Source: Thermoplasmata archaeon (GTDB lineage Archaea; Thermoplasmatota; Thermoplasmata; Thermoplasmatales; GCA-001856825). From it: 64,000 nucleotides of DNA. The position numbers were made by a program, and so were the translations under genes. The notes below the pieces were generated by a model. That model ran no database searches. It was not told where the DNA came from and worked only from the letters and a program-made list of their open reading frames with translations. Positions 1-64,000 of this stretch are shown piece by piece (positions within the stretch are counted from its first letter, which is position 1; each line of letters opens with the position of its first letter). The DNA lies in assembly GCA_021797915.1 (NCBI GenBank), contig JAJZYT010000005.1, positions 10,043 to 74,042 of the forward strand. Reading direction: 5' to 3'.

Positions 1-1
1 T

Positions 2-1081
2 ATCTTTTCTATCTCTCTCGCTGCTTACGACTTCGACAAGTACCGAAGTGAGAAGAATAAAGCCAAAGTGGACAAAATACTCATAAAAACTAAGTCCAAT
101 GAAATGGCAATAAGGGAAGCAATTGCGTTAGCAGATGCAGTGAATTTTACCAGAGACATCGCCAACCTACCTCCTTCCGTTGGAACTCCTTCCTTTTTTG
201 AGAAGACTGCACGGAAACTTGAAGGCGTAACTACCAAGTCTTTTGTAAGGGAGGACTTCATCAAGCTTGGCATGGGAGGATTGGAGGGTGTATCTAGAGC
301 TGCAAAGGAGGCAGCCAAACTACTAATCCTTGAGTATGGTCCAAAAGATAAGAAACCAACATTGATCGTGGGCAAGGGAATAACTTTCGACAGCGGTGGG
401 ATTTCAATCAAACCTTCAGAAGGAATGGACGAAATGAAATTTGACAAGTGCGGTGCTTCTGCCGTTATTGGGACAATGAAACTCATCTCCGAATTAGGAA
501 TCAAGAAACACGTCATCGGTATGACACCTCTGACGGAAAATCTCCCAGGTGGAAATGCGTACAAACCAGGCGACATACTCACCCATTACAATGGAGTGAC
601 TTCTGAAGTCTTAACGACTGATGCCGAAGGAAGATTGGTGCTTGCTGATGCTTTGAGTTATGGAACCAAGAATTTCAAACCATCGGAAGTGATAGATCTT
701 GCGACTCTCACCGGGGCTTGTGTCGTCGCACTGGGGAATAACTATGCAGGGCTCATGGGCAATAACGAACCTCTAAAGAACAGAATCAAGAAAGCATCAG
801 AGAATTCCTGGGAAAAAGTCTGGGAGTTGCCAATAGATTCTGATTTCCAGGACCAGATAAAGAGCAAGGTCGCAGACATAAAGAATACTGGCGGAAGGGA
901 GGGAGGGGCTGAGACAGCTGGTGCGTTCCTAAGCAGATTTGTGGGAGATACTCCTTGGGTACATCTGGACATAGCTGGAACTGCCTGGACACAGAAGAAC
1001 AATTCTCACAGATCCTATCTACCTGCGGGAGCGACAGGCTATGGAGTTAGATTGCTCTACGAATTCTTGAAATTGGAGTAA
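2..1081 (+). CDS. pepA: M17 leucyl aminopeptidase; the 5' end lies outside the window
   Basis: The frame is open from base 2 (..AAYDFDKYRSEKNKAKVDKIL..), so the listed GTG at 68 is internal. It carries the M17 catalytic-domain motifs GKGITFDSGG and TTDAEGRLVLADAL. Confidence 0.85.
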   Translation: MFSISLAAYDFDKYRSEKNKAKVDKILIKTKSNEMAIREAIALADAVNFTRDIANLPPSVGTPSFFEKTARKLEGVTTKSFVREDFIKLGMGGLEGVSRAAKEAAKLLILEYGPKDKKPTLIVGKGITFDSGGISIKPSEGMDEMKFDKCGASAVIGTMKLISELGIKKHVIGMTPLTENLPGGNAYKPGDILTHYNGVTSEVLTTDAEGRLVLADALSYGTKNFKPSEVIDLATLTGACVVALGNNYAGLMGNNEPLKNRIKKASENSWEKVWELPIDSDFQDQIKSKVADIKNTGGREGGAETAGAFLSRFVGDTPWVHLDIAGTAWTQKNNSHRSYLPAGATGYGVRLLYEFLKLE

Positions 1082-1286
1082 ACTACCCATAGGGACTCTC
1101 TATAATAAACCTAAATATCCTGTACGATGCAGGACAAGAAAAGAGTATGGTAGGAAATAATTTTAAACAAATTAGTACACGTCTGTTGTCAACATTGCAT
1201 TGAGCATGCTATGCGTTTCATTGCCATTTTTCGGGAACAAAAATTCTGGATACTCGATTTCTAAAAGGAGTCAAGAACAGGTTTCC

Positions 1287-2564
1287 TCAAGAACTTTGTA
1301 CCTTATGTTCCCTGACCTGGAAAGAGTATACTATTATTCCAGTAAGAATCATCAAACTGCCGAGATATAGAGCCTGGGTTCCAAGAGCAAACATTATCAC
1401 CGCTGAAAGGAAAACCGATAGTATAGGTAGATAAGGAAAGAGGGGACTGTTGAATTTACCCGGCAGGTTTCTCTTCCTGATGATAACCACGGCCACTCCT
1501 GTCAACGAATACGAAAATATCACACCGAAATTTGATGCCAGAGCGATATATTGCAGATTCCCAAGAAAGAGAGAGAGTATGGCAAGTGCTCCGATTATTA
1601 TTACAGCTCTCTTAGGTGAGTCACCTCCTTTTCCTTCTATCCATTTTGGAAAGAGACCATCCTCACTCATCTGCAGAAGTGTTCTTGAGCCTGCAACCAC
1701 CAGCGAAAGGGTTACGGTGACCGTTGCAATAAGCGCGACAACACTGACCGCCACCGATACAAAAAGTGGGGCCCCGGAGTAGCTAAGGGCACTTACAAGA
1801 GGATCCGCAGATACTCCATAGAGTCTCCAAGGCATCATCGCCAACATTCCGAGAACCACAAGAATGTAGAGAACGGTGCTAACAACGAGCGATATCATTA
1901 TTGCCTTCGGGACGTTCTTACTTCCGTTCTCCACCTCTGGTGTGAGTGTAGCAATTGTGTTGAATCCGGAATAAGCGAAGAATGCCAAAGAAGCAGCTTC
2001 CACTATACTCATCGGTCCGTGTGGAAGAATAGGAGTGAAGTGCGAGGGAGTCCATTTACCATAGAGGAAGGAAATTATTATGAACAAGACCAACCCTGCA
2101 GTAGTGACAAAGACCAGAATCTGTTCGATCTTGGCCACTAAACTTATGCCGGCGTAGTCAACTGCCATAATGGCTATCAGGAAAATTATAGAGATAGCGA
2201 GTATGAGAAACTCTGACTGTGAATGAAAGAATGACAACAAGTATGATGAAAAACCTAGCGTCACAGCAGCTCCAGCTATCGCGTACGATATTCCTCTGAG
2301 CCACCCCACGAGGAAACCTAGGGAATCGCCCATCGTAACCTTCGTGAAGGAGTAGAGCCCTCCATGCGAAATTATCTTCGAAGAGAGTTCAGCACTGTTG
2401 AACGCGACAGTCATTGCCAGGAAGGCAGTAAAGGCAAAGGCAATGATTGCTCCTGGCCCGGAATCTTTGATAACGACTCCAGCGAGTACAAATATACCAG
2501 CACCGATGATGTTACCTAGACCGATGGAAGCAGCCTGCAACATTGATATCCTGGGCTTACTCAC
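1287..2564 (-). CDS. APC-family amino acid permease
   Basis: 425 aa polytopic membrane protein with an N-terminus (SIGLGNIIGAGIFVLAG) typical of APC transporters. Confidence 0.8.
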   Translation of the reverse strand: MSKPRISMLQAASIGLGNIIGAGIFVLAGVVIKDSGPGAIIAFAFTAFLAMTVAFNSAELSSKIISHGGLYSFTKVTMGDSLGFLVGWLRGISYAIAGAAVTLGFSSYLLSFFHSQSEFLILAISIIFLIAIMAVDYAGISLVAKIEQILVFVTTAGLVLFIIISFLYGKWTPSHFTPILPHGPMSIVEAASLAFFAYSGFNTIATLTPEVENGSKNVPKAIMISLVVSTVLYILVVLGMLAMMPWRLYGVSADPLVSALSYSGAPLFVSVAVSVVALIATVTVTLSLVVAGSRTLLQMSEDGLFPKWIEGKGGDSPKRAVIIIGALAILSLFLGNLQYIALASNFGVIFSYSLTGVAVVIIRKRNLPGKFNSPLFPYLPILSVFLSAVIMFALGTQALYLGSLMILTGIIVYSFQVREHKVQSS

Positions 2565-2616
2565 ATCTCGTCATGAGATTAGCTATTAATACGTTGTTTG
2601 GGATTCTCGAACCCGT

Positions 2617-3012
2617 TCAGAAATATGCCCAAAAATTGTCCTGCCATAAATCATATTCCTCTTGCACTTCTTTGGCGTACTGTCTCCTGAATGTTTTCTT
2701 TTTCTCCTCTGCGTTATACAAGTTCAAAATTTCTTCCTTGCTGCTCCTAGAGAGTGCTTCAAATTTTTCTCTCACTTCTTTCTCCAAGATGGGGTGAAGT
2801 TTCGACATCTTCTGTCCAGTGAAACAAACCTTGTAGAATCTTTCATTCTCAAGTTTAACGTGAAATATCCTCCAATCTATTTCGATCCTGGTCAAGAACT
2901 CGTTACCCACTAGATTGGCAAGCGCTTCCGTAATCTGCTTTTCATTTTTGTCTGCTACTTTGAACGTTATCTCAAGTCCTCTTTCCACTCGACTTCCCTC
3001 GACATTTAACAT
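2617..3012 (-). CDS. Hypothetical soluble protein (131 aa)
   Basis: Clean ORF with charged, protein-like composition. I recognise no family. Confidence 0.45.
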   Translation of the reverse strand: MLNVEGSRVERGLEITFKVADKNEKQITEALANLVGNEFLTRIEIDWRIFHVKLENERFYKVCFTGQKMSKLHPILEKEVREKFEALSRSSKEEILNLYNAEEKKKTFRRQYAKEVQEEYDLWQDNFWAYF

Positions 3013-3200
3013 AATTCCATTTTTAAATCTATTCCCCTCAAGGCTACTGACTGCGAATCCTGCATGTGAAAGATTCGTGTGTTCTTACAATTCTCAGAGC
3101 TTAGTCAGTGGAAGACAACAATGACCGCCATCAGGCTTATCATCACAATTTGGAAAGGTAGTTGAAACAAAGCACCATTACTTATTCGTGAGAAAAGCTG

Positions 3201-3617
3201 TTAGAGCGTTATATCATCAGTTTTCCCAGAAGGTGCTATAAGGAGTGAGTTTGGAAACACTGTAAGGAAGCATGTAACTACAAACAGAATTCCGACTATG
3301 AAAATCCATTTGAAAAGACCGCTAGTCGGATCCTGTACATTTTTACAGATAGCGAGATAGTAGCTTACCAGAGGCGTGAGTATTGATGTAGTAGACACGA
3401 AGAAGGGCGTGACCGGAGTTATCCGGATTGCGACAGAAGCTCTGATATCTGGGCTCAGTTCTCTAAATATTAGTCGGAAGATGACTCCAAAGAATACGTC
3501 CTCTCCAGTCCTTATTGCCCCAAGCAGAATGTGTACATAATCCAGGATGAACAGATTTCAGATTACCAGAGAAGCAACAACACTAATCAGAGGGGTTAAC
3601 ACGGAGATAATTCCCAT
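3201..3617 (-). pseudogene. Interrupted or truncated membrane-transporter remnant
   Basis: One minus-strand frame reads MGIISVLTPLISVVASLVI-TGA-NLFILDYVHILLGAIRTGEDVFFGV...STTSILTPLVSYYLAICK...; the in-frame TGA is at 3558-3560. The hydrophobic frame is open for 119 codons, but the only canonical start is a late GTG at 3398. Confidence 0.3.
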
Positions 3618-3770
3618 GTGGTTACGGCTCCATGCTGCAACTTTGTTGTCATAAAGGTACACCCGTTGCAAAGTGTGCCATGAAGAGGATGAGAAATATC
3701 TAAAGGATGAACTGCATCAACGATAGTCGTAGGTTCATCATGGTTAACCTAACTATTTTTCCGACATTTT

Positions 3771-4304
3771 TCACCCTTTCCAGAGCCCTATTGCGAGGCC
3801 TATGAGGAAGAGTATAATAGATAGAGTGAGTTGAACTGCCCCGAACTTCACCGTTGAGATGTACGTGAGAAAGAGGGAAGACCATTTGTGAAACTCATAA
3901 GTGAGAGATATCTTTGGAACGAATGCTATTCCAACGTATCCTGCTATCACAATTCCCACTATCCCAAGGATCAGTGCCGTAAACCCTTTCTTCAACCCAA
4001 GACCAATGAGCAACCCCGATGCAAATGTCAGTATGATCGTGATTATCTGGTTATAGGCAACTCCGTCGATTGAGCCGGAGACAGAGACGGACTGCGAGGT
4101 ATTCAGGGAATAGAGTGAGTAAGCAGGAAGATAGGCGAGCGGAGGTTGGGAGGAGGGACTAAAAGTGTTAGTCAATGAGTGGTAAAGGAAAACAGCTGCA
4201 ATGGAGGAGACTATCGAGACTGCGACAAGAACAGCAGCAAGATCCAGGCGGGACTTCTCACCAATGGAAGAGGGAATGGTAGGAGAGGATTCAGGCGCAG
4301 TCAC
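3771..4304 (-). CDS. Membrane protein; its C-terminal module is paralogous to 30910-31206
   Basis: The C-terminal ~95 aa align with ORF 30910-31206 (FVPKISLTYE...ILFLIGLAIGLWKG versus FVPKISFSYE...ILFLIGLAIGLWKG), and the nucleotide differences are synonymous. Confidence 0.65.
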   Translation of the reverse strand: MTAPESSPTIPSSIGEKSRLDLAAVLVAVSIVSSIAAVFLYHSLTNTFSPSSQPPLAYLPAYSLYSLNTSQSVSVSGSIDGVAYNQIITIILTFASGLLIGLGLKKGFTALILGIVGIVIAGYVGIAFVPKISLTYEFHKWSSLFLTYISTVKFGAVQLTLSIILFLIGLAIGLWKG

Positions 4305-5008
4305 TGCGGTCCACCTTTCAGTTTGGTAATAGCTCTCCCGGTTCTGGTGTACATGAGGATCGCTGCTATGAAGCTGAATAGGGAGAAGAATATTCCGACG
4401 ACGTAGAGAACCGCAGGTAGGGTAAAGCCGCCATATCTGGAGTTGAGACGGAACGTTCCAATTATCAGAGCGAGTATTGTGCCAATGAACGCCATGATGG
4501 CTCCAGCTAAGATAATTATCACACCCACTATGAGCGCAGCAAGTCCTACGACAGCGGTGGCAATAATGATCAGGGAGCCAAGGACTATGATCACCAGACC
4601 CACTATATAGAGCGTTGTGCCTGTATAGGCAGAGTTGAAATCTGTGGAGATTCCCTTCAGTATGCGGTAACCGGATCTTAGGGAAAGGAACGCCACGAAG
4701 AGTATTACGGCACTCACTATCGCCACACCGAATACCGCTGCAAGAACTGGGCTACCAGATAGCAGAAAGGGTGTAGCGCTGGTAGTAGGAGTGGTGACTG
4801 AGCGTAGGCTGGACAGCAGGATAATACCGGGGATAATCGATACAGTTGCAATGAGGAATCCAACGATGGAGAGAAGAGAAAATCGTCTTATCTTGGTCAG
4901 TGCATCCACTTCTAGGGAAGAGGAAGAAGGACTCGCCTTGTCTATCATGGCATACCAATATGAAAAGAAATATAAACGTTTGGTGAGCGAGACGTATGAA
5001 TAGCTCAC
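4301..5008 (-). CDS. Polytopic membrane protein (235 aa)
   Basis: Multiple hydrophobic spans, and a 4-nt overlap with the downstream gene 3771-4304 suggests an operon. Confidence 0.6.
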   Translation of the reverse strand: MSYSYVSLTKRLYFFSYWYAMIDKASPSSSSLEVDALTKIRRFSLLSIVGFLIATVSIIPGIILLSSLRSVTTPTTSATPFLLSGSPVLAAVFGVAIVSAVILFVAFLSLRSGYRILKGISTDFNSAYTGTTLYIVGLVIIVLGSLIIIATAVVGLAALIVGVIIILAGAIMAFIGTILALIIGTFRLNSRYGGFTLPAVLYVVGIFFSLFSFIAAILMYTRTGRAITKLKGGPQ

Positions 5009-5633
5009 CTCTCAATGTAAAACTGCTTATTTCTCTCACCTCAATTCTTCATAAATATATCCAAACAAGCATAATCTCTACTTTAAGGATCAATACTTCT
5101 AACACAATAGCGAACTACAAGAACTTACTAATTCACGTTTAAAGATGGCTGACAACCAAATTCCCCTAAGAGGCGTTCTTGACTCAATATTAATAGTCTC
5201 TGATTCATAAGAAATCAAGCAGCACTTCCTAATCTGATCGATTGTTCCGTTTAATGGAACTGTAATGGATTTCTTGTTCAATACTTGTAACCCAGAGACA
5301 TACCCCCTTAAAAAGGGGAAACGAGGAACTGACGAAAAACACCCACATGGAACTGGCCCTTGGATATTGAAGTACGAGAAGTCAAAAAAAAAATGAACTG
5401 CATATGGACATGAGATACGCCTGCTATCCAAGATACACAGGTCACTATCGGATTGAAGAACCTAGTATATGTACCGATATATTAGTCAGTGTTTCTTTAT
5501 TGCATAGTCATAATTCCATATAATTGAAACATCCTTGGTAATGGAGAGAATAATCCCATTGGGTATACCAACGTTGATGTAGCTATAACTGGCCCCCTGT
5601 AATTGAAAAAGAAATAAATGAAGTAAAATACTT

Positions 5634-6923
5634 TTAGGCAAAGAGTGGCGCTTTTGATTCCTTAGCTGGTTTTGGTAGGGCAAAAACTATCAGTACAGAT
5701 AGCAAACCTAGAACTAACATTGTCTCGAAAGCTATTGGAAGGTGAGAGTATCTTCCAGTAATGTAAATTCCAATTATTAGAGGGCCTATGGCTTGTCCAG
5801 CTGTTCCACCTAAGTTCCAGACCAATCCATTGCTCACAGTAGTCGAACCTCTAGGGACATAATCAGATATCATTGACATGAATATTGGGAATCCACTGAA
5901 GTTAAAGAATCCAAACAGAACAAGAGTTATGGTTGAAAGAGGACCGGTCGTCATTAGGTAAAGAAACATGAACAAGACGGAGAATACAGTAGTAACAACC
6001 AATATCATCCTTTTATTATATCTTTCTACAAGCAGACCCATCAAAAGCTGCCCCAGGATTCCGCCCGAGAACATCAGCGTCATCATAGTACTTAGTCCTA
6101 GGGAGGTCCCCAATCCTCTTACAAAAGTGAAGTACTCGGGTATCCACGATACTATACTGAAGAATGCTAGGTTCCTGACTAGTGACATGATTGTTAGAAG
6201 TATTATTCCCATTGGAATGGTAGATTTCAGCGTCGAGGTACTACTATTTCCCTTTGAAGATGGTAGATTCCTCGCTGACAAGGTACTTCTCGCAGTCCTT
6301 TCTCTGCTAACGTATTCCCTCATGAACATGTAAATGACAACCGCCAAAATTGTTCCGACTACTCCAAAGAAGACTGCGCTTGATATATCGGACAGTAGTA
6401 GGATGCTCACAAGAATCAGGAGAGAAGGATATAATGCCCTACCAAGGCTACCGGCAGACCCGTTTATTCCCAGATATCTACCAAGCCTATTTCCCTTGTA
6501 GTAGGACTGGAGAATTGCCGTACCTGTCGGATGATAGAACGAAGCTCCGAATCCAGAAACAACAGAAGAAATTATGACAAAAAATGAGACAAACATATTT
6601 CCTAGTGCTAGTGAAAAGAGAAGTAGTCCAGAAGAGAGAATCAATATACCGATAATCATCCCCCAAGACTGTAAATGTCTGCGATCTATCGTCCTACCAA
6701 ATATATTGGCGCTAATTGCAGTGGACACGTAGAAAAGAACCAAAGATGCCGTTATAAGAGCAGGGTCAATACCGTGTGCTGCTGCGATCAAATCTATTAT
6801 CACAGGAACCAGAAAAACCATACCGTCATTAAGGAAATGACCGATCGAAGTTGCTATAAGCGGATAGCTCCTGTGTGAAGTCATGTCAGAAACTGTAAAA
6901 TCCGACCTGTTGCTGGTTGTCAC
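5634..6923 (-). CDS. MFS transporter
   Basis: 429 aa with about 12 TM segments and an MFS loop motif (FGRTIDRR). Confidence 0.85.
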   Translation of the reverse strand: MTTSNRSDFTVSDMTSHRSYPLIATSIGHFLNDGMVFLVPVIIDLIAAAHGIDPALITASLVLFYVSTAISANIFGRTIDRRHLQSWGMIIGILILSSGLLLFSLALGNMFVSFFVIISSVVSGFGASFYHPTGTAILQSYYKGNRLGRYLGINGSAGSLGRALYPSLLILVSILLLSDISSAVFFGVVGTILAVVIYMFMREYVSRERTARSTLSARNLPSSKGNSSTSTLKSTIPMGIILLTIMSLVRNLAFFSIVSWIPEYFTFVRGLGTSLGLSTMMTLMFSGGILGQLLMGLLVERYNKRMILVVTTVFSVLFMFLYLMTTGPLSTITLVLFGFFNFSGFPIFMSMISDYVPRGSTTVSNGLVWNLGGTAGQAIGPLIIGIYITGRYSHLPIAFETMLVLGLLSVLIVFALPKPAKESKAPLFA

Positions 6924-7156
6924 TATGGATTCCTTCCCGTTTCATTCTCCTGCGAAGAGACTGACGGGCTGGAAGGATCACTCTTCAGGTCAGGCTTATC
7001 GTCCTGCGCTTGATCCTGTCTTCTGAACACTAGGCAGTAGTGGTATTTATCCGGACTGAAGTAATTAATCTCAGTAAATCCAGACCCACCGAAGAGTTCC
7101 CTGATCTCGTTAAAATCTATGTTGTAATTCTTCTCTTGTCTTTCTTGACTCGACAT
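6923..7156 (-). CDS. Small acidic ORF, possibly a remnant of a methyltransferase C-terminus
   Basis: 77 aa. The segment GSGFTEINYFSPDKYHYCLVFRR resembles the C-terminal strands of class I SAM methyltransferases. It abuts the MFS gene start. Confidence 0.3.
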   Translation of the reverse strand: MSSQERQEKNYNIDFNEIRELFGGSGFTEINYFSPDKYHYCLVFRRQDQAQDDKPDLKSDPSSPSVSSQENETGRNP

Positions 7157-7230
7157 TGAATATTCTCCTCTTGTCTATAAGAACTTTAATCTCTTTCCCT
7201 ATTAATATTTCTTTGCTTACAATTTCTAAA

Positions 7231-7305
7231 CGGGCCCGCGGGGATTTGAACCCCGGATCATTGGCTTAGAAGGCCAATGCCTTATCCAGACTAGGCCACG
7301 GGCCC
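7231..7305 (-). tRNA. tRNA-Arg (anticodon TCT)
   Basis: The reverse complement folds as a cloverleaf: GGGCCCG acceptor, anticodon stem TTGGC/GCCAA with loop CTTCTAA, and T-arm CGGGG-TTCAAAT-CCCCG. No CCA is encoded. Confidence 0.9.
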
Positions 7306-7428
7306 ATGTTTGGCTCCAATGGAAATGGCTAGCGTATTATTATTTTTTTGCAGACTCTCTTGAGAGGTATTCCCTTCAATTCCTTTCTGCATCGTTTGGT
7401 TTTATAAGGTTCGTATGATTTCGTTCAG

Positions 7429-8019
7429 ATGGAATCCGAAGTCACGATAGCGGTAGCAAGGCATGGACAGACTGATGCCAATGTCAGGGGGCTGTGGGTT
7501 GGAAGCGGGGACGATCCCCTCAATGAGAAGGGAAGAGAACAAGCAAGAGAATTGGCTAAATCTTTGTCAGTTTTTCACTTTGACTTTATAATATCCAGCG
7601 ATAAGAAGAGGGCCATAGAAACTGCTGAAGTTATATCGGAAATACTCGGTGTTCCAATTTTCGGCCACAAAATGGAACTCAGGGACAGGCATTATGGTGT
7701 ACTAGAGGGCCTGACAACCGAACGGATCAAAGAAAAGTACAACGTAGATATGAAATCACTTTCGAGAGAGATTGACGACCTGGGAGAGATCGAGCCTGTA
7801 AGTTCCGTTATAAAAAGGGTGAGTGAGTTCGTAGCATCAGCCACAACTAATTTTGGAGGTAAGAAGATTGTAGTCATAACACACGGAGCATTCATCAGAT
7901 CTTTTTATGAAATGTATGTGAACGATTCCAACGGAGTGCGTTTTACCAACTGCTCGCACTTCATTGTAAAGTTCAAGAATGGGAAGTCTGAGGTCGTGCG
8001 AGATCTAACTGTCATCTGA
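7429..8019 (+). CDS. Histidine phosphatase (phosphoglycerate mutase-like) family protein
   Basis: N-terminal RHGQTDAN (RHG) motif. 196 aa. Confidence 0.8.
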   Translation: MESEVTIAVARHGQTDANVRGLWVGSGDDPLNEKGREQARELAKSLSVFHFDFIISSDKKRAIETAEVISEILGVPIFGHKMELRDRHYGVLEGLTTERIKEKYNVDMKSLSREIDDLGEIEPVSSVIKRVSEFVASATTNFGGKKIVVITHGAFIRSFYEMYVNDSNGVRFTNCSHFIVKFKNGKSEVVRDLTVI

Positions 8020-8390
8020 TCTCTAATTCCGAAACATCGGTGAATGATATATACTGAGAGTAAATTTAGAGATGGTAGTCCCAGGATGGCCATCGCCAGA
8101 AATGGTGAGGAAAGTCCTCCCTCCAGGTAGCAATCTGGATAAAACCCTGGTCGAGAGACCTGCTTCGCCTCAAAAGAAATGACACAGCTTCGGTTAAGGA
8201 TGAACCTCTCGGAGGGGACGTTCCCGAAAAATATGATGAGACAGAGGAGGAGAGATAGGAGCAAGCTCAAGCAGTTCCGAAGACAGCTATCACAGGAACA
8301 GGTAGAGCGCACGAGTCAAATGCCATCAACCCGGAAGGGGTAACAGAAGGAGGCTTACTCGGGACAACCTCTACTTTCCAGACCGGAGCT

Positions 8391-8972
8391 ATGAGTGCTA
8401 GTAGTAGCAAGTTTTATAATTGCTCATATCATAATTGGACAATGGAAGACGAAGTCTCTAACAGAATGGAAGCTCTCCTGATTGCGACTGTTACTCCTCT
8501 CGCAAAGAATGAAATCTCAACCGCACTGTCTCTGGACTTGAAAACGGTTGAGAAATCACTAAGATTGTTAAAGAAGAGATATGATAATACTTCCCTCGAA
8601 CTCAAAATCATAGGAAGGAAATACAAGATAGGGGTGCGGGACAAATATAGTGAAGTTGCTTTCAAATACTCGGAGAGTGAGATAGACAGGGGAGAACTCG
8701 AAATCATTGGTCTGCTCTTCAGGAAAGGTAGAACGTACATATCGCACGTTGAGAGACTTCGTGGGAGGAAGGCAGAAGAGGAGTTGGACCATCTCAGCAA
8801 ATTGGGATTAGTGGAGGTTGTTCCCAAAGGAAGGAGAAGATTGGTAAAACTCACGAGAACGTTCTTCTCTAAATACGGAAAGCAGCTCAAAGAGAGGATT
8901 AAGGCGGAGGGAGTCCCAATTGTACCCGAACCCCAGGAAGACCTTAATCAGGAAGATAAGGTGACAGGTTGA
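8391..8972 (+). CDS. scpB: ScpB-like segregation/condensation protein; the true start is probably internal
   Basis: Tandem winged-helix pattern: EALLIATVTPL.., LEIIGLLFRKGRTYISHVERLRG.., LSKLGLVEVVPKGRR. Confidence 0.5.
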   Translation: MSASSSKFYNCSYHNWTMEDEVSNRMEALLIATVTPLAKNEISTALSLDLKTVEKSLRLLKKRYDNTSLELKIIGRKYKIGVRDKYSEVAFKYSESEIDRGELEIIGLLFRKGRTYISHVERLRGRKAEEELDHLSKLGLVEVVPKGRRRLVKLTRTFFSKYGKQLKERIKAEGVPIVPEPQEDLNQEDKVTG

Positions 8973-10282
8973 AGGCACTCCTCATAGGGGGAGGAGGAAG
9001 GGAGCACGCAATTGGTCTTTCGATACTGAAGTCCGGAACGGAACTGGTGGTGATTTCACCAAACAGGAATCCAGGTCTTATGAGGATAGCGAAGGAAGTA
9101 ATTATTGGCAATGAAAACGACAAGGAGTTGGTTCTGGAAAATGCATTGAGAGTCGAGCCCGATTATGTTTTTATTGGCCCGGAGGCACCGCTTGCTAGTG
9201 GTGTATCAGACATCCTCTTTGAAAATAATTTAAAGGTTTTTGCACCATCATCCTCTGCTGCCAGACTTGAAACGTCCAAAGCCTTCTGCAGACGTTTCAT
9301 GACGGAAAATAGACTGGAGGGCAATATAGAGAGCACTTCGTTCTCGGACCCTGTGAAGGCGAAGGATTTCATCGAACAGATCGACTACGATTTTGTGATC
9401 AAACCTGATGGACTTACTGGGGGGAAGGGAGTCATGGTTCAAGGAGTACATTTCCTGACAAAGAAGGAAGGGATTGAGATCGCGCAAGATTACTTACTTT
9501 CTGAAAACCAGACTCTTTTGATAGAAAAGAAAGTGAAGGGAGAAGAATTTAGCCTGCAGGGATTTGTCCACGACACAGAAATCGTTTTCTTGCCCATTGT
9601 ACAAGACTACAAGAGAGCGTTCGAAGACGACAAGGGACCGAATACAGGAGGGATGGGTGCCATATGCTTTTCGGAAAGGGGACTGCCTTTTATAGATCCT
9701 AAAACAGTTCTGGAAGCTAAAGCAATTCTGAAACAACTCATAACTAGATTTTCTGAAAAGGTGGTTGACTACGTAGGTCCAATATTCGGAGGTTTCATAG
9801 CCACCGCGGAGGGACCAAAACTTCTTGAGATTAATGCAAGACTCGGTGATCCTGAGGCAATGAATGCCCTGTCTCTCACGAAGAATTCTATAATGGATAT
9901 CGCTGTTTCCATGTTACACAATAAAGTCCCTAAATTGGAATTTGAAAATAAGATAAATGTACTTAGATACCTAGTTCCTAAAGGATATGGCACTAAGTCA
10001 GTTCCATCCACAATCCAGCTCGATGAAGAAGCGCTCATGTTAAAGGGTATCAAGACATTTTATGCTTCGGTGAACCTAAAAGGAAAAATGTTGGAGCAAA
10101 CGTCATCGAGGTCGCTGGCATTGCTTTCTGAGGGAGAAGACCTCGAGGAGGTAAATGGAAGGTTTGATGACCTCTCTTCCATGATTAAAGGTGAATACTC
10201 GATGAGAAATGACATTGGAACGGAAATGATGATAGAGAAAAAGAAGAATTTTATGAACTCTCTTACTGGCGGAAGAGCCTGA
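8969..10282 (+). CDS. purD: Phosphoribosylamine-glycine ligase
   Basis: MKALLIGGGGREHAIG N-terminus, ATP-grasp core, 437 aa. Confidence 0.9.
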   Translation: MKALLIGGGGREHAIGLSILKSGTELVVISPNRNPGLMRIAKEVIIGNENDKELVLENALRVEPDYVFIGPEAPLASGVSDILFENNLKVFAPSSSAARLETSKAFCRRFMTENRLEGNIESTSFSDPVKAKDFIEQIDYDFVIKPDGLTGGKGVMVQGVHFLTKKEGIEIAQDYLLSENQTLLIEKKVKGEEFSLQGFVHDTEIVFLPIVQDYKRAFEDDKGPNTGGMGAICFSERGLPFIDPKTVLEAKAILKQLITRFSEKVVDYVGPIFGGFIATAEGPKLLEINARLGDPEAMNALSLTKNSIMDIAVSMLHNKVPKLEFENKINVLRYLVPKGYGTKSVPSTIQLDEEALMLKGIKTFYASVNLKGKMLEQTSSRSLALLSEGEDLEEVNGRFDDLSSMIKGEYSMRNDIGTEMMIEKKKNFMNSLTGGRA

Positions 10283-10865
10283 AGTGTAGCAGTTCCAAAA
10301 TGGCTGGAACAGTCACTTCGTGTTCATAAATGGTGAACTTCCTCATATTTCCAAGGTTGGATTTAAAATCCCCTTCTGGAAACCCCCCTATAACATAATT
10401 GAGTTCACAGTTCATCACGAGCCCAGTTGACCCTTTCGGATGCAAGACTGCAGTATTCCCAAGGATACCATTTCCTTCAAGGTACTCCAGTAGTGTCATG
10501 CTCTTGGTAGGACTTGATAGTATTTCTTCCACCTTATCGGTAAAATCAGAGTATCCGGGTCCAACATTTCTAAAATCATCTTGTTCTATGATCACATTTT
10601 GCTTTGTGTGAATGGCATATTGTACTTTCAATGAGTCATTGATGATGGATTCCTCGTTTAACCGTACAAATGTATAAGCAATGTGGGGAAAACCAATTCT
10701 CCCTGCCTCATTGGGGAGCTTTTTCCTGATCGAGTTTCCCATTAGGTAATTATCTAGCAGTATGTTGTCTTTGCCTACCCTCTTAAGTACCTTCCTGACC
10801 TCCTCTTCCTCCTTTAATAGTTCGGGAACTAGCTCTAGTTCAGCATCCGCTAGTACAATGAGCAT
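10263..10865 (-). CDS. nep1: Nep1/Emg1-like SPOUT rRNA methyltransferase
   Basis: Collinear with archaeal Nep1 at IVLADAELELVPE, LLDNY, and a YVIGGFPEGDF C-terminal block. Confidence 0.65.
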   Translation of the reverse strand: MLIVLADAELELVPELLKEEEEVRKVLKRVGKDNILLDNYLMGNSIRKKLPNEAGRIGFPHIAYTFVRLNEESIINDSLKVQYAIHTKQNVIIEQDDFRNVGPGYSDFTDKVEEILSSPTKSMTLLEYLEGNGILGNTAVLHPKGSTGLVMNCELNYVIGGFPEGDFKSNLGNMRKFTIYEHEVTVPAILELLHFRLFRQ

Positions 10866-11153
10866 CTAACCGAAAATAGAACCAAAGCTGTCATTCACGT
10901 TCTGTCTTTCCTTCTCTATCATTTCTTCTATTTTCTTGGACTTAGCTCCGTCCACTTTCTCCGATATTTTTGAAAGCTCTCCTCTCGCGACTTTCAGGCG
11001 ATCTTCTGTTCCCTCTAGAATCAGATACTGGTATCCTTCTTCCCCCAGTATCGATGAATCCTTTATTGTGATCGAGAGTCTGAACACTTGATCTATTGCA
11101 AGAATCTTCTCCATGTCTGGCTTCTTCGCAAGAGGAACCTTGTATATATCCAT
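10866..11153 (-). CDS. Hypothetical small protein (95 aa from the internal ATG)
   Basis: Starting at MDIYKVPL (ATG 11151-11153) avoids overlap with the upstream gene. It abuts nep1. Confidence 0.45.
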   Translation of the reverse strand: MDIYKVPLAKKPDMEKILAIDQVFRLSITIKDSSILGEEGYQYLILEGTEDRLKVARGELSKISEKVDGAKSKKIEEMIEKERQNVNDSFGSIFG

Positions 11154-11176
11154 GATACCCCAAGAATAATTCCTAA

Positions 11177-12646
11177 TTATTCTTTTTCGAGTTTTTCGAT
11201 CCATCTCTTCCTTGAATAAATTATCAATGACCCGACAACTATCACTAATGCGGACGTCGAAACCATCAGACCGATTAGTGGTATTTTGCTAAAGGTTCCT
11301 ACAAAAGGAACAACGGATAAGGAAAGGGTGCCTTGACCTGTTCCATTGGTGGTAAAAGAGATTATCGTCTCGTTCGCAGTTCGAGTCACTGTGAAATTTC
11401 CCCCGTTGGATCCCACTCCCTTTAGTGAGAAGCTCGAAACTGAATAGTTGCCCTGAATGACAATTACGAACTTCTGTGAACTGTTCTGTATGAATTGGAA
11501 ATCCAGTACACCGCGTTCGAAAGATAGGTTCTGAGACGTCACATTCGGCGAAAACGGAACGAAATAAGCCTGGTTATTTATGAAAATTTCCGTCGATGCG
11601 TTACCAAGATGGCCATTGCTGTTGTTGGGCTGACCGTTTGTAGAATGGAATGAGGGGAGGAATCTTATCAACACAAAACTGATTGGAGAATTCACTTCAA
11701 GGGTTGAGTTTACGATTGACACTCTGCCATATATGTCCACGTACCCCAGTGTTTCGGCCCCTCTATTGATCTTGAGGATGTGTTCTTCGTAAAATGGGAT
11801 GATGGAGTGCGGGGATGGATCGTAGTTAGAATTAACCACCTGCAACGATTCACGATCCGAATTGCCGAAACTGAATCCGTCCGAGAGAGTTATGTTAATA
11901 GAACTATCATATCCCTGGAGGTACATTGTGGGGAATAGTCCATCTGAAGCCAGAATGCATGTACTACCGGGTACCGAAAAATCTTTGGTGCTGAAGGATA
12001 AGAGAGTACTTTCAGAACTGGAAATGTTTGAAATTATCGCAACAGATGAGTCTTGATTTATTAAGGAGTAGTCCTTGATTTCACCATTTGCATAGCCAAA
12101 GCTGGAGTAGTTACCGATGAAAGAGTAACCGTTGAATTGCATGCTGTTTTGGCTAAAATTGAAGTTGGATATTGGCGCGCTCATGTACGAGATGGCAAAG
12201 TGTTGGAGGAAACTCGAACCACTTATTGATAGTTGATTCGCGCTTTCCGATATTTTACCAGTCGTGAATAGTGTTCCAAGATAGTTTGATTGGTAAAAAT
12301 ACACATATTCTAAGACTGACGACGAGTATGAAAAATTGCCTACCGACGAAAAAGAAATCGCAGGTGTGATAGTGACATTACTCAACCCCTGCCAAAAGAG
12401 GGAAATCACGCTTTCGTCGTTGACATAAGGTTGGGTTAAGCTAGAAGATGTTCCGGTGACATTGACATACTTGAACACATCAACCGTCTGACTGTTGACA
12501 TGGACGGTAAAGTTTGAAATACCGTTCGTTGTGCTGTTGTAATCGTCGAAAGAAGTTACAGAGCTAATCCCAGATGCACTAGTCAGAGATAACCCAGAAA
12601 GCAGCATCAGGGAAGCCACTATTAACGCAACGACGAGGTACCTCAT
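11177..12646 (-). CDS. Secreted, C-terminally anchored, sequon-rich surface glycoprotein candidate
   Basis: N-terminal signal-like helix (MRYLVVALIVASLMLLSGLSL), C-terminal TM followed by a basic tail (..LVIVVGSLIIYSRKRW), and many N-x-S/T sequons. Confidence 0.7.
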   Translation of the reverse strand: MRYLVVALIVASLMLLSGLSLTSASGISSVTSFDDYNSTTNGISNFTVHVNSQTVDVFKYVNVTGTSSSLTQPYVNDESVISLFWQGLSNVTITPAISFSSVGNFSYSSSVLEYVYFYQSNYLGTLFTTGKISESANQLSISGSSFLQHFAISYMSAPISNFNFSQNSMQFNGYSFIGNYSSFGYANGEIKDYSLINQDSSVAIISNISSSESTLLSFSTKDFSVPGSTCILASDGLFPTMYLQGYDSSINITLSDGFSFGNSDRESLQVVNSNYDPSPHSIIPFYEEHILKINRGAETLGYVDIYGRVSIVNSTLEVNSPISFVLIRFLPSFHSTNGQPNNSNGHLGNASTEIFINNQAYFVPFSPNVTSQNLSFERGVLDFQFIQNSSQKFVIVIQGNYSVSSFSLKGVGSNGGNFTVTRTANETIISFTTNGTGQGTLSLSVVPFVGTFSKIPLIGLMVSTSALVIVVGSLIIYSRKRWIEKLEKE

Positions 12647-12748
12647 TTATTTTGAATATCAAATCTATATTAAAGCTATCTGATACAAAATTCGAAATGG
12701 TAAAGAAGAGTTATTATTCGTTGCGTCGATAAAGGTACAGGTGAAATT

Positions 12749-13618
12749 ATGCCTGGATCTATAAAAGTTAATCAACCTCCTCCAAAAGCTCCAGTAGATT
12801 TCAAGATCAGCACGGAGAACGAGAACATCAAGAACATCAGCAATGTGCTGGTGGTAATGAGTGGGAAAGGTGGAGTGGGAAAATCCACTGTTTCAGCGAA
12901 TCTGGCAGTAGAATTGTCTGAAAGAGGTTTTCAGGTTGGGCTCGTGGACGCGGATATGCATGGGCCAGATATTCCACAGATGCTTGGCTTGGTGGATGAT
13001 AAACCGGTCATGAACGATGACAAGAAAATCGTCCCTGTCAATTATAGCAACAACCTGAGGGTCATCTCAATAGAATACTTCCTTCCATCCAGAGACACCC
13101 CTGTCATATGGAGGGGTGCCCTGAAACACAAAATGATAGAACAGTTCGTGAAGGACATTGCCTGGGAGAAACTTGATTTTCTTATATTTGATCTTCCACC
13201 CGGGACGGGAGATGAGGCTCTTTCTATCGTTCAGTTAATTCCCAAGGTGACTGGATTTGTGATCGTAGGGACTCCTCAGGAAGTAGCCATGATAGATGTC
13301 AGGAAAGCAATCAATTTCGCCAAACAGCTAAACGCCCCTGTGATCGGGCTCGTCGAAAATATGAGCGGATTCGTGTGCCCACACTGTGGAAAGACGACAT
13401 ATATCTTCAAGAAGGGGTCCGGGGAAAACATTGCAAGAGAGTTCGGCATAAACTTCCTTGGTTCCATGCCGTTGGAACCATCCGTGGTCGAAGACGGCGA
13501 TGACGGCACTCCTATGGTGCTATCTCACCCTGAGAGCAGCAGTTCAAAGAGTTTCAGGTCGATCGTGGACGAAGTCCTGAAATACCCGGGGATTGTAAGA
13601 AAGTCTGAATCATCATAG
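12749..13618 (+). CDS. apbC: Mrp/NBP35/ApbC Fe-S cluster carrier ATPase
   Basis: Deviant Walker A GKGGVGKST, and the CPHCG motif. Confidence 0.9.
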   Translation: MPGSIKVNQPPPKAPVDFKISTENENIKNISNVLVVMSGKGGVGKSTVSANLAVELSERGFQVGLVDADMHGPDIPQMLGLVDDKPVMNDDKKIVPVNYSNNLRVISIEYFLPSRDTPVIWRGALKHKMIEQFVKDIAWEKLDFLIFDLPPGTGDEALSIVQLIPKVTGFVIVGTPQEVAMIDVRKAINFAKQLNAPVIGLVENMSGFVCPHCGKTTYIFKKGSGENIAREFGINFLGSMPLEPSVVEDGDDGTPMVLSHPESSSSKSFRSIVDEVLKYPGIVRKSESS

Positions 13619-13647
13619 AGTGAGGCATCGCGACAAGAAGGTAGACG

Positions 13648-14562
13648 ATGAGAATTCAAACTTCTGATCTCTCGAAGACATACGATAAGAAGTACACCGC
13701 TCTGGAGAACCTGACTCTGGACCTGAATCTTAACGGCATCTTTTCCATAATTGGGAGGAATGGGGCAGGGAAAACTACCTTTGTCAGGATCATGTCTACC
13801 GAGTTAATGCCGACTTCTGGAAGCGGGTTCATCAACGAAATGGACGTGGTGAGTCAGGCAATAGAGGTGAGACAACAAATAGCGGTGGTCCCCCAGGAAG
13901 CACGCCCACTTCCGTGGCTGACACCCTTGCAAACAGTCAGCTCCTACTTGATGTGGAGAGGCTATTCTTACAGGGAAGCCAACGAGAAAGGGAAGGAAGC
14001 ACTCAGAGAACTCGGCCTAGAAGGAAAGGAGCGGGAGAAGAGCAGAAAACTCTCCGGAGGTCAGAAGAGGAAGTTGATGGTAGCTACTGTCATATCCAGC
14101 GAGGCTCCTGTAGTTTTTCTTGATGAACCCACGACCGGGCTTGATTATCTTTCCAGAAAAGAGCTCTGGCAGCTGCTTTCCAAGATGAAGAAGGATAGAC
14201 TGATAATCCTCACGACTCACTACTTGGAAGAGGCTGAAATACTCGGGGACCAGATAATGATTCTCGACAGCGGAAAGCTAGTCGACATTGGGAAGATCGA
14301 TGACTTGAGGGCCAAAGTGAAACTTCCCTATGTTCTAAAAGTCTATTCGGATAATTTCAAGATAGAAGACAATGAACTACAGGTCCACCCCGTTTCAGAA
14401 AAGGAGACGTTCGTTTACGGTTCTGCGACGAAGATCTACGGGCTTATGCCGTATCTGGTGACGAACAAGATGAAGTTCACAGTCGAGGAGGCATCTCTCA
14501 GCAGCATTTTCGAACAGTACGTTGGTGGGGAGGAAGGGGAGAATGAAAAGGAAGATTGGTAG
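13648..14562 (+). CDS. ABC transporter ATP-binding protein
   Basis: Walker A GRNGAGKTT, signature LSGGQKRKL, Walker B VVFLDEPTTGLD. Confidence 0.9.
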   Translation: MRIQTSDLSKTYDKKYTALENLTLDLNLNGIFSIIGRNGAGKTTFVRIMSTELMPTSGSGFINEMDVVSQAIEVRQQIAVVPQEARPLPWLTPLQTVSSYLMWRGYSYREANEKGKEALRELGLEGKEREKSRKLSGGQKRKLMVATVISSEAPVVFLDEPTTGLDYLSRKELWQLLSKMKKDRLIILTTHYLEEAEILGDQIMILDSGKLVDIGKIDDLRAKVKLPYVLKVYSDNFKIEDNELQVHPVSEKETFVYGSATKIYGLMPYLVTNKMKFTVEEASLSSIFEQYVGGEEGENEKEDW

Positions 14563-15286
14563 CCAAATACTCGCCTCGATACTGGTCAATTCTGTGTATG
14601 CAATGATAAACTACCCGGTTGTACTGATAAATACGCTTCTGGCACCGCTAGCCATTCTGGCAGTGGTCACGTTTGCGAGCAAGGGGGCACTTCTACCTGT
14701 CGCTGCTGTGGGTGCACTTATCATGAACATGGTTTCTAGCGGGACTTCACTCCAGCAGGACTTATCCCACCTGAAGAATGACATGAGATTACAAGACATG
14801 ATAGTTAGTTCCCCCACTACCTCTCTGGTTTACATAGTGGGAATGGCGATATCGGAGATTGTTTATTCTATTCCAACTCTCGCGTTTCTGGTTATTTTGA
14901 ACGTGATTTTTGTAAAGATAACACTGCTAGGAGGGCTCATCATCTTCCTAGATATGGCGACGATTTTCACTTTCTCGATTTCACTTGGATTCTACTTGTC
15001 CACATTCACTTCTGACATCATACAGTCCTGGGGATTTTCCGGTATCTTATCCCCCCTGTTGACCACCATTCCACCAGTCTACTACCCCATAACTTACATC
15101 CCATATCCATACCGGTATCTGGCATACCTTTCGCCAACTACTTATGCATCCGAAATCGCACAAAGCCAGACCGGTTTCTTTAACCCGGGAGTTGTGGGAT
15201 TTTCAATAGCTTGGATAGTGTTACTCGCCATAACGGGTGCGCTCACTTATTTAGCTCTCAAGAGATCAAGGTGGAGAGAGAATTAA
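14543..15286 (+). CDS. ABC-2 type permease
   Basis: Six hydrophobic spans. It overlaps the end of the ATPase gene. I chose the ATG at 14543 (MKRKIGSQ) over the listed GTG at 14522. Confidence 0.75.
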   Translation: MKRKIGSQILASILVNSVYAMINYPVVLINTLLAPLAILAVVTFASKGALLPVAAVGALIMNMVSSGTSLQQDLSHLKNDMRLQDMIVSSPTTSLVYIVGMAISEIVYSIPTLAFLVILNVIFVKITLLGGLIIFLDMATIFTFSISLGFYLSTFTSDIIQSWGFSGILSPLLTTIPPVYYPITYIPYPYRYLAYLSPTTYASEIAQSQTGFFNPGVVGFSIAWIVLLAITGALTYLALKRSRWREN

Positions 15287-15350
15287 GACCAAAAAGGTCA
15301 CAGGCTGGATTCAACCTTATATATTACAGATAATTGAGTCAATAGCATCG

Positions 15351-15737
15351 ATGAAAGAGGAGAAGAGAGGAAGAACCTTCAAAGGATTCATTTCACTTAT
15401 AGTGTTGAGGGCACTCTGGAATGAACCTGGTTATGGATATAACCTGGAAAAAGAAATCAATCGGGGACTGGGGGTGAAACTCTCAAACGGTGAAATCTAC
15501 TCAGTTTTGAGGAACATGGAGATAAGGGGACTGATAAAGTACAAGGGAAAACGTCAGGAAGGGAAAAACAGGAAGTATTACGAAATAAGCAGCGAGGGCA
15601 AGCAGTATCTCCAGGAACAGGCAAAGAATATGGAAGTAGCATTGCCCACAATAGAAGAGATCATAGGATTTGTAAATTCAAATTCAGACAGAGGAAAAGA
15701 AGGATCTGAATTGGCACCCTCTTGCAAAAACGAATGA
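15351..15737 (+). CDS. PadR-family transcriptional regulator
   Basis: LIVLRALWNEPGYGYNLEKEI...GEIYSVLRNMEIRGLI winged-helix typical of PadR. Confidence 0.85.
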   Translation: MKEEKRGRTFKGFISLIVLRALWNEPGYGYNLEKEINRGLGVKLSNGEIYSVLRNMEIRGLIKYKGKRQEGKNRKYYEISSEGKQYLQEQAKNMEVALPTIEEIIGFVNSNSDRGKEGSELAPSCKNE

Positions 15738-16681
15738 AATATATAAAAGCAGTGAATTCTAAACTTGTGAATCAAACAGTTTTGTTCTACGGTGATGAAG
15801 ACATCCTTAAGTCTCTCGCGAAAAAGGGATCTGAGACGGATATAAGATTCTACAATACCAAGATATCCGGTAACGAAATTACGTTTCTCTATCCATTCAA
15901 ATTCCCAGAGAGAATACAGACGCTACTTAATGCTGCGTCTGTTTCAAATAAGGCAATTCTGGCGGTGAATGAACTAGACAAGAGTGTAGGGGAATTCCTT
16001 CTCACGCTTGATTATCAAGGGATAAAGAATCTTGGTGTAATAGCGGCACCGCAGGTGTTGGAACACATACAAAAGATAGCAGGCGCGATGGGAATCTCTG
16101 TTGACGCCATGAGCCAAAAGTACGAAGATGTCGAAAGATTTTCACTTCTCCCAGTGACTCCACCAAAGCAGGAAAACCTAGTCGTGTTGGACCAGAGCTT
16201 CCAAGTGAAAGGAGTTGGCACTGTCAGCCTTGGCTTCTTATTGGGAGGTCAAATCAAGAAACACATGGTCATGAGAGCATACCCTTCCGGCAAGACGGTA
16301 GATATAAAAAGCATACAAATAATGGACGTCGACATGGAAACGGCAGAACCATTCTCAAGGGTAGGACTTGCCTACAGGAACGTCGAGGTGGATGATGTGC
16401 CAAAGGGTACCATTCTCTACTCCAGAGAAGGGGTAGAATTCACTGAGAGTATACAGCTTGAAGTCAGGACAAATCCAACGGTGAAAGTAGTGCCCTCCGT
16501 TGGGGAAAAGATCCAACTGAACTTCCTTTTCAACAACATCAATGCTGAAATATCTGACATCTCAGAAGGAAAATATCTGATAGATGTCGACAAAAAGGTA
16601 CCTATAATAGACGAAATATTCTCGATAACTTCTCTCAACTCTAGTCCGAGAGTAATAGGAGCTGGGAAACCTGGAAATTGA
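15734..16681 (+). CDS. EF-Tu/SelB-like translation-factor paralog with a degenerate G domain
   Basis: Its ATG overlaps the PadR stop (ATGA at 15734-15737). It has an EF-Tu domain II-like block (VLDQSFQVKGVGTVSLGFLLGGQIKK), but YGDEDILKS sits where the GxxxxGK(S/T) P-loop is expected. Confidence 0.6.
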   Translation: MKYIKAVNSKLVNQTVLFYGDEDILKSLAKKGSETDIRFYNTKISGNEITFLYPFKFPERIQTLLNAASVSNKAILAVNELDKSVGEFLLTLDYQGIKNLGVIAAPQVLEHIQKIAGAMGISVDAMSQKYEDVERFSLLPVTPPKQENLVVLDQSFQVKGVGTVSLGFLLGGQIKKHMVMRAYPSGKTVDIKSIQIMDVDMETAEPFSRVGLAYRNVEVDDVPKGTILYSREGVEFTESIQLEVRTNPTVKVVPSVGEKIQLNFLFNNINAEISDISEGKYLIDVDKKVPIIDEIFSITSLNSSPRVIGAGKPGN

Positions 16682-16898
16682 AGTCAGGTTAAAGCTGAAA
16701 GGAACCGAGGTAGACAACATCATAAGGGCAATAAATGCGGATCACTCGAGATACATAAAGTGTAAGAAGACGAAAGATGGGTATTCATGTTCCGTGACAG
16801 GTCAAACGAACGACGTGAGGAAGACCATCAACGAGTTCTTGGAATCTATCTTATACCTAGAAAAGGTATCCGAAAGCCTTGATGCCCGAGTGGGGTAG
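16671..16898 (+). CDS. Pcc1-like (KEOPS subunit-like) small ORF, not in the ORF track; the start codon is unresolved
   Basis: The frame is open from 16659 to the TAG at 16896-16898: LEIEVRLKLKGTEVDNIIRAINADHSRYIKCKKTKDGYSCSVTGQTNDVRKTINEFLESILYLEKV. This beta-alpha-beta-beta-alpha pattern resembles archaeal Pcc1. There is no in-frame ATG/GTG/TTG near the 5' end. Confidence 0.35.
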   Translation: MEIEVRLKLKGTEVDNIIRAINADHSRYIKCKKTKDGYSCSVTGQTNDVRKTINEFLESILYLEKVSESLDARVG

Positions 16899-16958
16899 TT
16901 TGGATTATCCTAGAGGCCTGCGGAGCCTCAGACCTGGGTTCGAATCCCAGCTCGGGCG
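16884..16958 (+). tRNA. tRNA-Arg (anticodon GCG)
   Basis: Acceptor GCCCGAG/CTCGGGC, anticodon stem GAGGC/GCCTC with loop CTGCGGA, and T-arm CTGGG-TTCGAAT-CCCAG. No CCA is encoded. Confidence 0.85.
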
Positions 16959-17181
16959 TCCCACCTTGATCCTGATCTTCCGGAAAACCAAACCAGAACC
17001 GGTAGAAGAGAGTAACCTTATTTTGAAGAACCTCAACAGTCAGAATTATTTGCTTTCAATTGGTGCGCTCTGTAAACAAGAATTGGGACCGTCATTGAAG
17101 GAGCATATCCACGAATGAATAAATGGAATGCATTGCGAATGAAGGTTCCAGAAAACTCCAGAATTCAAGGTCTCTCAACAA

Positions 17182-18144
17182 CTACCTTCCGACAGATATC
17201 ACAATTGTGTCTCCCCTTGAGACTTTTTCAAAAACTGCAGATACTGTGACCGTGCCTGACTCGGACCCTGTCCTCTTAACAATCAACGGATCAATGACTT
17301 TAAATCCATCCATCATCCTTTTCTTGACTTCAGCGTCAGTTCCTCTTTGAACCACACAGTATATCTTCAGGAAGTCCACGTTAGAAGAAATGAGCAGCTT
17401 AATTGGATCTTTATCAAATTGATAACGGTAATTCAAGAAGAGATTCTTTTCGTCCATTTTATGCAGCGGTTTATTCAAAGTAATTGTGAGTCCTGTCTGT
17501 CCTGCAAAGGAGTATACAATGTTTTCCTTCGACAAAGGGATACTTCCAGTCTCATCGAAGGCAATCAAATTTATCTGATCAGGAGAATCAACGACTCCAA
17601 CTGGAAGTGGCAGAGGCATCCCAGTTACAATTTTAAGCCCTGAATTTACAACGTGGGCGAATACTGCAACAGAAGGTACCTCTTTAGTGAAATCGAAAGC
17701 TACGGACATCGTGCTCACCTTCGTGTCTTGTGCGGATGGGTCTTCTGTTTTCCTACTATAGTAGTATGAACTTCCTTCTGTCCTTCGGTTGATGAGATCG
17801 AGTTTCAATAGCTTCTTGATGTTCCTGTGGATTGTAGTAGGACCTATCGGTCTGCCATAGACATTTTCGAGCATTGACTTTATATCTTTGAACCTAAATT
17901 CCTTCCCATTCATTCTCTTGTAAACGATCTCCTGAAGAGAATCTGCGATGGAATTGTTTGAGATTGAATTAAGTCGACTGTCATATCCAATGACAACATC
18001 TTTTCTAAAAAAGTGCGACGTGCCGTCTGAATGAATGAATCGAGCATAATGGTAAGTTTTTCCCTTGGACTTTGTGACATAATTTATCTTTCTCGCCTGC
18101 CCGCCGCACACTTGGCACTCGCTTTGAATGGATTTTCGGCCCAT
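17182..18144 (-). CDS. Cassette 1, protein B: CCHH zinc-knuckle + winged-helix-like + beta-rich C-terminal domain; family unknown
   Basis: CQVCGG..x..FIHSDGTSHFF, then FRFKDIKSMLE..TIHRNIKKLLKLDLINRR. It aligns end to end with 29726-30658. Confidence 0.75.
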   Translation of the reverse strand: MGRKSIQSECQVCGGQARKINYVTKSKGKTYHYARFIHSDGTSHFFRKDVVIGYDSRLNSISNNSIADSLQEIVYKRMNGKEFRFKDIKSMLENVYGRPIGPTTIHRNIKKLLKLDLINRRTEGSSYYYSRKTEDPSAQDTKVSTMSVAFDFTKEVPSVAVFAHVVNSGLKIVTGMPLPLPVGVVDSPDQINLIAFDETGSIPLSKENIVYSFAGQTGLTITLNKPLHKMDEKNLFLNYRYQFDKDPIKLLISSNVDFLKIYCVVQRGTDAEVKKRMMDGFKVIDPLIVKRTGSESGTVTVSAVFEKVSRGDTIVISVGR

Positions 18145-18189
18145 CTGACTGTCAATTATTTCCTCAGATATTCAACTTTCTATTTCAAA

Positions 18190-19161
18190 TCATACGACTG
18201 ACTTATCGAGAGTCCACTTGAGCTGCAGGACCGAAAATGCCTCTACGTCTCTTAATGAAATGCTGTGAATATACTTCCATTTTGGGGATTCACTCTCCGC
18301 CAAGCGATTCGTAAGGTCTTGGGTTTCATTTCTGGAGGAAGAGGTTAAGGACGCAATCAAATTGATCGGGTTGTTACCAGAAATGGTAAAATCAAGTCTC
18401 GTCATGTTAGTGGCCGACCAAATTGCGAAGTTCTGTTTCGTTTCTGGGACATAATATTCAATTCTCATTTTTCTTCTCTCTCCTGGCAAGAGGGGAATTG
18501 GGAATCTCATAAGCACCCTCTTCTCCAGAGGAGTATCTTCAAGAAGAGTTACTTTTAGATCCTTCGAATTAGAAAAGTCGAATGCCTTGTATTTCAATTC
18601 TGTGAAAGTTATACCAGTATCCGCAGTAATTCTGAATGGCATAAAGGAAATAGACCATGCGTGATCATTCCTAATCTCATACGAAAACGAGTGCTTTCTG
18701 AACATGCCGTCATTTAGTACATCTCCTAGGAAAATTTCAATTGTATCGAATACGAAGCTAAGTCTTTTCTTATCCATAGTATTGATATAAAAAAGACTCC
18801 TCCCTCTCTTTTGCTTCTCTACTATTCCTGCTTTTTCTAATTTGTCTAGCGCATACTGTATTGAAGTGAATCCTAAGTTTGAATATTTTTGAGCAAGATA
18901 TTTTCTAACGTCGATTATTTGAAAGTCTCCGGAATTAAAGGTCTGAGAGTTTAGTAAACCTATTAACGCATCTTCAAGTTCTCCCTTTTTTATCATCCGA
19001 GAACCTGCTGAGTTTATGTTTAAATAATGAACTTTTCCTTCATGATGGTACACTAAGTATTCATAACGATTTCCTTTTCGATTCGTCGTCCAGGAATGAG
19101 TGACCCTCGCTTTGAAACCGCATATGGGACAAACTCCCTCTTCAAAAGAACGCACCATCAA
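18190..19161 (-). CDS. Cassette 1, protein A: CCHH zinc-knuckle + winged-helix-like + beta-rich C-terminal domain; family unknown
   Basis: EEGVCPICG..YHHEGKVHY, then ..IQYALDKLEKAGIVEKQKRGRSLFY. It aligns end to end with 28712-29668. Confidence 0.75.
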   Translation of the reverse strand: MMVRSFEEGVCPICGFKARVTHSWTTNRKGNRYEYLVYHHEGKVHYLNINSAGSRMIKKGELEDALIGLLNSQTFNSGDFQIIDVRKYLAQKYSNLGFTSIQYALDKLEKAGIVEKQKRGRSLFYINTMDKKRLSFVFDTIEIFLGDVLNDGMFRKHSFSYEIRNDHAWSISFMPFRITADTGITFTELKYKAFDFSNSKDLKVTLLEDTPLEKRVLMRFPIPLLPGERRKMRIEYYVPETKQNFAIWSATNMTRLDFTISGNNPINLIASLTSSSRNETQDLTNRLAESESPKWKYIHSISLRDVEAFSVLQLKWTLDKSVV

Positions 19162-19224
19162 ACGATATTAACATATAGTATAAAAATTAGAAAAAATGTA
19201 GGATAGTTAGAAAGAATGATTGGT

Positions 19225-19320
19225 CTATCCGCCACCAAAGCTTGCCCCGCTCAAAGCATGGGCAATTGCGAAGTAAGCGACGCTTCCAAAAGCAATCACC
19301 AAAGATATCAGTTCAAACAT
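19225..19320 (-). CDS. Cassette 1 micropeptide: 31 aa, single TM helix, C-terminal GGG (not in the ORF track as such)
   Basis: MFELISLVIAFGSVAYFAIAHALSGASFGGG*. A G-rich SD-like GGGGG lies ~9 nt upstream of the ATG. A positional and compositional counterpart is at 28555-28656. Confidence 0.5.
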   Translation of the reverse strand: MFELISLVIAFGSVAYFAIAHALSGASFGGG

Positions 19321-19371
19321 TTTTATTCCCCCTATATGACAATTCTCATTACCTATTTCGACACTTCTACA

Positions 19372-19393
19372 GAGTTCGAAAGTTTTCGAACTC
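19372..19393. promoter_or_regulatory. Cassette 1 palindromic operator candidate
   Basis: GAGTTCGAAA-gt-TTTCGAACTC, with 10-bp perfect arms, lies 52 nt upstream of the micropeptide ATG. It matches the cassette 2 site with compensatory arm changes. Confidence 0.55.
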
Positions 19394-19477
19394 TCTAATA
19401 ATGTTGAATTACCCCCCACGAATATTGAAAAGAAATGGAATCTGACCCCTCAAGTACGATAGCTGGACTACGAGGGA

Positions 19478-19675
19478 CCGCGCAGCAAGAGTATGAGGTA
19501 TCAAGGAATGGTAATATAGCTGCATTAGCGGTAGGAGAGGATCTAGGGCTTGGGAAAGGCATCTGTCGCGGGAACTTATCCCCCTCCCACGACGGAATGC
19601 CTACCCATAACTTGTGGTCTAATAGCAATAGTCTCAAGAAGCTAAGTTGGACTATGGTTTTAGACTTAAGGGTAG
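19478..19675 (+). ncRNA. Candidate structured RNA segment inside the cassette 1 spacer (strand uncertain)
   Basis: Nested helices by eye: 19601-06/19670-75 (CTACCC/GGGTAG), 19617-22/19660-65 (GTCTAA/TTAGAC) and 19628-33/19650-55 (ATAGTC/GACTAT). Also 19478-86 pairs with 19519-31, and 19558-68 with 19590-601. Long ORFs on both strands suggest the lack of stops is compositional. Confidence 0.2.
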
Positions 19676-19852
19676 CTTGGGAAATGTCAAACCCTACCGG
19701 TTTAGCGGATAAAACGAGAATAAAATCAAAACCGTTTATCGTCAAGCCCATGAAAGGTGTAGAAAGAAGCGATTTGATATACCAAAATTTTAAGACTGGG
19801 GAGGTTGGGTCAAGGGACCTGGAATTGCGGAATACAAAGGAGGAAAGAGAAC

Positions 19853-20287
19853 TTGGCAATTGACGAAGTAGTGTTTGCAAATCGTAAACTGCTGAGAGTA
19901 CTGGGAGAGGATAACGAAAGATATAAAGATGACACGAAACTCATGGTTTCGCTGCACAGCATCGAGTTCAGTCATAGAAAAGAAGGCTATCTAGAAGTTG
20001 CAAATGACGTGTTCTTTTCAAACCTCATTTATTTACTGTACATTAAGAAAATAGTTGCTGGAGCGGACCTTGAGACCGCTAAAGAAAAGAACAAGTCTGT
20101 CTTGATCAAAGAACTAGAAAGGAAGAAATCCTTGGTTCTGAAAAGGTCCTCTGTTCGTTCTACAGATGCTCTTGACTGCGGGAAAACTGACAGAAAACTG
20201 GTACTGTTAAATAAGGCGATTTTCATCCTGAAGCGAGATGAGAAAGAAACTGCATTTGGCGGCTTTGATTTTTCCAGGATAGTTTAG
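19853..20287 (+). CDS. Cassette 1, protein X: helical ~144 aa protein of unknown family
   Basis: A TTG start at 19853 is preceded by AGGAGG at 19839-19844. It is paralogous to 27633-28040 (VANDVFFSNLIYLLYIKK versus VARNIFISGLPYMLYFKN; ETAKEKNKSVLIKELE versus EKAKEIAKKVLIKHIE). Confidence 0.6.
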   Translation: MAIDEVVFANRKLLRVLGEDNERYKDDTKLMVSLHSIEFSHRKEGYLEVANDVFFSNLIYLLYIKKIVAGADLETAKEKNKSVLIKELERKKSLVLKRSSVRSTDALDCGKTDRKLVLLNKAIFILKRDEKETAFGGFDFSRIV

Positions 20288-20442
20288 ATTTGACTCAATA
20301 GAACTGTATTTTCTGTGCTTATGCATTGTACTCAATCGGCTTTTCTCTAACTCAATGCAGTCCAGGGGGGTCAATCATTTATTTAGATTCAAATCTATGA
20401 GCTGAGCTGGCTTTCAGTAGCTTAAATTGTGGTCAATATCAG

Positions 20443-21210
20443 CTAGCCTTGACCAATCTTCAGTGCAGCTGTCTTGATCTCCATTATTACTTCTTTGACA
20501 AGCTTCCTTGATTTCTCAAGTTGTACAGATTTGGCTGATACCTCCACCTCAAGGCAAGATTCCCCTTTTTTGCTCAACATCGGATGTGATTTGATGTATA
20601 CTCCCCCATCGTACTTTTTCATAATAGCTGTGATATAAGGAGCTAGAGTTGCCTCAAATACTCCCTTTAATAATACGGACTCCTCAAAATGGAAACTGTC
20701 TTTCAGTTTGATTTCTTCCTCTATGAGTTTTAGCATTGACCGCATTTCCGCAGGCACACCTGGCAGAATGTATATTTTAGTATTTCCAACAACATGGAAG
20801 ATGCCCGGTGCAGAACCTAACTCGTTTTTAACTATCCTCGAGCCTTTGGGTATCAAAGCCATTTTTTCCCTTTCTTTGGACATTTCATGACTCCTACTAT
20901 CAGCTCTGCTCTTTATGATATTATATACTCCTTCATCCAATACCAAAGAAATTTTGAACTCTTCAGCAAACGATGAAACTGTCATGTCGTCAAATGTGGG
21001 CCCAAGTCCACCTGAAGAAACAATGACATCGCACTTCCCTATCAGGGATCTGAACCCTTCTCCAATTTCTTCTTTCACGTCCGGGACAGTCAAAACTCTG
21101 TAGACCTCATAACCCGAAAAGTAGAGAAAACGGCCTATTTCAGCCGCATTCGTGTTCACCGTTTTTCCTTTCAGAATCTCATTTCCTATAGTAAGTATAC
21201 AAGCCCTCAT
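20443..21210 (-). CDS. CinA-like / MoCF-biosynthesis (MoaB/MogA-fold) domain protein
   Basis: MRACILTIGNEILKGKTVNTNAAEIG...SSGGLGPTFDD. Confidence 0.8.
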   Translation of the reverse strand: MRACILTIGNEILKGKTVNTNAAEIGRFLYFSGYEVYRVLTVPDVKEEIGEGFRSLIGKCDVIVSSGGLGPTFDDMTVSSFAEEFKISLVLDEGVYNIIKSRADSRSHEMSKEREKMALIPKGSRIVKNELGSAPGIFHVVGNTKIYILPGVPAEMRSMLKLIEEEIKLKDSFHFEESVLLKGVFEATLAPYITAIMKKYDGGVYIKSHPMLSKKGESCLEVEVSAKSVQLEKSRKLVKEVIMEIKTAALKIGQG

Positions 21211-21397
21211 TATCTCGATATATTTAGCAGAAAGATATTGGTTTCTGTATTTCGAAACTGCACAGAAGCACGAATCTTGCTAATTTTGTTTATAGGGTTC
21301 CTTTTCCAGTCCACAGCTCGTTTTTCAATACGTCTATTTTGGATTGTTTAAATACTTTTGAAGTAAAAGTTTTATAACTAAAATAATTCTCTGAGAG

Positions 21398-23119
21398 ATG
21401 GAATACAAATGGACAGTTTTGGTTAACACAACTCTAGGCGGTTTGATGGGGGCCATAAACATGACTATCGTTCTTATTTCCCTGCCCACAATTTTCAGGG
21501 GTTTGAATATAGATCCTACCGCACCCGGAGAGTTCATAATGCTGCTCTGGGTGATGATGGGGTATAGCATCGTTCTTGCGACCTTGCTTGTGACCTTCGG
21601 GAGGCTCTCTGACTTATACGGTAGAACAAGATTGTACACACTAGGCTTTGTGATCTTCACCTTTGGATCTATCCTGCTATCAATAATCCCGGACGGATCT
21701 GGTAACAACGGTGCAAAAATGTTGATAGGTTTCAGAATGGTGCAGGGTGTTGGCGGTGGACTACTCATGGTCAACAGTACTGCGCTCATCACCGATTCAT
21801 TTGGTCCGAACGAAAGAGGCCGCGCACTAGGAATAAATCAAATATCATTCATTGCAGGTTCACTGATTGGTCTTATAGCTGGAGGGCTGCTAGCTTCAAG
21901 CAACTGGCATTTGGTTTTCATTGTCAACATTCCATTTGCAGTAGCAGGGTCATTATGGTCTGTGTTCAAACTCAAAGCGATCCCGAAGAAAGTGAAGGTA
22001 CCAATGGACATAGCAGGTAACGTTGCCCTTGGCGGTGGACTGGTGCTTATTAGTCTTGGCTTCACCTATGCACTGGTTCCATATGGAAATTCATCTATGG
22101 GTTGGGGAAGCCCCTGGGTCCTCGCATCGTTTGTTGTGGGAGTCGTTCTGCTTGTTACCTTCGTCTTTCTAGAATTAAAAGTCAAGCAGCCGTTATTCGA
22201 TCTGCGTTTATTCGAGATTCGCGCGTTCAGTTACGGAAATTTTGCAAATTTCGTTTCATCTCTAGGAAGGGGAGCTATCATGTTTCTTGTAATTATTTGG
22301 CTCCAAGGAATTTATCTTCCACTTCACGGTTTTTCATACTCCTCCACTCCATTCTGGGCTGGAATCTACATGCTCCCGTTGATGGTTGGTTTCATAGTCC
22401 TGGGACCTATCGGGGGAATTCTCACGGACAAATATGGAGCTCGAGTCTTTGCCACCACAGGTATGATTATTACAGCCATTTCGCTGTATCTCTTGACCCT
22501 TCTCCCGTACAACTTCAATTTGTGGCAGTTTGAGGGAATTCTTTTGATGAATGGGATTGGAAGTGGGCTATTCGCAGCCCCGAATACTACAGCAGTCATG
22601 AACTCTCTGCCGGAAGAAAGCAGGGGAGCTGGAAGCGGTATGAGAACTACATTCAACAATATAGGTCAGACTATAAGCATGGCAATATTCTTTTCAGTCG
22701 CCATTTCGATTTTCTCACTGAAACTACCGTCATCCCTGCTTAATACCTCTGTATCAATAGGACTCCCATTACAGATTGCGGTAGCAATCTCGAAAATTCC
22801 TCCATCCGGAGCACTCTTTGCGGCATTCCTGGGAATAAATCCAGCTGCCAGCTTTCCATCTGCAATGTTGAATCTGATACCCCCAACTGCATTGAAGTCT
22901 CTGATGTCACTGTCATTCTTCCCCAATGCTATTGGCCCATCATTCATGGTAGGTTTGAAGGATTCTCTATACATTGCAATTTTGATGACCATAGCTGGCG
23001 CAGTACTGTCTGCCCTCAGTGGTGGAAGATATGTACATGGTGAGGGTTACACTAACGGGAAGAAAGTTACAAAGATCTCCTCTGGAAATCCTGACTCCGG
23101 TCAAAGAGGGCAGAAATGA
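21398..23119 (+). CDS. MFS drug:H+ antiporter, DHA2/EmrB-like (14 TMS)
   Basis: 573 aa. It has the GRLSDLYGRTR motif and 14 hydrophobic spans. Confidence 0.85.
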   Translation: MEYKWTVLVNTTLGGLMGAINMTIVLISLPTIFRGLNIDPTAPGEFIMLLWVMMGYSIVLATLLVTFGRLSDLYGRTRLYTLGFVIFTFGSILLSIIPDGSGNNGAKMLIGFRMVQGVGGGLLMVNSTALITDSFGPNERGRALGINQISFIAGSLIGLIAGGLLASSNWHLVFIVNIPFAVAGSLWSVFKLKAIPKKVKVPMDIAGNVALGGGLVLISLGFTYALVPYGNSSMGWGSPWVLASFVVGVVLLVTFVFLELKVKQPLFDLRLFEIRAFSYGNFANFVSSLGRGAIMFLVIIWLQGIYLPLHGFSYSSTPFWAGIYMLPLMVGFIVLGPIGGILTDKYGARVFATTGMIITAISLYLLTLLPYNFNLWQFEGILLMNGIGSGLFAAPNTTAVMNSLPEESRGAGSGMRTTFNNIGQTISMAIFFSVAISIFSLKLPSSLLNTSVSIGLPLQIAVAISKIPPSGALFAAFLGINPAASFPSAMLNLIPPTALKSLMSLSFFPNAIGPSFMVGLKDSLYIAILMTIAGAVLSALSGGRYVHGEGYTNGKKVTKISSGNPDSGQRGQK

Positions 23120-23550
23120 AGAATGAATATGCTCTCATCCTTGACCAGCTTACTTCAATGAGAAAACTGAGAAAAAAGATATTGGACGACATAAATGCGA
23201 ATCTGAAAGAAATGAACTCTAGAGATTTCATAGTGTTACACAACATATGCAAGAGCATAAAGGAGCCAACAATGAGTGACCTCTCCGAGTCTTCTGGTCT
23301 TTCTAATGCACTCATAACTTCGTCCATCGATAGTCTTGAGGGCCTCAAGCTCGTGAAGAGGAAAAGGGGACCAGACCGGAGAAGCTATGTCTTGAAACTC
23401 ACAGCTGATGGGATCGCTAAGTGCAAGGAAATGGAGAAATTGAAGTACAGCAGCATCAACTCCATCTTCAGCAGCATGACTGGTGAAGACATTGCAACCC
23501 TCAAAGAGATTCTAAAAAAGTTGAATGAATTGATGGAGAAGTATACTTGA
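23116..23550 (+). CDS. MarR-family transcriptional regulator
   Basis: ATGA overlap with the MFS gene. Winged helix: ..MSDLSESSGLSNALITSSIDSLEGLKLVKRKRGPDRRSY. Confidence 0.85.
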   Translation: MKNEYALILDQLTSMRKLRKKILDDINANLKEMNSRDFIVLHNICKSIKEPTMSDLSESSGLSNALITSSIDSLEGLKLVKRKRGPDRRSYVLKLTADGIAKCKEMEKLKYSSINSIFSSMTGEDIATLKEILKKLNELMEKYT

Positions 23551-23570
23551 CCTCTGGAGAACTCCTTTCA

Positions 23571-24551
23571 TCAAGATAAAGCGTTTATGAGTGAAGGGAT
23601 TGACTCCTCGTAGAGATATTCCAGCCCGAAGTGTCCTTCGTCAAATTCTTTGTAATCGTGTTTTACTTTGTGCTTATTCATTAGTTCACTCATTCCCTTC
23701 ATTCCAATGTTTATCGAGAATTCGTCTCTGTTACCTACCTGCAGGATCACTTTCTGTTGCCGAAGACTGTCTAAACGATTTTCAAGATTTCGTAGTGGGT
23801 CAAGGAGAAGCCATCTGTTCCAAACGTCCTGTCTGAAGGTATGATATTTTAAGTCGAAAGGCAGGTCGAATCCAATCTTTGACTTATGGTTCGGGGAATA
23901 GAAAGCTGCCATCGCAAGGACATTCATCACACCGAAGTCCAGGTTATCGGGATGAGGCTTTTTATTAAAATATTTCAGAAATTCTTGCGGGTTCATTTTT
24001 TCGAGTTTTGTGATTCCTGAAGCAAAGTCTCTCACGTAACAATACTCGAATCCTGAATCTCCAGAAACATCCACAAATCCACCAAAAACATCAGGATGCT
24101 TTGTTGCAAGATTATAAGAACCAAACCCGCCCGATGATTTTCCAAAAAGACCTATCTTCCTGTTTCCATACTTGCGTTTTATAAGACCCACAACATCATT
24201 CACTATGAAGTCCTCATAATTCCCCACGGCAGAGGAATTGACAAACTGATTGCCGTAGTAAGAGGTCATTGTATCCGGTAAGAGTATAATGAATGAGCTT
24301 GACTTCTTCTCTGAAATAGTTTCGAGAGCTCTGAAGAAATCGTGCCCTGTATATGACCGATTTAAGAAGCTATTTGAGCTCCCAAAAAATCCCGCAAGAC
24401 CGATCAATGCAGGAGTAGATTCTTTAACATTTCTTTCGAGCACGATTATCTCCCGCCTTACTGGGTCTTTTAGGATATTGTCTTTAAGGCTTTTCCCCAC
24501 AATTTCTAACTTCTTTACTTCAAAACGTTTTCTCCCTAAAGTAACGGGCAT
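23571..24551 (-). CDS. Alpha/beta-hydrolase esterase (putative esterase family)
   Basis: GxSxG-type nucleophile elbow GKSSGGFGS. 326 aa. Confidence 0.7.
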   Translation of the reverse strand: MPVTLGRKRFEVKKLEIVGKSLKDNILKDPVRREIIVLERNVKESTPALIGLAGFFGSSNSFLNRSYTGHDFFRALETISEKKSSSFIILLPDTMTSYYGNQFVNSSAVGNYEDFIVNDVVGLIKRKYGNRKIGLFGKSSGGFGSYNLATKHPDVFGGFVDVSGDSGFEYCYVRDFASGITKLEKMNPQEFLKYFNKKPHPDNLDFGVMNVLAMAAFYSPNHKSKIGFDLPFDLKYHTFRQDVWNRWLLLDPLRNLENRLDSLRQQKVILQVGNRDEFSINIGMKGMSELMNKHKVKHDYKEFDEGHFGLEYLYEESIPSLINALS

Positions 24552-24621
24552 GATCCACTATCATTCTGGCGTGAATATCCTTTTCTCACATCGCGTAGGA
24601 GGTGAGAGAGATATTCGGCTG

Positions 24622-25884
24622 CTAGATTATTAATTCTTCCTGATCTACGTTCCTATTCGCGACCCCTAGGTCTGCAACATCGATTTCCACATTCCCGTAA
24701 AGTTTCGCCTTTTCTCTTCCGGAGAATAACGCAGAAGCCAATCTACCTGCTGAATCCGCCTTCATTATGCCACTTCCACTGCTTCCATTTACAACCGAGA
24801 GATTCATGTATTTTTCCAGCACGTATGTTCCATCCATATTGTTCATGGAATAGAAGCCTGCCCAGCTTGCCAGCATGCGTGCGTCGTGAAAGGCTGGTAT
24901 GTATTCTCTTAGGACTGTGTGAAGGTTATTAGAATAATATTCTGCATCAGCGATTGGATCCTCTTCAAGACCGAAAGCTCTTCCTACACCCTCACTGTAC
25001 GATACCCAGAAAGTCTTTGATTTGGGATCAGGTCTAAGGTCAATGGCGGGACCGGGAAGAATAGTGAATGGAAAAATGTCTTCGATTCCGGTAACCCTTC
25101 TTGAAATCATCTTTGAAATCCCGTCACTTTGCAGTTGAAAGACCTGAACTTTTTTAGGTTGTGTGAAGGCATCAATTCCCAGCGGGCTAAGAAGATCACT
25201 GGTCCAGACATCTGTCGCCAGGAGGAACTGATCCGCCGAGATGTCTCCAGCAGACGTGTACAGTGACTCGACCACCTTGTCTTGCCATATGAAAGGCTCA
25301 CCTGGAAAGTTCAACCTGGATCGTGGGGCTAGATTCAACTTTTCCACCTTCGTGTTGAATTTAAACTCTGCTCCCAGTTTATTTAACTGCTGGAAGTAAT
25401 ATGAGGCCAAAAGGTCGGGTTCAAGGATCCCACAATTTTCACCCACTAGACCACCAGAAATATTTCTGAGATTCATTATCTTGCTCGCCTCAGGGTCTGG
25501 TTCAACTTGGATACCAAGATCTGCGATTTCTTCTCTAGTGATTATCTTTGACCTTACTCTCTTTAGAATTTTTTTGACTGCTACCGAATTCAACCTCTCC
25601 TCGTCCATCAAGAACAGGTATCCGTTAGAATGCATTCCGAGATTGAACCCTTTGTCTTGTATATCTTTGTAAAACGAGATCGAAGATGAAGCAAGCTTAT
25701 AATTTGTATCTGAAGTGAAGACGTCCCTGAATGCAGCATCACTCTTCGCAGTATTCCCCTGGGCGTAGGTACTCCATTTGTCAAGAATACAGATTCTCAA
25801 GTCGGGGTTGTCCAACTTGATGTGATAAGCAGATGAGAGCCCTGAAATTCCTGCTCCAACAACGACTAGGTCATACTTCTCCAT
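24622..25884 (-). CDS. FAD-dependent oxidoreductase (DAO family)
   Basis: N-terminal dinucleotide fold YDLVVVGAGISGLSSAY. 420 aa. Confidence 0.8.
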   Translation of the reverse strand: MEKYDLVVVGAGISGLSSAYHIKLDNPDLRICILDKWSTYAQGNTAKSDAAFRDVFTSDTNYKLASSSISFYKDIQDKGFNLGMHSNGYLFLMDEERLNSVAVKKILKRVRSKIITREEIADLGIQVEPDPEASKIMNLRNISGGLVGENCGILEPDLLASYYFQQLNKLGAEFKFNTKVEKLNLAPRSRLNFPGEPFIWQDKVVESLYTSAGDISADQFLLATDVWTSDLLSPLGIDAFTQPKKVQVFQLQSDGISKMISRRVTGIEDIFPFTILPGPAIDLRPDPKSKTFWVSYSEGVGRAFGLEEDPIADAEYYSNNLHTVLREYIPAFHDARMLASWAGFYSMNNMDGTYVLEKYMNLSVVNGSSGSGIMKADSAGRLASALFSGREKAKLYGNVEIDVADLGVANRNVDQEELII

Positions 25885-25950
25885 TTACGAAATGAATTGC
25901 AAACGTTTATTTAACTCTCAGGCAATTGCTGGACTTCTTGGTTTGTTCCA

Positions 25951-26856
25951 TCATAACAGATCCATATTCTTAAGAAGGTGATAGGCAGAAGCGATATCTT
26001 CCAAGCCAATCCCCATTGTCTTGAATATTGTCTTTTTATTTCCTTTATACTTTTGACTTTCTCCAACTACGTCTTTGAACTCAACTGTCTTTCCTCCTTC
26101 GTTTACAAAGTCAGAAATTTCCGAAGATTCCTTGAACGCCTGTTCAAGATGTTCTACTACCACAATATCCGAGCTTCTCATCACAGTTTGTGAAACTTCC
26201 CTGTGAGATAGTACGTTTGCACCTCCAATGTTCAGGTGATAACTTTCAAGAAACGATAGGTCACTTATTAGTGGTTCCTTTGAGGAAGTGATACATGAAA
26301 TAACGTCGGCCCCCTCGAGGACTGATCTCATGTCTTCACTGAAGGAGATATCACAGTGGTACTTTTGTTCCATTTTCTTGACAAACTGTTTTCCATGCTC
26401 GGGAGTACGTGAATACACTCTTATTAGTGAGGGATCGCCTATCTCTAAGATCCCTTCCAGCTGTGTTTCTGCCTGAAATCCAGAGCCAATTAATGAAAAT
26501 ACGGAACATTTGCCATGCAAAATATTAGTTCCAAGTGCAGTGACTGCCCCAGTCCTGACTTGCCCAAGCTTATTGGCCTCTATTACGGCTATCATTTCGG
26601 ACGAAACTGAGTCAAATAACAACACCACAAACCTTGCACCCTCCTTTGTAACAACATAAGTCTTGAACCCCGTAATGTGATATTTGTTCATGTATGCGGG
26701 CATAGTACTTAGCACGCTGGATTCAGAAATAGTGCGATTACGAGAGTCAACTCCCGCAGTATTATTGAAGTATTCCTTAAAGGCATCATTCACTGCATCT
26801 ATTGCCATTTTCATACCAAAGTTTGCTTCAACCTCGTGTTCAGTAATATAATACAT
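25951..26856 (-). CDS. Ornithine cyclodeaminase / mu-crystallin family protein
   Basis: The start is taken at MYYITEHEVE (ATG 26854-26856). Rossmann segment FSLIGSGFQAETQLE. Confidence 0.8.
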   Translation of the reverse strand: MYYITEHEVEANFGMKMAIDAVNDAFKEYFNNTAGVDSRNRTISESSVLSTMPAYMNKYHITGFKTYVVTKEGARFVVLLFDSVSSEMIAVIEANKLGQVRTGAVTALGTNILHGKCSVFSLIGSGFQAETQLEGILEIGDPSLIRVYSRTPEHGKQFVKKMEQKYHCDISFSEDMRSVLEGADVISCITSSKEPLISDLSFLESYHLNIGGANVLSHREVSQTVMRSSDIVVVEHLEQAFKESSEISDFVNEGGKTVEFKDVVGESQKYKGNKKTIFKTMGIGLEDIASAYHLLKNMDLL

Positions 26857-26966
26857 CCAGAGCGTAATTCGTATTCTCTTGATACAATTTACCATAAAGG
26901 CATTTGCAACTTATAGTCGGTGCTATTGGTAATTTGTACTTATTATAAAGACTAAAAATAAGCCAA

Positions 26967-27524
26967 TCAACTTAAAGTGCCGGTTATGGAGCCAATATAT
27001 CCATTGTAAGTAATGTCAATCTGCAGACCTGAAAGTTTCACTGGGGCTCCAGTGGAGTGAAAAACTATGTAAATTATTGCCTGAGATTGGATGTTCGTTG
27101 CACCGTTTGCGGGAATCGCTCCGTTAGAAGACCAAGTGTCTCCGCTGCTCGTGAAAGTGTTCATATAAAGGACTGTCCCATCTGGATTTGTAATTGTAAC
27201 ATTTTCAACTGTCCACCCAACACCGGTGGGTTTGTCACTTCCATTTATCATTTGCATGTGAAATTTTGATGGGTCACTCAGCTTAGAAGGAGTTGCTAAG
27301 TTCAACATTAGCGTTGTCGTATTTGTTCCAAAGGATTCTTCTGTTATGCTTCCAATTAATGGTGAGGGAGTCGTATAGTGTGAGACGAGAATATAAACGG
27401 TTGTTGCCAGTATAACTGTGACTGCAACCATGAGTATAGTGGCGATGACTGGAGATACAGCTTCATCTTCCGCGATTTGAAGTGGCCAAATTTTCTTATG
27501 TGTTTTCCTAACGACATCCTTCAT
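26967..27524 (-). CDS. Archaeal type IV pilin-like protein (class III signal peptide, DUF1628-like N-terminus)
   Basis: ..EDEAVSPVIATILMVAVTVILATTVYILV.., followed by a Thr/Asn-rich beta-type domain. Confidence 0.65.
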   Translation of the reverse strand: MKDVVRKTHKKIWPLQIAEDEAVSPVIATILMVAVTVILATTVYILVSHYTTPSPLIGSITEESFGTNTTTLMLNLATPSKLSDPSKFHMQMINGSDKPTGVGWTVENVTITNPDGTVLYMNTFTSSGDTWSSNGAIPANGATNIQSQAIIYIVFHSTGAPVKLSGLQIDITYNGYIGSITGTLS

Positions 27525-27632
27525 TTCTTTTCATCTGGTACTCCAGAAGTGTAAAGAAATGCCTAAATGCAATATATATTTTGAGGTCTTCAAGGACTTC
27601 GAAAAGTGCGCGAAACATTGATTTTCTAGCAT

Positions 27633-28040
27633 TTATGCGCCCCTGAGTATAGTGAGAGCACGTTCGAGTAATTCCAGTCTGATTTCAATACATCTTAATT
27701 CAGTAGGCCCATCGCAGATCAATTCCAAATCTTTGATTCTTTCCCTTCTGTCTTCGATATGCTTTATGAGTACTTTTTTGGCAATCTCTTTGGCCTTTTC
27801 AAAATCATCACTGACACGTCCAATGCTTAGATTCTTGAAGTAAAGCATATATGGAAGCCCTGAAATGAAAATGTTTCGGGCTACTCTATAATAACCCACC
27901 GAGGAATGATCAAATTTCACTTTACTGAAGGAGATTAACAGTTTGAGGTTCTCCCTTTTCCTCCCAGCAGCTCTATTGACTTCAAGGTCATCAAAAAATT
28001 TCGCACTTTCAATGATTTTATTTCTGCACTGCTCTTCCAC
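27633..28040 (-). CDS. Cassette 2, protein X': helical 135 aa paralog of 19853-20287
   Basis: GTG start with an AGAAGG SD-like element upstream. The alignment to X is described under that feature. Confidence 0.6.
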   Translation of the reverse strand: MEEQCRNKIIESAKFFDDLEVNRAAGRKRENLKLLISFSKVKFDHSSVGYYRVARNIFISGLPYMLYFKNLSIGRVSDDFEKAKEIAKKVLIKHIEDRRERIKDLELICDGPTELRCIEIRLELLERALTILRGA

Positions 28041-28331
28041 TTCGAAACCTTCTAATATTATGAATGTTAATATCTTCTAAAATATCAATAATGGATAATC
28101 TCATAAAACCTGATTTACTGAGACTTTCCAGACACGTGTTCTTATTGAAAGATTTTTTGGGTAAGAACATAATAATGAAACGAATTCTGTTAGGCATAGA
28201 TTCTGAAAGTTCTCCTGATTTTCCTGACAATGATATAAAGGCTTGAACTCGTAATTGTCTTTTACCGTGAACATTTGATCATTTGCAGTTTTATTTTCAT
28301 TGTATACGTCATGAGTTCCATCATTAAAGGC

Positions 28332-28358
28332 AGAGAGAGCCCAAATCGGGCTCTCTCT
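28332..28358. other. Perfect 11-bp stem / 5-nt loop hairpin in the cassette 2 spacer
   Basis: AGAGAGAGCCC-aaatc-GGGCTCTCTCT. No T-tract follows on either strand. Confidence 0.6.
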
Positions 28359-28482
28359 TCGATGGCCCCTCCGCTTGAGTGATGAATCAACAGTTCTGCA
28401 TAGACTGCTGAAAGTATTTGCTGTCTTCCCAATCATTACTCTACTATACGTCATACTCTGGTTGGTCTTTAATACCACCAGA

Positions 28483-28503
28483 GAGTTAGAATAACTTTCT
28501 AAC
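28483..28503. promoter_or_regulatory. Cassette 2 palindromic operator candidate
   Basis: AGTTAGAA-taact-TTCTAACT, 10 bp upstream of a TATA box and ~51 nt upstream of the micropeptide ATG. Confidence 0.55.
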
Positions 28504-28513
28504 TTCCCGTTAG

Positions 28514-28521
28514 TATAAAAA
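28514..28521 (+). promoter_or_regulatory. TATA box candidate for the cassette 2 micropeptide/A'/B' transcript
   Basis: TATAAAAA lies 34 nt upstream of the ATG at 28555. A GAGGGAG SD-like element follows. Confidence 0.5.
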
Positions 28522-28554
28522 TATCAGACTGTATTTGTAATTCGAGGGAGAGTA

Positions 28555-28656
28555 ATGATTGAAATATTTACTCTGGCAATCGGACTCGCTTTGAGCGTCT
28601 ATTTTACGTTGATAAACCCCATTATCGAGGGAGGAGTTGCTGCAGGTGGAGGATAA
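28555..28656 (+). CDS. Cassette 2 micropeptide: 33 aa, single TM helix, C-terminal GGG (below the ORF-track cutoff)
   Basis: MIEIFTLAIGLALSVYFTLINPIIEGGVAAGGG*. The SD-like GAGGGAG is 5-11 nt upstream. Confidence 0.5.
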   Translation: MIEIFTLAIGLALSVYFTLINPIIEGGVAAGGG

Positions 28657-28711
28657 GTTCTTCTCTCTTTTTCATTTTCTAACTTTTAATATGCGTTGGG
28701 ATTGTTTGTAG

Positions 28712-29668
28712 ATGACTTATTCTAAAGAAGAGGGGATCTGTCCATTCTGCAAGAGAAAGTCATTCATAACCAGGAAGTGGGTTCTGAACAACTATAAGAC
28801 TAGGTATAGTTACACCATTTATCATCACGATGGGTCCGTCCACTATTCCAATACAACCCCGAATAATGCCAGAACATTCAAGAAGGGGATTATAGAAAAG
28901 GTTTTGATAGAAACCATAAACTCAGAAAATTTCAAAGATGGATTGTTTCTGACGCGGGACATCAAGAAGAGACTCCAAAAGGAGTATCAGGAAATAAGCT
29001 CAGACACTCTTAGAGATAATCTCCACAGGCTAGTTGAGATTGGCATGCTGGAGAAAGTCAGAAAAGGGAGGCAGATCTACTTCCTCAATGCCATATTTAA
29101 GGACAGACTCAGCTATGTTTTCGACTCAGTTAAGTTCTCCCTCGGCGATACAAATGAAGATTCACTATTCAGGAGCCATGTTTCTGTCTATAACATTAGA
29201 AATGACAAAACCTGGCCACTGTATTTTCTGCCGTACCGAATTTTTGGTGATACAGACATTATCTATGATAAAATGAGATTTAAGGCAATTGACTTGACAA
29301 ATAATGAGGACCTAAAGGTTCTACTTATTGAAGACAATCCAAGGGAAAAGAGAATTTTGATAAGACTGAATAGACCTCTCTTCCCGAATGAAAACATGAA
29401 AGTAAGGTTTGATTATGATTGGCAAGAACCTAGGCAGAATTTTGTTTTTACAGCTGCAACTCATATGAACGCATTTGAGATCGTTCTCTCCAGCAACTAT
29501 CCCCTCAAGATTCAGGCATCCCGAACTATTTCTACTATGAACGAGCTCAAGGATCTGTCAAACGAAGTTGTAGGAACCAGGACCAAAAAGTGGAGATTTG
29601 TATATTCCGTGAAGTTGAAATCAATAAGACCATTTTCTGTTCTCCAGTTTAGGTGGAAAAGGACTTGA
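28712..29668 (+). CDS. Cassette 2, protein A': paralog of 18190-19161
   Basis: Matched blocks: EEGICPFCK..YHHDGSVHY; KAIDLTNNEDLKVLLIEDNPREKRILIR versus KAFDFSNSKDLKVTLLEDTPLEKRVLMR; FSVLQFRW versus FSVLQLKW. Confidence 0.75.
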   Translation: MTYSKEEGICPFCKRKSFITRKWVLNNYKTRYSYTIYHHDGSVHYSNTTPNNARTFKKGIIEKVLIETINSENFKDGLFLTRDIKKRLQKEYQEISSDTLRDNLHRLVEIGMLEKVRKGRQIYFLNAIFKDRLSYVFDSVKFSLGDTNEDSLFRSHVSVYNIRNDKTWPLYFLPYRIFGDTDIIYDKMRFKAIDLTNNEDLKVLLIEDNPREKRILIRLNRPLFPNENMKVRFDYDWQEPRQNFVFTAATHMNAFEIVLSSNYPLKIQASRTISTMNELKDLSNEVVGTRTKKWRFVYSVKLKSIRPFSVLQFRWKRT

Positions 29669-29725
29669 AAGTTTTCGAGATATTGTCGGCAACATTCAAT
29701 ATTGTTGGCAAAATGTGTGATTCAG

Positions 29726-30658
29726 ATGCCTAGAAAACCAGCAGAGTCTTTGTGCAAAATTTGTGGGGCAAATGCAACAGTGAAGATCAACTACGCAACG
29801 GGGAGTGGAGGAACAGTTTACTTGTACGAGATTTACACCCACAAGAACGGGACGGTTCATTACTTCAGGCCGGGAAAAGTTTTACAAAAACGGGATGCGT
29901 TCAGTGACTTTGAAGCGACGCTAAGAACCAAGATGAACGATGGAGAGTACAGGTTCAAAGATATAAAGAAGCTTTTTGAATCATTTCGCGGCTCATCAGC
30001 AAGCAACACCATGGTGCAGAGATACATTGAGAAAGGGATGAGGGCAAAACTTATCAGGAAGTCAGTCGAAGACGGGATGATACTTTACTTTAAGGGGAAC
30101 CAGAGAGATTCGCCCAAAGTCGTTAAGATTCAAGAAACATCTGTATCTTATCATATTTCAGACTCAGCAGTGGCAATGTCAATTCTTCTCAAGTTCTTAA
30201 ACGAAGGTGAAAGCCCACTCAACAGGATCCCAATAACTATACCTACGGGGATCATAGACACTATCAGTGAACTTAATATTGAATCGTTCGACAAATTTGG
30301 CAAGATATCGGAGGGAAACATGGAGATAGCATTTTCTTTTACCGGACAGACCGGGATTGGAGTAGGTTTGAGGAGATCCCTGGGTCCTTCTGAGAGTGAT
30401 TTCCTTTTCGTCACCAGTCGATTCACTTTTTCCGAGCATTCACTGAAGTTTGCACTACCACTTGACACAGGTTCACTCAGAATTCATATTACCAAGGAAT
30501 GGGAAAAACCTGTGCACGTCAGAAAACGTTTATTGGATGGTATAAAGGAAACCAACCCCGATAGTGTAAGGAAGGGGTTCTTAAGCGACGGCCTGAGTTT
30601 TGCCGAAGTCGAATTTGGCAAGTCTAGCAAGGGAGAGGCAGTTGTAGTCTCTTGGTAA
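29726..30658 (+). CDS. Cassette 2, protein B': paralog of 17182-18144
   Basis: The start is taken at MPRKPAESLCKICG (compare MGRKSIQSECQVCG). Matched blocks: YRFKDIKKLFE versus FRFKDIKSMLE; FTGQTGIGVGL versus FAGQTGLTITL; VRKRLLDGIK versus VKKRMMDGFK. Confidence 0.75.
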   Translation: MPRKPAESLCKICGANATVKINYATGSGGTVYLYEIYTHKNGTVHYFRPGKVLQKRDAFSDFEATLRTKMNDGEYRFKDIKKLFESFRGSSASNTMVQRYIEKGMRAKLIRKSVEDGMILYFKGNQRDSPKVVKIQETSVSYHISDSAVAMSILLKFLNEGESPLNRIPITIPTGIIDTISELNIESFDKFGKISEGNMEIAFSFTGQTGIGVGLRRSLGPSESDFLFVTSRFTFSEHSLKFALPLDTGSLRIHITKEWEKPVHVRKRLLDGIKETNPDSVRKGFLSDGLSFAEVEFGKSSKGEAVVVSW

Positions 30659-30909
30659 GTGTGGCTCTTATTGCCTCGTCTAATCAACTCTGTATATTTA
30701 TCAATGAATGAGAATATATAACTCTCAGTATTTCTAATGGAGAGTTTAATTGAATTCGACATTCAGTTGAAGGTCCTCGAGAAAAACACTTTCATTCTTT
30801 CCACTCAATTTCTTTTTTTATTAACTACTTTCAAAAGTGTACCAAATAGTTAATGTACGAGTTTAAGAAGTGATTTTAAGATGTATCGTAATAAAAAGGA
30901 TGATGACGA

Positions 30910-31206
30910 ATGATCTTGGATTGGACAACCATACTGAATTTTGCCCTGACTTTCGTCGTAGGACTGCTGTTCGGGCTGGCCATTAAGAAGGGACTGGTGG
31001 CGTTCGTGCTTGCACTCGTTGGCTTCGTCATTGCTGGTTATGTCGGGTTGACTTTCGTTCCTAAGATTTCGTTCAGTTATGAAGTAACTAAGTTTATCAC
31101 TTATGTTGTAACTTATATCCACGACGTTAAGCTAGGGGCAATTGCAGTATCTCTGACAGTTATACTGTTTCTGATAGGCCTTGCAATTGGGCTCTGGAAG
31201 GGATAA
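30910..31206 (+). CDS. Small 3-TM membrane protein, paralog of the C-terminal module of 3771-4304
   Basis: 98 aa with an identical C-terminal ILFLIGLAIGLWKG. Confidence 0.65.
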   Translation: MILDWTTILNFALTFVVGLLFGLAIKKGLVAFVLALVGFVIAGYVGLTFVPKISFSYEVTKFITYVVTYIHDVKLGAIAVSLTVILFLIGLAIGLWKG

Positions 31207-31321
31207 GTCAATTTTTGTTTTTAATTTAGTTTCTATGTTTTACGGTAAGAGCTGATTCTTTGCATTTCAGGAGGGTGAGTTGGAATAAAGGTTGATTAAG
31301 TCGTAAATAATTCATTCTGGA

Positions 31322-32080
31322 TTGAAGAAGGTAATAGAAGAGGAAGCAGTTTCCGAAGTCGTGGGGACCATATTGGTTCTTGCAATAACAGTTGTTTTGT
31401 TCTCTGCAGTTTTTGTTTACGCCCAACAGTTTCCCCTCGCAACTACCTCAAAACAGATCACCGTAGTTCAGCAGCTGTCCTACAATATAGATACACACAC
31501 ACTATTCGAGAATCTTACGGAGAAAACGGGAAGCATCCTATTGAGAAGCGATACGTATTTTGTGGTCCTCATCGACAACCACGAATACTCGACAAACCTT
31601 GCAAACATGCGAGTTAAAAGTCCCTATGAAAATTCCTCTTCGTTATTCGAGCCCGGAGATACAATAACCTGGAACAGTTCGTATGTCGGTGCGACTGTAA
31701 GAGAAAATTCCTCGATCAACTCTATGCTTCTTTATAGACCCTCAAACCAAGTCCTGTGGCAATCCGTGAATAATGTCTCTAGCGGGTTATCCATTTCAGT
31801 CTTCTATGTGACTCCTTCCCCGATAAAAGCAAATGAAACTTTCACTATTTTTGTTCAGGTAAACACTTTTGACCCTAATGGGACAACAGCATATCTGAAT
31901 CTCACTTCACTCTATGAGACGGCTTACAACAAGTCGATGAACATCTATAGTCTGTCAGAAAATAAATTAAATTTCTACTTTGAGGGAATTTCACCTTCCT
32001 CCCTTCCAAGCTCCTCAATGGCAAAGTTGAATGTAACCTGTGATGGCATTTCTGTGAATTCTGAGATTAACCTATCTTGA
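31322..32080 (+). CDS. Archaeal type IV pilin-like protein (class III signal peptide)
   Basis: TTG start. The N-terminus reads ..EEEAVSEVVGTILVLAITVVLFSAVFVYA, and a sequon-rich beta domain follows. Confidence 0.6.
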   Translation: MKKVIEEEAVSEVVGTILVLAITVVLFSAVFVYAQQFPLATTSKQITVVQQLSYNIDTHTLFENLTEKTGSILLRSDTYFVVLIDNHEYSTNLANMRVKSPYENSSSLFEPGDTITWNSSYVGATVRENSSINSMLLYRPSNQVLWQSVNNVSSGLSISVFYVTPSPIKANETFTIFVQVNTFDPNGTTAYLNLTSLYETAYNKSMNIYSLSENKLNFYFEGISPSSLPSSSMAKLNVTCDGISVNSEINLS

Positions 32081-32241
32081 ACCTTGATGCCGATCATCCG
32101 CTGTATCTCTCCATTTAGTCTCCCAATTATTAGACATCTGAAATCAGCGAAGTTAGAAAATATCGTGTAGAAGCCACCGCAGAACCTACATATGTTGACT
32201 TCTCTGACAAACATCTATATATTTCGAAGAGATTGTAAATT

Positions 32242-32823
32242 GTGCTAGCCGAGCTTGAGGTTCTTGGAGGAATTGGAACTGTTTACGTTCTCGGAGTATT
32301 TGCCTGGACTTTCTTGAAATTCTCAAAAATGAGAAGGCAACTTCTGAAGGCGCCGGTACTCTTTTTTGTGTTTTCTTTGATTTCGATGCTATTCGTTGCA
32401 CTCCTTGGGTCCGATGAATTTTATTTCCTCCCTCTCGTCGCCACCGAGTTTCTGCTGATGTTAACAATCTTCTACAGCTACCTCAAAACGAATGCAATCT
32501 TTCTAAGTGCCCTGGTACTTTCTGCTGGCTCCACAACAGGGAACTGGTTCGTTCCGTACTTCGAAGACATCCTTATGATTCTCTCGATCTACTTCTCACT
32601 GTACATCACGGGGTCATTCTTACAGGCTAAATCTCAGGAAAGTAAAGGCAGTACCATTGTGATGGGGTCGTTCATACTCATGGACTTGTCCCTGGTCCTG
32701 GAAGCATTCTATATTCTGAAGTTCAACAGTTCGTTTATGGAGATCGGTGTTTCGTTATTCGTCGTCTCGGTAATTCTATTCTTGCTTCCTTTTCTTTTGG
32801 GAGGATCATCAAGGAATGCGTGA
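32242..32823 (+). CDS. Polytopic membrane protein (193 aa)
   Basis: Five to six hydrophobic spans. It overlaps the downstream wHTH gene by 8 nt. Confidence 0.55.
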   Translation: MLAELEVLGGIGTVYVLGVFAWTFLKFSKMRRQLLKAPVLFFVFSLISMLFVALLGSDEFYFLPLVATEFLLMLTIFYSYLKTNAIFLSALVLSAGSTTGNWFVPYFEDILMILSIYFSLYITGSFLQAKSQESKGSTIVMGSFILMDLSLVLEAFYILKFNSSFMEIGVSLFVVSVILFLLPFLLGGSSRNA

Positions 32824-33115
32824 TAGCCAACTCCAACGGATGAAGAAGAACAGGAACGAGGTTCAGATTATCTTCGAGTTACTTGGAGAACTGAATGACG
32901 GAAACTCGCAGACTTCGTCTCTGCTTAGGAGGGTTAACATTCCATTTAGCAAGTATCAAGAGCTACTTGACAGGCTGAAGGAGAGAGGGCTTGTGGATAT
33001 CACAATGGAGGGGAACAAGAATTCCATAAATTTGACAGATAAGGGAAGAGAATTCATAGAACAATACAGGAAATTCAGCAAATTGATGGAGAGAAGTTAC
33101 GGCCTGACTCTTTGA
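32816..33115 (+). CDS. Small winged-helix DNA-binding protein
   Basis: ..IIFELLGELNDGNSQTSSLLRRVNIPFSKYQELLDRLKERGLVDI.. 99 aa. Confidence 0.6.
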   Translation: MRDSQLQRMKKNRNEVQIIFELLGELNDGNSQTSSLLRRVNIPFSKYQELLDRLKERGLVDITMEGNKNSINLTDKGREFIEQYRKFSKLMERSYGLTL

Positions 33116-33195
33116 ATCTAACAGTTTTCACTTTTACAGCGTTGTTTTGATACAAAAAGTATTTCATGATTCCAGTTATATAGTTCTCGGTTATT

Positions 33196-33498
33196 ATGGT
33201 GAGCGAAGGGAGAATTATGGAGAGCGCGACAGGACCTGTTGTGACTGCGATGGTACATCTAAAAGCAGATACGAGCAAGATCGAGACTATCAGCGCTAGC
33301 CTTTCAGAACTAAACTTCATCGAGGACATATACTTAGTTACAGGAAATTGGGATATGATCCTGAAAGTCAGGTTTCCCGACGTCAACCAGATGAGAAATT
33401 TTTTAGTGAAAGATCTGAGGAAAGTGGATGGTATAAAGGATTCCTACACGTCGATGGTTATAAGTATATTCAAAGATAGGGGGGTCAAATTCCAGTGA
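33196..33498 (+). CDS. Stand-alone Lrp/AsnC ligand-binding (RAM) domain protein
   Basis: ..VVTAMVHLKADTSKIETISASLSELNFIEDIYLVTGNWDMILKVRF.. The start is probably the internal MESATG. Confidence 0.65.
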   Translation: MVSEGRIMESATGPVVTAMVHLKADTSKIETISASLSELNFIEDIYLVTGNWDMILKVRFPDVNQMRNFLVKDLRKVDGIKDSYTSMVISIFKDRGVKFQ

Positions 33499-33786
33499 GT
33501 GATTTATATGGACGAAATGTCGCAAATTTTGTTGGATACCATAAGAATGCTTGATGAATTGATTTCGGACTATTCGATACCCAGAAATATTAGGAAGAAC
33601 ATTCAGGCCGCAAAGTCGAGGTTGTCGCAGGATAAAGGCAACCTAGACGTGAGGGCTGCTACTTCCATTTCGACGCTAGATGAAATAGTAAATGACCCAA
33701 ACACCCCAGGTCACGCAAGGACCCTGATCTATACGATAATGGGCAAGCTTGAGATACTTCAGAAGAAAGCTTCCTCAATTCACTGA
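33499..33786 (+). CDS. UPF0147-family archaeal protein
   Basis: IPRNIRKNIQAAKSRL...VRAATSISTLDEIVNDPNTPGHARTLIYTIMGKLE matches the UPF0147 pattern. Confidence 0.7.
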   Translation: MIYMDEMSQILLDTIRMLDELISDYSIPRNIRKNIQAAKSRLSQDKGNLDVRAATSISTLDEIVNDPNTPGHARTLIYTIMGKLEILQKKASSIH

Positions 33787-34214
33787 TCTTTTACCCATTT
33801 TTTCTTGGCCACTTTTCTGACGTGTTCTATTACCTGGTTTAGGGGGGTTCCGGGACCAAAATTCCCCGTTATACCAAGTTTTTCCAATTTCTTTCTGTCT
33901 GCCGGGGGGATTATTCCACCCCCGACTATCTGAATATCACCCGCACCTAGTTTCTTCAACCATTTCTTTACCGCAGGGAACGCACTTAGATGAGCACTGT
34001 TGTGTAGGCTAAGTGCAACTACGTCTACGTCTTCATCGACTGCAATCCTTGCCACGCTCTCTGGCGTAGGCAAAAGGCCTGCATACAAGACTTCCATTCC
34101 CGCGTCCCTGAATGCCTTTGCGAGCACAAGCACACCCCTATCATGGCCATCTAGAGCTGGCTTGGCAACCAGAATTCTTATCCTTCTCTTCATATTATTG
34201 TTGGTTCCTTCCAT
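33780..34214 (-). CDS. Methylmalonyl-CoA mutase, B12-binding small subunit
   Basis: DxHxxG motif (LDGHDRGVLVLAKAF). 144 aa. Confidence 0.9.
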   Translation of the reverse strand: MEGTNNNMKRRIRILVAKPALDGHDRGVLVLAKAFRDAGMEVLYAGLLPTPESVARIAVDEDVDVVALSLHNSAHLSAFPAVKKWLKKLGAGDIQIVGGGIIPPADRKKLEKLGITGNFGPGTPLNQVIEHVRKVAKKKWVKDQ

Positions 34215-35827
34215 CCACCGAACACCTCCCTTCCCACATCGGATATTTCCTGCAGAGTCGCATAAGCCTTCACGGCTTGTATTATACTCTCCATAGAGTT
34301 TTCATCTCTACTATATATATCTCTCAGCCTATCCAGACTCCTCTGCACATTTCCCTCGTTCCTCTTCAGCTTGACTTCTCTTAGTCTCTTCCTCTGGATC
34401 CTCTCGGCGTTGAAGTCAATCTTTAGAACGTTTATGGGCTGTTCATTTTCCTTTGAGAACGCGTTGACTCCGACAATCTTCAACTCACCGCTTTCGACCT
34501 TCCTCTGATGCGCGTATGCTGTTGCTGCTATCTCTTTTTGAAGGTAACCGTTCTTGATGGCGCTCACAACACCTCCCATTGCGTTGATTGTCTTGAAATA
34601 CTTGTACGCTTCCTCTTCCATCTTATCAGTCAGGCTTTCAAGGTAGTACGATCCGCCCAGGGGATCTACGACATCTGGGATACCAGTTTCGTGAGCTATT
34701 ACCTGCTGTGTTCTCAGTGCCACTTCCACCGCCTGTTCGGAAGGCAAAGCCCAGGCCTCATCGTAGGAATTAGTATGGAGACTCTGTGTGCCTCCGAGAA
34801 TTGCGGCCATGGCTTCAACAGAAGTTCTGATGATGTTGTTAAGAGGTTGTTGCCAGGTAAGCGAATATCCGGATGTCTGGCTGTGAAACCTCAGTTTCAT
34901 CGAACGTTCACTCTTTGCACCATATGTCTCTTTCATTTCCTTTGCCCAGATTCTCCTTGCCGCCCTGAACTTCGCAATTTCTTCGAAGAAATTCGTAGAA
35001 CTGTTGAAAAAGAAACTGAGCCTTGGTGCGAAGGAGTCAACGTCCAATCCATTCTCGATACCTAACTTTACATATTCGAAGCCGTCTGCCAAAGTAAAGG
35101 CGAGTTCCTGTACCGCGGAGGCACCAGCTTCCCGAATGTGGTAACCGGAAATAGAGATATAATTCCATTTCGGCATGTTATTTGTGCAATAAATCATCAT
35201 GTCGCGAATTATTCTCATGTGCGCTTCTGGAGGGTACATCCATTCCTTTTGCGCAATGTACTCCTTTAGAATGTCGGCCTGAACTGTTCCCGCAAGATTC
35301 TTTTTGGGGACCCCTCCTTTTTCGCCAACGACAGCATACATCGCAGTCAGTATATTTGCTGGAGCATTGATCGTCATTGATGTCGAAACCTTGTCCAAGG
35401 GAATGCCCTTGAAAATTACTTCCATATCCTTTAGAGAAGACACATTTACACCACATTTGCCGACTTCCCCGTGAGCCCTATCGGAACTAGCGTCCAATCC
35501 ATATAGTGTTGGCATATCAAACGCAACGCTAAGTCCTGTTTCGCCGTGGGAGAGCAGGAGTTTCAATCTTCCATTCGTATCCTCAGGGGTACCGAATCCC
35601 GAGAACATCCTCATTGTCCAGAGCCTACCTCGGTACATGTCAGGGTGAATACCTCTGGTGTAAGGATATTCCCCAGGTGCGCCAAGCTTTGACTTGTAAC
35701 TTCCCTTGACGTCGTCGGGAGTGTAATAATCTTTTAACTCAAATCCGGAACTATTTGACCTAGGGTTGCCCTTAAGTACCTCAGTATCCGATTTATATGC
35801 CTTTTTGGTTCTATTTGTTGCAGGCAT
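34190..35827 (-). CDS. Methylmalonyl-CoA mutase, catalytic large subunit
   Basis: 545 aa TIM-barrel mutase domain (..YPYTRGIHPDMYRGRLWTMRMFSGFGT..). It overlaps the small-subunit gene. Confidence 0.9.
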   Translation of the reverse strand: MPATNRTKKAYKSDTEVLKGNPRSNSSGFELKDYYTPDDVKGSYKSKLGAPGEYPYTRGIHPDMYRGRLWTMRMFSGFGTPEDTNGRLKLLLSHGETGLSVAFDMPTLYGLDASSDRAHGEVGKCGVNVSSLKDMEVIFKGIPLDKVSTSMTINAPANILTAMYAVVGEKGGVPKKNLAGTVQADILKEYIAQKEWMYPPEAHMRIIRDMMIYCTNNMPKWNYISISGYHIREAGASAVQELAFTLADGFEYVKLGIENGLDVDSFAPRLSFFFNSSTNFFEEIAKFRAARRIWAKEMKETYGAKSERSMKLRFHSQTSGYSLTWQQPLNNIIRTSVEAMAAILGGTQSLHTNSYDEAWALPSEQAVEVALRTQQVIAHETGIPDVVDPLGGSYYLESLTDKMEEEAYKYFKTINAMGGVVSAIKNGYLQKEIAATAYAHQRKVESGELKIVGVNAFSKENEQPINVLKIDFNAERIQRKRLREVKLKRNEGNVQRSLDRLRDIYSRDENSMESIIQAVKAYATLQEISDVGREVFGGWKEPTII

Positions 35828-35936
35828 CTTATACTACATCATTATTCGTTAAAAAGTTCTTTCGCCTTCAACGGTCATTGAATAAACGTTTCTTGTGCTC
35901 CATAACGATTAATTATTCTCATTCAATTAGTGTTAC

Positions 35937-38591
35937 ATGAGTTCGAAGATTACCATTGAAGGCAAAGACTACAACTTTTTTCCATTAAAAGAGCTGGAAT
36001 CCAAGGGATATAAAGTAGAAAACTTGCCCTATTCAACCAAAATTCTTCTCGAGAATCTATTGAGGAAAATGGACGGAAAAGTGGTGAAGGAGGAGCACCT
36101 GATCAAGGTCCTAGAAAGAAAGAGAGAGGAAATACCCTTCTTTCCTTCGAGGGTGATACTTCAGGACTACACTGGAGTACCTCTGATAGTTGATCTTATA
36201 GCTATGAGGAGTGCTGCCCTTAAAATGGGTAAAGACCCGCAGAAAATCAATCCGGTAATCCCGGTTCAGTTAGTAGCGGACCATTCGGTACAAGTTGACA
36301 AGTTCGGAACCAATTATGCAATTTTTCAAAACAGGTCTCTGGAATACAGCAGAAATAGTGAGAGATATGCGGCCCTGAAGTGGGCGCAGAATAACTTCAG
36401 GAACCTCAAGATCGTTCCTCCAGGTAATGGAATAGTGCATCAGGTAAATTTAGAATTCCTTTCAGAAGTGGTTGCGAACCGTGACGGTACGCTTCTTCCA
36501 GACACTGTTATAGGGACGGATTCGCACACAACCATGGTTAATGGGATCTCTGTCCTGGGATGGGGAGTGGGCGGACTCGAAGCAGAGGCCGTCATGGTTG
36601 GTGAACCTTCCTACATTATAGTACCGGAAGTCGTAGGAGTAAAACTCAGAGGACAACCAAAAGAAGGGGTTACGGCGACCGATATAGTCCTGTCGATAAC
36701 AGAGTTCTTGAGAAAGGCCAATGTAGTTGGGAAGTTCGTGGAATATTATGGAGACGGAATTAAGTACCTCAGCACACAGGACAAGACTACAATTTCAAAC
36801 ATGTCACCCGAATACGGCGCCACAGTCGGCTACTTCCCTTACTCCAGGAACACTTCGAAATATCTTTCGCTGACAGGAAGAAGTGCAGAACACATCAAGA
36901 TCGTAGAAACGTACTTGAAGGAACAGGGTCTATTTTATGATGGAAAGAAGAAGCAATATGACCAGTTTTTAGAATTCGATCTTTCCACTGTTGTTCCTAC
37001 AATAGCAGGACCTTCTAATCCAGAAGACAAAATATCTCTGTCCGATGTGCAATCTATAAAGAAAATAGTAGAAGATAGTCTCTCCAAGAATTTGAATTTG
37101 ACACAACAAAGATCATTCGCTTTAAAGATAGGTGGAGAAGATACTCATTTGAAAGATGGGAGCGTTGTAATCGCTGCTATAACTAGCTGCACAAACACCT
37201 CTAATCCCGATGTTCTGATTGGTGCTGGTCTGATTGCAAAGAAAGCGGTTGAGTTGGGTTTGACGAGGAAACCGTACGTCAAGACTAGTTTCGCTCCAGG
37301 CAGTCCGGTCGTTGAAGAGTACCTCAAGAAAGCAAACCTTCAACCATATCTGGATGGCCTTGGATTCCACATAGTCGGATATGGCTGTACGACTTGCATA
37401 GGAAATTCCGGCCCGCTTATAACAGAGGTGGAGGAAGCGATCAAGAATGACAAGATCTACACAGCGGCTGTGCTCAGCGGAAATAGAAACTTTGAAGGTA
37501 GAATAAATCCCATGGTTCAGGGATCTTTCTTGGCATCACCAATGCTCGTGGTTGCTTATTCCTTAGCCGGGAGGATAGACATCGATTTCGTGAAGGAGCC
37601 CATATCTATGGACCCCAACGGAAACCCCGTATTCCTGAAGGATCTATGGCCAGAAAAGAAACTAATCAAAGATTACGAGGATAAGTTCCTGAGTAAGAGA
37701 CATTATACGGAGAGGAAGGAGAAGATCTTTGAGGGTGTGGAAGAGTGGAAGAATTTGGAAATCCCTGCGGGAACTCTGTACTCGTTCCAGCCAAAATCTA
37801 CATACGTTAGAGAGCCTCCTTGGTTTGAAGTATCATCCACCCTTATCCCGATTGAAAACGCGAGGATACTGGCAATATTCGGTGACAGAGTGACCACCGA
37901 TCACATCTCTCCCGCAGGGAGCATTGTGCAAGATATGCAGAAGTACAGAAGGATATGGGAGGAGCTAAAGAGTGGGGATAGTACATCGATGAGCCAGGTA
38001 GAATCTCCGGCTGCCAAGTATCTAATGGAAAATGGAGTAGAACCAAAAGACTTCAACTCATTCGGTGCGAGAAGGGGAAACCACGAAGTCATGATGAGAG
38101 GGGGATTCTCGAACCCGAAAATCAAGAACAAGATGATAGATACCGCAGGGGGATTCACTGCCCACTACCCGGGAGGAGAGAAGATGTCTTTCTTCGATGC
38201 TGCGGAACTGTACAAAAAGGAGAACACTCCTTTGGTCATTTTTGCGGGTAAGATGTACGGGGCGGGCAGCAGCAGAGATTGGGCAGCAAAGGCGACCTAC
38301 CTCCTGAATGTGAAGGCCGTGATAGCCGAGAGTTTCGAGAGAATCCATCGTTCTAATCTCACGAACATGGGAGTGATCCCGATTGAAGCCGACATTTCTC
38401 AGCTTTTCCTCAAAGGAGACGAACTGGTTTCTATTGAACTCAGGGACGTTAAGGAGGGCCAGAGTGTGAGTATACGGATAAAAGGAGAGGTGGAAAAGAC
38501 TATTACTGGGAAGGTGCGGCTAGATACTGAGGCAGAAATAGAATATTGCAAGAGCGGGAATATCCTGAACTACACTCTCTCAAAGATGTGA
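35937..38591 (+). CDS. acnA: Aconitate hydratase
   Basis: 884 aa with the Fe-S ligand regions ..IGTDSHTTM.. and ..ITSCTNTSNP.. / ..GCTTCIGNSG.. Confidence 0.92.
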   Translation: MSSKITIEGKDYNFFPLKELESKGYKVENLPYSTKILLENLLRKMDGKVVKEEHLIKVLERKREEIPFFPSRVILQDYTGVPLIVDLIAMRSAALKMGKDPQKINPVIPVQLVADHSVQVDKFGTNYAIFQNRSLEYSRNSERYAALKWAQNNFRNLKIVPPGNGIVHQVNLEFLSEVVANRDGTLLPDTVIGTDSHTTMVNGISVLGWGVGGLEAEAVMVGEPSYIIVPEVVGVKLRGQPKEGVTATDIVLSITEFLRKANVVGKFVEYYGDGIKYLSTQDKTTISNMSPEYGATVGYFPYSRNTSKYLSLTGRSAEHIKIVETYLKEQGLFYDGKKKQYDQFLEFDLSTVVPTIAGPSNPEDKISLSDVQSIKKIVEDSLSKNLNLTQQRSFALKIGGEDTHLKDGSVVIAAITSCTNTSNPDVLIGAGLIAKKAVELGLTRKPYVKTSFAPGSPVVEEYLKKANLQPYLDGLGFHIVGYGCTTCIGNSGPLITEVEEAIKNDKIYTAAVLSGNRNFEGRINPMVQGSFLASPMLVVAYSLAGRIDIDFVKEPISMDPNGNPVFLKDLWPEKKLIKDYEDKFLSKRHYTERKEKIFEGVEEWKNLEIPAGTLYSFQPKSTYVREPPWFEVSSTLIPIENARILAIFGDRVTTDHISPAGSIVQDMQKYRRIWEELKSGDSTSMSQVESPAAKYLMENGVEPKDFNSFGARRGNHEVMMRGGFSNPKIKNKMIDTAGGFTAHYPGGEKMSFFDAAELYKKENTPLVIFAGKMYGAGSSRDWAAKATYLLNVKAVIAESFERIHRSNLTNMGVIPIEADISQLFLKGDELVSIELRDVKEGQSVSIRIKGEVEKTITGKVRLDTEAEIEYCKSGNILNYTLSKM

Positions 38592-38645
38592 TGGAAACGG
38601 GTCAAAATGGATGTTTCAAAAGGTTTATTTGAGAACTAACTATCG

Positions 38646-39185
38646 ATGGTTCGGGTCGATCTAACTTTGCCTACAATTCCAATAACATCATTTTCACCAC
38701 AAACATTCACAGCCGGGTACTATTTTGAAATATTCATAGGCATAATGGTCATAGTGGGAATAGTCCGAGGTCTTGTTGGAAGAAGGTACAGTGCAGGTAG
38801 GGTGCTGAGAACCCCAGCCGTCTATATCCTGTTCACCGCTTTCGCTATATACTTCACCAAACAGCCGAACATTTATGCAGAGGCGGTGATCGTCCTCATA
38901 CCCGTTGGAATACCCTTCGGAATCAAATTCGGGAAGGATGTAAAGATCTTTAAGAAAGAAAACGTGTTCTACTACAGGAGATCCCCTTATATATTGATTA
39001 TTTGGGCACTGGCACTGATAGCAAGGGTATATCTGGAATTGTCCTCTTTCAACTCTATTTACGCAATAATGGTAATTAATTCACTTCTCTCATTAATCAC
39101 TGGATTGTTGCTCGGCGAGGCTATTAACATTCTCAGAACCCATAGAAGGACTACTAAGGAAATGAAAAACAACACTTCGAACTAG
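38646..39185 (+). CDS. Four-TM membrane protein of unknown function
   Basis: 179 aa with hydrophobic spans and a basic C-terminal tail. Confidence 0.5.
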   Translation: MVRVDLTLPTIPITSFSPQTFTAGYYFEIFIGIMVIVGIVRGLVGRRYSAGRVLRTPAVYILFTAFAIYFTKQPNIYAEAVIVLIPVGIPFGIKFGKDVKIFKKENVFYYRRSPYILIIWALALIARVYLELSSFNSIYAIMVINSLLSLITGLLLGEAINILRTHRRTTKEMKNNTSN

Positions 39186-39238
39186 GACATCAACAGGACT
39201 ACTCTTAGTCTGTTTTCTTTTACGATCCTTCAATCATT

Positions 39239-40036
39239 TTAGTCCAGCCTGTAAAATTCCCTATAGAAATTCATCGACACTTCTATACTGTCATGGTCAA
39301 CTCCCTCTTGGATGAGCATGTTAACCCTTTTAGGAACTGAGTCAGCGGGCAAAACAAAGTTTGGATTGTTTTCATCTCCTGCGAAATCCGTTTCAAGGAA
39401 AAATCGGGTCTTCCCCCAAGGGGCGGCTCGCGCATTACTCCGTCCCGCAGGAACCGAAGGTACTATCTCGCAGTTTTCAGAGAAAATTGGTAAACTGAAG
39501 TGTTTCACAACGAGTGAATTTTTTCCGTTCCTTCTTGCCTTTTTCATCAATTCGCACATTCCACTTGAATCCAATGACTCGGTATGCAAAATTAAGGGTA
39601 TGTCCTTGTCTGCAGTCATCTGGAATATGTAATCCATTATGCTGTTGCTTTCTTCCATGTTTTCCGCTGACGTCTCGAAATGGGGTCTTCCTACCTCACC
39701 GATTGCGTTGGCAGAACCTTCCTCGACGAGTTTGATGGCCAAATCCAACGCTTTCCTATAAATATCCACGGTCTTTTCAATGCCTATTTTTTCTTTCATT
39801 TCTATGTAATTTACCGGGTAAGGGCCGATACTGACCACAACTTCTAATCCCTTATCCCTCAATCTCTTTCCAAGTGAAATTGTCTCGTCGTACTTTTTTG
39901 AAAATTCATCGAGTGAAAAACAACTCTCAGTTAGGTTTACTAAGTTGATTGAAGTTCCTCCTTCCTTTGTGAATGTTTTCACAAAGAAATCTAGTGACGA
40001 ACTTGTCAAGTGGACGTGATTATCGAAAATCCTCAC
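39239..40036 (-). CDS. TatD-family metal-dependent hydrolase
   Basis: MRIFDNHVHL N-terminus. 265 aa. Confidence 0.75.
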   Translation of the reverse strand: MRIFDNHVHLTSSSLDFFVKTFTKEGGTSINLVNLTESCFSLDEFSKKYDETISLGKRLRDKGLEVVVSIGPYPVNYIEMKEKIGIEKTVDIYRKALDLAIKLVEEGSANAIGEVGRPHFETSAENMEESNSIMDYIFQMTADKDIPLILHTESLDSSGMCELMKKARRNGKNSLVVKHFSLPIFSENCEIVPSVPAGRSNARAAPWGKTRFFLETDFAGDENNPNFVLPADSVPKRVNMLIQEGVDHDSIEVSMNFYREFYRLD

Positions 40037-40316
40037 ATGAGTTTATGAAATGACCGTTTAAAACTATATCTTGCCAAATAGAAGCTCTAAGGGAATTGCT
40101 TTTTATTCTCTTTACAAACCCATTGAAGAGTTGTTTCCTTCAATTATTTGAATAATTCACAGCCATCTTCTCCAGGACAAGATACTCGTGCAAAAGGTTT
40201 GATTTTCTTTACAGGATGCGAAACGATCACTAGGTGACAGTTGTGATTCCGAAGAGACAAGTAAGGGGACTGAGTACAGCACCAAGTTTGAAATAATCTT
40301 TTGACATCTGGGATAA

Positions 40317-43300
40317 ATGTTAGAGGGACAGTTTGGTTCTCTCGGAAATTTCATAAAGAAGAGGTACAAGATCATAATCATCGTTTGGCTCGTAGCCCTA
40401 TTGGTGCTCCTCCCTTTTGCTGCTGAGTCCACTAGTCTGGTTAATTACAACATAGAGAATGTTGAGTTTGCAGGGAGTAACCAAACAATGTCGGCCGAAG
40501 CCAAGACTCTTCTTAATAACCAGTTCAATAGTTCGAATTCTTCTTCTAACGGAACTGCAGTCGTACTCTACATTGCCTCTCCGCTTGAAAATGTGACCTC
40601 TTACAAACTGTGGGAAAGGTTAAACTCGACTTACAAGAGTGATCTCAACAGTTTGGCTCCTTCAGGAATAATATCTCCTTATGATATAGGGAACGGTGTT
40701 GTAAATTCCATATCAAATTCAACGTATACCGTTTATACTGATGTTTCGAAAGCGGCCAATGGTTCAATTTCGGGATACAATACTTTCAACAGTTCCGTAA
40801 ATAGCGTTGAAAATTTCACTATTGAACTGATATCCATTGACTCTTACTTTAACTCGACTCACTACAACATTTCACTCGCGGTGCAGAGTTATTCGACACT
40901 GTTCAAGTCTTACGAGGACACGATCAATAACACATCCCAGCTGTTGTATGGGATACCACTAGCATATTACACGATATACAACAACAAATCGTTGGCTGCG
41001 TATCCGACCCCCCAAAGGGACTACTTTGCTTCAGAAACACTGTTGAATGAAACTAAGAATTTTGGTAACAGTTCATTGTCAGTTGGATATTACCAAGCCT
41101 TCTATAATACCTGGAACAATACTTCGAACCCGTATTACAATGGATCAGATTATAGCAGGCTCAATTTTTCTATTCAACAGGCTTATACCGTGCTCAATAA
41201 TTCTCTAAACCAAACAGAAAGTGAAATTTTCTACCCAATTCATTCTTCATTCAACATCACTTCATATTCTAACAATGCAACGAGAGAAAATATCACACTA
41301 AACCTCGTTTATTCCCTCACTTCCAGTTATGGGGCAGGAGATGTGTATATCTTTGAGGCTACATACAATAACTTCAGGTCGAGAGGGAATGAAACGCTCC
41401 TTTCTCAGAATCTGACAGGCCAAATTCTTAACTCCAGCGATCCTCAGATAGCTATATTCACTAATCAAACGTTCAACATGTCTCCGGTACAATTCGCCGG
41501 ATATTTTAATGCGGTCAATTCTTTGAACAATTCATTTTTCGAAATGCAGCTAAACCAATCTCTCCTATCGGCTTCATTGAAGCAACTTTATCAGTCTGTC
41601 GATATTCCAAGTAATGTATTCTATTCGAGTTTGATTGAAAACAAACTGGCAACGTACACGCCTTATTTCATTAATTACACTGCATCTGAATTGAACGCTC
41701 TCTCATCTTCTCTCGGAGTGAGTTCTCAAACTGTCGTTTCTGATTTTCTTGCAGAAGGGTCCAAAAATTCATCACTAAACCTCACGGAACAGTTCCTAAA
41801 GAACCAATTCGAGGGGTACCCATATTTCACTTTCAACAACCCGGCCAAATTTGTTTCAGAATCCGTCTCAACTGGTGGAACCCTGGCGGACTCTCTGAGT
41901 GGTAACTACACAAAGGCTGGAATTTCATTATCAGCACCCCTGTTCCATTCCTTGGTTCCAAACAATTTCTCTGGATACATGGTCGTTCTCGAATTCAATC
42001 AATCTAATTTGAACAATTCTCAACTTAATACCCTCACCAATTACCTTTCAGGAATTCAACAAGAGTTCGATCCGGTGAAGATTTACTCGACTAGCAGTGC
42101 TCAAATTTCAAGCGGCATAGAGAGCACCGCATATTCTGGATTGATATTTTCCCTTGTGGCAGGGATCATTGCTTCGGTGATTATTGTTGGTATCTACTTC
42201 AGATCTCCTCTACTTGCGTTTGTACCCTTGATGTTCTTCGGGGTCAGCATGATCATCATCCTGGGTCTATCATATCTCATATTTGGCATCCTGCTCAAGA
42301 CACCACTCTCCTTCATTGTTACAACTCTGAGTGCGATGTTGATTCTGGGACTGAGTACCGATTACTCTGTCTATATGTTGAACAGGTATTCAAAGGAGAA
42401 ATCGGACGATAAACTCGGAACTACAGTGAAGTGGGCTGGACATGCCGTCTTCACTTCAGGTCTTACCGTCATCTTGTCCTACATCGTCCTCGGAATATTC
42501 AAGGTTCCAATCATAGGTTCTGGTGGTTTTGTGAACGCCCTTGGTATAACGGTCTCACTTGCTGTCGCGCTTACTTTACTTCCCGCTTTTATGATCGTGT
42601 TCAAGAAGCGGATAAAACCCAGAAAGATTATTGTCAATTTTGAGAAGGTCGCAAGAGTTAGTAGAAAACACAAGAAGGTTCTCGTCGCAGTTCTCATAGT
42701 CATTTTCATTTCGACTCTGGTCGTATACGAAGCTACTCCCACGTCATTCTCGCTGTTCTCCTTAATCCCCAACAATACGGGCAAAACAGGCTACTATGAA
42801 ATGACTTCTGCCTTTGGAGGGGATACTCTTTCCCCCAGCTATGCACTGTTAACATTCCCAAGTCAGATATATCTCAACGGCCATTTCAACGAGACTGACA
42901 TAGGAATCTTGAACAACGTTACGACTGCACTTTTGAAAGATTCAGGTATTTCTGATCTTACAACACTCACATACCCCTTCGGCACTTTCGTTAACGTTTC
43001 AAATATTGTGGGCAGCACACTGTCAAAGAATACTATCCTGAACCAGTCACTGACATTCGTAGGAAAGGACGGTAAAACAGTCCTTCTTAATTTCACTACT
43101 AAATCAGTCTCCTACATTTCTAGCGGGATAGACTCTATTGCGAGAGTCGATGCGGTTATGAAACAGGTTGTTCCAGCCGGTGTCAGTTACAAGGTTGGGG
43201 GGACTGCCCAATCTCTTCTTGACAGTTCAAATGCTATAAACATTTCAACATACGAAATAGTTCTCATTCTCTCTGTCATGATTTTTGCCGTTCTTGCATT

Positions 43301-43772
43301 CCAGCTTTCATCTATATTCACCCCGCTTCGCCTTCTGTTCAACGTCGGGACTTCCGCTCTGCTAGCAGTTTCGCTCTTCTACCTGGTATACCACTACCTG
43401 TTAAAGTTGCCGCTCATAGTTTTCGGACCTCTGTTTGTCATTGTGACGCTGTTCGGAGTCGGGCTTGATTACGATATTTTCCTTGTCACCAAAGCAAGGG
43501 AAGCGGTAATTAGTGGCAAGAGCGATGAGGCAGCCATTTCAGAAGCGATAGATGAAAATGGAAGCGTAGTTCTGGTACTGGGATTCATTCTTGCAGGGGT
43601 ATTCGGATCTCTCATATTCAGCTCCATCGGAATAATTAGTGAAATTGGCTTCGCTGTGACTGCGGGGGTTCTTATAGACACTCTGATTTCTTGGTTGTTC
43701 CTGATACCTGCGCTAATGCTGGTCCTTAAGAAGTACAACTGGTGGCCATCTCACATTAGACCGGATCATTAG
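40317..43772 (+). CDS. MMPL/RND-superfamily transporter with a hugely expanded, sequon-rich first extracytoplasmic loop
   Basis: RND topology: TM1, a ~570 aa loop, TM2-6, TM7, a ~210 aa loop, then TM8-12. MMPL-like segments include ..STDYSVYMLNRY.. and ..GVGLDYDIFLVTKARE.. Confidence 0.8.
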   Translation: MLEGQFGSLGNFIKKRYKIIIIVWLVALLVLLPFAAESTSLVNYNIENVEFAGSNQTMSAEAKTLLNNQFNSSNSSSNGTAVVLYIASPLENVTSYKLWERLNSTYKSDLNSLAPSGIISPYDIGNGVVNSISNSTYTVYTDVSKAANGSISGYNTFNSSVNSVENFTIELISIDSYFNSTHYNISLAVQSYSTLFKSYEDTINNTSQLLYGIPLAYYTIYNNKSLAAYPTPQRDYFASETLLNETKNFGNSSLSVGYYQAFYNTWNNTSNPYYNGSDYSRLNFSIQQAYTVLNNSLNQTESEIFYPIHSSFNITSYSNNATRENITLNLVYSLTSSYGAGDVYIFEATYNNFRSRGNETLLSQNLTGQILNSSDPQIAIFTNQTFNMSPVQFAGYFNAVNSLNNSFFEMQLNQSLLSASLKQLYQSVDIPSNVFYSSLIENKLATYTPYFINYTASELNALSSSLGVSSQTVVSDFLAEGSKNSSLNLTEQFLKNQFEGYPYFTFNNPAKFVSESVSTGGTLADSLSGNYTKAGISLSAPLFHSLVPNNFSGYMVVLEFNQSNLNNSQLNTLTNYLSGIQQEFDPVKIYSTSSAQISSGIESTAYSGLIFSLVAGIIASVIIVGIYFRSPLLAFVPLMFFGVSMIIILGLSYLIFGILLKTPLSFIVTTLSAMLILGLSTDYSVYMLNRYSKEKSDDKLGTTVKWAGHAVFTSGLTVILSYIVLGIFKVPIIGSGGFVNALGITVSLAVALTLLPAFMIVFKKRIKPRKIIVNFEKVARVSRKHKKVLVAVLIVIFISTLVVYEATPTSFSLFSLIPNNTGKTGYYEMTSAFGGDTLSPSYALLTFPSQIYLNGHFNETDIGILNNVTTALLKDSGISDLTTLTYPFGTFVNVSNIVGSTLSKNTILNQSLTFVGKDGKTVLLNFTTKSVSYISSGIDSIARVDAVMKQVVPAGVSYKVGGTAQSLLDSSNAINISTYEIVLILSVMIFAVLAFQLSSIFTPLRLLFNVGTSALLAVSLFYLVYHYLLKLPLIVFGPLFVIVTLFGVGLDYDIFLVTKAREAVISGKSDEAAISEAIDENGSVVLVLGFILAGVFGSLIFSSIGIISEIGFAVTAGVLIDTLISWLFLIPALMLVLKKYNWWPSHIRPDH

Positions 43773-44043
43773 CCTCCTGATTTGAAAAAGCTTGACAATT
43801 CAAAAAGCAGTAATTTTACTTAAAACTGATGCACTCACTTTAGTCCAAACAAGATTCTAAGGTGGATTAGTCTTACTGAAATCTTTTTAATTAACCCCTT
43901 TATGATTACTTCCTAAAAGCTAGAATCTAGAAATTCGCTAGAGTAGTACAAGAAATTAAAGTGCATCAAAATAATTGAATGACGAGAAGAATTTCAAGGG
44001 TAAATAGCCAAAAGTTTTTTAGCCAAAGTAACATAATTCCTGC

Positions 44044-44379
44044 ATGAGTTCTATAGAAATATTAAAAAATTTAGTGAAATCGCTTGATGCACTCCCTGAT
44101 TTAAAGAAGGAGATCGTATCTATAAACAAAACATTTCAATTCAACGTCTCAGATGGTGCCCCGTTCTGCGTTCACGCAGGGGATGGAGAGGTTAGTGTCA
44201 CTGAAGGTTCAAAACAACCAGCCTCCGCAACAATCACCGCATCCGAGCAGGTACTCACTGACCTGTTTGATGGCAAACTAGACGGAGTACAGGCCTTCAT
44301 GCAGGGCAAACTCAAGATAAGTGGAGATATTTTCTCGGTGCAAAAGTTGTCATCGAGCATTCTCAAAGCAAGGAAGTGA
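44044..44379 (+). CDS. SCP2 (sterol carrier protein 2-like) lipid-binding domain protein
   Basis: ..LTDLFDGKLDGVQAFMQGKLKISGDIFSVQKL.. is typical of the SCP2 C-terminus. Confidence 0.75.
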   Translation: MSSIEILKNLVKSLDALPDLKKEIVSINKTFQFNVSDGAPFCVHAGDGEVSVTEGSKQPASATITASEQVLTDLFDGKLDGVQAFMQGKLKISGDIFSVQKLSSSILKARK

Positions 44380-44383
44380 GAAC

Positions 44384-46375
44384 TTGAGAGTGACTGTTAT
44401 TGGTTCGGGCGAAATGGGTAGAGGAATTGCACTCGTTTTTGCCCAATATGGAAATGAGGTGATACTTGAAGATTCCATTCCCGCAGCACTCGAACGAGGA
44501 TCCAAATATATTGGCGACAACCTAGCCAAAATGCTTGAAAAGGGAATCATCAAACCTGGAGAAAAGGAAAACATCCAGAGCAGGATAAAATATTCATCAA
44601 ATTTTGAAGACAGCGTAAAAGAAGCGGACATAGTTGTGGAAGCAGTACCGGAAATTGTGGAGTTGAAGCAGGAGATTTTTTCCAAACTTGATAAGACCTG
44701 TAAGAGGGACACTATCCTGGCAACCAACACGTCCAACATCAAGATCTCCGAGATATCGAAGAATGTAGCAAACAAGGAGAGAGTAGTGGGGATGCATTTC
44801 TTCAATCCAGCCAACAGAATGAAACTAGTAGAGATCATAAAGTCCGAATTCACAGGTAAAGAATACTTTGAACGAGCATTCGAAATTGGAAAACAAATCG
44901 GAAAAACACCCGTCAAAGTACTAAAGGACTCTCCCGGATTTATCGTTAACAGAATAAACGCTCCAGACATGCTCTTCTTCTGTAATGTGCTGGATAGGGG
45001 TGTAGAAAAACCAGAAGAACTTGACCTTTACGCAAGGGGGCAGGGACTTCCGATGGGACCCTACGAACTGATGGACTTTGTAGGCCTAGACACGGTTGCC
45101 CATATGCTTGATTATCTTGCAGTAGTGCTGTCAGACGAATACAACAAGTGCAACACGTTCAGGAACCTGGTAAAGGATGGCAAACTGGGAAGGAAGACTG
45201 GAATGGGTTTCTACGACTGGTCGACCGGGAAGGCTGCTATACCCAATGCTCAGCCTTCTGAAAAAGTTACAATAATGGACATTTTTGCGATAGAGATCAA
45301 TGAGGCAGTGAAACTAATAGAGGAACATGTTGCCCTGCCGGATGAAATAGAAACTGCTGTCAAACTGGGACTCAATAGACCATTCGGACCAATATCAGTT
45401 GCTAATAGTATGACAAACGCAGAGGTAAAGAAGAAGCTTGAAGGACTAAGCAGCTTCTACGGGCTCAAAGTGTTTGAACCTGCAGAATCTATAAAGAAGG
45501 GAAAATTGAAGGATATCATTTCAATCAAGACATTCGCGGAACCTGAGAAAGGAACATCCTCAAAGAAAGTTGAGACAACAAAGGGGACGGAAGAAAAGAA
45601 GTATTCAACTCTGATCGTCGAAAAGAGAGAGAATCACGTTACGAGGATACTGCTAAATCGCCCCAAACACAATCTCATAAATTCTGATCTCCTAACGGAT
45701 CTTGACAGTGCAATTAAGGAAATTTGGACAGACAACGAAACTCGAGTACTCGTGATTACAGGTAAAGGGGAGACCTTTTCAGCGGGTGCAGAACTTTCTC
45801 AGTTCATACCGGGTGCATTTGACTTCGTGGAATATTCCAGAAAGGGAGAAAGAATATTCAAGCAACTGCAAGAAATTCCAAAAGTGGTAATTGTGGAGAT
45901 CAAGGGGTATGCCCTAGGTGGTGGTTTCGAACTATCTCTCTCCGGAGATATAAGAGTCTCAACCCCGGACGCACAGGTTGGGCTACCAGAAGTCACTCTT
46001 GGGCTGATTCCTGCGTGGTCAGGTAGTCAGAGACTAGCCAAGCTCGTTGGAAATTCGAGGGCCATGTACTTAATACTGACCGGAAAGAGAATAACTGGTG
46101 AGGAAGCGAAAAACTTTGGAATAGTTTCTGAACTGTTCCCCAAGGAGTCGGTTGATGAAAGCACATTGAAATTGGCAGAAACCATCTCGATGGGTACCTC
46201 TCCAATTGCAGCGAGCCTTGCAAAAAGACTGGTAAACAGGGGTTCAGACGTGACCTATGATTCTGGTCTGGAGATGGAGTCAATGGCTGCTGGCATACTT
46301 TACGGAACCGAAGACATGAAAGAAGGAATCTCGGCCCTTCTGCAGAAGAGGAAGCCAAGCTATCAAGGAAAGTAG
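44384..46375 (+). CDS. Bifunctional 3-hydroxyacyl-CoA dehydrogenase (N-terminal) / enoyl-CoA hydratase (C-terminal)
   Basis: A TTG start 5 nt after the SCP2 stop, with a GGAAGTGA SD-like element. It has VTVIGSGEMGRGIA (a Rossmann fold) and a crotonase-fold C-terminal half (..GYALGGGFELSLSGD..). Confidence 0.88.
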   Translation: MRVTVIGSGEMGRGIALVFAQYGNEVILEDSIPAALERGSKYIGDNLAKMLEKGIIKPGEKENIQSRIKYSSNFEDSVKEADIVVEAVPEIVELKQEIFSKLDKTCKRDTILATNTSNIKISEISKNVANKERVVGMHFFNPANRMKLVEIIKSEFTGKEYFERAFEIGKQIGKTPVKVLKDSPGFIVNRINAPDMLFFCNVLDRGVEKPEELDLYARGQGLPMGPYELMDFVGLDTVAHMLDYLAVVLSDEYNKCNTFRNLVKDGKLGRKTGMGFYDWSTGKAAIPNAQPSEKVTIMDIFAIEINEAVKLIEEHVALPDEIETAVKLGLNRPFGPISVANSMTNAEVKKKLEGLSSFYGLKVFEPAESIKKGKLKDIISIKTFAEPEKGTSSKKVETTKGTEEKKYSTLIVEKRENHVTRILLNRPKHNLINSDLLTDLDSAIKEIWTDNETRVLVITGKGETFSAGAELSQFIPGAFDFVEYSRKGERIFKQLQEIPKVVIVEIKGYALGGGFELSLSGDIRVSTPDAQVGLPEVTLGLIPAWSGSQRLAKLVGNSRAMYLILTGKRITGEEAKNFGIVSELFPKESVDESTLKLAETISMGTSPIAASLAKRLVNRGSDVTYDSGLEMESMAAGILYGTEDMKEGISALLQKRKPSYQGK

Positions 46376-46621
46376 GAAATATCCAAACTGGAAACATCGA
46401 CAGACCCATTTTGCCTTACTGGTTGCTATGGAAATGGTAAGCTTGGAGTGCGATCTCCAAAATCCTTCGAAAGCAGAGACTAGATTCAAAAGAAGAAGAG
46501 GTCAGATATCTAATATTCTGGAAGAGTTTGGGAACAACCCATTCAATTTAGGACGTTCCAGGAATAGTGCCCCATGCCGCTTAAAAGGAAAGACAATTTA
46601 TATTCAGTTTGGATGTAGAAA

Positions 46622-48640
46622 TTGATTATGTACCTATTCTCTTCCCTGCTTTTGATTGGCATGCTTATTTCTGGAGCTCTTTTCCTACTTCAGATATACC
46701 GATTGCTGTGGAACATGTTTAAGGTTTCTACAAAGAAAACTACCATCGGCAAGTCCATTTTACGCAGGATCTATCTTGGGTTCAGGAACGTAATTTTTCA
46801 GGGAAAACTCTTCAAGGACTTGGGTGGAGGGATCATGCACGCACTGATGTTCTGGGGGTTCCTTGCATTTGCCTTCTATTCTGTAGATGTCTTCCTCACA
46901 GGACTGAATCCATCTTCCAGATTCTTCCTCACGGGATTGCCAGAATACGTGGTCTTCTTTTCTGTTGATATTTTCGCATTAATCGTTATAGCTGATGTGA
47001 TCTATGCAGTGGTTAGGAGATGGGTGATAAAGATCAAGAGGTATCAGGGTTACAACGGTTTCGAGGCTTCTTTCATCCTCTTCCTAGTGGCCAGTCTGAT
47101 GGTTAGTTATCTGTTTCTATCTGGACTCAGGATCGATGGCTACACTAGTGGAATACCTGGGGGAGTGATGGAAAATCTTCCTGCTTCGGTTACCCCTATT
47201 AGTGCACTCGTTGCCTCAATCATCCCGTCCATCTCGACGACTACTGCAACGAACCTATATTGGTCTGTCTGGTCATTCCACGTAATCATATTCCTTGTAT
47301 TTCTAGCATACATTCCTTCCTCCAAACACCTTCATCTCGTAGCTGCTCCCTTTAATGTCCTCCTTACTGACGAAAAGCCGAGAGGTCAGCTTTCAGACAT
47401 AGATTTTGAAAAGACAACAAAGTTCGGGGCAACAGATATCAGGGATTTCAGTTGGAAGGACTACCTGGATCTTTACTCCTGTACTGAGTGTGGCAGATGC
47501 ACCGCTGCCTGCCCTGCAAATCTTACTGGAAAGTCCCTCTCTCCAAGAGATATTATATGGGATCTAAGGACAGCGCTTCTGGAAGAAGGAACCGCCTTCA
47601 GGAGCGGAGACAGAAGCAAACCGGATGAAGCATTCCCAACGGTGCTAAATAGCGTGATCAAGGAAGAAGATTTGTGGTCTTGCACCACCTGCAATGCATG
47701 CGTTGAAGAGTGTCCTGTGATGATCAATCACGTAGACAAGATCGTAGAAATGAGAAGATCTCTTGTTCTGAACCAAGGAAGTGCCCCTAAGGGAATCACA
47801 GACATGTATGCCAACATGGAATCTTACCAGAATCCGTGGACAAATGATCCCGCAACCAGAGCGGACTGGACAAAGGGATTGAACGTGCCCGATCTTTCGA
47901 AGAACCCGGACCAGAAATTTGATTATCTTTTCTGGGTGGGATGCTCAGGTAGTTACGATCCAAGAAACCAGGAAATTTCGAAGGCACTTGTTAAGGTCCT
48001 GGAAAAAGCTGGAGTGTCTTATGCTATTCTAGGTACGGAAGAAAAGTGCACTGGTGATCCTGCTAGGAGATCTGGAAACGAATACCAGTTCCAGACTCTG
48101 CAAACTCAAAACGTTGAAACATTCAAAAAGTATGGAGTTAAGAAGATCGTAACGATCTGCCCGCACTGTTTCAACACGTTCAAGAACGAATATAACATCA
48201 AAATGGACTTGGAGGTGGTGCATCATACGGAATTCATCGATTCCCTGCTAAGAGAGGGGAAGATATCAATGAAGGAGAAGAATGACACGGAGAAATTCAC
48301 CTACCACGATTCTTGCTATCTCGGAAGATACAACAGGGTTTTTGATGCTCCCAGAAACATCATCAGCCTGGTGACCACCAACTACCAGGAGATGGAGATG
48401 AACAAGACCAAGGGCCTCTGCTGCGGAGCCGGAGGAGCAAGAATGTGGATGGAGGAGAATGTTGGAACGAAGATATCGCACAAGAGGATTGACCAAGCAG
48501 ATCAAATAAATGCTTCAGTGGTTGTGACAGCGTGTCCATATTGCATGTCGATGCTAGACGACGCAAGGAAGGTTACAAATAAAGAAGAAAAAATGAAGGT
48601 CAAAGACATAGCGGAGCTAGTAGCTGAGAACCTCTCATAG
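46622..48640 (+). CDS. Membrane-anchored Fe-S oxidoreductase (HdrD/GlpC-like, EtfD-like)
   Basis: N-terminal ~5-6 TM domain, two ferredoxin motifs (CTECGRCTAACP and CTTCNACVEECP), and C-terminal CCG-type cysteine-rich domains (..GLCCGAGG..). It is convergent with etfAB. Confidence 0.85.
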   Translation: MIMYLFSSLLLIGMLISGALFLLQIYRLLWNMFKVSTKKTTIGKSILRRIYLGFRNVIFQGKLFKDLGGGIMHALMFWGFLAFAFYSVDVFLTGLNPSSRFFLTGLPEYVVFFSVDIFALIVIADVIYAVVRRWVIKIKRYQGYNGFEASFILFLVASLMVSYLFLSGLRIDGYTSGIPGGVMENLPASVTPISALVASIIPSISTTTATNLYWSVWSFHVIIFLVFLAYIPSSKHLHLVAAPFNVLLTDEKPRGQLSDIDFEKTTKFGATDIRDFSWKDYLDLYSCTECGRCTAACPANLTGKSLSPRDIIWDLRTALLEEGTAFRSGDRSKPDEAFPTVLNSVIKEEDLWSCTTCNACVEECPVMINHVDKIVEMRRSLVLNQGSAPKGITDMYANMESYQNPWTNDPATRADWTKGLNVPDLSKNPDQKFDYLFWVGCSGSYDPRNQEISKALVKVLEKAGVSYAILGTEEKCTGDPARRSGNEYQFQTLQTQNVETFKKYGVKKIVTICPHCFNTFKNEYNIKMDLEVVHHTEFIDSLLREGKISMKEKNDTEKFTYHDSCYLGRYNRVFDAPRNIISLVTTNYQEMEMNKTKGLCCGAGGARMWMEENVGTKISHKRIDQADQINASVVVTACPYCMSMLDDARKVTNKEEKMKVKDIAELVAENLS

Positions 48641-49519
48641 GTAGGATACTATTTTTGGCACGATCTGGTAAAGGTCTCCTACGATTCCGTAGTCTGCTTC
48701 CTGGAAAATAGGCGCATTCTTGTCCTTATTGACTGCAACCACTACCTTGGATCCCCTCATTCCGGCGATATGCTGAATCTGTCCTGAGATGCCCAGAGCC
48801 ACATATGCCTTCGGCTTGACAGTTCTCCCAGAGTACCCAACCTGCCTGTCCTCCGACAGCCAGTGGTAATCCAGGCAGACGGGTCTTGAACCTGCCAGTT
48901 CTCCCCTCACTGCTTTAACCAGCGGCTCTATCTGTTGAATTCCTTCAATCTTTCCTAGACCTCTCCCCACCGCGACAATTATGTTTGCCTTCTCCAGATT
49001 CACTTCTTTCGCTTTCTTCTGTTCAATTGCTAGTATCTTGACGACCCCTTCTGGAATGTTCTTTGTTTCAATGGGAGAACTTCCATCACCAGGAACATCA
49101 TCCGACAAGCCAGAAAGGAAAGTGAATAACTTTGACTTGGACTCCTCCTCAATTACCGCCTTTCCTCCAAGTCCATATCGTTTCGTAGTTACCGTTCCAC
49201 TGTTGAATTTGATATCAAAAATTTCAGGGATAACTTCAATGGACTTTTGTCCAGAAAACAGGGAAGCAATGTCTCTTCCCAATACTGTGGAAGCTATCAT
49301 CACTAGGTCATATCCTCCACTTGAAAATTCATCCGAAAGCAGAGAGGAGATTCCCTTCACATCCGGTTTCCCTGTCAGAAGAACGATTTTCTGAGCTCCA
49401 TATTTTGTAAGCGACTCACCCTTTTCTGTGGTGTAAAGTACAAAATCTCCCTTCCCCTTCAGGAAACTCATAACCTGTTTAGCACTGTCTTCGATATCAG
49501 AAAATATCAAAAATTTCAT
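48635..49519 (-). CDS. etfA: Electron transfer flavoprotein, alpha subunit
   Basis: C-terminal FAD-binding block ..PKAYVALGISGQIQHIAGM..VAVNKDKNAPIF.. Confidence 0.9.
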   Translation of the reverse strand: MKFLIFSDIEDSAKQVMSFLKGKGDFVLYTTEKGESLTKYGAQKIVLLTGKPDVKGISSLLSDEFSSGGYDLVMIASTVLGRDIASLFSGQKSIEVIPEIFDIKFNSGTVTTKRYGLGGKAVIEEESKSKLFTFLSGLSDDVPGDGSSPIETKNIPEGVVKILAIEQKKAKEVNLEKANIIVAVGRGLGKIEGIQQIEPLVKAVRGELAGSRPVCLDYHWLSEDRQVGYSGRTVKPKAYVALGISGQIQHIAGMRGSKVVVAVNKDKNAPIFQEADYGIVGDLYQIVPKIVSYL

Positions 49520-50262
49520 TTCATCGCCTCCTTTAAAACTTTGGCGACCTCTTGCGCACCTTTGTCTACATCCTCGAATATCAATCTCTTTCTTTCGCTT
49601 TTAGGAGCTTTCTTGGAGATAATCTTGGACGTATTCTCTATCTTAACAGTCGACTGTTCAGTGCTTATGCTCTTTTTTCCTGCTTTGATGATCTGTAGTA
49701 CCGGTGGAAATCTTGGTTCATTTGTCTCCTGCGTTACGGAGATTACTGCTGGCATCGTGGCTTCCAATTTGATAACGTCTTTCTCTGTCGCAGTGCTCAC
49801 CTTCACGATCTTATCTGTCACTTCTATTGAGACGGCATTGGATAACAGAGGAAGATTCAGTTCGGTGGCTACGAGCCCCGCCACCATGCCACTCATTGAA
49901 TCTGCAGACTGATTTCCGAGTATCACAAGATCGTAGTGGAGTTGTTTTATTTTTTGGGCCAGCACTTTAGCAGTAAGAACAGGATTGTTCTCGCTGTATC
50001 CGGTTATGAGGATTCCTTCATCGACTCCCATTGCATAAGCCTCTTTCATTACCTGTGTTCCCTTTTCATTCCCAAAGAGAACTGCAGTGATCTTGCCACC
50101 GTTCTTCTCCTTGATTCTAACGGCGGCTTCCACCGAGTTCTTGCTCAGATTTTCAAATTTGAAAGGCACTCCGTCGGTTATGGGTTCTTCAGTCGATTGG
50201 TTTACTTTTATTAATTCTAGATCCGGTATTTGTTTAATAAGTACAACGATGTCATATGGCAT
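49516..50262 (-). CDS. etfB: Electron transfer flavoprotein, beta subunit
   Basis: ETF beta fold (VLIKQIPD.., ..DLVILGNQSADS..). It overlaps etfA by 4 nt. Confidence 0.9.
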   Translation of the reverse strand: MPYDIVVLIKQIPDLELIKVNQSTEEPITDGVPFKFENLSKNSVEAAVRIKEKNGGKITAVLFGNEKGTQVMKEAYAMGVDEGILITGYSENNPVLTAKVLAQKIKQLHYDLVILGNQSADSMSGMVAGLVATELNLPLLSNAVSIEVTDKIVKVSTATEKDVIKLEATMPAVISVTQETNEPRFPPVLQIIKAGKKSISTEQSTVKIENTSKIISKKAPKSERKRLIFEDVDKGAQEVAKVLKEAMK

Positions 50263-50570
50263 TACAAACCACTAATTCGTAAATGCACTCTTCAGATATT
50301 ATCCTTGCTTTTCAATGTCAATTTCAAAATTTCAGTTTTAGAGTGTACTCCTGTTTCCTCTATTTGGAACTCTAAAGAGAAGGCCACTTCACCATTAGGG
50401 ATAACTAGCTCAGTTCTAATCGGAAATTCTGTGCTTTTCTATTAATAAAAAGTCACTAGAAATAAATGAATAACCATACAGATTACTAAACAAATTTAAG
50501 TGTCGCACAATGGCACCGCCGAACCGTAAAAGAGTTATATATCCGTCATTAATCTAAAACTGTAATATCT

Positions 50571-51761
50571 ATGGAAAATAAAGAAGTGTTTTTGGTTTAT
50601 TACAAAAGGACCCCATTCTCAAAGTCAAAACCCAGCGATCCCACAAAGGATGTGTTCAACAGCATAAGAATGGACGAAGCTCTTGCAGCGCTTATGAAAG
50701 ATTCGGTGAAAGAGACAGGTGTGAAGCCAACCGAAATAAACGACACCATTTTAGGATCTGCTTTACAGGTTGGAGAGAATTGGATGTATGGAGGCAGGCA
50801 ACCTGTTTTGTTGGCAGGTTTTCCGGTCGAAGTTCCTGCGATGGCAATAGATAGAGCATGTTCGTCTTCACTGAACGCAATTAGTATAGGCGCTATGGAG
50901 ATAATGACGGGCAATTCGGAAATAGTCTTGGCAGGAGGGATGGAGCACATGACACACGTCCCCCTTGGTGACAATCCGATGGTCAGCCCCAACCTTAAGC
51001 TACTGCTCAGACCGGAGTACATGAAATATGACATGAAGACCGGCTTTTATATGGGGCTTACCGCTGAGAAACTTGCGAAGCTGAAGGGTATCCCGAGAGA
51101 CGAAATGGATACGTTCGCCTATGAGAGCCATAAGTACGCATCTCAAGCACAGGATAGCGGTTTCTTCAAGGACGAAATACTCCCGATTGAAGTAGAATCG
51201 GAGGGCGAGACCAAGATTATCGATAAAGACCAAAGCGTTAGAAAGGATAGCTCGGTTGAACAAATGAAAAAACTGCCTGCTGCGTTTAAAGAAGGAGGAG
51301 TCATAACTGCAGGAAATTCATCTCCACTAAATGCAGGTGCCTCGCTTGTCATGTTGGCGTCTGGAAAAAAAGTGAAAGAATACGGATTGAAACCCCTCTC
51401 AAAGGTGAGTGCTTTTGGGTGGGCTGGAGTCGACCCATCATTAATGGGTGAGGGACCCGTACCCGCATCAAAGAAGCTACTTGCAGGAGCTAAATTGACT
51501 TCTGAAGACATCGATCTATGGGAAATCAACGAGGCGTTCGCCGTAGTAGTTCTTAACGCGATGCGAGAGCTCAACATTCCGAGGAACAAGGTCAATGTCA
51601 AGGGAGGCGCGATAGCAATAGGACACCCTCTCGGAGCCTCGGGTGCGAGACTCGCGGGAACTCTATCTCGTCAACTGAAAGCAAGCGGGAAGGAGAGGGG
51701 TATAGCCTCGCTTTGTGTTGGTGGAGGACAAGGATATTCTGTACTAATGGAGAAGGTGTAA
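50571..51761 (+). CDS. Acetyl-CoA C-acyltransferase (thiolase)
   Basis: 396 aa. Active-site regions ..IDRACSSSLNAI.., ..NEAFAVVVL.. and ..GGAIAIGHPLGASGARL..CVGGGQG. Confidence 0.9.
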   Translation: MENKEVFLVYYKRTPFSKSKPSDPTKDVFNSIRMDEALAALMKDSVKETGVKPTEINDTILGSALQVGENWMYGGRQPVLLAGFPVEVPAMAIDRACSSSLNAISIGAMEIMTGNSEIVLAGGMEHMTHVPLGDNPMVSPNLKLLLRPEYMKYDMKTGFYMGLTAEKLAKLKGIPRDEMDTFAYESHKYASQAQDSGFFKDEILPIEVESEGETKIIDKDQSVRKDSSVEQMKKLPAAFKEGGVITAGNSSPLNAGASLVMLASGKKVKEYGLKPLSKVSAFGWAGVDPSLMGEGPVPASKKLLAGAKLTSEDIDLWEINEAFAVVVLNAMRELNIPRNKVNVKGGAIAIGHPLGASGARLAGTLSRQLKASGKERGIASLCVGGGQGYSVLMEKV

Positions 51762-51763
51762 TA

Positions 51764-52891
51764 ATGGATTTCGAATTGAGTGACGATATAAAAGAGGCCG
51801 TTGTAAGGGCCAAGGAATTTGCTAACAAGTATTTCACGGAAGAAGTTGCTGAAAAATCCGATTTCAATGAAGAGTTTCCTACAGACATAGTAGCTATCTC
51901 GAAAAAAGAGAAGGTATTGGATTTCTCAAATCCCTGGAAAGTTCTGGTTACCATCGAAGAGCTCGTAAGAAGGGACCCGGGTTTAGGTATATCCGTTACC
52001 ATTTCTGCATTTGGAGCAGAGATTTTTATGTTCTTTGGTAACGATGCCCAGAAGGAGAAGTACATGAACCCGGTCTTTGCAGGGAAGAGGACCCTAGGTC
52101 TTGGCGTAACTGAGGCAGGAGGAGGGTCAGACGTTGCAGGCATTAAGTGCGAGGCCAGACTTGATGGAGACTCCTATGTCCTGAACGGCGGAAAGATGTT
52201 CATAAGCAATGGACAGATTGCCGACCACTTCCTAGTACTTGCTAGAACTTCCCCACCTCCGTCCCCGGAAAAGAAGCACAAGGGTTTGAGCGTGTTCGTT
52301 GTCGATTCAAAGAGTCCAGGATTTGCCATAAATAAGTTGCACGGAAAGCTTGGAGTAAGAGCCACCAACACTGCAGAACTCATATTCGACAACGTTAGGG
52401 TACCCAAGGAAGACATGGTAGGAGAAGAAGGGAAGGGATTCTACTATATCATGACCTTCTTCAACATCAGCAGGATATACGTTGCTGCACAGGGGTTGGG
52501 AATAGCCCACGGTGCACTGGATCGACTGATAGAATACTCAAAGAAGTATGCTCCAGTTTCGGAAACTGGGGAGTTGAATGAGAATTTGCAGCTCGCGATT
52601 GCGGAAATTGCTACTAGAGTTGAAGCAACTCGGAACATCACCTATAAGGCGGCTTCCTACTTATTCAAATTCACACCAAATCCGATCGTGACCAGCATGG
52701 CAAAGTTCTATGCTGCAGAGACTGCGGTATTCGCCACTAAAAGGGCTATTGAACTCATGTCACTTCATGGACTGACTTCTGACCTTGAAAGATTCTTCAG
52801 AGACGCAAAGATCCTAGACATTTGGGAAGGAACAACAGAGGTAGAGAAGCTTATAATCACGAGGATGATGCTGAAGGAAGGAGGAGCGTGA
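51764..52891 (+). CDS. Acyl-CoA dehydrogenase (canonical catalytic motif present)
   Basis: The ATG at 51764 lies 2 nt after the thiolase stop. It has ..GLGVTEAGGGSD.. and the C-terminal ..DIWEGTTEVEK.. (YEGT-type catalytic Glu). Confidence 0.88.
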   Translation: MDFELSDDIKEAVVRAKEFANKYFTEEVAEKSDFNEEFPTDIVAISKKEKVLDFSNPWKVLVTIEELVRRDPGLGISVTISAFGAEIFMFFGNDAQKEKYMNPVFAGKRTLGLGVTEAGGGSDVAGIKCEARLDGDSYVLNGGKMFISNGQIADHFLVLARTSPPPSPEKKHKGLSVFVVDSKSPGFAINKLHGKLGVRATNTAELIFDNVRVPKEDMVGEEGKGFYYIMTFFNISRIYVAAQGLGIAHGALDRLIEYSKKYAPVSETGELNENLQLAIAEIATRVEATRNITYKAASYLFKFTPNPIVTSMAKFYAAETAVFATKRAIELMSLHGLTSDLERFFRDAKILDIWEGTTEVEKLIITRMMLKEGGA

Positions 52892-52896
52892 CCTAG

Positions 52897-53931
52897 ATGG
52901 AAGAGGAATATGAAATTCTTGAAAATACAGTTAAAGATTTTAATGCGAAATATGTGGAAAACAACTCAATAAAATTTGAAAATGAGAGCATGGGGAAGGA
53001 ATTCGTTAAGTTGCTCGCAGATCAGGGATTCTTTTCCATGATGGGACAGTCTGGAGAAGAAGTTGCAGATGTCAAGACGCTATCAGTAGTTCTTGAGAAT
53101 CTTGCAAAGTCTGTTCCCGCGGTCGCCGTTAAGACACTTCTCGCAAACTCCTTTTTGAGCCTCGTAAAGGATCCTGAAGTTACCGAAGCTGTTGCTAACG
53201 GTTCCAAATCTGGGACAGTGACCTTTTCTGATCTACTAGTCGGTCCAGGGCAGAATGGCAGCCTTCTTTTGAGTGACGGTAAGATCAAGGGTGAGAAACA
53301 GTTCGTGGTTGGAAGCGATTCTGATTTTATTGTAACGCTTCTGGATACGGGAGAGCTTGTACTTCTAAAGTCTGGATTCACAGCAGGGAAGAAACTCAAG
53401 AGACTAGGGTTTAGGAGCATAGGCTTTTCTGCAGTAAATGTGAATTCATCTGACTATGAGGTGCTGAGCAAGGAAGGAAGAAAAGAGCTTGAAAAGTTGT
53501 ACTATCAACTGTCAATCCCAGTCGCGGCAATTTCGCTTGGAATGAGTAAGGCAGTTTCACAAAAGGGTCTGGATTATGCCAAGGTGAGAACTGCATTTGG
53601 ACACTATTTGAAGGATTTCCAACCGCTCGCATTCGAGCTGACTTCACTCATAGCAGAGACGGAGATTCTGCAACGCTATTTCGAGGTACTGATATCTACC
53701 TCTCCGAGCAGGAAAGAAGCCATGTTCCTAAAGCACAAGGCACTCGCGCTCGCCAAAGACATCAGCAAGACTTCTTTGCAGATACACGGTGGATACGGAT
53801 ATCTGGAAGACTTTGGAATTGAGAAATTCTACAGGGATTCGATGGCCCTGTCTGTGCTTTTCCACAACGAAGAACACGAGATGGAAGTTCTGTCCACATT
53901 GGTTTTTGAGACCAAGGCGGGGTTTGTTTAG
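52897..53931 (+). CDS. Acyl-CoA dehydrogenase-like protein, shorter and lacking the canonical catalytic motif
   Basis: 344 aa, starting 5 nt after the previous ACAD. ACAD-like C-terminal helices are present (..LQIHGGYGYLEDFGIEKFYRDS..), but LFHNEEHEM sits where (Y/W)EG(T/S) is expected. Confidence 0.7.
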   Translation: MEEEYEILENTVKDFNAKYVENNSIKFENESMGKEFVKLLADQGFFSMMGQSGEEVADVKTLSVVLENLAKSVPAVAVKTLLANSFLSLVKDPEVTEAVANGSKSGTVTFSDLLVGPGQNGSLLLSDGKIKGEKQFVVGSDSDFIVTLLDTGELVLLKSGFTAGKKLKRLGFRSIGFSAVNVNSSDYEVLSKEGRKELEKLYYQLSIPVAAISLGMSKAVSQKGLDYAKVRTAFGHYLKDFQPLAFELTSLIAETEILQRYFEVLISTSPSRKEAMFLKHKALALAKDISKTSLQIHGGYGYLEDFGIEKFYRDSMALSVLFHNEEHEMEVLSTLVFETKAGFV

Positions 53932-54700
53932 AACTACACGAGAATACTCTCTTAAGTGGAATGCTTGTGGGAATATCACCTGAACGGCAATGGGTAAGAG
54001 TTACTTATGATTAACAATATGACACTCTAAACCGCGTTCCTCTCAAACTTTTGTTTTCAATTAGAAACTCCTATTGAAATTGACTGTCCGGTAGATTATT
54101 TCTTCTTGAGTAGCTCCGTAGTGGGAAGCTATCTTGAGAGCTGCCTCCCTCGGAGTGAGAATAGAAGTATCGATGCTCAGGGATCTATCTCCAGTCACCT
54201 TTCCAAACAGGTAGTATTTTCCTCAACAAATCTTCCAATTCATTTCCTGAATTCAGTTTACCCCATTCTCTCCTTGATCTAATTTTCACTCTTCTTAGTA
54301 TCTCTTCTTTATTACAATGAAATGGACAGAACAGACCATGCCCCTTTTTGATTCGATAAGGTTCCTTATATTTCCTCCATATTTGTCATTGAGACCCTTG
54401 TAGCAGAGCATGGTGAAAATGGTGTTTGTGTCTTCCTCCACAGCTGCCTATATCATTTCGTTTCTGAATTTCCCTACTAATTGCCAGAAGAATGGAGTTC
54501 CAAAATCAAAGATAAATCTAACCTCCTGAATAGAGATATGGTTGTGGAACAATTTGAATCATGTATACTTCTAGAGTTCTATTGCTACCATCAGTTTCCC
54601 CACAGGTGGTGGACCGTGCATGAATATTAACTCAACTTCTATCCCCTTCCTTCACGCGTCTCAAATAGTGGTGGATGACCAGATCAAATATGGATTATCG

Positions 54701-56377
54701 TTATTTTGACTCTCTGAGCTCCCTTCTCAATATCTTTCCAACCAATGTTTTTGGAAGGTCCTTCCTGAATTCTACCGACCTAGGAACTTTGAACTTCGCA
54801 ATCTTGTTATGGAAAAAGTCAATGATTTCCTGTTCTGTCGCACTTTGTCCATCCTTCAGGACTACGAAGGCTTTGACAACCTCACCGTGGGCTGCATCCT
54901 TCACGCCAATTGCTGCCGCTTCCTTGACCTTTGGATTCTGATAGAGAACCTCTTCAACTTCCCTCGGATAGACATTGAACCCCCCGACTATGATTACATC
55001 CTTCTTTCTGTCTACGATATAGAAATATCCCTCTTCGTCCATCTTCGCAATATCCCCGGTGTGAAGCCAGCCATCTTTCAAGACTCCGTTTGTCTCGTCA
55101 GGATTCTTGTAGTATCCCTGCATGACCTGTGGACCCTTTACCAGCAGTTCGCCCTCTGCACCAACAGGCATATTTTTAGTACCGTTTTCCAGATCAACGA
55201 TCTTCGCGTAAGTGGATGGAACTGGTAGACCGATCGAACCTGACTTTATCTTCCCAAACAGAGGATTCACGTGAGTGACTGGTGAAGCTTCAGTGAGCCC
55301 GTAACCTTCAACAAGATGCCCCCCTGTGACTTTATTCCATTTCTCTATTATCTCCACTGGCAACGGCGCAGAGCCTGATATACAATACTGGATGGATTTC
55401 ATATCGACATTTTGGAGCTCTTTGTGAAGGAGAATACCTCCATATAGGGTTGGCACACCGGGGAAGAAGGTTGGGTGATATTTCTTAATCAGTTTGAAAA
55501 TGCCATCTATGTCTGGCTTTGGTTGGAGGACAATTGATGCACCAATCTTTATCGGGAAGTTCATGGCTACGGTCATTCCAAAAACGTGGAAGAAGGGAAT
55601 AACACTGAGCATTACGTCTTTGCCGAACCCTTGACCTGGAAGACATGCTACCGACTGGATGGTGTTACACACCAGGTTCCTGTTCGAAAGCATAGCTCCC
55701 TTTGGTACTCCGGTCGTACCTCCAGTGTATTGCAAAACCGCAAGTGAATTTGTATCGTTGTTCTCCTCTGAACTGGGCTGGAAAGATCGATGTTCTTCAA
55801 ACTTCCTGTATTTCTCTGGGATATCGACAAATTTCTTGTTCTTCTTTCTCTGTAATGTGTAGAGAGAATTGAGTGGAAAGCGCAGATAGTCCTCTATTCT
55901 CGTAGCCACTACAACGAGATTTGGGTATTTCTTGGTCACTCCATCTATTCTTGGAAGAAGATCATCGAATATGATGAGGACCTTTGACTCCGAGTCTCCG
56001 ATTATCCGATCTATCTCTATCTCAAAATAAGTTGGGGAAATTTGAGCTACAACGGCACCAATCTTGTTGATGGCCTGAAACGCAATGATATATTGAGGAC
56101 AGTTAGGAAGATCGACGGCTACCTTGTCGCCTGCATTAACACCCAGCGATTTCAGAAACGATGCAAAAGAATCTGTTCTTTCCTTCAGCTCCCTGTAGCT
56201 CAACTTATAGTTGAAAAAAGCAACAGCGAGATGTTCAGGTATTCTGGCTGCACTCTGTTTTAGGAAATCGTAGGGTTTCACTTCTTTGCATTCAATATCT
56301 GCTGGAACTCCTTTGTCATATAACTTTAACCAAGGTCGGTCACTTTCTGATGTCGGTTGCACAATAATAAAAGGCAT
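54701..56377 (-). CDS. Long-chain fatty acid-CoA ligase (AMP-dependent synthetase)
   Basis: AMP-binding motif YTGGTTGVPKGA, and ..GWLHTGDIA.. 558 aa. Confidence 0.9.
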   Translation of the reverse strand: MPFIIVQPTSESDRPWLKLYDKGVPADIECKEVKPYDFLKQSAARIPEHLAVAFFNYKLSYRELKERTDSFASFLKSLGVNAGDKVAVDLPNCPQYIIAFQAINKIGAVVAQISPTYFEIEIDRIIGDSESKVLIIFDDLLPRIDGVTKKYPNLVVVATRIEDYLRFPLNSLYTLQRKKNKKFVDIPEKYRKFEEHRSFQPSSEENNDTNSLAVLQYTGGTTGVPKGAMLSNRNLVCNTIQSVACLPGQGFGKDVMLSVIPFFHVFGMTVAMNFPIKIGASIVLQPKPDIDGIFKLIKKYHPTFFPGVPTLYGGILLHKELQNVDMKSIQYCISGSAPLPVEIIEKWNKVTGGHLVEGYGLTEASPVTHVNPLFGKIKSGSIGLPVPSTYAKIVDLENGTKNMPVGAEGELLVKGPQVMQGYYKNPDETNGVLKDGWLHTGDIAKMDEEGYFYIVDRKKDVIIVGGFNVYPREVEEVLYQNPKVKEAAAIGVKDAAHGEVVKAFVVLKDGQSATEQEIIDFFHNKIAKFKVPRSVEFRKDLPKTLVGKILRRELRESK

Positions 56378-56550
56378 CCTATAAATAAACGTATCGATTA
56401 CTAAGATTTTTCAAACTAAAAATATTTAACTGAGCCGAAGCAATTCAAATAAATAGAATTCATAGAAAGAAATTATTGCTTGTCAGGTAAATTCATATTG
56501 TTTTTATTTTACTAGATTATAGCAGCTAGACAATAGCCTATGATTAGAGG

Positions 56551-57822
56551 ATGAATAAAATGGAAGATTTTCTGCTGAGCGACGAAGAAAGAAAGACAAA
56601 ATACGAGGTTAGGCGAGTAGTTAAGGCGGTACCTCACGAATTGATCAGAAAGATTGAAAGCGAAGAAATTGTATTTCCAAGAGAGTTTATAGATTTAGCT
56701 ACCAATGAAAGGACCGTAGGACTGAGATTTCCTGAAGAATATGGAGGTAGAGGCAGTTCCTGGGTTGGTGAAGCTTCTGCCGTTGAGGAGATGGGATACC
56801 TTGGTTTCACCCTGAGTTGTATGTATTCACTCGGAACTATCGTGGGCGAGCCGATCCACAGATTTGGAACGAGAGATCAGAAGGATAAGTACCTCAGGGG
56901 AATAACGAGCGGTAAAAAGTACGGCGCTGAAGCGATAACAGAGCCTTCTGGTGGTTCAGATTTGTTCGGTATGATGAAAACCAGTGCAGAGAAAAAGGGA
57001 AACAAATATTTGCTGAATGGACAAAAAAGATTCATCGTAGGTGGGAAGGGAGCGGACTTCTTTGTCACATATGCAATTACAGACAAGAACGCAAAGTCGA
57101 GGACGAGAGGCGTTAGTGCCTTCATTCTTGACAGGGATTCCCCTGGATTGAAAGTCGAAACCATGTATGGCCTCATGGGGAACAAGGGAGGGGGAACTGC
57201 AAGGTTAGTTTTCAAGGATGCTGAGATTCCAGAAGAAAACCTGATTGGCGAACTGAACGGAGGCTACGAAATATTTAACAGGATGATGGTCCCAGAGAGG
57301 CTGACCACTGCAGCGGGGTCTATCGGCGTTGGCACAGCTGCGATCGAGGTAGCTACTTCTTACGCACTGAAGAGAGAATCGTTCGGGAAAAAACTCATCG
57401 AACACGAAGGAATAAGTTTCAAACTTGCAGAAAGCGTTGCGTTGCTACAGAACGCTTCATCAATGGTCTACGTTGCCAGCAAGGCGGCCGATCAAATGGA
57501 GGTTGGTAAGACTGACCTCGCTTACGTCAGGAAACTCGTCTCTGTTGCGAAGCTTCAGTCCACGGAGGCCATGTGGAAAATCGTAAACGATTCTATGCAG
57601 ATGTTGGGCGGTATTGGATACACAACCGTCTATCCTGTCGAGAGGCTACTGAGGGATTCAAGACTAGGACTCATATGGACTGGAAGCAGCGAGGTGATGA
57701 AGCTGATAATACAACACGAATTCATCAAAGAATTTACCGATAGGAATTACGGCAGCACCAAACGTGAGATAGAGAAGGACGCACTGGATTTCAAACTTGA
57801 GGAGGAGAAAGTTTTCAACTGA
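56551..57822 (+). CDS. Acyl-CoA dehydrogenase
   Basis: 423 aa. It has ..AITEPSGGSD.. The C-terminal ..LIWTGSSEV.. has Thr at the usual catalytic Glu position, so the base may sit elsewhere, as in IVD-type enzymes. Confidence 0.85.
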   Translation: MNKMEDFLLSDEERKTKYEVRRVVKAVPHELIRKIESEEIVFPREFIDLATNERTVGLRFPEEYGGRGSSWVGEASAVEEMGYLGFTLSCMYSLGTIVGEPIHRFGTRDQKDKYLRGITSGKKYGAEAITEPSGGSDLFGMMKTSAEKKGNKYLLNGQKRFIVGGKGADFFVTYAITDKNAKSRTRGVSAFILDRDSPGLKVETMYGLMGNKGGGTARLVFKDAEIPEENLIGELNGGYEIFNRMMVPERLTTAAGSIGVGTAAIEVATSYALKRESFGKKLIEHEGISFKLAESVALLQNASSMVYVASKAADQMEVGKTDLAYVRKLVSVAKLQSTEAMWKIVNDSMQMLGGIGYTTVYPVERLLRDSRLGLIWTGSSEVMKLIIQHEFIKEFTDRNYGSTKREIEKDALDFKLEEEKVFN

Positions 57823-57853
57823 TCCAATTGACAGCTACGTTGCTATGAAAACC

Positions 57854-58285
57854 TCAGATTGAAAAGAATTCATAGCTGTAGTATCCTTCCTTCCTCTTGA
57901 CTGCCTTCAATTTCATTTTCATCCCAATCTTGATGCTAGAACGGTCCTCTGTATTCAACCAGGAGAGAATTCTCACTCCCTCCTTCAGGAGTCCGACCGC
58001 AACAACGTAGCTTCCTTCATTCACAAAAGAAGTAGGAACTACCTCAACTGTGGTAAAAGTTTCAAGGGATGCATCTCCTTCAAAATCAAACCACTCTGTG
58101 TTCTTAGTCATGCAAGTTGAACACTCAGTCTGAGGCGGAAAATACTTTCTTCCACATTCTTTGCATCTGGTCCCTCTGACTTTACCCTCTTCAAGACCTT
58201 CAAAGAATTTAATAATCTGGGATATTGGCATTCTGTATCTCAGGTCAAGCACTCTTCTGTCTTCAAGTACGGTGTCAATTGGCAT
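57854..58285 (-). CDS. DUF35 OB-fold / zinc-ribbon acyl-CoA-associated protein
   Basis: Zn ribbon CKECGRKYFPPQTECSTC, then an OB fold. It abuts the thiolase-like gene with no gap. Confidence 0.85.
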   Translation of the reverse strand: MPIDTVLEDRRVLDLRYRMPISQIIKFFEGLEEGKVRGTRCKECGRKYFPPQTECSTCMTKNTEWFDFEGDASLETFTTVEVVPTSFVNEGSYVVAVGLLKEGVRILSWLNTEDRSSIKIGMKMKLKAVKRKEGYYSYEFFSI

Positions 58286-59467
58286 TCAATCACCTCTGGA
58301 ATAAACAGTAACATATGCATAGTGGCCAGTCCCGCCAACGTTATGTTGAAGCCCTCTTCCTTTTCTGATGTCAGCTTGTCTTCCCTTTTCTGCCTCTCCC
58401 CTCAACTGTTTCGTTATCTCAACTGCCTGGCTGATTCCCGTAGCCCCTATTGGGTGACCCTTTGATTTCAGGCCACCATCTAGATTAGCAGGATATTTTC
58501 CATCCCTGTAGGTCTGGTGATCTCTGAGCAACTGAATCCCTTCACCTTTCTTTACTAGGCCAAGATCCTCGTATGCCATGACTTCTGCAATTGTGAAACA
58601 GTCGTGGACTTCAAAGATGTCGAAGTTGTTGGCCGCTCCATCTAATCCTGCCTTTCTATATGCAGCTTCTGCGGCTCTTCTGCTAGCTTCAAGGCCGGTA
58701 TAGTCATCTCTTCTCCCCATGTAGGCTGTCCCGGAAGCGTACCCTTGGGCTTCTACGTACACGGGAGTATCTGAGAGTTTCTTGGCTACGTCCCCTCTAG
58801 CGAGAACAACTGCGGCCGCACCATCTGTGATGGGAGAGGAATCCATCAACTTCAGTGGTCTGGATACATATTTGGACTTCATGCATTCTTCGACAGATGT
58901 TTCTTTTTGAAATTGAGCGTATGGATTCAAACTACCATAGTGGTGTGCTTTCACTGCAGCTTCGCAAAGGTCTTCTTCCCTGGAATGGTACGCATCAAGA
59001 TACTTAGTAGCATAGAGGGCATAGTACCCCGGAAATGTCATCCCGAAGTTCTCGAATTCCCAAAAGTAATTCCCTGCCCTGCCTATCAACTCGATGATCG
59101 TTCCATTCGGGGAGTTGTACATCTTTTCAATACCCATCGCAATCGCAATCTCGCTGTTCCCAGACAATATGCTATCGACAGCAATCTTGAGGGACGCACT
59201 CCCTGACGCACAGGCTGCCTCGGTTTTCAAGCTTCCGCAGGAAAGACCCGCATACTCCCCTATTGTTACTGCCGGAAGTATTTCCTCGCTCCAATAACCA
59301 AAATTCCCAACGGAATAGAAATCCACATCTTTCTGCGTCACTCCTGCGTCTTGAAGGGCGGGCTTTATCGCCTCCCATCCGAGTTCGTTTATGCTTACAT
59401 CGAGTCTCTTCCCGAATTTGGAATGTCCTACCCCAACAATTGCAACCTTTTCATCGTTAGATTTCAT
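58286..59467 (-). CDS. Thiolase-like protein (archaeal / SCPx-type)
   Basis: 393 aa. It has ..EAACASGSASL.. (nucleophile Cys) and ..GGLKSKGHPIGATG.. This is the typical partner of DUF35. Confidence 0.85.
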   Translation of the reverse strand: MKSNDEKVAIVGVGHSKFGKRLDVSINELGWEAIKPALQDAGVTQKDVDFYSVGNFGYWSEEILPAVTIGEYAGLSCGSLKTEAACASGSASLKIAVDSILSGNSEIAIAMGIEKMYNSPNGTIIELIGRAGNYFWEFENFGMTFPGYYALYATKYLDAYHSREEDLCEAAVKAHHYGSLNPYAQFQKETSVEECMKSKYVSRPLKLMDSSPITDGAAAVVLARGDVAKKLSDTPVYVEAQGYASGTAYMGRRDDYTGLEASRRAAEAAYRKAGLDGAANNFDIFEVHDCFTIAEVMAYEDLGLVKKGEGIQLLRDHQTYRDGKYPANLDGGLKSKGHPIGATGISQAVEITKQLRGEAEKGRQADIRKGRGLQHNVGGTGHYAYVTVYSRGD

Positions 59468-59603
59468 TGAGTCACCCGGCTGATGTTTTTCTTAATTCTA
59501 GTACGATATTTAACGTTCTTGATTAGGAGCAACAAGAGACAACTTAATATCCTATTTCTGGTAATGAGTTGGAAAGGGCAAAGAAAAGAAGAGGCGTAAT
59601 ATC

Positions 59604-60110
59604 ATGGAAGAAAAGACACCGAAGGAAACTGAGTCGTCGATATCTAGGGTAATGCTCCCTCCAGATGCCAACGTTGCAGGAAATGTATTTGGGGGTACCA
59701 TTTTGAAGATGATAGACGAGATAGCAGGAATAGTCGCTACAAAACACAGCCGCCGAAATTGTGTCACCGCCAACATAGAGCACATTGACTTCATCTATCC
59801 GGTGCACATAGGAGACCTTCTTGAATTGAAGGGCAGAATGAATTTTGTTGGAAGGTCGTCTATGGAAGTCGGGGTTGAGGTGTTCGCTGAAAACCTAGAG
59901 AGAGGAGATATCAATTTTGCTGGTAGGGCGACCGTAACCATGGTCGCACTCGATGATAGTGGTAAGCCAGTGGATGCACCTCAACTCAAGGTAGAGTCGG
60001 AAGAAGACAAAAAGTTGTTTCAGGCAGCGTTGAAGCGGTACCAAGAGAGGAGCAAACGCGTGAGCCTCATGAAAAAACAGGAAAAGGAACAGCTGGAACT
60101 GGACAAATAA
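59604..60110 (+). CDS. Acyl-CoA thioesterase (hotdog fold)
   Basis: ..LPPDANVAGNVFGGTILKMIDEIAGIVA.. Confidence 0.8.
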   Translation: MEEKTPKETESSISRVMLPPDANVAGNVFGGTILKMIDEIAGIVATKHSRRNCVTANIEHIDFIYPVHIGDLLELKGRMNFVGRSSMEVGVEVFAENLERGDINFAGRATVTMVALDDSGKPVDAPQLKVESEEDKKLFQAALKRYQERSKRVSLMKKQEKEQLELDK

Positions 60111-60157
60111 TCTTGTAAACTAGCTGTTTTTTATATATGGGTAAACAATGAGCAAAC

Positions 60158-60625
60158 ATGAACATTGGAGAAAGAGCACCGGACTTCGAATTGGTTGACA
60201 CGGAATTAAAGGTGGTAAGACTATCCAGCTTCGTTGGCCATCCCACTGTGCTGGTATTCTTCCCTGGAGCATTCACATCAGTGTGTACGCACGAACTGTG
60301 TACATTCAGGGACTCGATAGCAAAATTCAACAAACTCAATGCTACGGTCCTGGGGATAAGCGTCGACCAGCCTTTCTCGCTGGCCCAGTTCAAGAAAGAG
60401 AACAACCTGAGTTTCCAGTTGCTGAGCGATTTCACTGAGAGAGTGAGCAGACAATACGGTGGAGTTCACGAGAGTTTCGTCAACGTAAAAGGACTCAACG
60501 TTTCAAAGAGAGCCGTTTTTGTAATTGACAAAGGTGGAGTGGTTGCATACAAGTGGATCTCAGAAGATGCTAAGAAGGAACCAAACTATTCGGAAGTTGA
60601 GGAAGCAGTTGCAAAATTAGGGTGA
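60158..60625 (+). CDS. Peroxiredoxin (AhpC/TSA, Bcp-like)
   Basis: ..VLVFFPGAFTSVCTHELC.. peroxidatic Cys context. Confidence 0.85.
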   Translation: MNIGERAPDFELVDTELKVVRLSSFVGHPTVLVFFPGAFTSVCTHELCTFRDSIAKFNKLNATVLGISVDQPFSLAQFKKENNLSFQLLSDFTERVSRQYGGVHESFVNVKGLNVSKRAVFVIDKGGVVAYKWISEDAKKEPNYSEVEEAVAKLG

Positions 60626-60629
60626 ATTC

Positions 60630-61274
60630 TTGCTCTTTTTTATTAACTTTAAAGCTTACGAAGAATCTACAGGATCTGAAGCACTTAGATTGATAAGAAC
60701 AATTGAGAGGGAGTTCGGGAACAACAAATCCATCATTCTAGTTCTCAACCCACTCGATTCCATGATTGAAACCAAACTAGCCAAGTTCGCCCAGACTGCG
60801 GAACCCCATGAAGCCGGGCCATACACGGGTCACATCCCCATCGGCCTTCTGAGAAAATACTCTTATTCGGGAGTAATGCTCAATCACTCTGAACACAGGA
60901 TTGGTTTTGACGAGATTGGAGAATCGATCAAGATTGCTTCAAAACTTGGTCTCACTACACTTGTCTGCGCTGCAGACCTAAATGAGGTAGCGAAATTGAT
61001 ATCGTTAAAACCAGACTACATAGCCTATGAACCGCCAGAGCTGATTGGAGGAGATATATCTGTTTCAACAGCAAAGCCAGAAGTAATAGGCAAGGCGGTA
61101 AAACTTCTTAAGGGAACTGGTTCCAAGCTTATAGTTGGTGCGGGAATTAAAAACAAGAACGACGTTCGCATCAGCAAGACTCTCGGGGCTGAGGGGATAT
61201 TGGTAGCTTCAGGAGTTGTTAAATCCCCGAAGCCAATCAAGGTAGTCATCGAAATGATGAAAGAGGTATCATAA
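60630..61274 (+). CDS. tpiA: Triosephosphate isomerase, short archaeal type
   Basis: ..INFKAYEESTG.., ..MLNHSEHR.., ..AYEPPELIG.. 214 aa. Confidence 0.85.
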   Translation: MLFFINFKAYEESTGSEALRLIRTIEREFGNNKSIILVLNPLDSMIETKLAKFAQTAEPHEAGPYTGHIPIGLLRKYSYSGVMLNHSEHRIGFDEIGESIKIASKLGLTTLVCAADLNEVAKLISLKPDYIAYEPPELIGGDISVSTAKPEVIGKAVKLLKGTGSKLIVGAGIKNKNDVRISKTLGAEGILVASGVVKSPKPIKVVIEMMKEVS

Positions 61275-61556
61275 ATGGAGACATTTGACCGAGGCAAATT
61301 CGTTGTTGCAGATTACACGAGGGGGAAAGTAATGATTGCATCATTCTTCTTGGCTGCTTTCACCGGATTTCTTGTAGGACTTCAGACATCAACCCTCATC
61401 GGGATGCTACTTCTGTTTGTGGTACTGATTATAGCAATAACACTGGTCTCCAGGGCTAAACACGACACGAAGAAGAACACGGACTACATAATAGCGTTCG
61501 TCATAACGATGCTCGCATTCCTTGGTTTCTGGATTATATCACTCAACATTCCTTAA
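61275..61556 (+). CDS. Small 2-3 TM membrane protein
   Basis: 93 aa. It starts directly after the tpiA stop. Confidence 0.45.
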   Translation: METFDRGKFVVADYTRGKVMIASFFLAAFTGFLVGLQTSTLIGMLLLFVVLIIAITLVSRAKHDTKKNTDYIIAFVITMLAFLGFWIISLNIP

Positions 61557-62852
61557 TTGGGGAACTGCCCACTTTCCCAAAGAAGGAAAGAGAAATCCTT
61601 TTCTTATTCTTGGCGGAACAGAGCTGAGTTCCTTGCCAGATATTACTAGTATCTTGTTTTTATCGAAATCCCTTGAGAGCTTTATATTGGGTATTGCGTT
61701 GGCAATAGCAGCGGCGATGTCCCTTTCCTCTCTTTCCCTGAGCACACAGACCCTGTCCCCCAGCATGAAAGGCATCCCATATCTCGTTCCTTGACCCCAT
61801 TTTTCCAAGAAATCGGCCACGTTTGGACTAGTAACTGGAGGACCGATATGCACCGCCGTCTCACCGATAGGGGTAGAATCTGGGACTATGACAATGTAAC
61901 CACCCTTCTCAACGAATACGGATGAGTAGACCACTCGAAAACCCTTGTCTTCAACTTCACCGCGAAGAACTGAACTTATCCTTCTCAGGTTAGGTATTAG
62001 AACTTCCTCGTTGCATTTCGTGCACGGAATGTAGACTACTACCGCGTCCTTAGGAAGCCCAAATTCTCCACTTTTTGGGAAAAGGAAATCATTCCAGTTC
62101 TCCCAAGAGAATAGTCCCGCCGCCAAGATGAATGTCGCAAGGTTTTCTAGTGAAACGTTCGCAGCTGCATTTCGACCTGAATCGACTGGATCAACGATGA
62201 CCAAGTTAGCGTCGCTGAAGACCTTCTCGCCCTTATCGAGAATGCACGGGATCGACCAATTCTTCGCTTCCAATATGGTATTTTCAAAAGTCTTGTAACG
62301 ATTGATAAGGAGTTCCGCAACATAGCCAGAAAACCCCTGAACAGATGACTCTGCACCATAGGTCTGTATTCCCTTCAGAAACTGTTTAAGGATCCTGACT
62401 TCGTCCTTCATTTCATTTGTGAAATTCTCCGTAACAAATTTCACGTGGAATGGTGTCCTATCTACGGCAGTCTTGAGATCCTTGCCTGAAGAAGCTTTGT
62501 AGCCTGGAACTATATCGATCGAAAAAGAATTCTGAGGCAGCATAATGTATGGGTGATCCGAATACTCTTCCCTTCCTTCAGGAAACTCTTTCCGAAGTAT
62601 ACCCAGAATTTCAAAGGCGTTGAACTCCTCTGGGAAAAGCAAGAATATGTCAGCATCCGATCCCTTGATATCCGTACCCTTGGCGTAAGAACCTCCAAGA
62701 AATATATCGAAATTTAGCTTCTCTCTCTTCTTGAGACCCCTGAGAATATTTTCGATTTCTGCAATCTTTTCCAGCCTCTTTTTCCGCACGGCCGGCTTCT
62801 CCAGTATGCTCTCCAGTATCTTTCTCTTATCGATTTTCAATTCGTTCTTCAT
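61539..62852 (-). CDS. cca: CCA-adding tRNA nucleotidyltransferase (archaeal class I)
   Basis: ..FLGGSYAKGTDIKGSDADIFLLF.. 437 aa. Confidence 0.88.
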   Translation of the reverse strand: MKNELKIDKRKILESILEKPAVRKKRLEKIAEIENILRGLKKREKLNFDIFLGGSYAKGTDIKGSDADIFLLFPEEFNAFEILGILRKEFPEGREEYSDHPYIMLPQNSFSIDIVPGYKASSGKDLKTAVDRTPFHVKFVTENFTNEMKDEVRILKQFLKGIQTYGAESSVQGFSGYVAELLINRYKTFENTILEAKNWSIPCILDKGEKVFSDANLVIVDPVDSGRNAAANVSLENLATFILAAGLFSWENWNDFLFPKSGEFGLPKDAVVVYIPCTKCNEEVLIPNLRRISSVLRGEVEDKGFRVVYSSVFVEKGGYIVIVPDSTPIGETAVHIGPPVTSPNVADFLEKWGQGTRYGMPFMLGDRVCVLREREERDIAAAIANAIPNIKLSRDFDKNKILVISGKELSSVPPRIRKGFLFPSLGKWAVPQLRNVE

Positions 62853-63217
62853 TTTCCGGTCATCAGAGCGATTATTGCTTCTGCGGGCTTGTACCCATTT
62901 TTCCTTAATGCCTCGGCAGCTTTTTCCCTATCCACACCGGTTTTTTGCATCACCAAATTGAGATCTTCTTCGTTTATGTCAGAATTTTGGGTCTTGGGAA
63001 CTTCTCCAGCTGCTCCCGTTACTTCTTCTCCACCTACCACCTGATAAGTCCTTGTACCTTGAATATCCAATATTGTGACTTGCGGATTCTTAACTGAAAT
63101 CTTCTTCTCAGGAAATATGAAGTCGACCTGAACAACCCCATCCATATCGCTGGATTTGATGCCAGCCTGCTGCATCATTCGCCTGATTTGCCTCTCATTC
63201 ATTCTTCCGTTCATCAT
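62849..63217 (-). CDS. nac: Nascent polypeptide-associated complex protein (NAC + UBA)
   Basis: ..MQQAGIKSSDMDGVVQV.., a NAC beta-barrel and a C-terminal UBA-like segment ..REKAAEALRKNGYKPAEAIIAL.. Confidence 0.85.
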   Translation of the reverse strand: MMNGRMNERQIRRMMQQAGIKSSDMDGVVQVDFIFPEKKISVKNPQVTILDIQGTRTYQVVGGEEVTGAAGEVPKTQNSDINEEDLNLVMQKTGVDREKAAEALRKNGYKPAEAIIALMTGK

Positions 63218-63368
63218 AGAAATTATAATAACATAAAGCGATAATAGTTTTGCTAAATTGAAAAGATAAAAAATCTTAATAAATAAATATTGAAATAACG
63301 ATTAATTAAAGTGTTAAATAACAGGAATGTGATATATGTCTGACAGATAGTCAGGATAAGGATGTTAA

Positions 63369-63710
63369 ATGTCTGATCTACCAGACCAGTCTCGAATTAC
63401 TGTACGTCTATCCCTCGGGGCAGTTAACAAGATTAACGAGCTGATAGAGGAAGGTAAGTTCAAGAACATCTCTGAATTCATCAGAGAAGCTATAGAATCG
63501 CATCTTGACGAGCTTACCAGCTCCGGACCGTCTAAGAAAATGACACTTAGGCTACCGAGGAACGAAGTGGAAAATATAGACGTAATCGTTAATAAGGGAA
63601 TGGCTGTGGATGGTGAAGACCTGATCAGGACCGCAGTCAGAGATTACATCAGAGACAAAATAAGAGATCTAGAAAAGGAACAGCTGAGCAAGGCTGCTAA
63701 TAATGGCTGA
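63369..63710 (+). CDS. Ribbon-helix-helix (CopG-like) protein
   Basis: ..RITVRLSLGAVNKINELIEEGKFKNISEFIREAIESHL.. A second RHH-like repeat follows. Confidence 0.65.
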   Translation: MSDLPDQSRITVRLSLGAVNKINELIEEGKFKNISEFIREAIESHLDELTSSGPSKKMTLRLPRNEVENIDVIVNKGMAVDGEDLIRTAVRDYIRDKIRDLEKEQLSKAANNG

Positions 63711-64000
63711 AGCTAACCTTGGCAATATAAGGGTTCTAGGAGTCGGACACTTGGGTGTAGCGATAGCTTCTTATTTCAACGGTGACACTCTTACTTCCGG
63801 CCTTGATTACGACCCGGAGAGCATTAGAGACTGCAAGGTCGACAACGTCCTTCAACTGAAGGAATTTGATGGAAGTTACGGCCCCAAGCTAGAAGAAGTT
63901 CTAAGGAACGAGAGGAGTACAATCCTCGACAATTATTCTGCCAACGTCATATTTCTGGTTGCACAAATCGAAGGAAGGTTCCAAGAAGCTATAATACCTC
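63703..64000 (+). CDS. Partial ORF with an FtsZ/tubulin-like N-terminal strand pattern but degenerate nucleotide-binding motifs; it runs off the window
   Basis: Its ATG overlaps the RHH stop region. It has NIRVLGVGHLGVAIASYF (compare FtsZ I-K-V-I-G-V-G-G-G-G) and, ~73 aa later, NVIFLVAQIEGRFQEAIIP (compare MVFITAGMGGGTGTGAAP). Confidence 0.3.
   Translation, partial: MAEANLGNIRVLGVGHLGVAIASYFNGDTLTSGLDYDPESIRDCKVDNVLQLKEFDGSYGPKLEEVLRNERSTILDNYSANVIFLVAQIEGRFQEAIIP

Follow-up and report, generated by a model that had tools for sequence, protein, structure and literature searches.

A conserved five-gene unit with two paralogous putative DNA-binding proteins and a micropeptide in Thermoplasmata

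Results

Organization and distribution of the unit

The window, that is, the whole stretch of 64,000 nucleotides that was analysed, contains a conserved and unnamed five-gene unit of a small group of acid-loving archaea. Cassette 1 lies beside tRNA-Arg(GCG) (16883-16961, plus strand) and consists of two divergent units, Y-X and peptide-A-B. On the minus strand, the gene for a 31-aa micropeptide (19225..19320) is followed by gene A (18190..19158, 322 aa) and its paralog gene B (17182..18144, 320 aa), both predicted to comprise a C2H2 zinc ribbon, a winged helix and a beta-sandwich. The reading frame of A opens at TTG 19161, and ATG 19158 is the likely start because relatives begin MVRSF. On the plus strand, the stop of gene Y (19435..19863), an ORF of 142 codons, overlaps the start of gene X (19853..20287), which encodes a helical protein of 144 aa from a TTG start with AGGAGG upstream. 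The ORFs, the motifs and the second copy described in an earlier note all lie where it placed them. Its count of four genes and a spacer is to be replaced by five genes, since the “spacer” is ORF Y, open in all relatives.

The unit was kept at every related locus read, in five diverged versions, and it is retained in the cassette-1 orthologs of 9 or more MAG species. Gene order is maintained in 14 of 14 cassette-type loci and in the more distant versions L019, L020 and L021, which upholds the earlier claim of a functional unit; the order peptide-A-B is preserved in cassette-1 orthologs, cassette 2, L019, L020 and L021/L022. A census of gene neighbourhoods, for which the same note had called, finds the genes together beyond this genome, exclusively in Thermoplasmata MAGs, I-plasma among them. 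The assumed origin of the DNA in Thermoplasmatota was correct. The gap from the upstream peptide gene to A measures 55-70 nt in 14/14 cassette loci and is shorter in L019-L021, and the distance from X to A is constant at 670-720 bp at loci whose contig extends to the X side. The chromosomal site is fixed between a CinA-like gene and an EF-Tu-domain-2 gene, also in diverged relatives with just 43-53% identity to the window in the A, B and X proteins, and the module is therefore not mobile. The tRNA neighbourhood that had been pointed out carries no mobile-element meaning, as the locus is syntenic and without a tRNA-derived repeat.

The second, diverged copy of the gene order (27633-30658) was confirmed. 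In this cassette 2, X2 (27633..28040) and the candidate ORF Y2 (28101..28436; 111 aa from a conserved ATG, ending 60 nt before X2) occupy the minus strand; the window and L015 keep the frame of Y2 open, but in L017 it is broken. The plus strand carries palindrome 2 (28481..28507, AGTTAGAA-TAACT-TTCTAACT), micropeptide 2 (28555..28656; 33 aa, MIEIFTLAIGLALSVYFTLINPIIEGGVAAGGG), A2 (28712..29668) and B2 (29726..30658), the last with a conserved MPRK start, likely ATG 29726, in an ORF that opens at 29702. Between the two cassettes, identity is 40% for A/A2 (E 2e-97), 28% for B/B2 (E 3e-44) and 33% for X/X2 (E 5e-16).

Proteins A and B

Comparison of the A-family and B-family profiles by hhalign gave a probability of 98.4% (E 8.6e-15, 229 columns), and the N-terminal 131 aa of A and B share 26% identity (E 7e-9); judged by these sequence comparisons, the two are true paralogs. 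Both this paralogy and the three-part architecture, as previously proposed, were borne out by hhalign, the family alignments and AF2 models. In the family alignments, C11, C14, H40 and H45 of A and C10, C13, H38 and H44 of B are invariant, corresponding to a predicted metal site of the form C-x2-C ... H-x4-H in A and H-x5-H in B that recurs in the distant relatives P0034, P0035, P0038 and P0073. Four ligands in two knuckles, as predicted here, are the arrangement of a C2H2 zinc ribbon. The zinc ribbon weakly resembles the zinc beta-ribbon of serine integrases (E 0.06; Pfam Zn_ribbon_recom, E 0.21). In the AF2 models (pLDDT 77 for A and 80 for B), four N-terminal strands precede a helix-helix-helix-strand-strand segment and an all-beta domain of ~180 aa. 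The modelled middle segment has the fold of a winged helix, three helices and a beta-hairpin wing, with helices 61-71, 82-89 and 98-110 and strands 114-119 and 122-127 in A, and helices 66-77, 85-96 and 102-114 and strands 118-123 and 126-131 in B.

For the C-terminal domain, the Foldseek matches were OST1, VIT and the N-domain of M1 aminopeptidase, at a probability of 1.0 over ~210-240 aligned columns (E 1e-7 to 1e-4); the best E was 1.1e-7 for B and 9.3e-6 for A, with TM 0.35-0.41 normalised to the whole query. The models indicate, at the fold level only, an OST1/M1-N/VIT-like beta-sandwich. The ~180 aa have this fold in common with the OST1/ribophorin I luminal, M1 aminopeptidase/LTA4H N-terminal and inter-alpha-inhibitor VIT domains, but identity to these is 8-13% with no common motifs seen, and common ancestry is not established. 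Furthermore, the latter domains are extracytoplasmic or parts of enzymes, whereas the A/B sandwich is fused to a putative cytoplasmic DNA-binding module. Among 1.84 billion cluster representatives, the A profile matched 75 proteins, ~30 to 40 of which align across most of their length; most of the remainder have the sandwich domain alone in common with A. In several proteins this domain stands C-terminal to Guanylate_cyc or Peptidase_C14 (E 1e-10 to 1e-7, 1.84e9 sequences).

The view that A, B and X lie outside characterised families holds, as Pfam, NCBIfam, PADLOC, PHROGs and PDB sequence searches assign none of them. Sequence-profile searches of the PDB with A and X, and searches of PHROG and BFVD, yielded no informative match, and PADLOC returned weak wHTH matches and nothing further. 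None of the 8 homologs of B is named; X has 25 homologs in all, none of them named or with a Pfam domain. Membership in BlaI/MecI/CopY was rejected, with Penicillinase_R (PF03965) scoring 21.5 bits for A and 13 bits for B, both under the gathering cut-off of 22.6, and with no BlaR1/MecR1-type sensor-protease at any locus read. TrmB was rejected likewise (PF01978, 13.1 bits against a cut-off of 25.6), the modelled C-terminal domain being a beta-sandwich and not the TrmB EBD. Archaeal one-component wHTH regulators with a C-terminal sensor domain, TrmB among them, and the BlaI/MecI/CopY repressors resemble A and B in the succession of a winged-helix module and a non-DNA-binding domain and in palindromes at their own promoter. 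They differ in their C-terminal fold, lack a C2H2 zinc ribbon at the N-terminus, and come with neither a micropeptide nor an obligatory second paralog. The dN/dS ratio is 0.04-0.17 for A, 0.08-0.25 for B and 0.08-0.39 for X.

Micropeptide and promoter elements

The micropeptide (MFELISLVIAFGSVAYFAIAHALSGASFGGG) was found at 14/14 loci, its length being invariably 31 aa at the 11 cassette-1 loci that were read, and was called by gene callers in L001 and L007. It bears a coding signature, with pN < pS in all pairs and codon-position differences of 76/53/128, and an SD-like GGGGGA lies 6 nt upstream. The conserved features are MF[ED][LI]I, a hydrophobic helix (mean hydropathy ~2 over residues 4-22) and a glycine-rich end, the N-terminus (MFELI) being the best conserved. 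The “GGG tail” once taken as defining is not so, for GGA, GSG, GTG, GNG, IFGR and GGGL occur as alternatives. The distribution of charge around the helix is inconsistent between module versions. Between near-identical strains, divergence is concentrated in the peptide and in the initial ~90 codons of A, at ~11% compared with ~0.1% elsewhere; the variable stretch of A is the zinc ribbon.

Between the divergent promoters lies a palindromic candidate operator, AGAGTTCGAAA-AC-TTTCGAACTCT (19371..19394, minus strand); its palindrome AGTTCGAAAGTTTTCGAACT at 19373-19392 is found once, against 0.01 expected. The centre is located 60-62 nt from the peptide ATG in 14/14 loci, and the arms measure 8-14 nt. 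In relatives the arms read GTTAG/CTAAC; the lineage of the window has altered both symmetrically to GTTCG/CGAAC. The distant version L020 has a related palindrome, AAAGTTAGAAATATCTAATTTT, and that of L021 differs (TTTTTTTCA-GAA-TGAAAAAAA), which fits co-evolution of operator and protein but does not directly support the operator reading. A TATA-like box of the peptide promoter, as its position suggests, is the conserved column block TGTCGAAATA (19354..19363, minus strand; TATAAAAATA in cassette 2).

The half-site of the palindrome appears again in the A-proximal promoter region (19172..19213, minus strand), where TTTCTAAC (and TTTCTAAT) abuts TTTTTATAC, a TATA-like box ~25-30 nt before the start of A in the 14-locus alignment. 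The window holds 5 copies of the motif TTTCTAACT where 1.1 would be expected; 3 fall in the cassettes and 2 inside unrelated coding sequence, and the other intergenic regions have none. It should be noted that CTAAC stands at the would-be BRE position in two promoters, and its conservation could therefore partly reflect promoter structure instead of an operator. In the A-B spacer, a TTGAATAT element (18162..18179, minus strand) ~30 nt before the ATG of B is present in 14/14 loci and may possibly be a promoter of B's own.

Gene Y, its hairpins and gene X

The Y ORF spans 138-142 codons and has no in-frame stop in 11/11 loci; the other frames of the region hold 5-21 stops in four cases and 0-6 in the antisense -1 frame, and the open frame has P <= 3e-4 per lineage. 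In 7 of 8 pairs dN/dS is 0.45-0.79 with flat codon-position counts, the value for the window and L008 being 0.27, and amino-acid identity is no better than in other frames. The protein sequence of Y drifts almost neutrally. Inside Y, RNAalifold revealed a hairpin, H2 (19558..19601, plus strand), with the invariant loop AUCCCCCU; counts of its pairs show changes on both sides in 6 of the 8, and it is also present in the MFE and centroid folds of the window. An inverted repeat, H3 (19699..19733, plus strand), reads GGTTTAG-N21-CAAAACC in the window and N21-CTAAACC in relatives. Most of it is invariant and one change is compensatory; it may act at either the RNA or the DNA level. The single match of Rfam 15 to the Y region is a chance miRNA (E 0.2), and the full-window run at gathering thresholds gave RNase P RNA and two tRNAs alone, all outside the region.

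The Y stop is 1-11 nt distant from the X start, and the SD for X lies inside the end of Y. X is probably translationally coupled to Y, given this spacing, the SD position, the weak TTG start that X has in the two lineages window/L008 and L002/L007, and the covarying hairpins.

Discussion

The locus is tentatively interpreted as a vertically inherited, self-contained, autoregulated transcription switch of one clade only, composed of five genes in two divergent units, a reading whose chance is put somewhat below even. A and B are predicted to bind DNA sequence-specifically through zinc ribbon and winged helix, because the C2H2 ligands are invariant, the AF2 models contain the winged helix and Pfam wHTH families match below threshold. 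Their beta-sandwich may serve as an input or partner-binding domain, since it has the Foldseek matches described and is placed C-terminal to Guanylate_cyc or Peptidase_C14 elsewhere. A and B, probably paired, would sit on the GTTAG/CTAAC palindrome that separates the back-to-back promoters, and likewise on the single half-site abutting the TATA box of A. Through both sites, A and B would presumably control the peptide and Y-X as well as their own production. The peptide would enter the membrane and is most likely the partner or signal of the sandwich domain, for example as an anchor that keeps A/B at the membrane or lets them go. X would act as the conserved co-factor or output, and would be translated in coupling with Y, a leader-like ORF with conserved hairpins in its RNA.

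Alternatively, the peptide could be a pheromone in a quorum-sensing-like system, exported, perhaps trimmed, and re-sensed by the A/B sandwich domains in the manner of Rgg/SHP or arbitrium, after which A/B would activate the peptide promoter, in positive feedback, and Y-X. The module shares with Rgg/SHP and other RRNPP cassettes of Firmicutes and their phages a short hydrophobic peptide gene next to a putative receptor TF gene (14/14 cassette loci and L019-L021), a palindrome in the divergent promoter, likely autoregulation, and several paralogous cassettes per genome (here at least 2) in which peptide, proteins and operator have diverged. Streptococcal SHPs likewise end in ...VGG. Paralogous or strain-specific “pherotypes” would account for the duplication and divergence of the cassettes, for the altered operator and for the hypervariable stretch across the peptide and the A N-terminus, whose ~11% strain divergence is pherotype-like. 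However, the variable part of A is the zinc ribbon and not the presumed receptor domain, and the peptide has no basic N-terminal leader and is best conserved at MFELI rather than in its tail. The module also contains no export, processing or import genes, and transporters nearby are not conserved. The fold of the TFs has no relation to that of RRNPP receptors, which combine XRE-HTH with TPR; A and B combine zinc ribbon, wHTH and, in the AF2 models, an all-beta C-terminal domain in place of a TPR-like one. There are, moreover, two TF paralogs instead of one, the host is archaeal, and the Y-X pair has no counterpart beyond a loose analogy to arbitrium aimX. A pheromone system is therefore considered unlikely.

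Quite unlikely is a type-I-like toxin-antitoxin or addiction/defence unit, in which the peptide would be a membrane toxin, A/B would set transcription, and the C-rich loop AUCCCCCU of the Y-X RNA would pair with the peptide RBS GGGGGAU and block translation. The 31-aa peptide conforms to the size and hydrophobicity definition of type I toxins (PMC2887945). It lies under the limit of <60 aa, Y and X evolve fast, and the invariant loop of a covariation-supported hairpin in the divergent RNA exactly complements the core of the RBS, recalling pairs of the tisB/istR-1 and zorO/orzO type, with their ~30-aa hydrophobic peptide and a divergent transcript complementary to its RBS. Complements of 8-9 nt exist in L002 and L005, and another of 9 nt (GGUGAUACA/UGUAUCACC) in the distant L021 (P 0.02-0.08 each). 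Across loci the complement spans 7-9 nt and is significant in L005 and L021 alone (P 0.02-0.04), its flanks showing no covariation. The match in the window is just 7 nt, a length reached by 361/1000 shuffles (P 0.36), and cassette 2 and L020 have none. Cognate pairs gain nothing in duplex energy over non-cognate ones (-17.8 and -17.6 kcal/mol), and C-rich loops in general complement any SD. Here, in addition, the divergent transcript is an mRNA of two genes, a pair of TFs is invariably present, the locus is stably syntenic rather than patchy as most TA/defence islands are, and PADLOC yields just weak wHTH matches. Type I toxin-antitoxin systems have so far been described in bacteria.

It is very unlikely that A and B are structural DNA-binding proteins, such as a membrane DNA tether acting via the peptide or a chromatin organiser, with the palindromes as loading sites. 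Two putative DNA-binding paralogs do co-occur with a predicted membrane peptide, and the sandwich fold is typical for protein-protein contacts. Nevertheless, throughout the 64 kb analysed, motifs resembling binding sites are limited to promoters of the module itself, an ATPase or partition-type partner is absent, and a DNA-binding domain joined to a domain found elsewhere beside cyclase/caspase effectors represents a one-component signalling architecture. Finally, a remnant of a virus or integrated element at the tRNA-Arg gene, suggested by the adjoining tRNA, the small unnamed proteins and the weak serine-integrase resemblance of the zinc ribbon, is largely refuted and was rejected, since no tRNA-derived direct repeat or integrase was seen, relatives with just 43-53% identity in A, B and X keep the same site, IMG/VR contains no relatives, and PHROG and BFVD gave no informative match.

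The autoregulated switch remains the preferred reading. Should the cassettes instead turn out to be archaeal peptide-signalling circuits, each with its own short hydrophobic pheromone and paired intracellular receptor-TFs in a new fold combination, an outcome of low probability, Y-X would be the regulated output of such a circuit.

Organization of the Two Cassettes

The tRNA-Arg(GCG) gene (16883-16961) is followed on the minus strand by the genes of cassette 1, namely B (17182-18144), A (18190-19161) and a hydrophobic micropeptide of 31 aa (19225-19320), where A and B are related zinc ribbon, winged helix and beta-sandwich proteins. The helical protein X is encoded divergently on the plus strand (19853-20287), from a TTG start with AGGAGG upstream. 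These four open reading frames lie where an earlier note, made from the sequence alone, had described them. The start of A is probably the ATG at 19158, because relatives of A begin with MVRSF. The diverged second copy claimed in the same note is real, and comprises X2 (27633-28040, minus strand) together with a 33-aa peptide (28555-28656), A2 (28712-29668) and B2 (29702-30658, with a conserved MPRK start at 29726) on the plus strand. Pairwise identities were 40% for A/A2 (E 2e-97), 28% for B/B2 (E 3e-44) and 33% for X/X2 (E 5e-16).

It had been proposed that this gene order marks a functional unit, which is borne out by more distant versions of the locus. The layout is kept in L020 (X 132 aa, Y 86 aa, peptide 36 aa, A 314 aa, B 298 aa) and in L021/L022 (X 127 aa, Y 134 aa, peptide 36 aa, A 382 aa, B 326 aa), Y being a gene preceding X, while L019, at the end of a contig, holds peptide-A-B. 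In every locus with enough flank, X is found on the opposite strand, 670-720 bp from A.

Several features of the surroundings were also recorded. Where X and the CinA-like gene converge, the sequence immediately past the X stop carries a 22-nt inverted repeat with 77% complementarity (20285-20306 / 20376-20397), which may be a terminator-like element. The cassettes are separated by a block of about 7 kb (20443-26895) encoding CinA-like, MFS transporter, MarR, esterase, FAD oxidoreductase and ornithine cyclodeaminase-like proteins, whose genes, with the exception of the esterase, are syntenic beside cassette 1 in relatives. Two archaeal type IV pilin genes flank cassette 2, at 26967-27524 (minus strand) and 31322-32080 (plus strand), called with Pfam Pilin_N (E 3e-6 and 1e-8), and the same pilin-cassette 2-pilin order is found in L015 and L017. 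Further upstream are tRNA-Arg(TCT) (7230-7306, minus strand) and the archaeal RNase P RNA (RF00373, 151 bits; 8074-8369, plus strand).

Domain Architecture of A and B

The suggestion that A and B are distant paralogs is supported by pairwise alignment (26% identity over the first 131 residues, E 7e-9) and, more strongly, by profile-profile comparison of the two families, which gave 98.4% probability and E 8.6e-15 over 229 columns. The proposed architecture of C2H2 knuckle, winged helix and beta-rich C-terminus likewise held. Four putative zinc ligands are invariant in the family alignments, with C-x2-C followed by H-x4-H in A and by H-x5-H in B, and the same set occurs in distant relatives. 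AlphaFold2 models (mean pLDDT 77 for A and 80 for B) display a four-stranded N-terminal ribbon, a helix-helix-helix-hairpin winged helix and an all-beta domain of about 180 residues. Foldseek comparison of this beta domain, from both proteins, with the PDB recovered OST1/ribophorin I, the M1 aminopeptidase and LTA4 hydrolase N-terminal domain, and the inter-alpha-inhibitor heavy chain VIT domain (probability 1.0, E 1e-7 to 1e-4).

As the earlier note had stated, A, B and X fall outside characterised families. When A, B, X, Y and their cassette-2 paralogs were scanned with Pfam, the only matches were sub-threshold winged-helix ones, among them Penicillinase_R, which scored 21.5 bits where 22.6 is the cut-off. 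Scans of the same proteins with NCBIfam, PADLOC and PHROGs gave nothing useful beyond weak wHTH matches, and sequence-profile searches of the PDB with the A and X families gave no informative match. A and B constitute a new family, in which a zinc ribbon and a winged helix are joined to an OST1/M1-N/VIT-like sandwich, and for which Pfam and NCBIfam hold no model.

Distribution of the Family and of the Sandwich Domain

The relatives returned by a word-indexed search of 5.8 billion proteins numbered 6 for A, 8 for B and 25 for X, none of them named. Searching one genome per GTDB species gave 11 loci, all of which, apart from one probably mis-binned contig, belong to Thermoplasmata MAGs from acidic sites, I-plasma included. 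The exception, L012 (CAZFNL010000101.1), is a 2-kb contig with A-B deposited as ‘uncultured Gammaproteobacteria bacterium’, a label that is probably a binning error. Across the Thermoplasmata MAG loci read, the layout of the unit recurs. Just one further locus was found in a scan of JGI metagenomes, and papers on AMD-plasma genomes make no mention of this gene cluster.

A full HMMER pass with the A profile, run on 1.84 billion cluster representatives, matched 75 proteins. Some 30 to 40 of them are aligned for the greater part of their length, and most of the remainder cover only A positions of about 134-268. Of the 10 partial matches scanned, 7 have a class III nucleotide cyclase or a caspase domain N-terminal to this sandwich stretch; one other combines a winged helix with the sandwich and has no ribbon. 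The part shared with the C-terminal region of the class III cyclase and caspase-domain proteins (P0040-P0056) is the first ~130 residues of the A/B sandwich. The attached stretch looks like an unnamed input domain because no Pfam model covers it, and its sharing with cyclase and caspase effectors suggests that such a domain is widespread. Neither the peptide nor an X-like neighbour was found near the cyclase- or caspase-fused relatives or the ribbon-less relative.

Micropeptide and Cis-Elements

The micropeptide was present in 14 of 14 cassette loci, and its length was exactly 31 aa in all 11 cassette-1 loci read. A coding signature is seen in pN < pS (10/10 pairs) and in differences by codon position of 76/53/128. 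Conservation extends over an N-terminus of M-F-[E/D]-[L/I]-I, a helix of about 19 residues with a strongly hydrophobic core, and a glycine-rich end, G-G-x-phi-phi-G-x-G. Within the window, only the two cassette peptides match this pattern. The GGG ending of the ‘GGG-tailed micropeptide’ in the earlier note is seen in the window; elsewhere the ending is GGA, GSG, GTG, GNG, IFGR or GGGL. A separate observation concerns L001 (GCA_027373875.1), a near-identical strain with about 0.1% divergence from the window over 15500-18900. The 400 bases of 18900-19300, which span the peptide gene and the ~90 opening codons of A, contain 45 differences, and 3 of the 31 peptide residues are changed; this tract is either a strain-level mosaic or hypervariable.

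Alignment of 14 loci revealed a palindrome, AAAGTTAGAAA-N-TTTCTAACTTT, in the X-to-A region, with its centre 60-62 nt from the peptide ATG in all of them. It is located between the TATA-like box of the peptide (TATCGAAATA; TATAAAAATA in cassette 2) and TATA-like sequences for Y on the other strand. In the window (19371-19394) and its close relative L008, both arms are altered symmetrically to GTTCG/CGAAC; the distant L020 retains AAAGTTAGAAATATCTAATTTT, and L021 carries a different palindrome. The half-site TTTCTAAC recurs abutting a TATA-like box before A (19172-19213 and 28675-28693), and TTGAATAT is conserved some 30 nt ahead of B. These elements are cassette-specific and fixed in position, as would be expected for sites bound by the predicted DNA-binding proteins of the module itself. 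The window contains five matches to TTTCTAACT against 1.1 expected, three in the cassettes and two inside unrelated coding sequence, so a wider regulon within the window was rejected.

Gene Y and Its RNA Hairpins

The region between X and the palindrome, earlier taken for a spacer, is a fifth gene, Y (19435-19863, plus strand), with 142 codons and a conserved ATG; gene callers place a second gene of ~138 aa there in relatives. The Y frame contains no in-frame stop in 11 of 11 cassette-1 loci, against 5-21 stops in four other frames and 0-6 in the antisense -1 frame (shuffle probability <= 3e-4 per lineage), so a non-coding spacer was rejected. Y ends 1-11 nt from the X start. A normally constrained protein was rejected as well. 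In seven of eight pairs dN/dS was 0.45-0.79 (0.27 in the eighth, window versus L008), compared with 0.04-0.39 for X, A and B; differences in those seven pairs fall evenly on first, second and third codon positions; and reading in the Y frame gives no higher amino-acid identity than reading in any of the five others. The invariant patches of Y reflect constraint at the nucleotide level.

RNAalifold predicted three hairpins on the Y sense strand. Paired cells reached 89.6%, against 35-45% with the partners slid, and fifteen pairs displayed changes on both sides, a count reached by 0 of 500 shuffles. H2 (19558-19601) and H3 (19699-19733) are present on the plus strand of the window; H1 is not conserved in its lineage. 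Only these local hairpins are supported, since folding of the whole region is unremarkable on both strands (z -1.0 and -0.9), and an Rfam search of the Y region for known ncRNA returned nothing. We read Y as a translated leader-like ORF that is probably coupled to X and has RNA signals superimposed on it. It offers a clean example of an open ORF whose protein sequence drifts while its RNA is constrained, which bears on the annotation of small and leader ORFs.

In the Y2 region, an 11-bp perfect stem, AGAGAGAGCCC-AAATC-GGGCTCTCTCT (28332-28358), kept in L015 and L017, stands in place of the cassette-1 hairpins and is unrelated to them in sequence. In cassette 2 of the IK54 MAG (L017, 4970-5800), the reading frames of Y2 and X2 are broken and those of A2 and B2 intact, so that either the assembly is in error or the Y-X arm is decaying.

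Possible Mechanism and Alternatives

The best-supported reading of the five-gene unit, still a tentative one, is an autoregulated switch. A and B would bind the palindrome and half-site, the putative membrane peptide would probably serve the sandwich domains as partner or signal, and Y-X would form the output, under control by RNA and by coupling. A pheromone circuit of the Rgg/SHP type, in which the peptide would act as a signal, is unlikely. Slightly more doubtful is a type-I-like toxin held in check by a hairpin that pairs with its RBS: AUCCCCC in the H2 loop is complementary to the peptide RBS, GGGGGAU, but this 7-nt match is not significant in the window, is absent from cassette 2 and L020, and has flanks without covariation. 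Covariation between loop and RBS was itself rejected, as duplex energies show no difference between cognate and non-cognate pairs and significance per locus is weak and inconsistent. A structural tether between DNA and membrane is improbable.

A mobile-element remnant is scarcely credible and largely refuted, since no tRNA-derived direct repeat was found at cassette 1, which occupies a fixed syntenic site. In relatives this site lies between the CinA-like (MoCF_biosynth) gene and an EF-Tu-domain-2 gene, where the flanking proteins are 65-83% identical and A, B and X just 43-53% identical to those of the window. The module is therefore faster-evolving than its surroundings, vertically inherited, and not a mobile element. 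Viral origin was also rejected: BFVD gave only M1/VIT-type folds, in giant-virus versions, and scans of IMG/VR with the A and B profiles found no relatives.

The kinds of component (zinc ribbon, winged helix, beta-sandwich, micropeptide and palindromic operator) are already known; neither their combination nor the obligatory five-gene unit has been described before. The unit is real, has good support from comparison across loci and is experimentally tractable; it is limited to one small clade without cultured members, and we can so far only infer what it does. The catalogue of archaeal transcription regulators is still poor. Here, A and B always occur as a paralog pair, accompanied by a conserved, putative membrane micropeptide and by a divergent unit of two genes. 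Peptide signalling or a toxin, if true, would each be a first for archaea, and the five-gene unit provides a compact, testable example of a micropeptide that may be wired into archaeal gene control.

Follow-up and report, generated by a model that had tools for sequence, protein, structure and literature searches.

In each of two related gene cassettes of this archaeon, a conserved palindrome probably forms the central protein-binding site, whether an operator or an upstream activating one, of a bidirectional promoter with dyad symmetry, and its likeliest binders are A and/or B, two paralogous proteins encoded in the same cassettes. The operator reading is well supported by the conservation and position of the sequence: a short dyad-symmetric motif keeps its place amid diverging flanks and lies at a fixed distance from TATA-like boxes. 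The initial annotation had proposed a conserved palindromic operator here, and conservation and position agree with it in that the site is conserved, promoter-associated and dyad-symmetric, as fits a transcription-factor operator just upstream of BRE/TATA. From this setting we infer that A and/or B bind the site and that the cassettes are autoregulated.

The window (the whole stretch of DNA analysed, 64 kb) belongs to a Thermoplasmatales archaeon known solely from metagenome-assembled genomes, and the nearest relatives of its proteins are found in Thermoplasmatales/Thermoplasmata metagenome-assembled genomes, I-plasma included. An archaeal RNase P RNA lies elsewhere in the window (8074–8369). 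Each of the two cassettes consists of a micropeptide gene followed by A and B, cassette 1 being on the minus strand, and beyond each palindrome a divergent unit runs the opposite way, its last gene being one that we call C. Both micropeptides (31–33 aa) are hydrophobic and end in GGG at the C-terminus. Between the cassettes, A1 and A2 are 40% identical, B1 and B2 28%, and C1 and C2 33%.

19225–19320, minus strand: micropeptide gene 1 (31 aa, MFELISLVIAFGSVAYFAIAHALSGASFGGG; ATG at 19320; peptide kept in most related loci)
18190–19158, minus strand: A1, predicted zinc-ribbon, winged-helix and beta-sandwich protein
17182–18144, minus strand: B1, paralogue of A with the architecture of A
28555–28656, plus strand: micropeptide gene 2 (33 aa, MIEIFTLAIGLALSVYFTLINPIIEGGVAAGGG; ATG at 28555)
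28712–29668, plus strand: A2 (318 aa)
29726–30658, plus strand: B2 (310 aa counted from the ATG at 29726)

The palindromes themselves lie between the micropeptide genes and the divergent units:

19371–19394, no strand assigned: cassette-1 palindrome, AGAGTTCGAAA-AC-TTTCGAACTCT, perfect over 11+2+11 (24 bp), with the core GTTCGAA..TTCGAAC
28484–28504, no strand assigned: cassette-2 palindrome, AGTTAGAA-TAACT-TTCTAACT, found at the same position in cassette-2-type loci

The first of these is orthologous to the GTTAGAA-N5-TTCTAAC of the remaining cassette-1-type loci. Both strings quoted in the initial annotation exist, namely GAGAGTTCGAA-AACT-TTCGAACTC on the minus strand in cassette 1 and GAGAGTTAGAA-TAACT-TTCTAACTTC at 28481–28506 in cassette 2; for cassette 1 the sequence was right but its coordinates, 19372–19393, were two bases short, the string spanning 19395–19372 on the minus strand. 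The distances then reported from palindrome to micropeptide ATG, 52 nt in cassette 1 and 51 nt in cassette 2, were reproduced, as was the start of TATAAAAATA at 28514, 10 bp beyond the cassette-2 right arm.

Palindromes with 8-bp arms are not rare in the window (13 observed against about 12 expected), and arms of 11 bp or more occur in only two palindromes, the cassette-1 site and a hairpin at 28332–28358. What makes the motif significant is that it recurs in matching position in the two cassettes and again in related loci, not palindromy alone. The pattern AGTTMGAA-N2-7-TTCKAACT has two matches in the window, one in each cassette, versus 0.00 in 100 shuffles, and the half-site alone is mildly enriched (7 observed, 3.3 expected). 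We rejected a dispersed repeat or the inverted repeat of a mobile element, since the 64 kb contain just the two cassette copies and each 7-kb related locus a single one; within this same sequence the motif is confined to the cassettes. Given the related loci described next, the palindrome marks the family as a whole and is not to be put down to chance or to dispersed repetition.

A profile of A homologues yielded 23 loci from species-representative genomes, and remoter members of the family were collected by exhaustive profile search and contig look-ups. Most of the approximately 35 related loci, all from Thermoplasmatales metagenome-assembled genomes, have a single GTTAG-N-CTAAC site in the same place, and by sequence comparison the palindrome is their best-conserved non-coding element: in 18 non-redundant loci the information content per position is 1.9 bits for the arms, 1.35–1.5 for the TATA-like boxes and 0.5–0.6 for the other flanks. 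Exactly one GTTMG-N5-10-CKAAC occurs per locus in 21 of the 23 genome loci. At the other two (L005 and L009) the left arm is ATTAG, which falls outside the GTTMG pattern, and the site is still in the same position upstream of the micropeptide gene. Over 206 kb this pattern has 25 matches, the window's four included, against 4.2 in shuffles. Arms are 8–12 bp long in nearly all loci. In the main clade, 17 of 23 loci have an inter-arm core of 19 bp and the rest one of 18 or 20 bp. In the wider family it ranges over 14–21 bp, a variation that is unusual for a rigid dimer and counts against the operator reading. Six genomes, the window's included, hold both cassette types, 9–13 kb apart and pointing away from each other.

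The GTTAG/CTAAC core is kept even in loci whose A proteins share only 21–35% identity with those of the window. The most distant cassette (L027, with A 20–23% identical to the window's) has another palindrome, TTTTTTTCA-GAA-TGAAAAAAA, equally far from the start of the micropeptide, and a different palindrome at the same position fits a cognate pair of protein and site.

The pilin-like genes had been suggested earlier as members of a possible regulon, and operator copies sought there (27525–27632, 31180–31321, 32080–32241) were not found; one AGTTAGAA near these genes, at 32151, lacks a partner arm. Neither the 64-kb window nor the 7-kb flanks of related loci show a regulon that reaches past the cassette. 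A metagenome-wide scan for AAGTTAGAA-N3-6-TTCTAACTT matched at least 120 stretches; among the matches listed, 119 came from unrelated organisms (GC 0.19–0.70) with no A/B homologue and one was a new cassette (L092). An 18-base pattern is too short for a collection of this size, and the scan therefore says nothing on a regulon. Literature searches found no paper on the A/B family or the motif.

Around the palindrome the dyad symmetry continues for about 25 bp to each side and takes in both TATA-like boxes (a region of about 50 bp); in the two cassettes of the window and in their closer relatives, 14–20 of 25–26 positions per side are mirrored. Across loci, an outward-facing TATA-like box stands 10 nt outside each arm. 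The layout is TTTAATA-CCACCAGAGA-[GTTAGAA..TTCTAAC]-TTCCCGTTAG-TATAAAAATA in cassette-2-type loci and TATTCAATA-GTATGATAAA-[GTTAGAA..TTCTAAC]-TTTACAGTAG-TATCGAAATA in cassette-1-type loci. The boxes in the window are:

28514–28523, plus strand: micropeptide-2 TATA box TATAAAAATA, 41 nt before the ATG (GTATAAAAATA conserved in cassette-2-type loci)
28466–28475, minus strand: cassette-2 divergent TATA-like box (TATTAAA on the minus strand; TTTAATAC conserved), mirroring the opposite TATA box
19354–19363, minus strand: micropeptide-1 TATA-like box, TGTCGAAATA here and TATCGAAATA in other cassette-1-type loci
19402–19410, plus strand: cassette-1 divergent (D/C) TATA-like box, TGTTGAATT here and TATTGAATA in relatives

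On the micropeptide side the TATA box precedes the ATG by about 41 nt, with a Shine-Dalgarno-like GGGGGAT/GAGGGA in between. Transcription in archaea usually starts about 26 nt from the TATA box, and on that spacing the palindrome would cover about -40 to -60 relative to each predicted start site and is predicted to lie outside the transcripts, between two outward promoters. This setting of two divergent promoters, and hence the probable control of a second unit, was missed in the initial annotation.

The same half-site recurs singly before the A genes:

28677–28684, plus strand: A2-promoter half-site TTCTAACT, at -35 from the ATG (BRE position), adjoining the TATA-like TTTTAATAT
19185–19192, minus strand: orthologous A1-promoter half-site, the degenerate TTCTAATT, at about -34/-36 from the A1 ATG, adjoining TTTTTATAC
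19205–19212, minus strand: extra copy of TTCTAACT, at -54 from the A1 ATG, lineage-specific

Extra half-sites before both A genes had been noted earlier, and both are present; the one at 28677–28684 is positionally conserved, whereas that at 19205–19212 is peculiar to its lineage and is not the conserved site. In 12 of 19 non-redundant loci TTCTAAC keeps a constant position, -36/-35 relative to the A ATG, some others have near-matches, and the A-promoter half-site is found even in distant relatives (L025 and L092, and as ATCTAAC in L150). It adjoins TTTTTATAC or TTTTAATAT, about 28 nt before the A ATG, the spacing of TATA box and ATG that is commonly seen in this genome, in promoters of leaderless type. 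Adjoining the TATA box, the half-site occupies the BRE position of A's own promoter. We considered and rejected TTCTAAC as a general promoter or BRE element of this genome, because other TATA-bearing promoters of the window are without it and because the spacing between it and the TATA box is not constant (10 nt at the divergent pair, 0–1 nt at the A promoter, 4–5 nt in L024 and L025).

The initial annotation had called the adjacent proteins winged-helix proteins, and AlphaFold2 models with Foldseek matches predict the same of both A and B. The A2 model (mean pLDDT 71) comprises a beta zinc-ribbon, a winged helix (residues 60–126) and a beta-sandwich (139–302). The zinc-ribbon of A is of C2H2 type with invariant C10, C13, H39 and H44, and the recognition helix spans about residues 97–109. 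The middle domain of A2 is predicted to have the three-helix bundle and beta-hairpin wing of the winged-helix fold, and Foldseek gave it matches of probability 1.0 (TM 0.4–0.7 on the target) to DsrD, PerR, AspA and the winged-helix DNA-recognition domain 2mh2. The B2 model (pLDDT 79.5) has the architecture and secondary-structure pattern of A2, with a beta-sandwich that resembles the N-terminal domain of M1 aminopeptidases and an oligosaccharyltransferase subunit; A and B are homologous over their first 125 residues (E = 7e-9).

Searches of Pfam, NCBIfam, PADLOC and PDB sequences gave A and B only sub-threshold winged-helix matches, those of A all falling on residues ~60–135 and on winged-helix regulator families, and the PDB sequence search returned no match at E <= 5. 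Two families were tried and rejected on score: TrmB (Pfam PF01978), for which A1 reached 13.1 bits against a cut-off of 25.6 and A2, B1 and B2 had no match, and BlaI/MecI (Pfam PF03965, Penicillinase_R), for which the cut-off is 22.6 bits and A1 reached 21.5, A2 15.6. The A/B family is small: of 1.8 billion cluster representatives, only about 22 are full-length members.

The units on the other side of the palindromes differ between the cassette types:

28320–28445, minus strand: cassette-2 divergent candidate structured RNA (~120 nt, ends approximate), with two covarying hairpins and a conserved ACGnGGAGGGGCCA
19435–19863, plus strand: cassette-1 divergent ORF 'D' (142 codons), followed by gene C (about 19856–20287)

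On the cassette-2-type divergent side ORFs are not conserved, and a stretch of about 120 nt is, with ACGnGGAGGGGCCA invariant. In this candidate RNA 90% of cells are paired versus 36–52% after sliding the partner columns, 14 of 20 pairs show compensatory changes, and the observed covariation score was reached in none of 500 shuffles. Rfam gave no match at either cassette, at gathering thresholds or at E <= 1. ORF D (138–142 codons) is open in all ten cassette-1-type loci. The stop codon of D overlaps or adjoins the beginning of gene C, and substitutions in D fall evenly on the three codon positions (e.g. 37/32/38 and 48/48/48). Gene C found nothing in curated family searches (Pfam, NCBIfam, PADLOC, PDB sequences). 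The cassette-2 RNA and the cassette-1 leader contain complementary invariant motifs (GGAGGGG and CCCCCTCC, respectively), which could link the cassettes at the RNA level.

Under the operator reading, two inverted half-sites, GTTAGAA/TTCTAAC (GTTCGAA/TTCGAAC in this lineage's cassette 1), would stand back to back between two promoters, one driving the micropeptide gene and the other ORF D with gene C (cassette 1) or the ~120-nt structured RNA (cassette 2). A and/or B would bind as homo- or heterodimers, each half-site being contacted by one winged helix. Since BRE/TATA on both sides has the site upstream of it, its occupancy would probably co-regulate both promoters. Archaeal sites upstream of BRE/TATA activate, while overlapping or downstream sites repress (PMC4158304), and on this analogy activation is somewhat more likely than repression at the palindrome. 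On the third, single half-site, at the BRE position of the A promoter, bound protein would instead block TFB/TBP and so bring about negative autoregulation.

Parts of this arrangement are familiar from other systems. In bacteria, the winged-helix repressors BlaI/MecI bind dyad operators in the divergent blaZ / blaR1-blaI intergenic region and control the neighbouring gene as well as their own operon; BlaI acts on sigma-70 promoters and is a protein of ~125 aa with a helical dimerisation domain, and has neither zinc-ribbon nor beta-sandwich. The cassettes resemble this system in having a dyad site between two divergent promoters, and Penicillinase_R is the best Pfam match of A1 (E = 3e-4), but the operator here is upstream of both TATA boxes whereas theirs lie over core promoters. 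Among Euryarchaeota, the sites of TrmB, TrmBL1 and Tgr are inverted repeats (TGM TATCAC-N5-GTGATA; TACT-N7-8-GAGTA; PMC4158304). Here, as there, a winged-helix domain is joined to a C-terminal domain, the inverted repeat has a spacer of about 5 nt that is sometimes variable, and function appears to be set by position relative to BRE/TATA; autoregulation has been proposed for those regulators too (PMC4158304). The differences are that A and B have an N-terminal zinc-ribbon and a beta-sandwich where TrmB has a sugar-binding domain, that the motifs are unrelated, and that no regulon beyond the cassette was seen in the sequence examined. Ptr2 of Methanocaldococcus and TFB-RF1 of Pyrococcus bind just upstream of BRE/TATA (PMC4158304), as the protein at our palindromes would, with recruitment of TBP or TFB as the proposed action, and by position activation at the cassette promoters would be of their kind. 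They belong to different protein families (Lrp-type and others), and their sites serve one promoter whereas the palindrome is placed symmetrically between two.

It is unlikely, if conceivable, that the operator is genuine but bound by a regulator encoded elsewhere, with A and B in another role. The tie of A/B to the site is one of context, and the C-terminal domain of A and B is unlike known regulator effector domains, a point against these proteins as operator binders. Moreover, the recognition helices of A differ between cassette types although the half-site is identical, so that the correspondence of helix and site is not simple, which counts against A as the binder. Against a distant regulator, the site occurs only beside A/B genes in all sequence examined, a lone half-site stands on A's own core promoter, and the palindrome accompanies the cassette over 21–97% protein identity, to be replaced by another palindrome in the most divergent one.

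The site might also not be read as a palindrome at all. Two independent promoter-proximal elements, each TTCTAAC + 10 nt + TATA and set back to back, could be read by a monomer or basal factor; this would account for symmetry that runs through both TATA boxes, for the same half-site standing alone at the A promoter, for arm spacing of 14–21 bp across the family and for one locus (L154) that has the right half-site only. We nevertheless think it improbable, given a core of 19 bp in 17 of 23 main-clade loci (else 18 or 20), the two mirrored substitution pairs that keep cassette 1 perfectly palindromic, and other promoters of the window without the half-site; the varying distance from half-site to TATA box (10, 0–1 or 4–5 nt) also argues against a basal promoter element. 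Far less probable still is that the palindrome acts as a nucleic-acid hairpin, whether RNA stem-loop, terminator or DNA cruciform. The perfect 24 bp of cassette 1 would suit such a structure, and an inversion of the central AC/GT among close relatives suggests hairpin-mediated events there, but the site lies between outward-facing TATA boxes and so is predicted to be untranscribed, its stems are A/T-rich with no T-run after them, and a terminator scan found no terminator-like site there. Its arms are conserved in sequence, not covarying, over about 30 loci, the opposite of the covarying hairpins 130 bp away.

Returning to an operator bound by A and/or B, the C..G versus A..T difference between the two palindromes of the window had been taken as a specificity switch between paralogous systems. 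As a general feature this is not supported, since both cassette types use GTTAGAA/TTCTAAC in the five other genomes with both cassettes (I-plasma, YP5.bin4, FK1.bin53, CAYMEF and DBS2-4.bin120); two further genomes, sampled for one cassette type only, have the same arms. The C..G state is limited to cassette 1 of the window's species group (the window, L019 and L021), with A..T at every other locus, and by this distribution it is a single derived event, not a divider of paralogous systems. The mirrored substitution is real and preserves the dyad, as had been pointed out, but it is not the only arm difference: in the window lineage a second mirrored pair changes AAAG...CTTT to AGAG...CTCT, and the palindrome stays perfect. 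Two mirrored pairs are unlikely by chance, which suggests that symmetry is being maintained, although hairpin-templated copying between the arms, and not selection, could have produced them. The window and L021 have AC as the central dinucleotide, and L019 has the inverse, GT.

Within the window lineage the half-sites before A1 did not follow the C/G change, and remain TTCTAAC(T)/TTCTAATT. The A1 recognition helix reads TSIQYALDKL in this lineage versus GSIKVSLNRL, with changes at five consecutive positions that are otherwise nearly invariant in cassette-1-type proteins; this is suggestive, though no significant excess (differences at 5 of the 12 conserved positions in the helix and at 48 of 168 over the whole protein). 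We hold it possible, if rather doubtful, that in this species group the paralogous cassettes are becoming insulated, with operator and regulator co-evolving in cassette 1 and cassette 2 keeping the ancestral site. If true, this would be a natural snapshot of one regulatory circuit splitting into two.

As an element type, the palindromic operator of an adjacent regulator is ordinary; the protein family attached to it is uncharacterised. The cassette, a micropeptide with two paralogous zinc-ribbon/winged-helix/beta-sandwich proteins, is restricted to Thermoplasmatales and has no curated family, and the candidate structured RNA on the cassette-2 divergent side was previously undescribed. What the palindrome adds is a precise, testable cis-element, with the consensus GTTAGAA-N5-TTCTAAC centred between two TATA boxes, for which the palindrome itself, the lone A-promoter half-site and the natural C/G variant are ready-made wild-type and mutant binding probes. 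Through it, control of the cassette probably reaches a second, divergent unit as well, the structured RNA included.

The two cassettes, each comprising a micropeptide gene and the paralogous genes A and B, form a conserved pair that lie 9-13 kb apart, face away from each other and recur in at least six genomes. The pairing was recognized elsewhere in the related loci L002/L020, L005/L015, L006/L016, L009/L017 and L011/L019. Metabolic genes (MoCF, an MFS transporter, MarR, an esterase, DAO and ornithine cyclodeaminase) separate the cassettes in the window, and cassette 2 has archaeal type IV pilin-like genes on either side. Nearly all cassette-2-type loci have a pilin gene of this same type on their divergent side; no copy of the operator was found before the pilin genes.

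17182-20287 and 27633-30658, the cassette pair
26967-27524 (-) and 31322-32080 (+), type IV pilin-like genes flanking cassette 2
19225-19320 (-), micropeptide gene 1
28555-28656 (+), micropeptide gene 2

The micropeptide family is kept across related loci at a total length of 28-36 aa, with the pattern M[FI]E[IL], then a hydrophobic helix, Y[FY] and a C-terminal GG...GGG. In the I-plasma lineage (L005, L009), the cassette-2-type locus retains the palindrome, a putative operator, with the micropeptide absent or replaced. At another locus, L025/L026, the micropeptide ORF is only 12 codons long. This locus also carries a second palindrome related to the main operator, TTTAGAA-T-TATTCTAAA, which precedes that operator by about 175 bp and the A gene by about 312 nt.

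The centre of the cassette-1 palindrome (19382-19383) reads AC in the window and in L021, and its reverse complement, GT, in L019 (2768-2785), while the rest of the palindrome is identical. The swap is consistent with hairpin-mediated inversion or a template switch within the palindrome. At the 3' end of an ORF on the reverse strand (11177-12646), elsewhere in the window, is a palindrome whose 10-bp arms match perfectly (AAGAATAATT-CCT-AATTATTCTT, 11162-11184); its sequence is unrelated to that of the cassette operator.

The divergent units of the two cassettes comprise a candidate structured RNA in cassette 2 and, in cassette 1, ORF D followed by gene C.

about 28320-28445 (-), candidate structured RNA of cassette 2, about 120 nt, two hairpins with compensatory changes
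28332-28358 (-), hairpin 2 of this RNA
19435-19863 (+), ORF D, open in all cassette-1-type loci
start near 19856, gene C, overlapped by the ORF D stop

The predicted cassette-2 transcript runs divergently from the palindrome and had no match in Rfam. Compensatory changes occur at 14 of the 20 pairs in its two hairpins, in which 90% of cells are paired, as opposed to 36-52% in slid controls. It contains an invariant ACGnGGAGGGGCCA, always 122 nt away from the palindrome, with a T-rich tail after it.

ORF D is an open frame of 138-142 codons in 10/10 cassette-1-type loci; its evolution is unlike that of a normal protein, as substitutions are equal over the three codon positions. Within it lies ATCCCCCTCC, invariant at the nucleotide level and complementary both to the gene C ribosome-binding site AAGGAGGGG, about 270 nt downstream, and to GGAGGGG of the cassette-2 RNA. 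This arrangement, in which the ORF D stop overlaps the gene C start, suggests that ORF D is a translated leader, which would control C by unmasking its ribosome-binding site.

The proteins A2 and B2 were modelled.

28712-29668, A2
29726-30658, B2

In Foldseek searches with predicted models, the C-terminal beta-sandwich of B (and A) resembles the M1 aminopeptidase N-terminal domain and, in an oligosaccharyltransferase subunit, the luminal domain (E ~1e-7 to 1e-8). In a winged-helix protein such a partner domain, as modelled, is unusual; this beta-sandwich is the only part that about 50 other proteins, of different architectures, have in common with A and B. One contig (L150/L155; ena ERZ27233560 k141_984052) carries a tandem array of A/B-like paralogs, four to five in number (314, 338, 319, 346 aa), that is without a micropeptide gene, adjoins a ParB_N gene and is preceded at its first gene by ATCTAAC+TTTTATAC. 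The array may represent a version of the A/B family borne on a plasmid or other element.

What the first reader, a model, noticed from the sequence alone, without database searches (positions are those of the whole stretch)
27633..30658. Cassette 2: an inverted, anciently diverged second copy of the same module
X' (27633-28040, minus) faces a 33-aa peptide (28555-28656), A' (28712-29668) and B' (29726-30658) on the plus strand. Each protein aligns along its whole length with its cassette 1 counterpart, yet by eye well under half of the positions are identical. Example blocks:
- KAFDFSNSKDLKVTLLEDTPLEKRVLMR / KAIDLTNNEDLKVLLIEDNPREKRILIR
- FRFKDIKSMLE / YRFKDIKKLFE
- VANDVFFSNLIYLLYIKK / VARNIFISGLPYMLYFKN

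So this is not a recent inverted repeat. It is two long-maintained paralogous systems in mirror orientation, ~7.3 kb apart. Gene order, spacing, the CCHH residues and the upstream palindrome are all retained, which implies selection on the entire arrangement.
Basis: seen in the sequence. Interest (0 to 1): 0.8.

Follow-up and report, generated by a model that had tools for sequence, protein, structure and literature searches.

The report
Duplicated archaeal micro-peptide and regulator module
An acid-loving archaeon carries two ancient, mirror-image copies of an undescribed four-gene unit (a tiny membrane peptide, two related zinc-finger DNA-binding proteins and a small helical protein) that most likely forms a self-regulating genetic switch whose signal is unknown.

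Summary
Cassette 2 (X' 27633-28040 minus; peptide 28555-28656; A' 28712-29668; B' 29726-30658) is a diverged paralogue of cassette 1 (B 17182-18144, A 18190-19158, peptide 19225-19320, X 19853-20287). Identities are A/A' 40%, B/B' 28% and X/X' 33%, all significant.

The mirrored pair, about 7-9 kb apart, recurs in at least five other Thermoplasmatales MAG species. A tree puts the duplication before their divergence. A, B and the peptides are under purifying selection (dN/dS 0.0-0.25).

X' is the weak point. Its dN/dS is 0.48, it is absent, a remnant or interrupted in 7 of the 9 relatives whose upstream region is readable, and two lineages have also lost the cassette 2 peptide.

A and B are themselves paralogues: CCHH zinc ribbon, winged helix, then a large beta-sandwich. 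That beta domain is homologous to a C-terminal domain fused to cyclases and a caspase in other archaea. A conserved palindrome, GTTAGAA-N5-TTCTAAC, lies upstream of each peptide promoter, and a half-site abuts the TATA box of the A gene.

My best reading is an autoregulated sensor/transcription-factor pair that controls a 31-33 aa glycine-tailed membrane peptide. No family library, solved structure, phage or plasmid matches it. I rate it an uncharacterised, lineage-restricted regulatory module. The duplication itself is ordinary.

The parts
17182..18144 (-). B (cassette 1), 320 aa: CCHH zinc ribbon, winged helix, then a degenerate beta-sandwich
   Evidence: ORF. 28% identical to B'. The B-family alignment has invariant C10, C13, H39 and H45. 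dN/dS is 0.16-0.25.
18190..19158 (-). A (cassette 1), 322 aa: CCHH zinc ribbon, winged helix, then beta-sandwich
   Evidence: 40% identical to A'. dN/dS is 0.17-0.18. The recognition helix reads SIQYAL, where other cassettes have [KR] at the third position.
19179..19213 (-). Promoter-like region of A (cassette 1): TTTCTAAC (19206-19213), then TTTCTAAT abutting the TATA box TTTTTATA (19179-19186). The ATG lies about 24 nt from the TATA centre, which suggests a leaderless mRNA
   Evidence: Sequence. The block TTTTCTAACTTTTTTATACTATAT is conserved across type 1 cassettes. Promoter function is inferred.
19225..19320 (-). Peptide 1, 31 aa, MFELISLVIAFGSVAYFAIAHALSGASFGGG
   Evidence: Eight species have a 31-codon ORF at the same position. 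Mean pN is 0.26 and mean pS 0.59. A GGGGGA ribosome-binding motif lies upstream.
19374..19391 (.). Operator-like palindrome of cassette 1, GTTCGAA-N4-TTCGAAC, a variant specific to the window's lineage
   Evidence: Other species have GTTAGAA-N5-TTCTAAC at this position.
19570..19600 (-). Conserved spacer element GGAGGGGGAT inside a short covarying stem (GGA/TCC). Function unknown
19853..20287 (+). X (cassette 1), 144 aa, TTG start: small helical protein with no known family
   Evidence: It was detected in every type 1 cassette whose upstream region was available.
27633..28040 (-). X' (cassette 2), 135 aa, GTG start
   Evidence: 33% identical to X. dN/dS is 0.48. Lost or disrupted in most other lineages.
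28333..28412 (.). Conserved spacer element: hairpin, invariant TGGCCCCTCC, GTGAnnGATGA, then a second hairpin. Function and strand unknown
   Evidence: Of 19 predicted pairs, 14 keep pairing through changes on both sides. The element is retained even where X' and the peptide are lost. Rfam finds nothing there.
28485..28503 (.). Operator-like palindrome of cassette 2, GTTAGAA-N5-TTCTAAC, ending 10 nt upstream of the TATA box TATAAAAA (28514-28521) of the peptide gene
   Evidence: Two more differ by one base (ATTAGAA, L005/L009).
28555..28656 (+). Peptide 2, 33 aa, MIEIFTLAIGLALSVYFTLINPIIEGGVAAGGG
   Evidence: Seven species have a 33-codon ORF. Mean pN is 0.27 and mean pS 0.68. It is 100% identical in L001 and L010 despite synonymous changes.
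28676..28691 (+). Half-site TTTCTAAC abutting the TATA box TTTTAATA of A'. The ATG lies about 24 nt from the TATA centre, which suggests a leaderless mRNA
   Evidence: Promoter function is inferred.
28712..29668 (+). A' (cassette 2), 318 aa: zinc ribbon (residues 6-47), winged helix (60-126), beta-sandwich (136-318)
   Evidence: AlphaFold2 model with mean pLDDT 83. The family alignment is. dN/dS is 0.09-0.15.
29726..30658 (+). B' (cassette 2), 310 aa, paralogue of A' with a degenerate beta domain
   Evidence: dN/dS is 0.10-0.11.

Best explanation
Cassette 2 is the ancient paralogue of cassette 1. Both are copies of a self-contained four-gene regulatory module found only in a small clade of Thermoplasmatales.

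**Proposed components.** A and B are cytoplasmic one-component regulators. Each has an N-terminal CCHH zinc ribbon, a winged-helix DNA-binding domain and a C-terminal beta-sandwich input domain. Because they are always adjacent paralogues, they probably act as a hetero-oligomer. A keeps a conserved charged surface or pocket, while B is degenerate there.

**Proposed action on DNA.** The pair would bind the palindrome GTTAGAA-N5-TTCTAAC, which sits just upstream of the BRE/TATA region of the micro-peptide gene. That position is typical of archaeal activators. The pair would also bind a TTCTAAC half-site abutting the TATA box of its own leaderless A-B transcript, which would give autoregulation.

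**Proposed output.** The main regulated product is a 31-33 aa single-helix membrane peptide with a glycine-rich C-terminal tail. The divergent gene X encodes a helical accessory protein.

**Relation between the two cassettes.** The duplication gave two channels. In most species they share one operator sequence, so cross-talk is likely. In the window's lineage the cassette 1 operator and the recognition helix of A changed together, which suggests the two channels became partly insulated.

**Shown:** paralogy, age, purifying selection, domain architecture, and conservation and placement of the operator.

**Inferred:** DNA binding to these sites, the A-B hetero-oligomer, the sign of regulation, and the roles of the peptide and of X.
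For: **Paralogy and age.**

**Architecture.**
- The AlphaFold2 model of A' has mean pLDDT 83.
- There are weak winged-helix matches at residues 80-130 to Penicillinase_R, FUR, TrmB and ArsR.
- A and B are homologous over 250 columns (hhalign probability 99%).

**Input domain.**
- A profile of the A family detects the beta domain alone (profile positions 134-270/315, E 1e-13 to 1e-4). In those proteins the N-terminal part is a Guanylate_cyc or caspase domain. The named ones come from Nitrososphaeria.
- The same module therefore sits next to three different output domains, as sensor domains typically do.

**Operator.**
- The 14-base palindrome occurs once upstream of the peptide gene in 18 of the 23 cassettes examined. 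It sits at the same place even in relatives whose A is about 30% identical.
- By my own estimate, chance would give about 0.002 such sites per 20 kb locus.
- The palindrome lies next to TATA-like boxes, and a half-site abuts the TATA box of A in both cassette types.

**Co-change of operator and protein.** The three cassettes with GTTCGAA have Q where all GTTAGAA cassettes have K or R in the recognition helix.

**Peptide genes are real.** ORF length is fixed, pN/pS is about 0.4 with near-saturated pS, and the peptide start always lies 155-162 nt upstream of the A start.
Against: - Nothing here is experimental.
- No winged-helix family reaches its Pfam cut-off.
- The operator/recognition-helix co-change is a single evolutionary event.
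- The beta domain most resembles the N-terminal domain of M1 aminopeptidases and ribophorin I, whose roles are not signal sensing.
- The fold of X could not be predicted (pLDDT 46).
- The ~500 bp X-to-peptide spacer holds further conserved structured elements that this model does not explain.
- I-plasma keeps A'/B' without the peptide or X', so the peptide cannot be essential for A'/B' to function.
Confidence: 0.62

Rival explanations
1. Peptide-pheromone signalling, working like streptococcal Rgg/SHP. The short hydrophobic peptide would be exported and processed. Its conserved C-terminal part would be re-imported and bound by the beta-sandwich of A (with B as partner). That would switch transcription from the palindrome upstream of the peptide gene and give positive feedback. 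The two cassettes would be two channels, like Rgg2/SHP2 and Rgg3/SHP3.
For: - The peptide gene lies directly next to its putative cytoplasmic regulator, with a palindrome upstream of the peptide promoter.
- The most conserved stretches of the peptide include its C-terminal part (YYTLINP...GGIAQGGG, or FAIVRPLGGAFVGGG).
- The SHP2 pheromone is the C-terminal eight residues, DILIIVGG, and also ends in GG (PMC4436074).
- Paralogous regulator/peptide pairs share one operator in most species.
- A keeps a conserved polar surface in its beta domain.
Against: - The regulator fold is unrelated to RRNPP regulators. It has no TPR repeats and no XRE-type HTH.
- The peptides have no basic N-terminus and no K or R at all.
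- No exporter, processing protease or peptide importer is conserved next to the module.
- I-plasma keeps A'/B' without peptide 2.
- No peptide quorum sensing is established in archaea (my own knowledge).
Confidence: 0.15
2. Stress or defence module. The hydrophobic micro-peptide would be a membrane-perturbing effector, like a toxin. Its promoter would be gated by A/B, and their beta-sandwich would sense an invader or stress cue. X would be a modulator or antidote.
For: - The beta domain is shared with proteins that carry cyclase or caspase domains, and such outputs are common in conflict systems.
- Peptides of about 30 aa with a single membrane helix are typical of bacterial type I toxins (my own knowledge).
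- X' and peptide 2 show lineage-specific loss.
- The protein family is very small and has diversified.
Against: - PADLOC gives no hit.
- There are no relatives on phages, plasmids or IMG/VR contigs.
- The location is syntenic among housekeeping-type genes across species, not in a variable island.
- Purifying selection is strong and copy number is stable.
- The cyclase-fused relatives are not in obvious defence neighbourhoods.
Confidence: 0.1
3. A and B are not transcription factors. The zinc ribbon and winged helix would serve RNA or protein binding, and the beta-sandwich would be a scaffold or peptide-binding chaperone for the micro-peptide or a membrane complex. The palindrome would be bound by some other factor.
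For: - The best structural matches of the beta domain are the substrate-facing N-terminal domain of M1 peptidases and ribophorin I, with a weak Ribophorin_I sequence hit for a fused relative.
- All winged-helix hits are below threshold.
Against: - The palindrome travels with the module in every lineage, including distant single-copy ones.
- It changed together with the recognition helix of A.
- No other DNA-binding protein is conserved in the module.
Confidence: 0.1
4. Cassette 2 is a decaying or recently copied inverted repeat, such as a mobile-element remnant.
For: X' shows relaxed constraint (dN/dS 0.48) and is lost in several lineages. A tRNA-Arg gene lies next to cassette 1.
Against: - Protein identity between the paralogues is only 28-40%, with saturated synonymous sites.
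- A', B' and the peptide have dN/dS of 0-0.15.
- The arrangement is syntenic across species.
- There are no DNA-level repeats and no mobile-element relatives.
Confidence: 0.02

Closest known systems
Archaeal one-component regulators with an N-terminal winged helix and a C-terminal sensor domain (for example the TrmB family)
   Same: - A winged helix is followed by a beta-rich ligand or sensor domain.
- There is a palindromic operator whose position relative to BRE/TATA sets the sign of regulation.
- Paralogues exist within one genome.
- Autoregulation is likely.
   Different: - The TrmB Pfam match is E 0.087, below its cut-off.
- There is an extra CCHH zinc ribbon.
- The C-terminal domain is unrelated.
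- The regulators come as an obligate adjacent A/B paralogue pair.
- A micro-peptide gene is the first regulated gene.
Rgg/SHP (RRNPP) peptide quorum sensing of streptococci, including the Rgg2/SHP2 and Rgg3/SHP3 pair
   Same: - A short hydrophobic peptide gene lies beside a cytoplasmic regulator.
- An inverted repeat lies upstream of the peptide promoter.
- Two paralogous loci share operators.
- The peptide ends in GG (SHP2-C8 is DILIIVGG, PMC4436074).
   Different: - The regulator fold is unrelated: zinc ribbon, winged helix and beta-sandwich instead of an XRE-type HTH with TPR repeats.
- The peptide has no basic N-terminus.
- No export, processing or import genes are linked.
- The host is an archaeon.
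- Nothing has been tested experimentally.
C-terminal beta-sandwich domains fused to signalling enzymes, such as the Ig-like AGS-C domain of CBASS CD-NTases and Pycsar cyclases
   Same: The module's beta domain is homologous to a C-terminal domain fused to class III cyclases and a caspase in Nitrososphaeria. This is the same position that AGS-C occupies in CD-NTase/PycC proteins (bioRxiv 10.1101/2023.05.21.541620).
   Different: - A Pfam scan of the domain returned no AGS-C family, and PADLOC gave nothing significant.
- The fold matches the M1 peptidase N-domain and ribophorin I rather than an 18 kDa Ig domain.
- The resemblance is one of position, not of demonstrated homology.
N-terminal beta domain of M1 aminopeptidases / LTA4 hydrolase, and ribophorin I (OST1)
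   Same: These are the best Foldseek matches for residues 130-318 (E 1.6e-6, TM-score about 0.36 normalised to the query, about 225 aligned columns). The best viral match is also an M1-like aminopeptidase.
   Different: - Sequence identity is only 7-12%.
- There is no catalytic HEXXH domain and no membrane anchor.
- Here the domain is fused to DNA-binding domains.

Membership tests
TrmB / Fur / PadR / ArsR / Penicillinase_R winged-helix regulator families (Pfam) | Match to the family HMM at or above the curated gathering score | tested here: not met
   The best hits are Penicillinase_R at 21.5 bits against a cut-off of 22.6 (for A), FUR at 16.7 against 23.1, and TrmB at 13.1 against 25.6. NCBIfam hits are all far below their cut-offs.
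Winged-helix DNA-binding fold (general) | Three helices plus a beta-hairpin wing, with a recognition helix | tested here: met
   The AlphaFold2 model has H60-70, H81-88, H97-109, E113-118 and E121-126, with pLDDT about 70-85. Weak HMM hits from several winged-helix families map to residues 80-130.
RRNPP / Rgg peptide-sensing regulators | N-terminal XRE-type HTH plus a C-terminal TPR-like helical repeat domain that binds the peptide | tested here: not met
   There are no TPR or HTH_3 hits. The C-terminal domain of the model is all-beta.
RRNPP / Rgg peptide-sensing regulators | Secreted, processed peptide that is re-imported and binds the regulator | not testable with these tools
   This needs peptide mass spectrometry and binding assays.
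AGS-C domain (CBASS/Pycsar cyclase C-terminal sensor domain) | Match to a described AGS-C profile, or presence in a CBASS/Pycsar operon | tested here: not met
   A Pfam scan of the isolated beta domains at E up to 10 gave only Ribophorin_I (E 0.0098) and an unrelated hit. PADLOC gave PycC hits only at E 0.003-0.03, within the cyclase part of the fused relatives. I could not confirm that the library holds an AGS-C model.
M1 aminopeptidase | Catalytic thermolysin-like domain with HEXXH-(18)-E and the GXMEN motif | tested here: not met
   Only the N-terminal beta domain is matched structurally. There is no Peptidase_M1 hit, and the protein ends with the beta domain.
Known anti-phage defence systems (PADLOC) | Significant match of any component to a defence-system HMM | tested here: not met
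   There are only weak winged-helix-type hits (AbiEi E 0.003, CARF/Csa3 winged-helix parts E 0.004-0.015).
Mobile element or virus-borne module | Relatives on phage, plasmid or viral contigs, or flanking integrase or repeats | tested here: not met
   tblastn found no match in plasmids or phages, and none in IMG/VR. The location is syntenic across species.

The most novel reading that the evidence does not exclude
The module could be a ribosomally encoded peptide-signal circuit in archaea, which as far as I know has not been described there. The conserved C-terminal part of the 31-33 aa peptide would be the ligand of the beta-sandwich domain of A/B, either after secretion or as a membrane tether. 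Binding would switch the palindrome-controlled promoter. The ancient duplication would give two channels that are wired together in most species and became insulated in this lineage through a symmetric operator change plus a recognition-helix change. The same beta domain would then be a new family of peptide or ligand sensors, reused with cyclase and caspase outputs in Nitrososphaeria.
Probability: 0.12. Interest if true: 0.9.

Novelty: new variant of a known kind. Interest (0 to 1): 0.5.

Why it matters
Regulation in uncultivated acidophilic Thermoplasmatales is almost unknown, and peptide-based regulation in archaea has hardly been studied.

- **A compact, testable unit.** The module has an operator, a micro-peptide, two paralogous sensor/regulator proteins and an accessory protein.
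- **A natural experiment in regulator evolution.** Two copies share one operator in most species, while in one lineage the operator and the recognition helix changed together.
- **A new input domain.** The beta-sandwich recurs with cyclase and caspase domains in ammonia-oxidising archaea. Finding its ligand would help explain several signalling proteins at once.

If the module is only an ordinary autoregulated transcription-factor pair, its value is mainly in annotation: a new protein family and a real micro-protein gene that gene callers often miss.

Tried and rejected
- **Family libraries.** Pfam, NCBIfam and PADLOC scans of all seven proteins gave nothing above threshold.
- **Solved structures by sequence.** The PDB search gave only noise.
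- **Mobile-element origin.** The plasmid, phage and IMG/VR searches returned no relatives. The viral structure library gave only the M1-like domain.
- **Structure of X.** The model has pLDDT 46, so no fold search was run.
- **A fifth gene in the X-to-peptide spacer.** Long ORFs lie there (19435-19863 plus strand, 19395-19880 minus strand, 28101-28478 minus strand). The first and third, each on the same strand as the adjacent X gene, were compared and show no similarity (E 0.65). The conservation there looks like RNA or DNA hairpins rather than codons.
- **Known RNA families.** Rfam found only tRNA-Arg in 16-32 kb.
- **Other look-alike sites in the window.** A third operator-like site at 40531 lies inside a 1151-aa ORF. 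A third GGG-ending mini-ORF at 12772-12837 is antisense to an ATPase gene. I judged both to be chance.
- **dN/dS between the paralogues.** This is uninformative because dS is saturated, so orthologue pairs were used instead.
- **Neighbourhoods of the cyclase- and caspase-fused relatives.** These showed nothing diagnostic.
- **Literature.** A search on these Thermoplasmatales lineages turned up nothing about this module among the titles and abstracts returned. The papers were not read.

Full report
**1. The observation**

The ORF map shows cassette 2 as described:
- X' 27633-28040 (minus strand, 135 aa, GTG start)
- a 33-aa ORF at 28555-28656
- A' 28712-29668 (318 aa)
- B' 29726-30658 (310 aa, counted from the ATG)

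Cassette 1 is its mirror image:
- B 17182-18144 (minus)
- A 18190-19158 (minus)
- a 31-aa ORF at 19225-19320 (minus)
- X on the plus strand

BLASTP results are:

| Pair | Identity | Aligned length | E-value |
|---|---|---|---|
| A/A' | 40% | 315 aa, no gaps | 2e-97 |
| B/B' | 28% | 318 aa | 2e-44 |
| X/X' | 33% | 113 aa | 7e-16 |

A and B are also distant paralogues of each other. The pairwise match covers the N-terminal 130 aa (E 7e-9). A profile-profile comparison gives 99% probability over 250 columns, including the C-terminal domain.

Two corrections apply. X of cassette 1 starts at the TTG at 19853 (144 aa), because orthologues carry an in-frame stop upstream, an AGGAGG motif precedes the TTG, and database gene calls agree. 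A of cassette 1 most likely starts at the ATG at 19158.

**2. Organism and distribution**

The window is essentially identical to a contig of a Thermoplasmatales-type metagenome-assembled genome, GCA_027373715.1.

The word-based protein search found only 27 clusters related to A'. Every one that carries an organism name comes from acid-mine-drainage Thermoplasmatales/Thermoplasmatota, including I-plasma.

An exhaustive profile search of 1.84 billion representative proteins found only about 22 proteins matching over most or all of their length. The family is therefore very small.

The scan of 185,579 species genomes returned 18 loci. All but one carry Thermoplasmata or Thermoplasmatales titles. 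The exception, L013, is a 2-kb contig binned as Gammaproteobacteria. Phage, plasmid and IMG/VR collections hold no relatives.

**3. Age of the duplication and selection**

I mapped all eight window proteins onto the loci. The mirrored two-cassette arrangement, with 7-9 kb between the copies, is present in:
- L002 (FK1.bin53, A' orthologue 66% identical)
- L005
- L006
- L009 (I-plasma)
- L010/L015 (IK54, the nearest relative)

Three further genomes carry both cassette types on separate contigs: LL2.bin60, DBS2-4.bin120 and YP3.bin108.

In a neighbour-joining tree rooted on B, the A1 and A2 clades each contain 7-10 taxa. A single-cassette hot-spring lineage (L017) branches before the split. More distant single-cassette relatives keep the same gene order (L026/27, L028/29 and L030, where A is about 30% identical).

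Nei-Gojobori dN/dS against close relatives:

| Gene | dN/dS |
|---|---|
| A' | 0.09-0.15 |
| B' | 0.10-0.11 |
| A | 0.17-0.18 |
| B | 0.16-0.25 |
| peptides | 0-0.17 |
| X' | 0.48 |

Between the paralogues, dS is saturated. So the duplication is old and the core of both copies is maintained.

The exception is X'. It is absent from L002, L004, L005, L008 and L009. It is a remnant in L006, and in IK54 it is split by a ~2.6 kb insertion that carries transposase-like fragments. The cassette 2 peptide gene has also degenerated in L005 and L009. By contrast, X of cassette 1 was found in every type 1 cassette whose upstream region was available.

**4. The proteins**

Pfam, NCBIfam, PADLOC and the PDB sequence search all find nothing above threshold.

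The AlphaFold2 model of A' (mean pLDDT 83) shows three parts:
- a beta zinc ribbon at residues 6-47, holding the invariant C10, C13, H39 and H44
- a winged helix at residues 60-126, where several winged-helix families give weak hits
- a large beta-sandwich at residues 136-318

Foldseek matches the beta-sandwich to the N-terminal domain of M1 aminopeptidases/LTA4 hydrolase and to ribophorin I (E about 1e-6, TM-score about 0.36 normalised to the query, about 225 aligned columns).

The A profile also detects this domain alone (E 1e-13 to 1e-4) in proteins whose N-terminal part is a class III nucleotide cyclase or a caspase. The named ones come from Nitrososphaeria. They share motifs such as Y-x-W-E-E-P. 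A domain that recurs next to DNA-binding, cyclase and protease outputs is most simply read as an input or sensor domain.

In the A family this domain holds many invariant charged residues: IRND..WP, ED.P.EKR, PL.P.E and Y.W.EP. In the B family it is poorly conserved. This points to a ligand-competent A paired with a degenerate B.

X is predicted to be helical, but the model is unusable (pLDDT 46).

**5. The peptides**

A small ORF starts 155-162 nt upstream of the A start in nearly every cassette. It has a fixed length of 33 codons in type 2 and 31 codons in type 1.
- Type 2 consensus: M.EIF...GLA.S.YYTLINP...GG[IV][AS][AQE]GGG
- Type 1 consensus: MFE[LI]I......YFAIV[RH].LGGA[FY][VM]G[GSN][GA]

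Mean pN is about 0.26 and mean pS about 0.6-0.68. These are therefore real genes.

Each peptide has one hydrophobic segment of about 19 residues, no lysine or arginine, and a glycine-rich C-terminus.

**6. The DNA sites**

Two more (L005, L009) differ by one base. It always sits just upstream of the TATA-like box of the peptide gene (window 28485-28503, TATA 28514-28521).

A second conserved block lies between the peptide stop and the A start. It is a TTTCTAAC half-site abutting a TATA box, about 24 nt from the ATG. This suggests a separate, leaderless A-B transcript.

In the window's lineage only (window, L015, L016), the cassette 1 palindrome is GTTCGAA-N4-TTCGAAC. This is a symmetric change. 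In the same three cassettes the recognition helix of A reads SIQYAL, whereas all GTTAGAA cassettes have [ST][IL][KR]xxL. That is a single event, so it is only suggestive.

From what is known of archaeal promoters, a site upstream of BRE/TATA fits activation, and a site at the BRE position fits repression. This step is inference.

**7. Mechanism**

The best-supported reading is an autoregulated pair of sensor/transcription factors that control a membrane micro-peptide, duplicated long ago into two channels.

Three variant readings of the peptide's role remain open:
- It is a ligand or pheromone, as in Rgg/SHP. SHP2-C8 is DILIIVGG (PMC4436074).
- It is a membrane tether for A/B.
- It is a membrane-active effector.

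Against an obligatory ligand role, I-plasma keeps A'/B' without the peptide.

**8. Comparison with what is known, and novelty**

The module works like an archaeal one-component regulator, but it fails the membership tests for every named family. It resembles Rgg/SHP in layout but not in fold. Its sensor domain sits where AGS-C sits in CBASS/Pycsar cyclases, but no AGS-C family was returned.

The duplication is ordinary biology. The module itself is an undescribed, lineage-restricted variant of a known kind of system.

**9. Left unexplained**

The ~500 bp X-to-peptide spacers carry conserved structured elements. In type 2 this is two covarying hairpins around an invariant TGGCCCCTCC. In type 1 it is a GGAGGGGGAT stem-loop plus other blocks. 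Their strand and function are unknown, and they persist where X' and the peptide are lost.

Noticed in passing
window 28333-28412; L002-L009 equivalents: Conserved non-coding element in the X'-to-peptide spacer: a hairpin of variable sequence, a T-run, an invariant TGGCCCCTCC, GTGAnnGATGA, then a second hairpin. Of 19 predicted pairs, 14 keep pairing through changes on both sides. It is retained even in I-plasma and YP5, which lack X' and the peptide. Rfam gives no hit and the strand is undetermined.
   Followed up: partly
window 19570-19600 (minus strand) and ~19690-19730: The type 1 spacer has its own conserved blocks. One is GAGGAGGGGGATnnGTTCCTC, with a covarying GGA/TCC stem and a loop identical to the ribosome-binding motif of peptide 1. 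Others are GGTTTAGATTTTAT-N6-TTTTATCGGCTAAACYGAGA and CTTCGCATCAC. The GGAGGGG core is in the opposite orientation to the type 2 element.
   Followed up: partly
window 19374-19391 vs 28485-28503; A residues ~100-108: The cassette 1 operator changed symmetrically (A to C in both half-sites, spacer 5 to 4) only in the window/IK54/LL2 lineage. In the same lineage the recognition helix of A changed from K/R-x-x to Q-Y-A. The half-site at the A promoter of cassette 1 kept the canonical TTCTAA.
   Followed up: partly
L010 6340-8987 (IK54, nearest relative): X' is interrupted by a ~2.6 kb insertion that carries transposase-like ORF fragments and a 315-aa secreted-looking protein. There is also a frameshift within X'.
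   Followed up: partly
window 28041-28055: A hybrid site, TTCGAA-ACC-TTCTAA, directly abuts the start codon of X'. It is conserved in L001 and L010. It could be a cross-regulatory half-site pair or chance.
   Followed up: no
window 16883-16961: tRNA-Arg (GCG) lies 220 nt beyond the end of B of cassette 1. No integrase or direct repeats were seen, and synteny across species argues against an integrated element.
   Followed up: partly
window 26967-27524 (minus) and 31322-32080 (plus): Two archaeal type IV pilin-like genes (Pilin_N) flank cassette 2. The first is adjacent to the X' position in all species examined, and small membrane-protein ORFs lie at 30910-31206 and 32242-32823. A link between the module and the cell surface or pili is possible but untested.
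   Followed up: no
window 20443-27524: The 7.3 kb between the cassettes holds a CinA-like MoCF domain gene, plus ORFs that by my reading of the sequences look like an MFS transporter, a MarR-type regulator and an esterase. It also holds a DAO-family oxidoreductase and an ornithine cyclodeaminase, and a pilin gene. The last three are syntenic in other species. A DAO oxidoreductase also lies near the distant single cassette in L028.
   Followed up: no
P0058, P0063, P0064, P0066, P0070, P0074 (Nitrososphaeria and soil metagenomes): The beta-sandwich of A is homologous to an unannotated C-terminal domain of class III cyclase proteins and one caspase protein. This looks like an undescribed archaeal sensor-type domain with a Y-x-W-E-E-P signature.
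   Followed up: partly
L028 4001-5149; L026 ~800-840: Variants occur in distant relatives. In L028 the A protein has a duplicated N-terminal zinc ribbon (382 aa). In L026/27 the peptide ORF is only 12 codons long (MVNTTPGIWIGG), while the palindrome and the half-site/TATA are kept.
   Followed up: no
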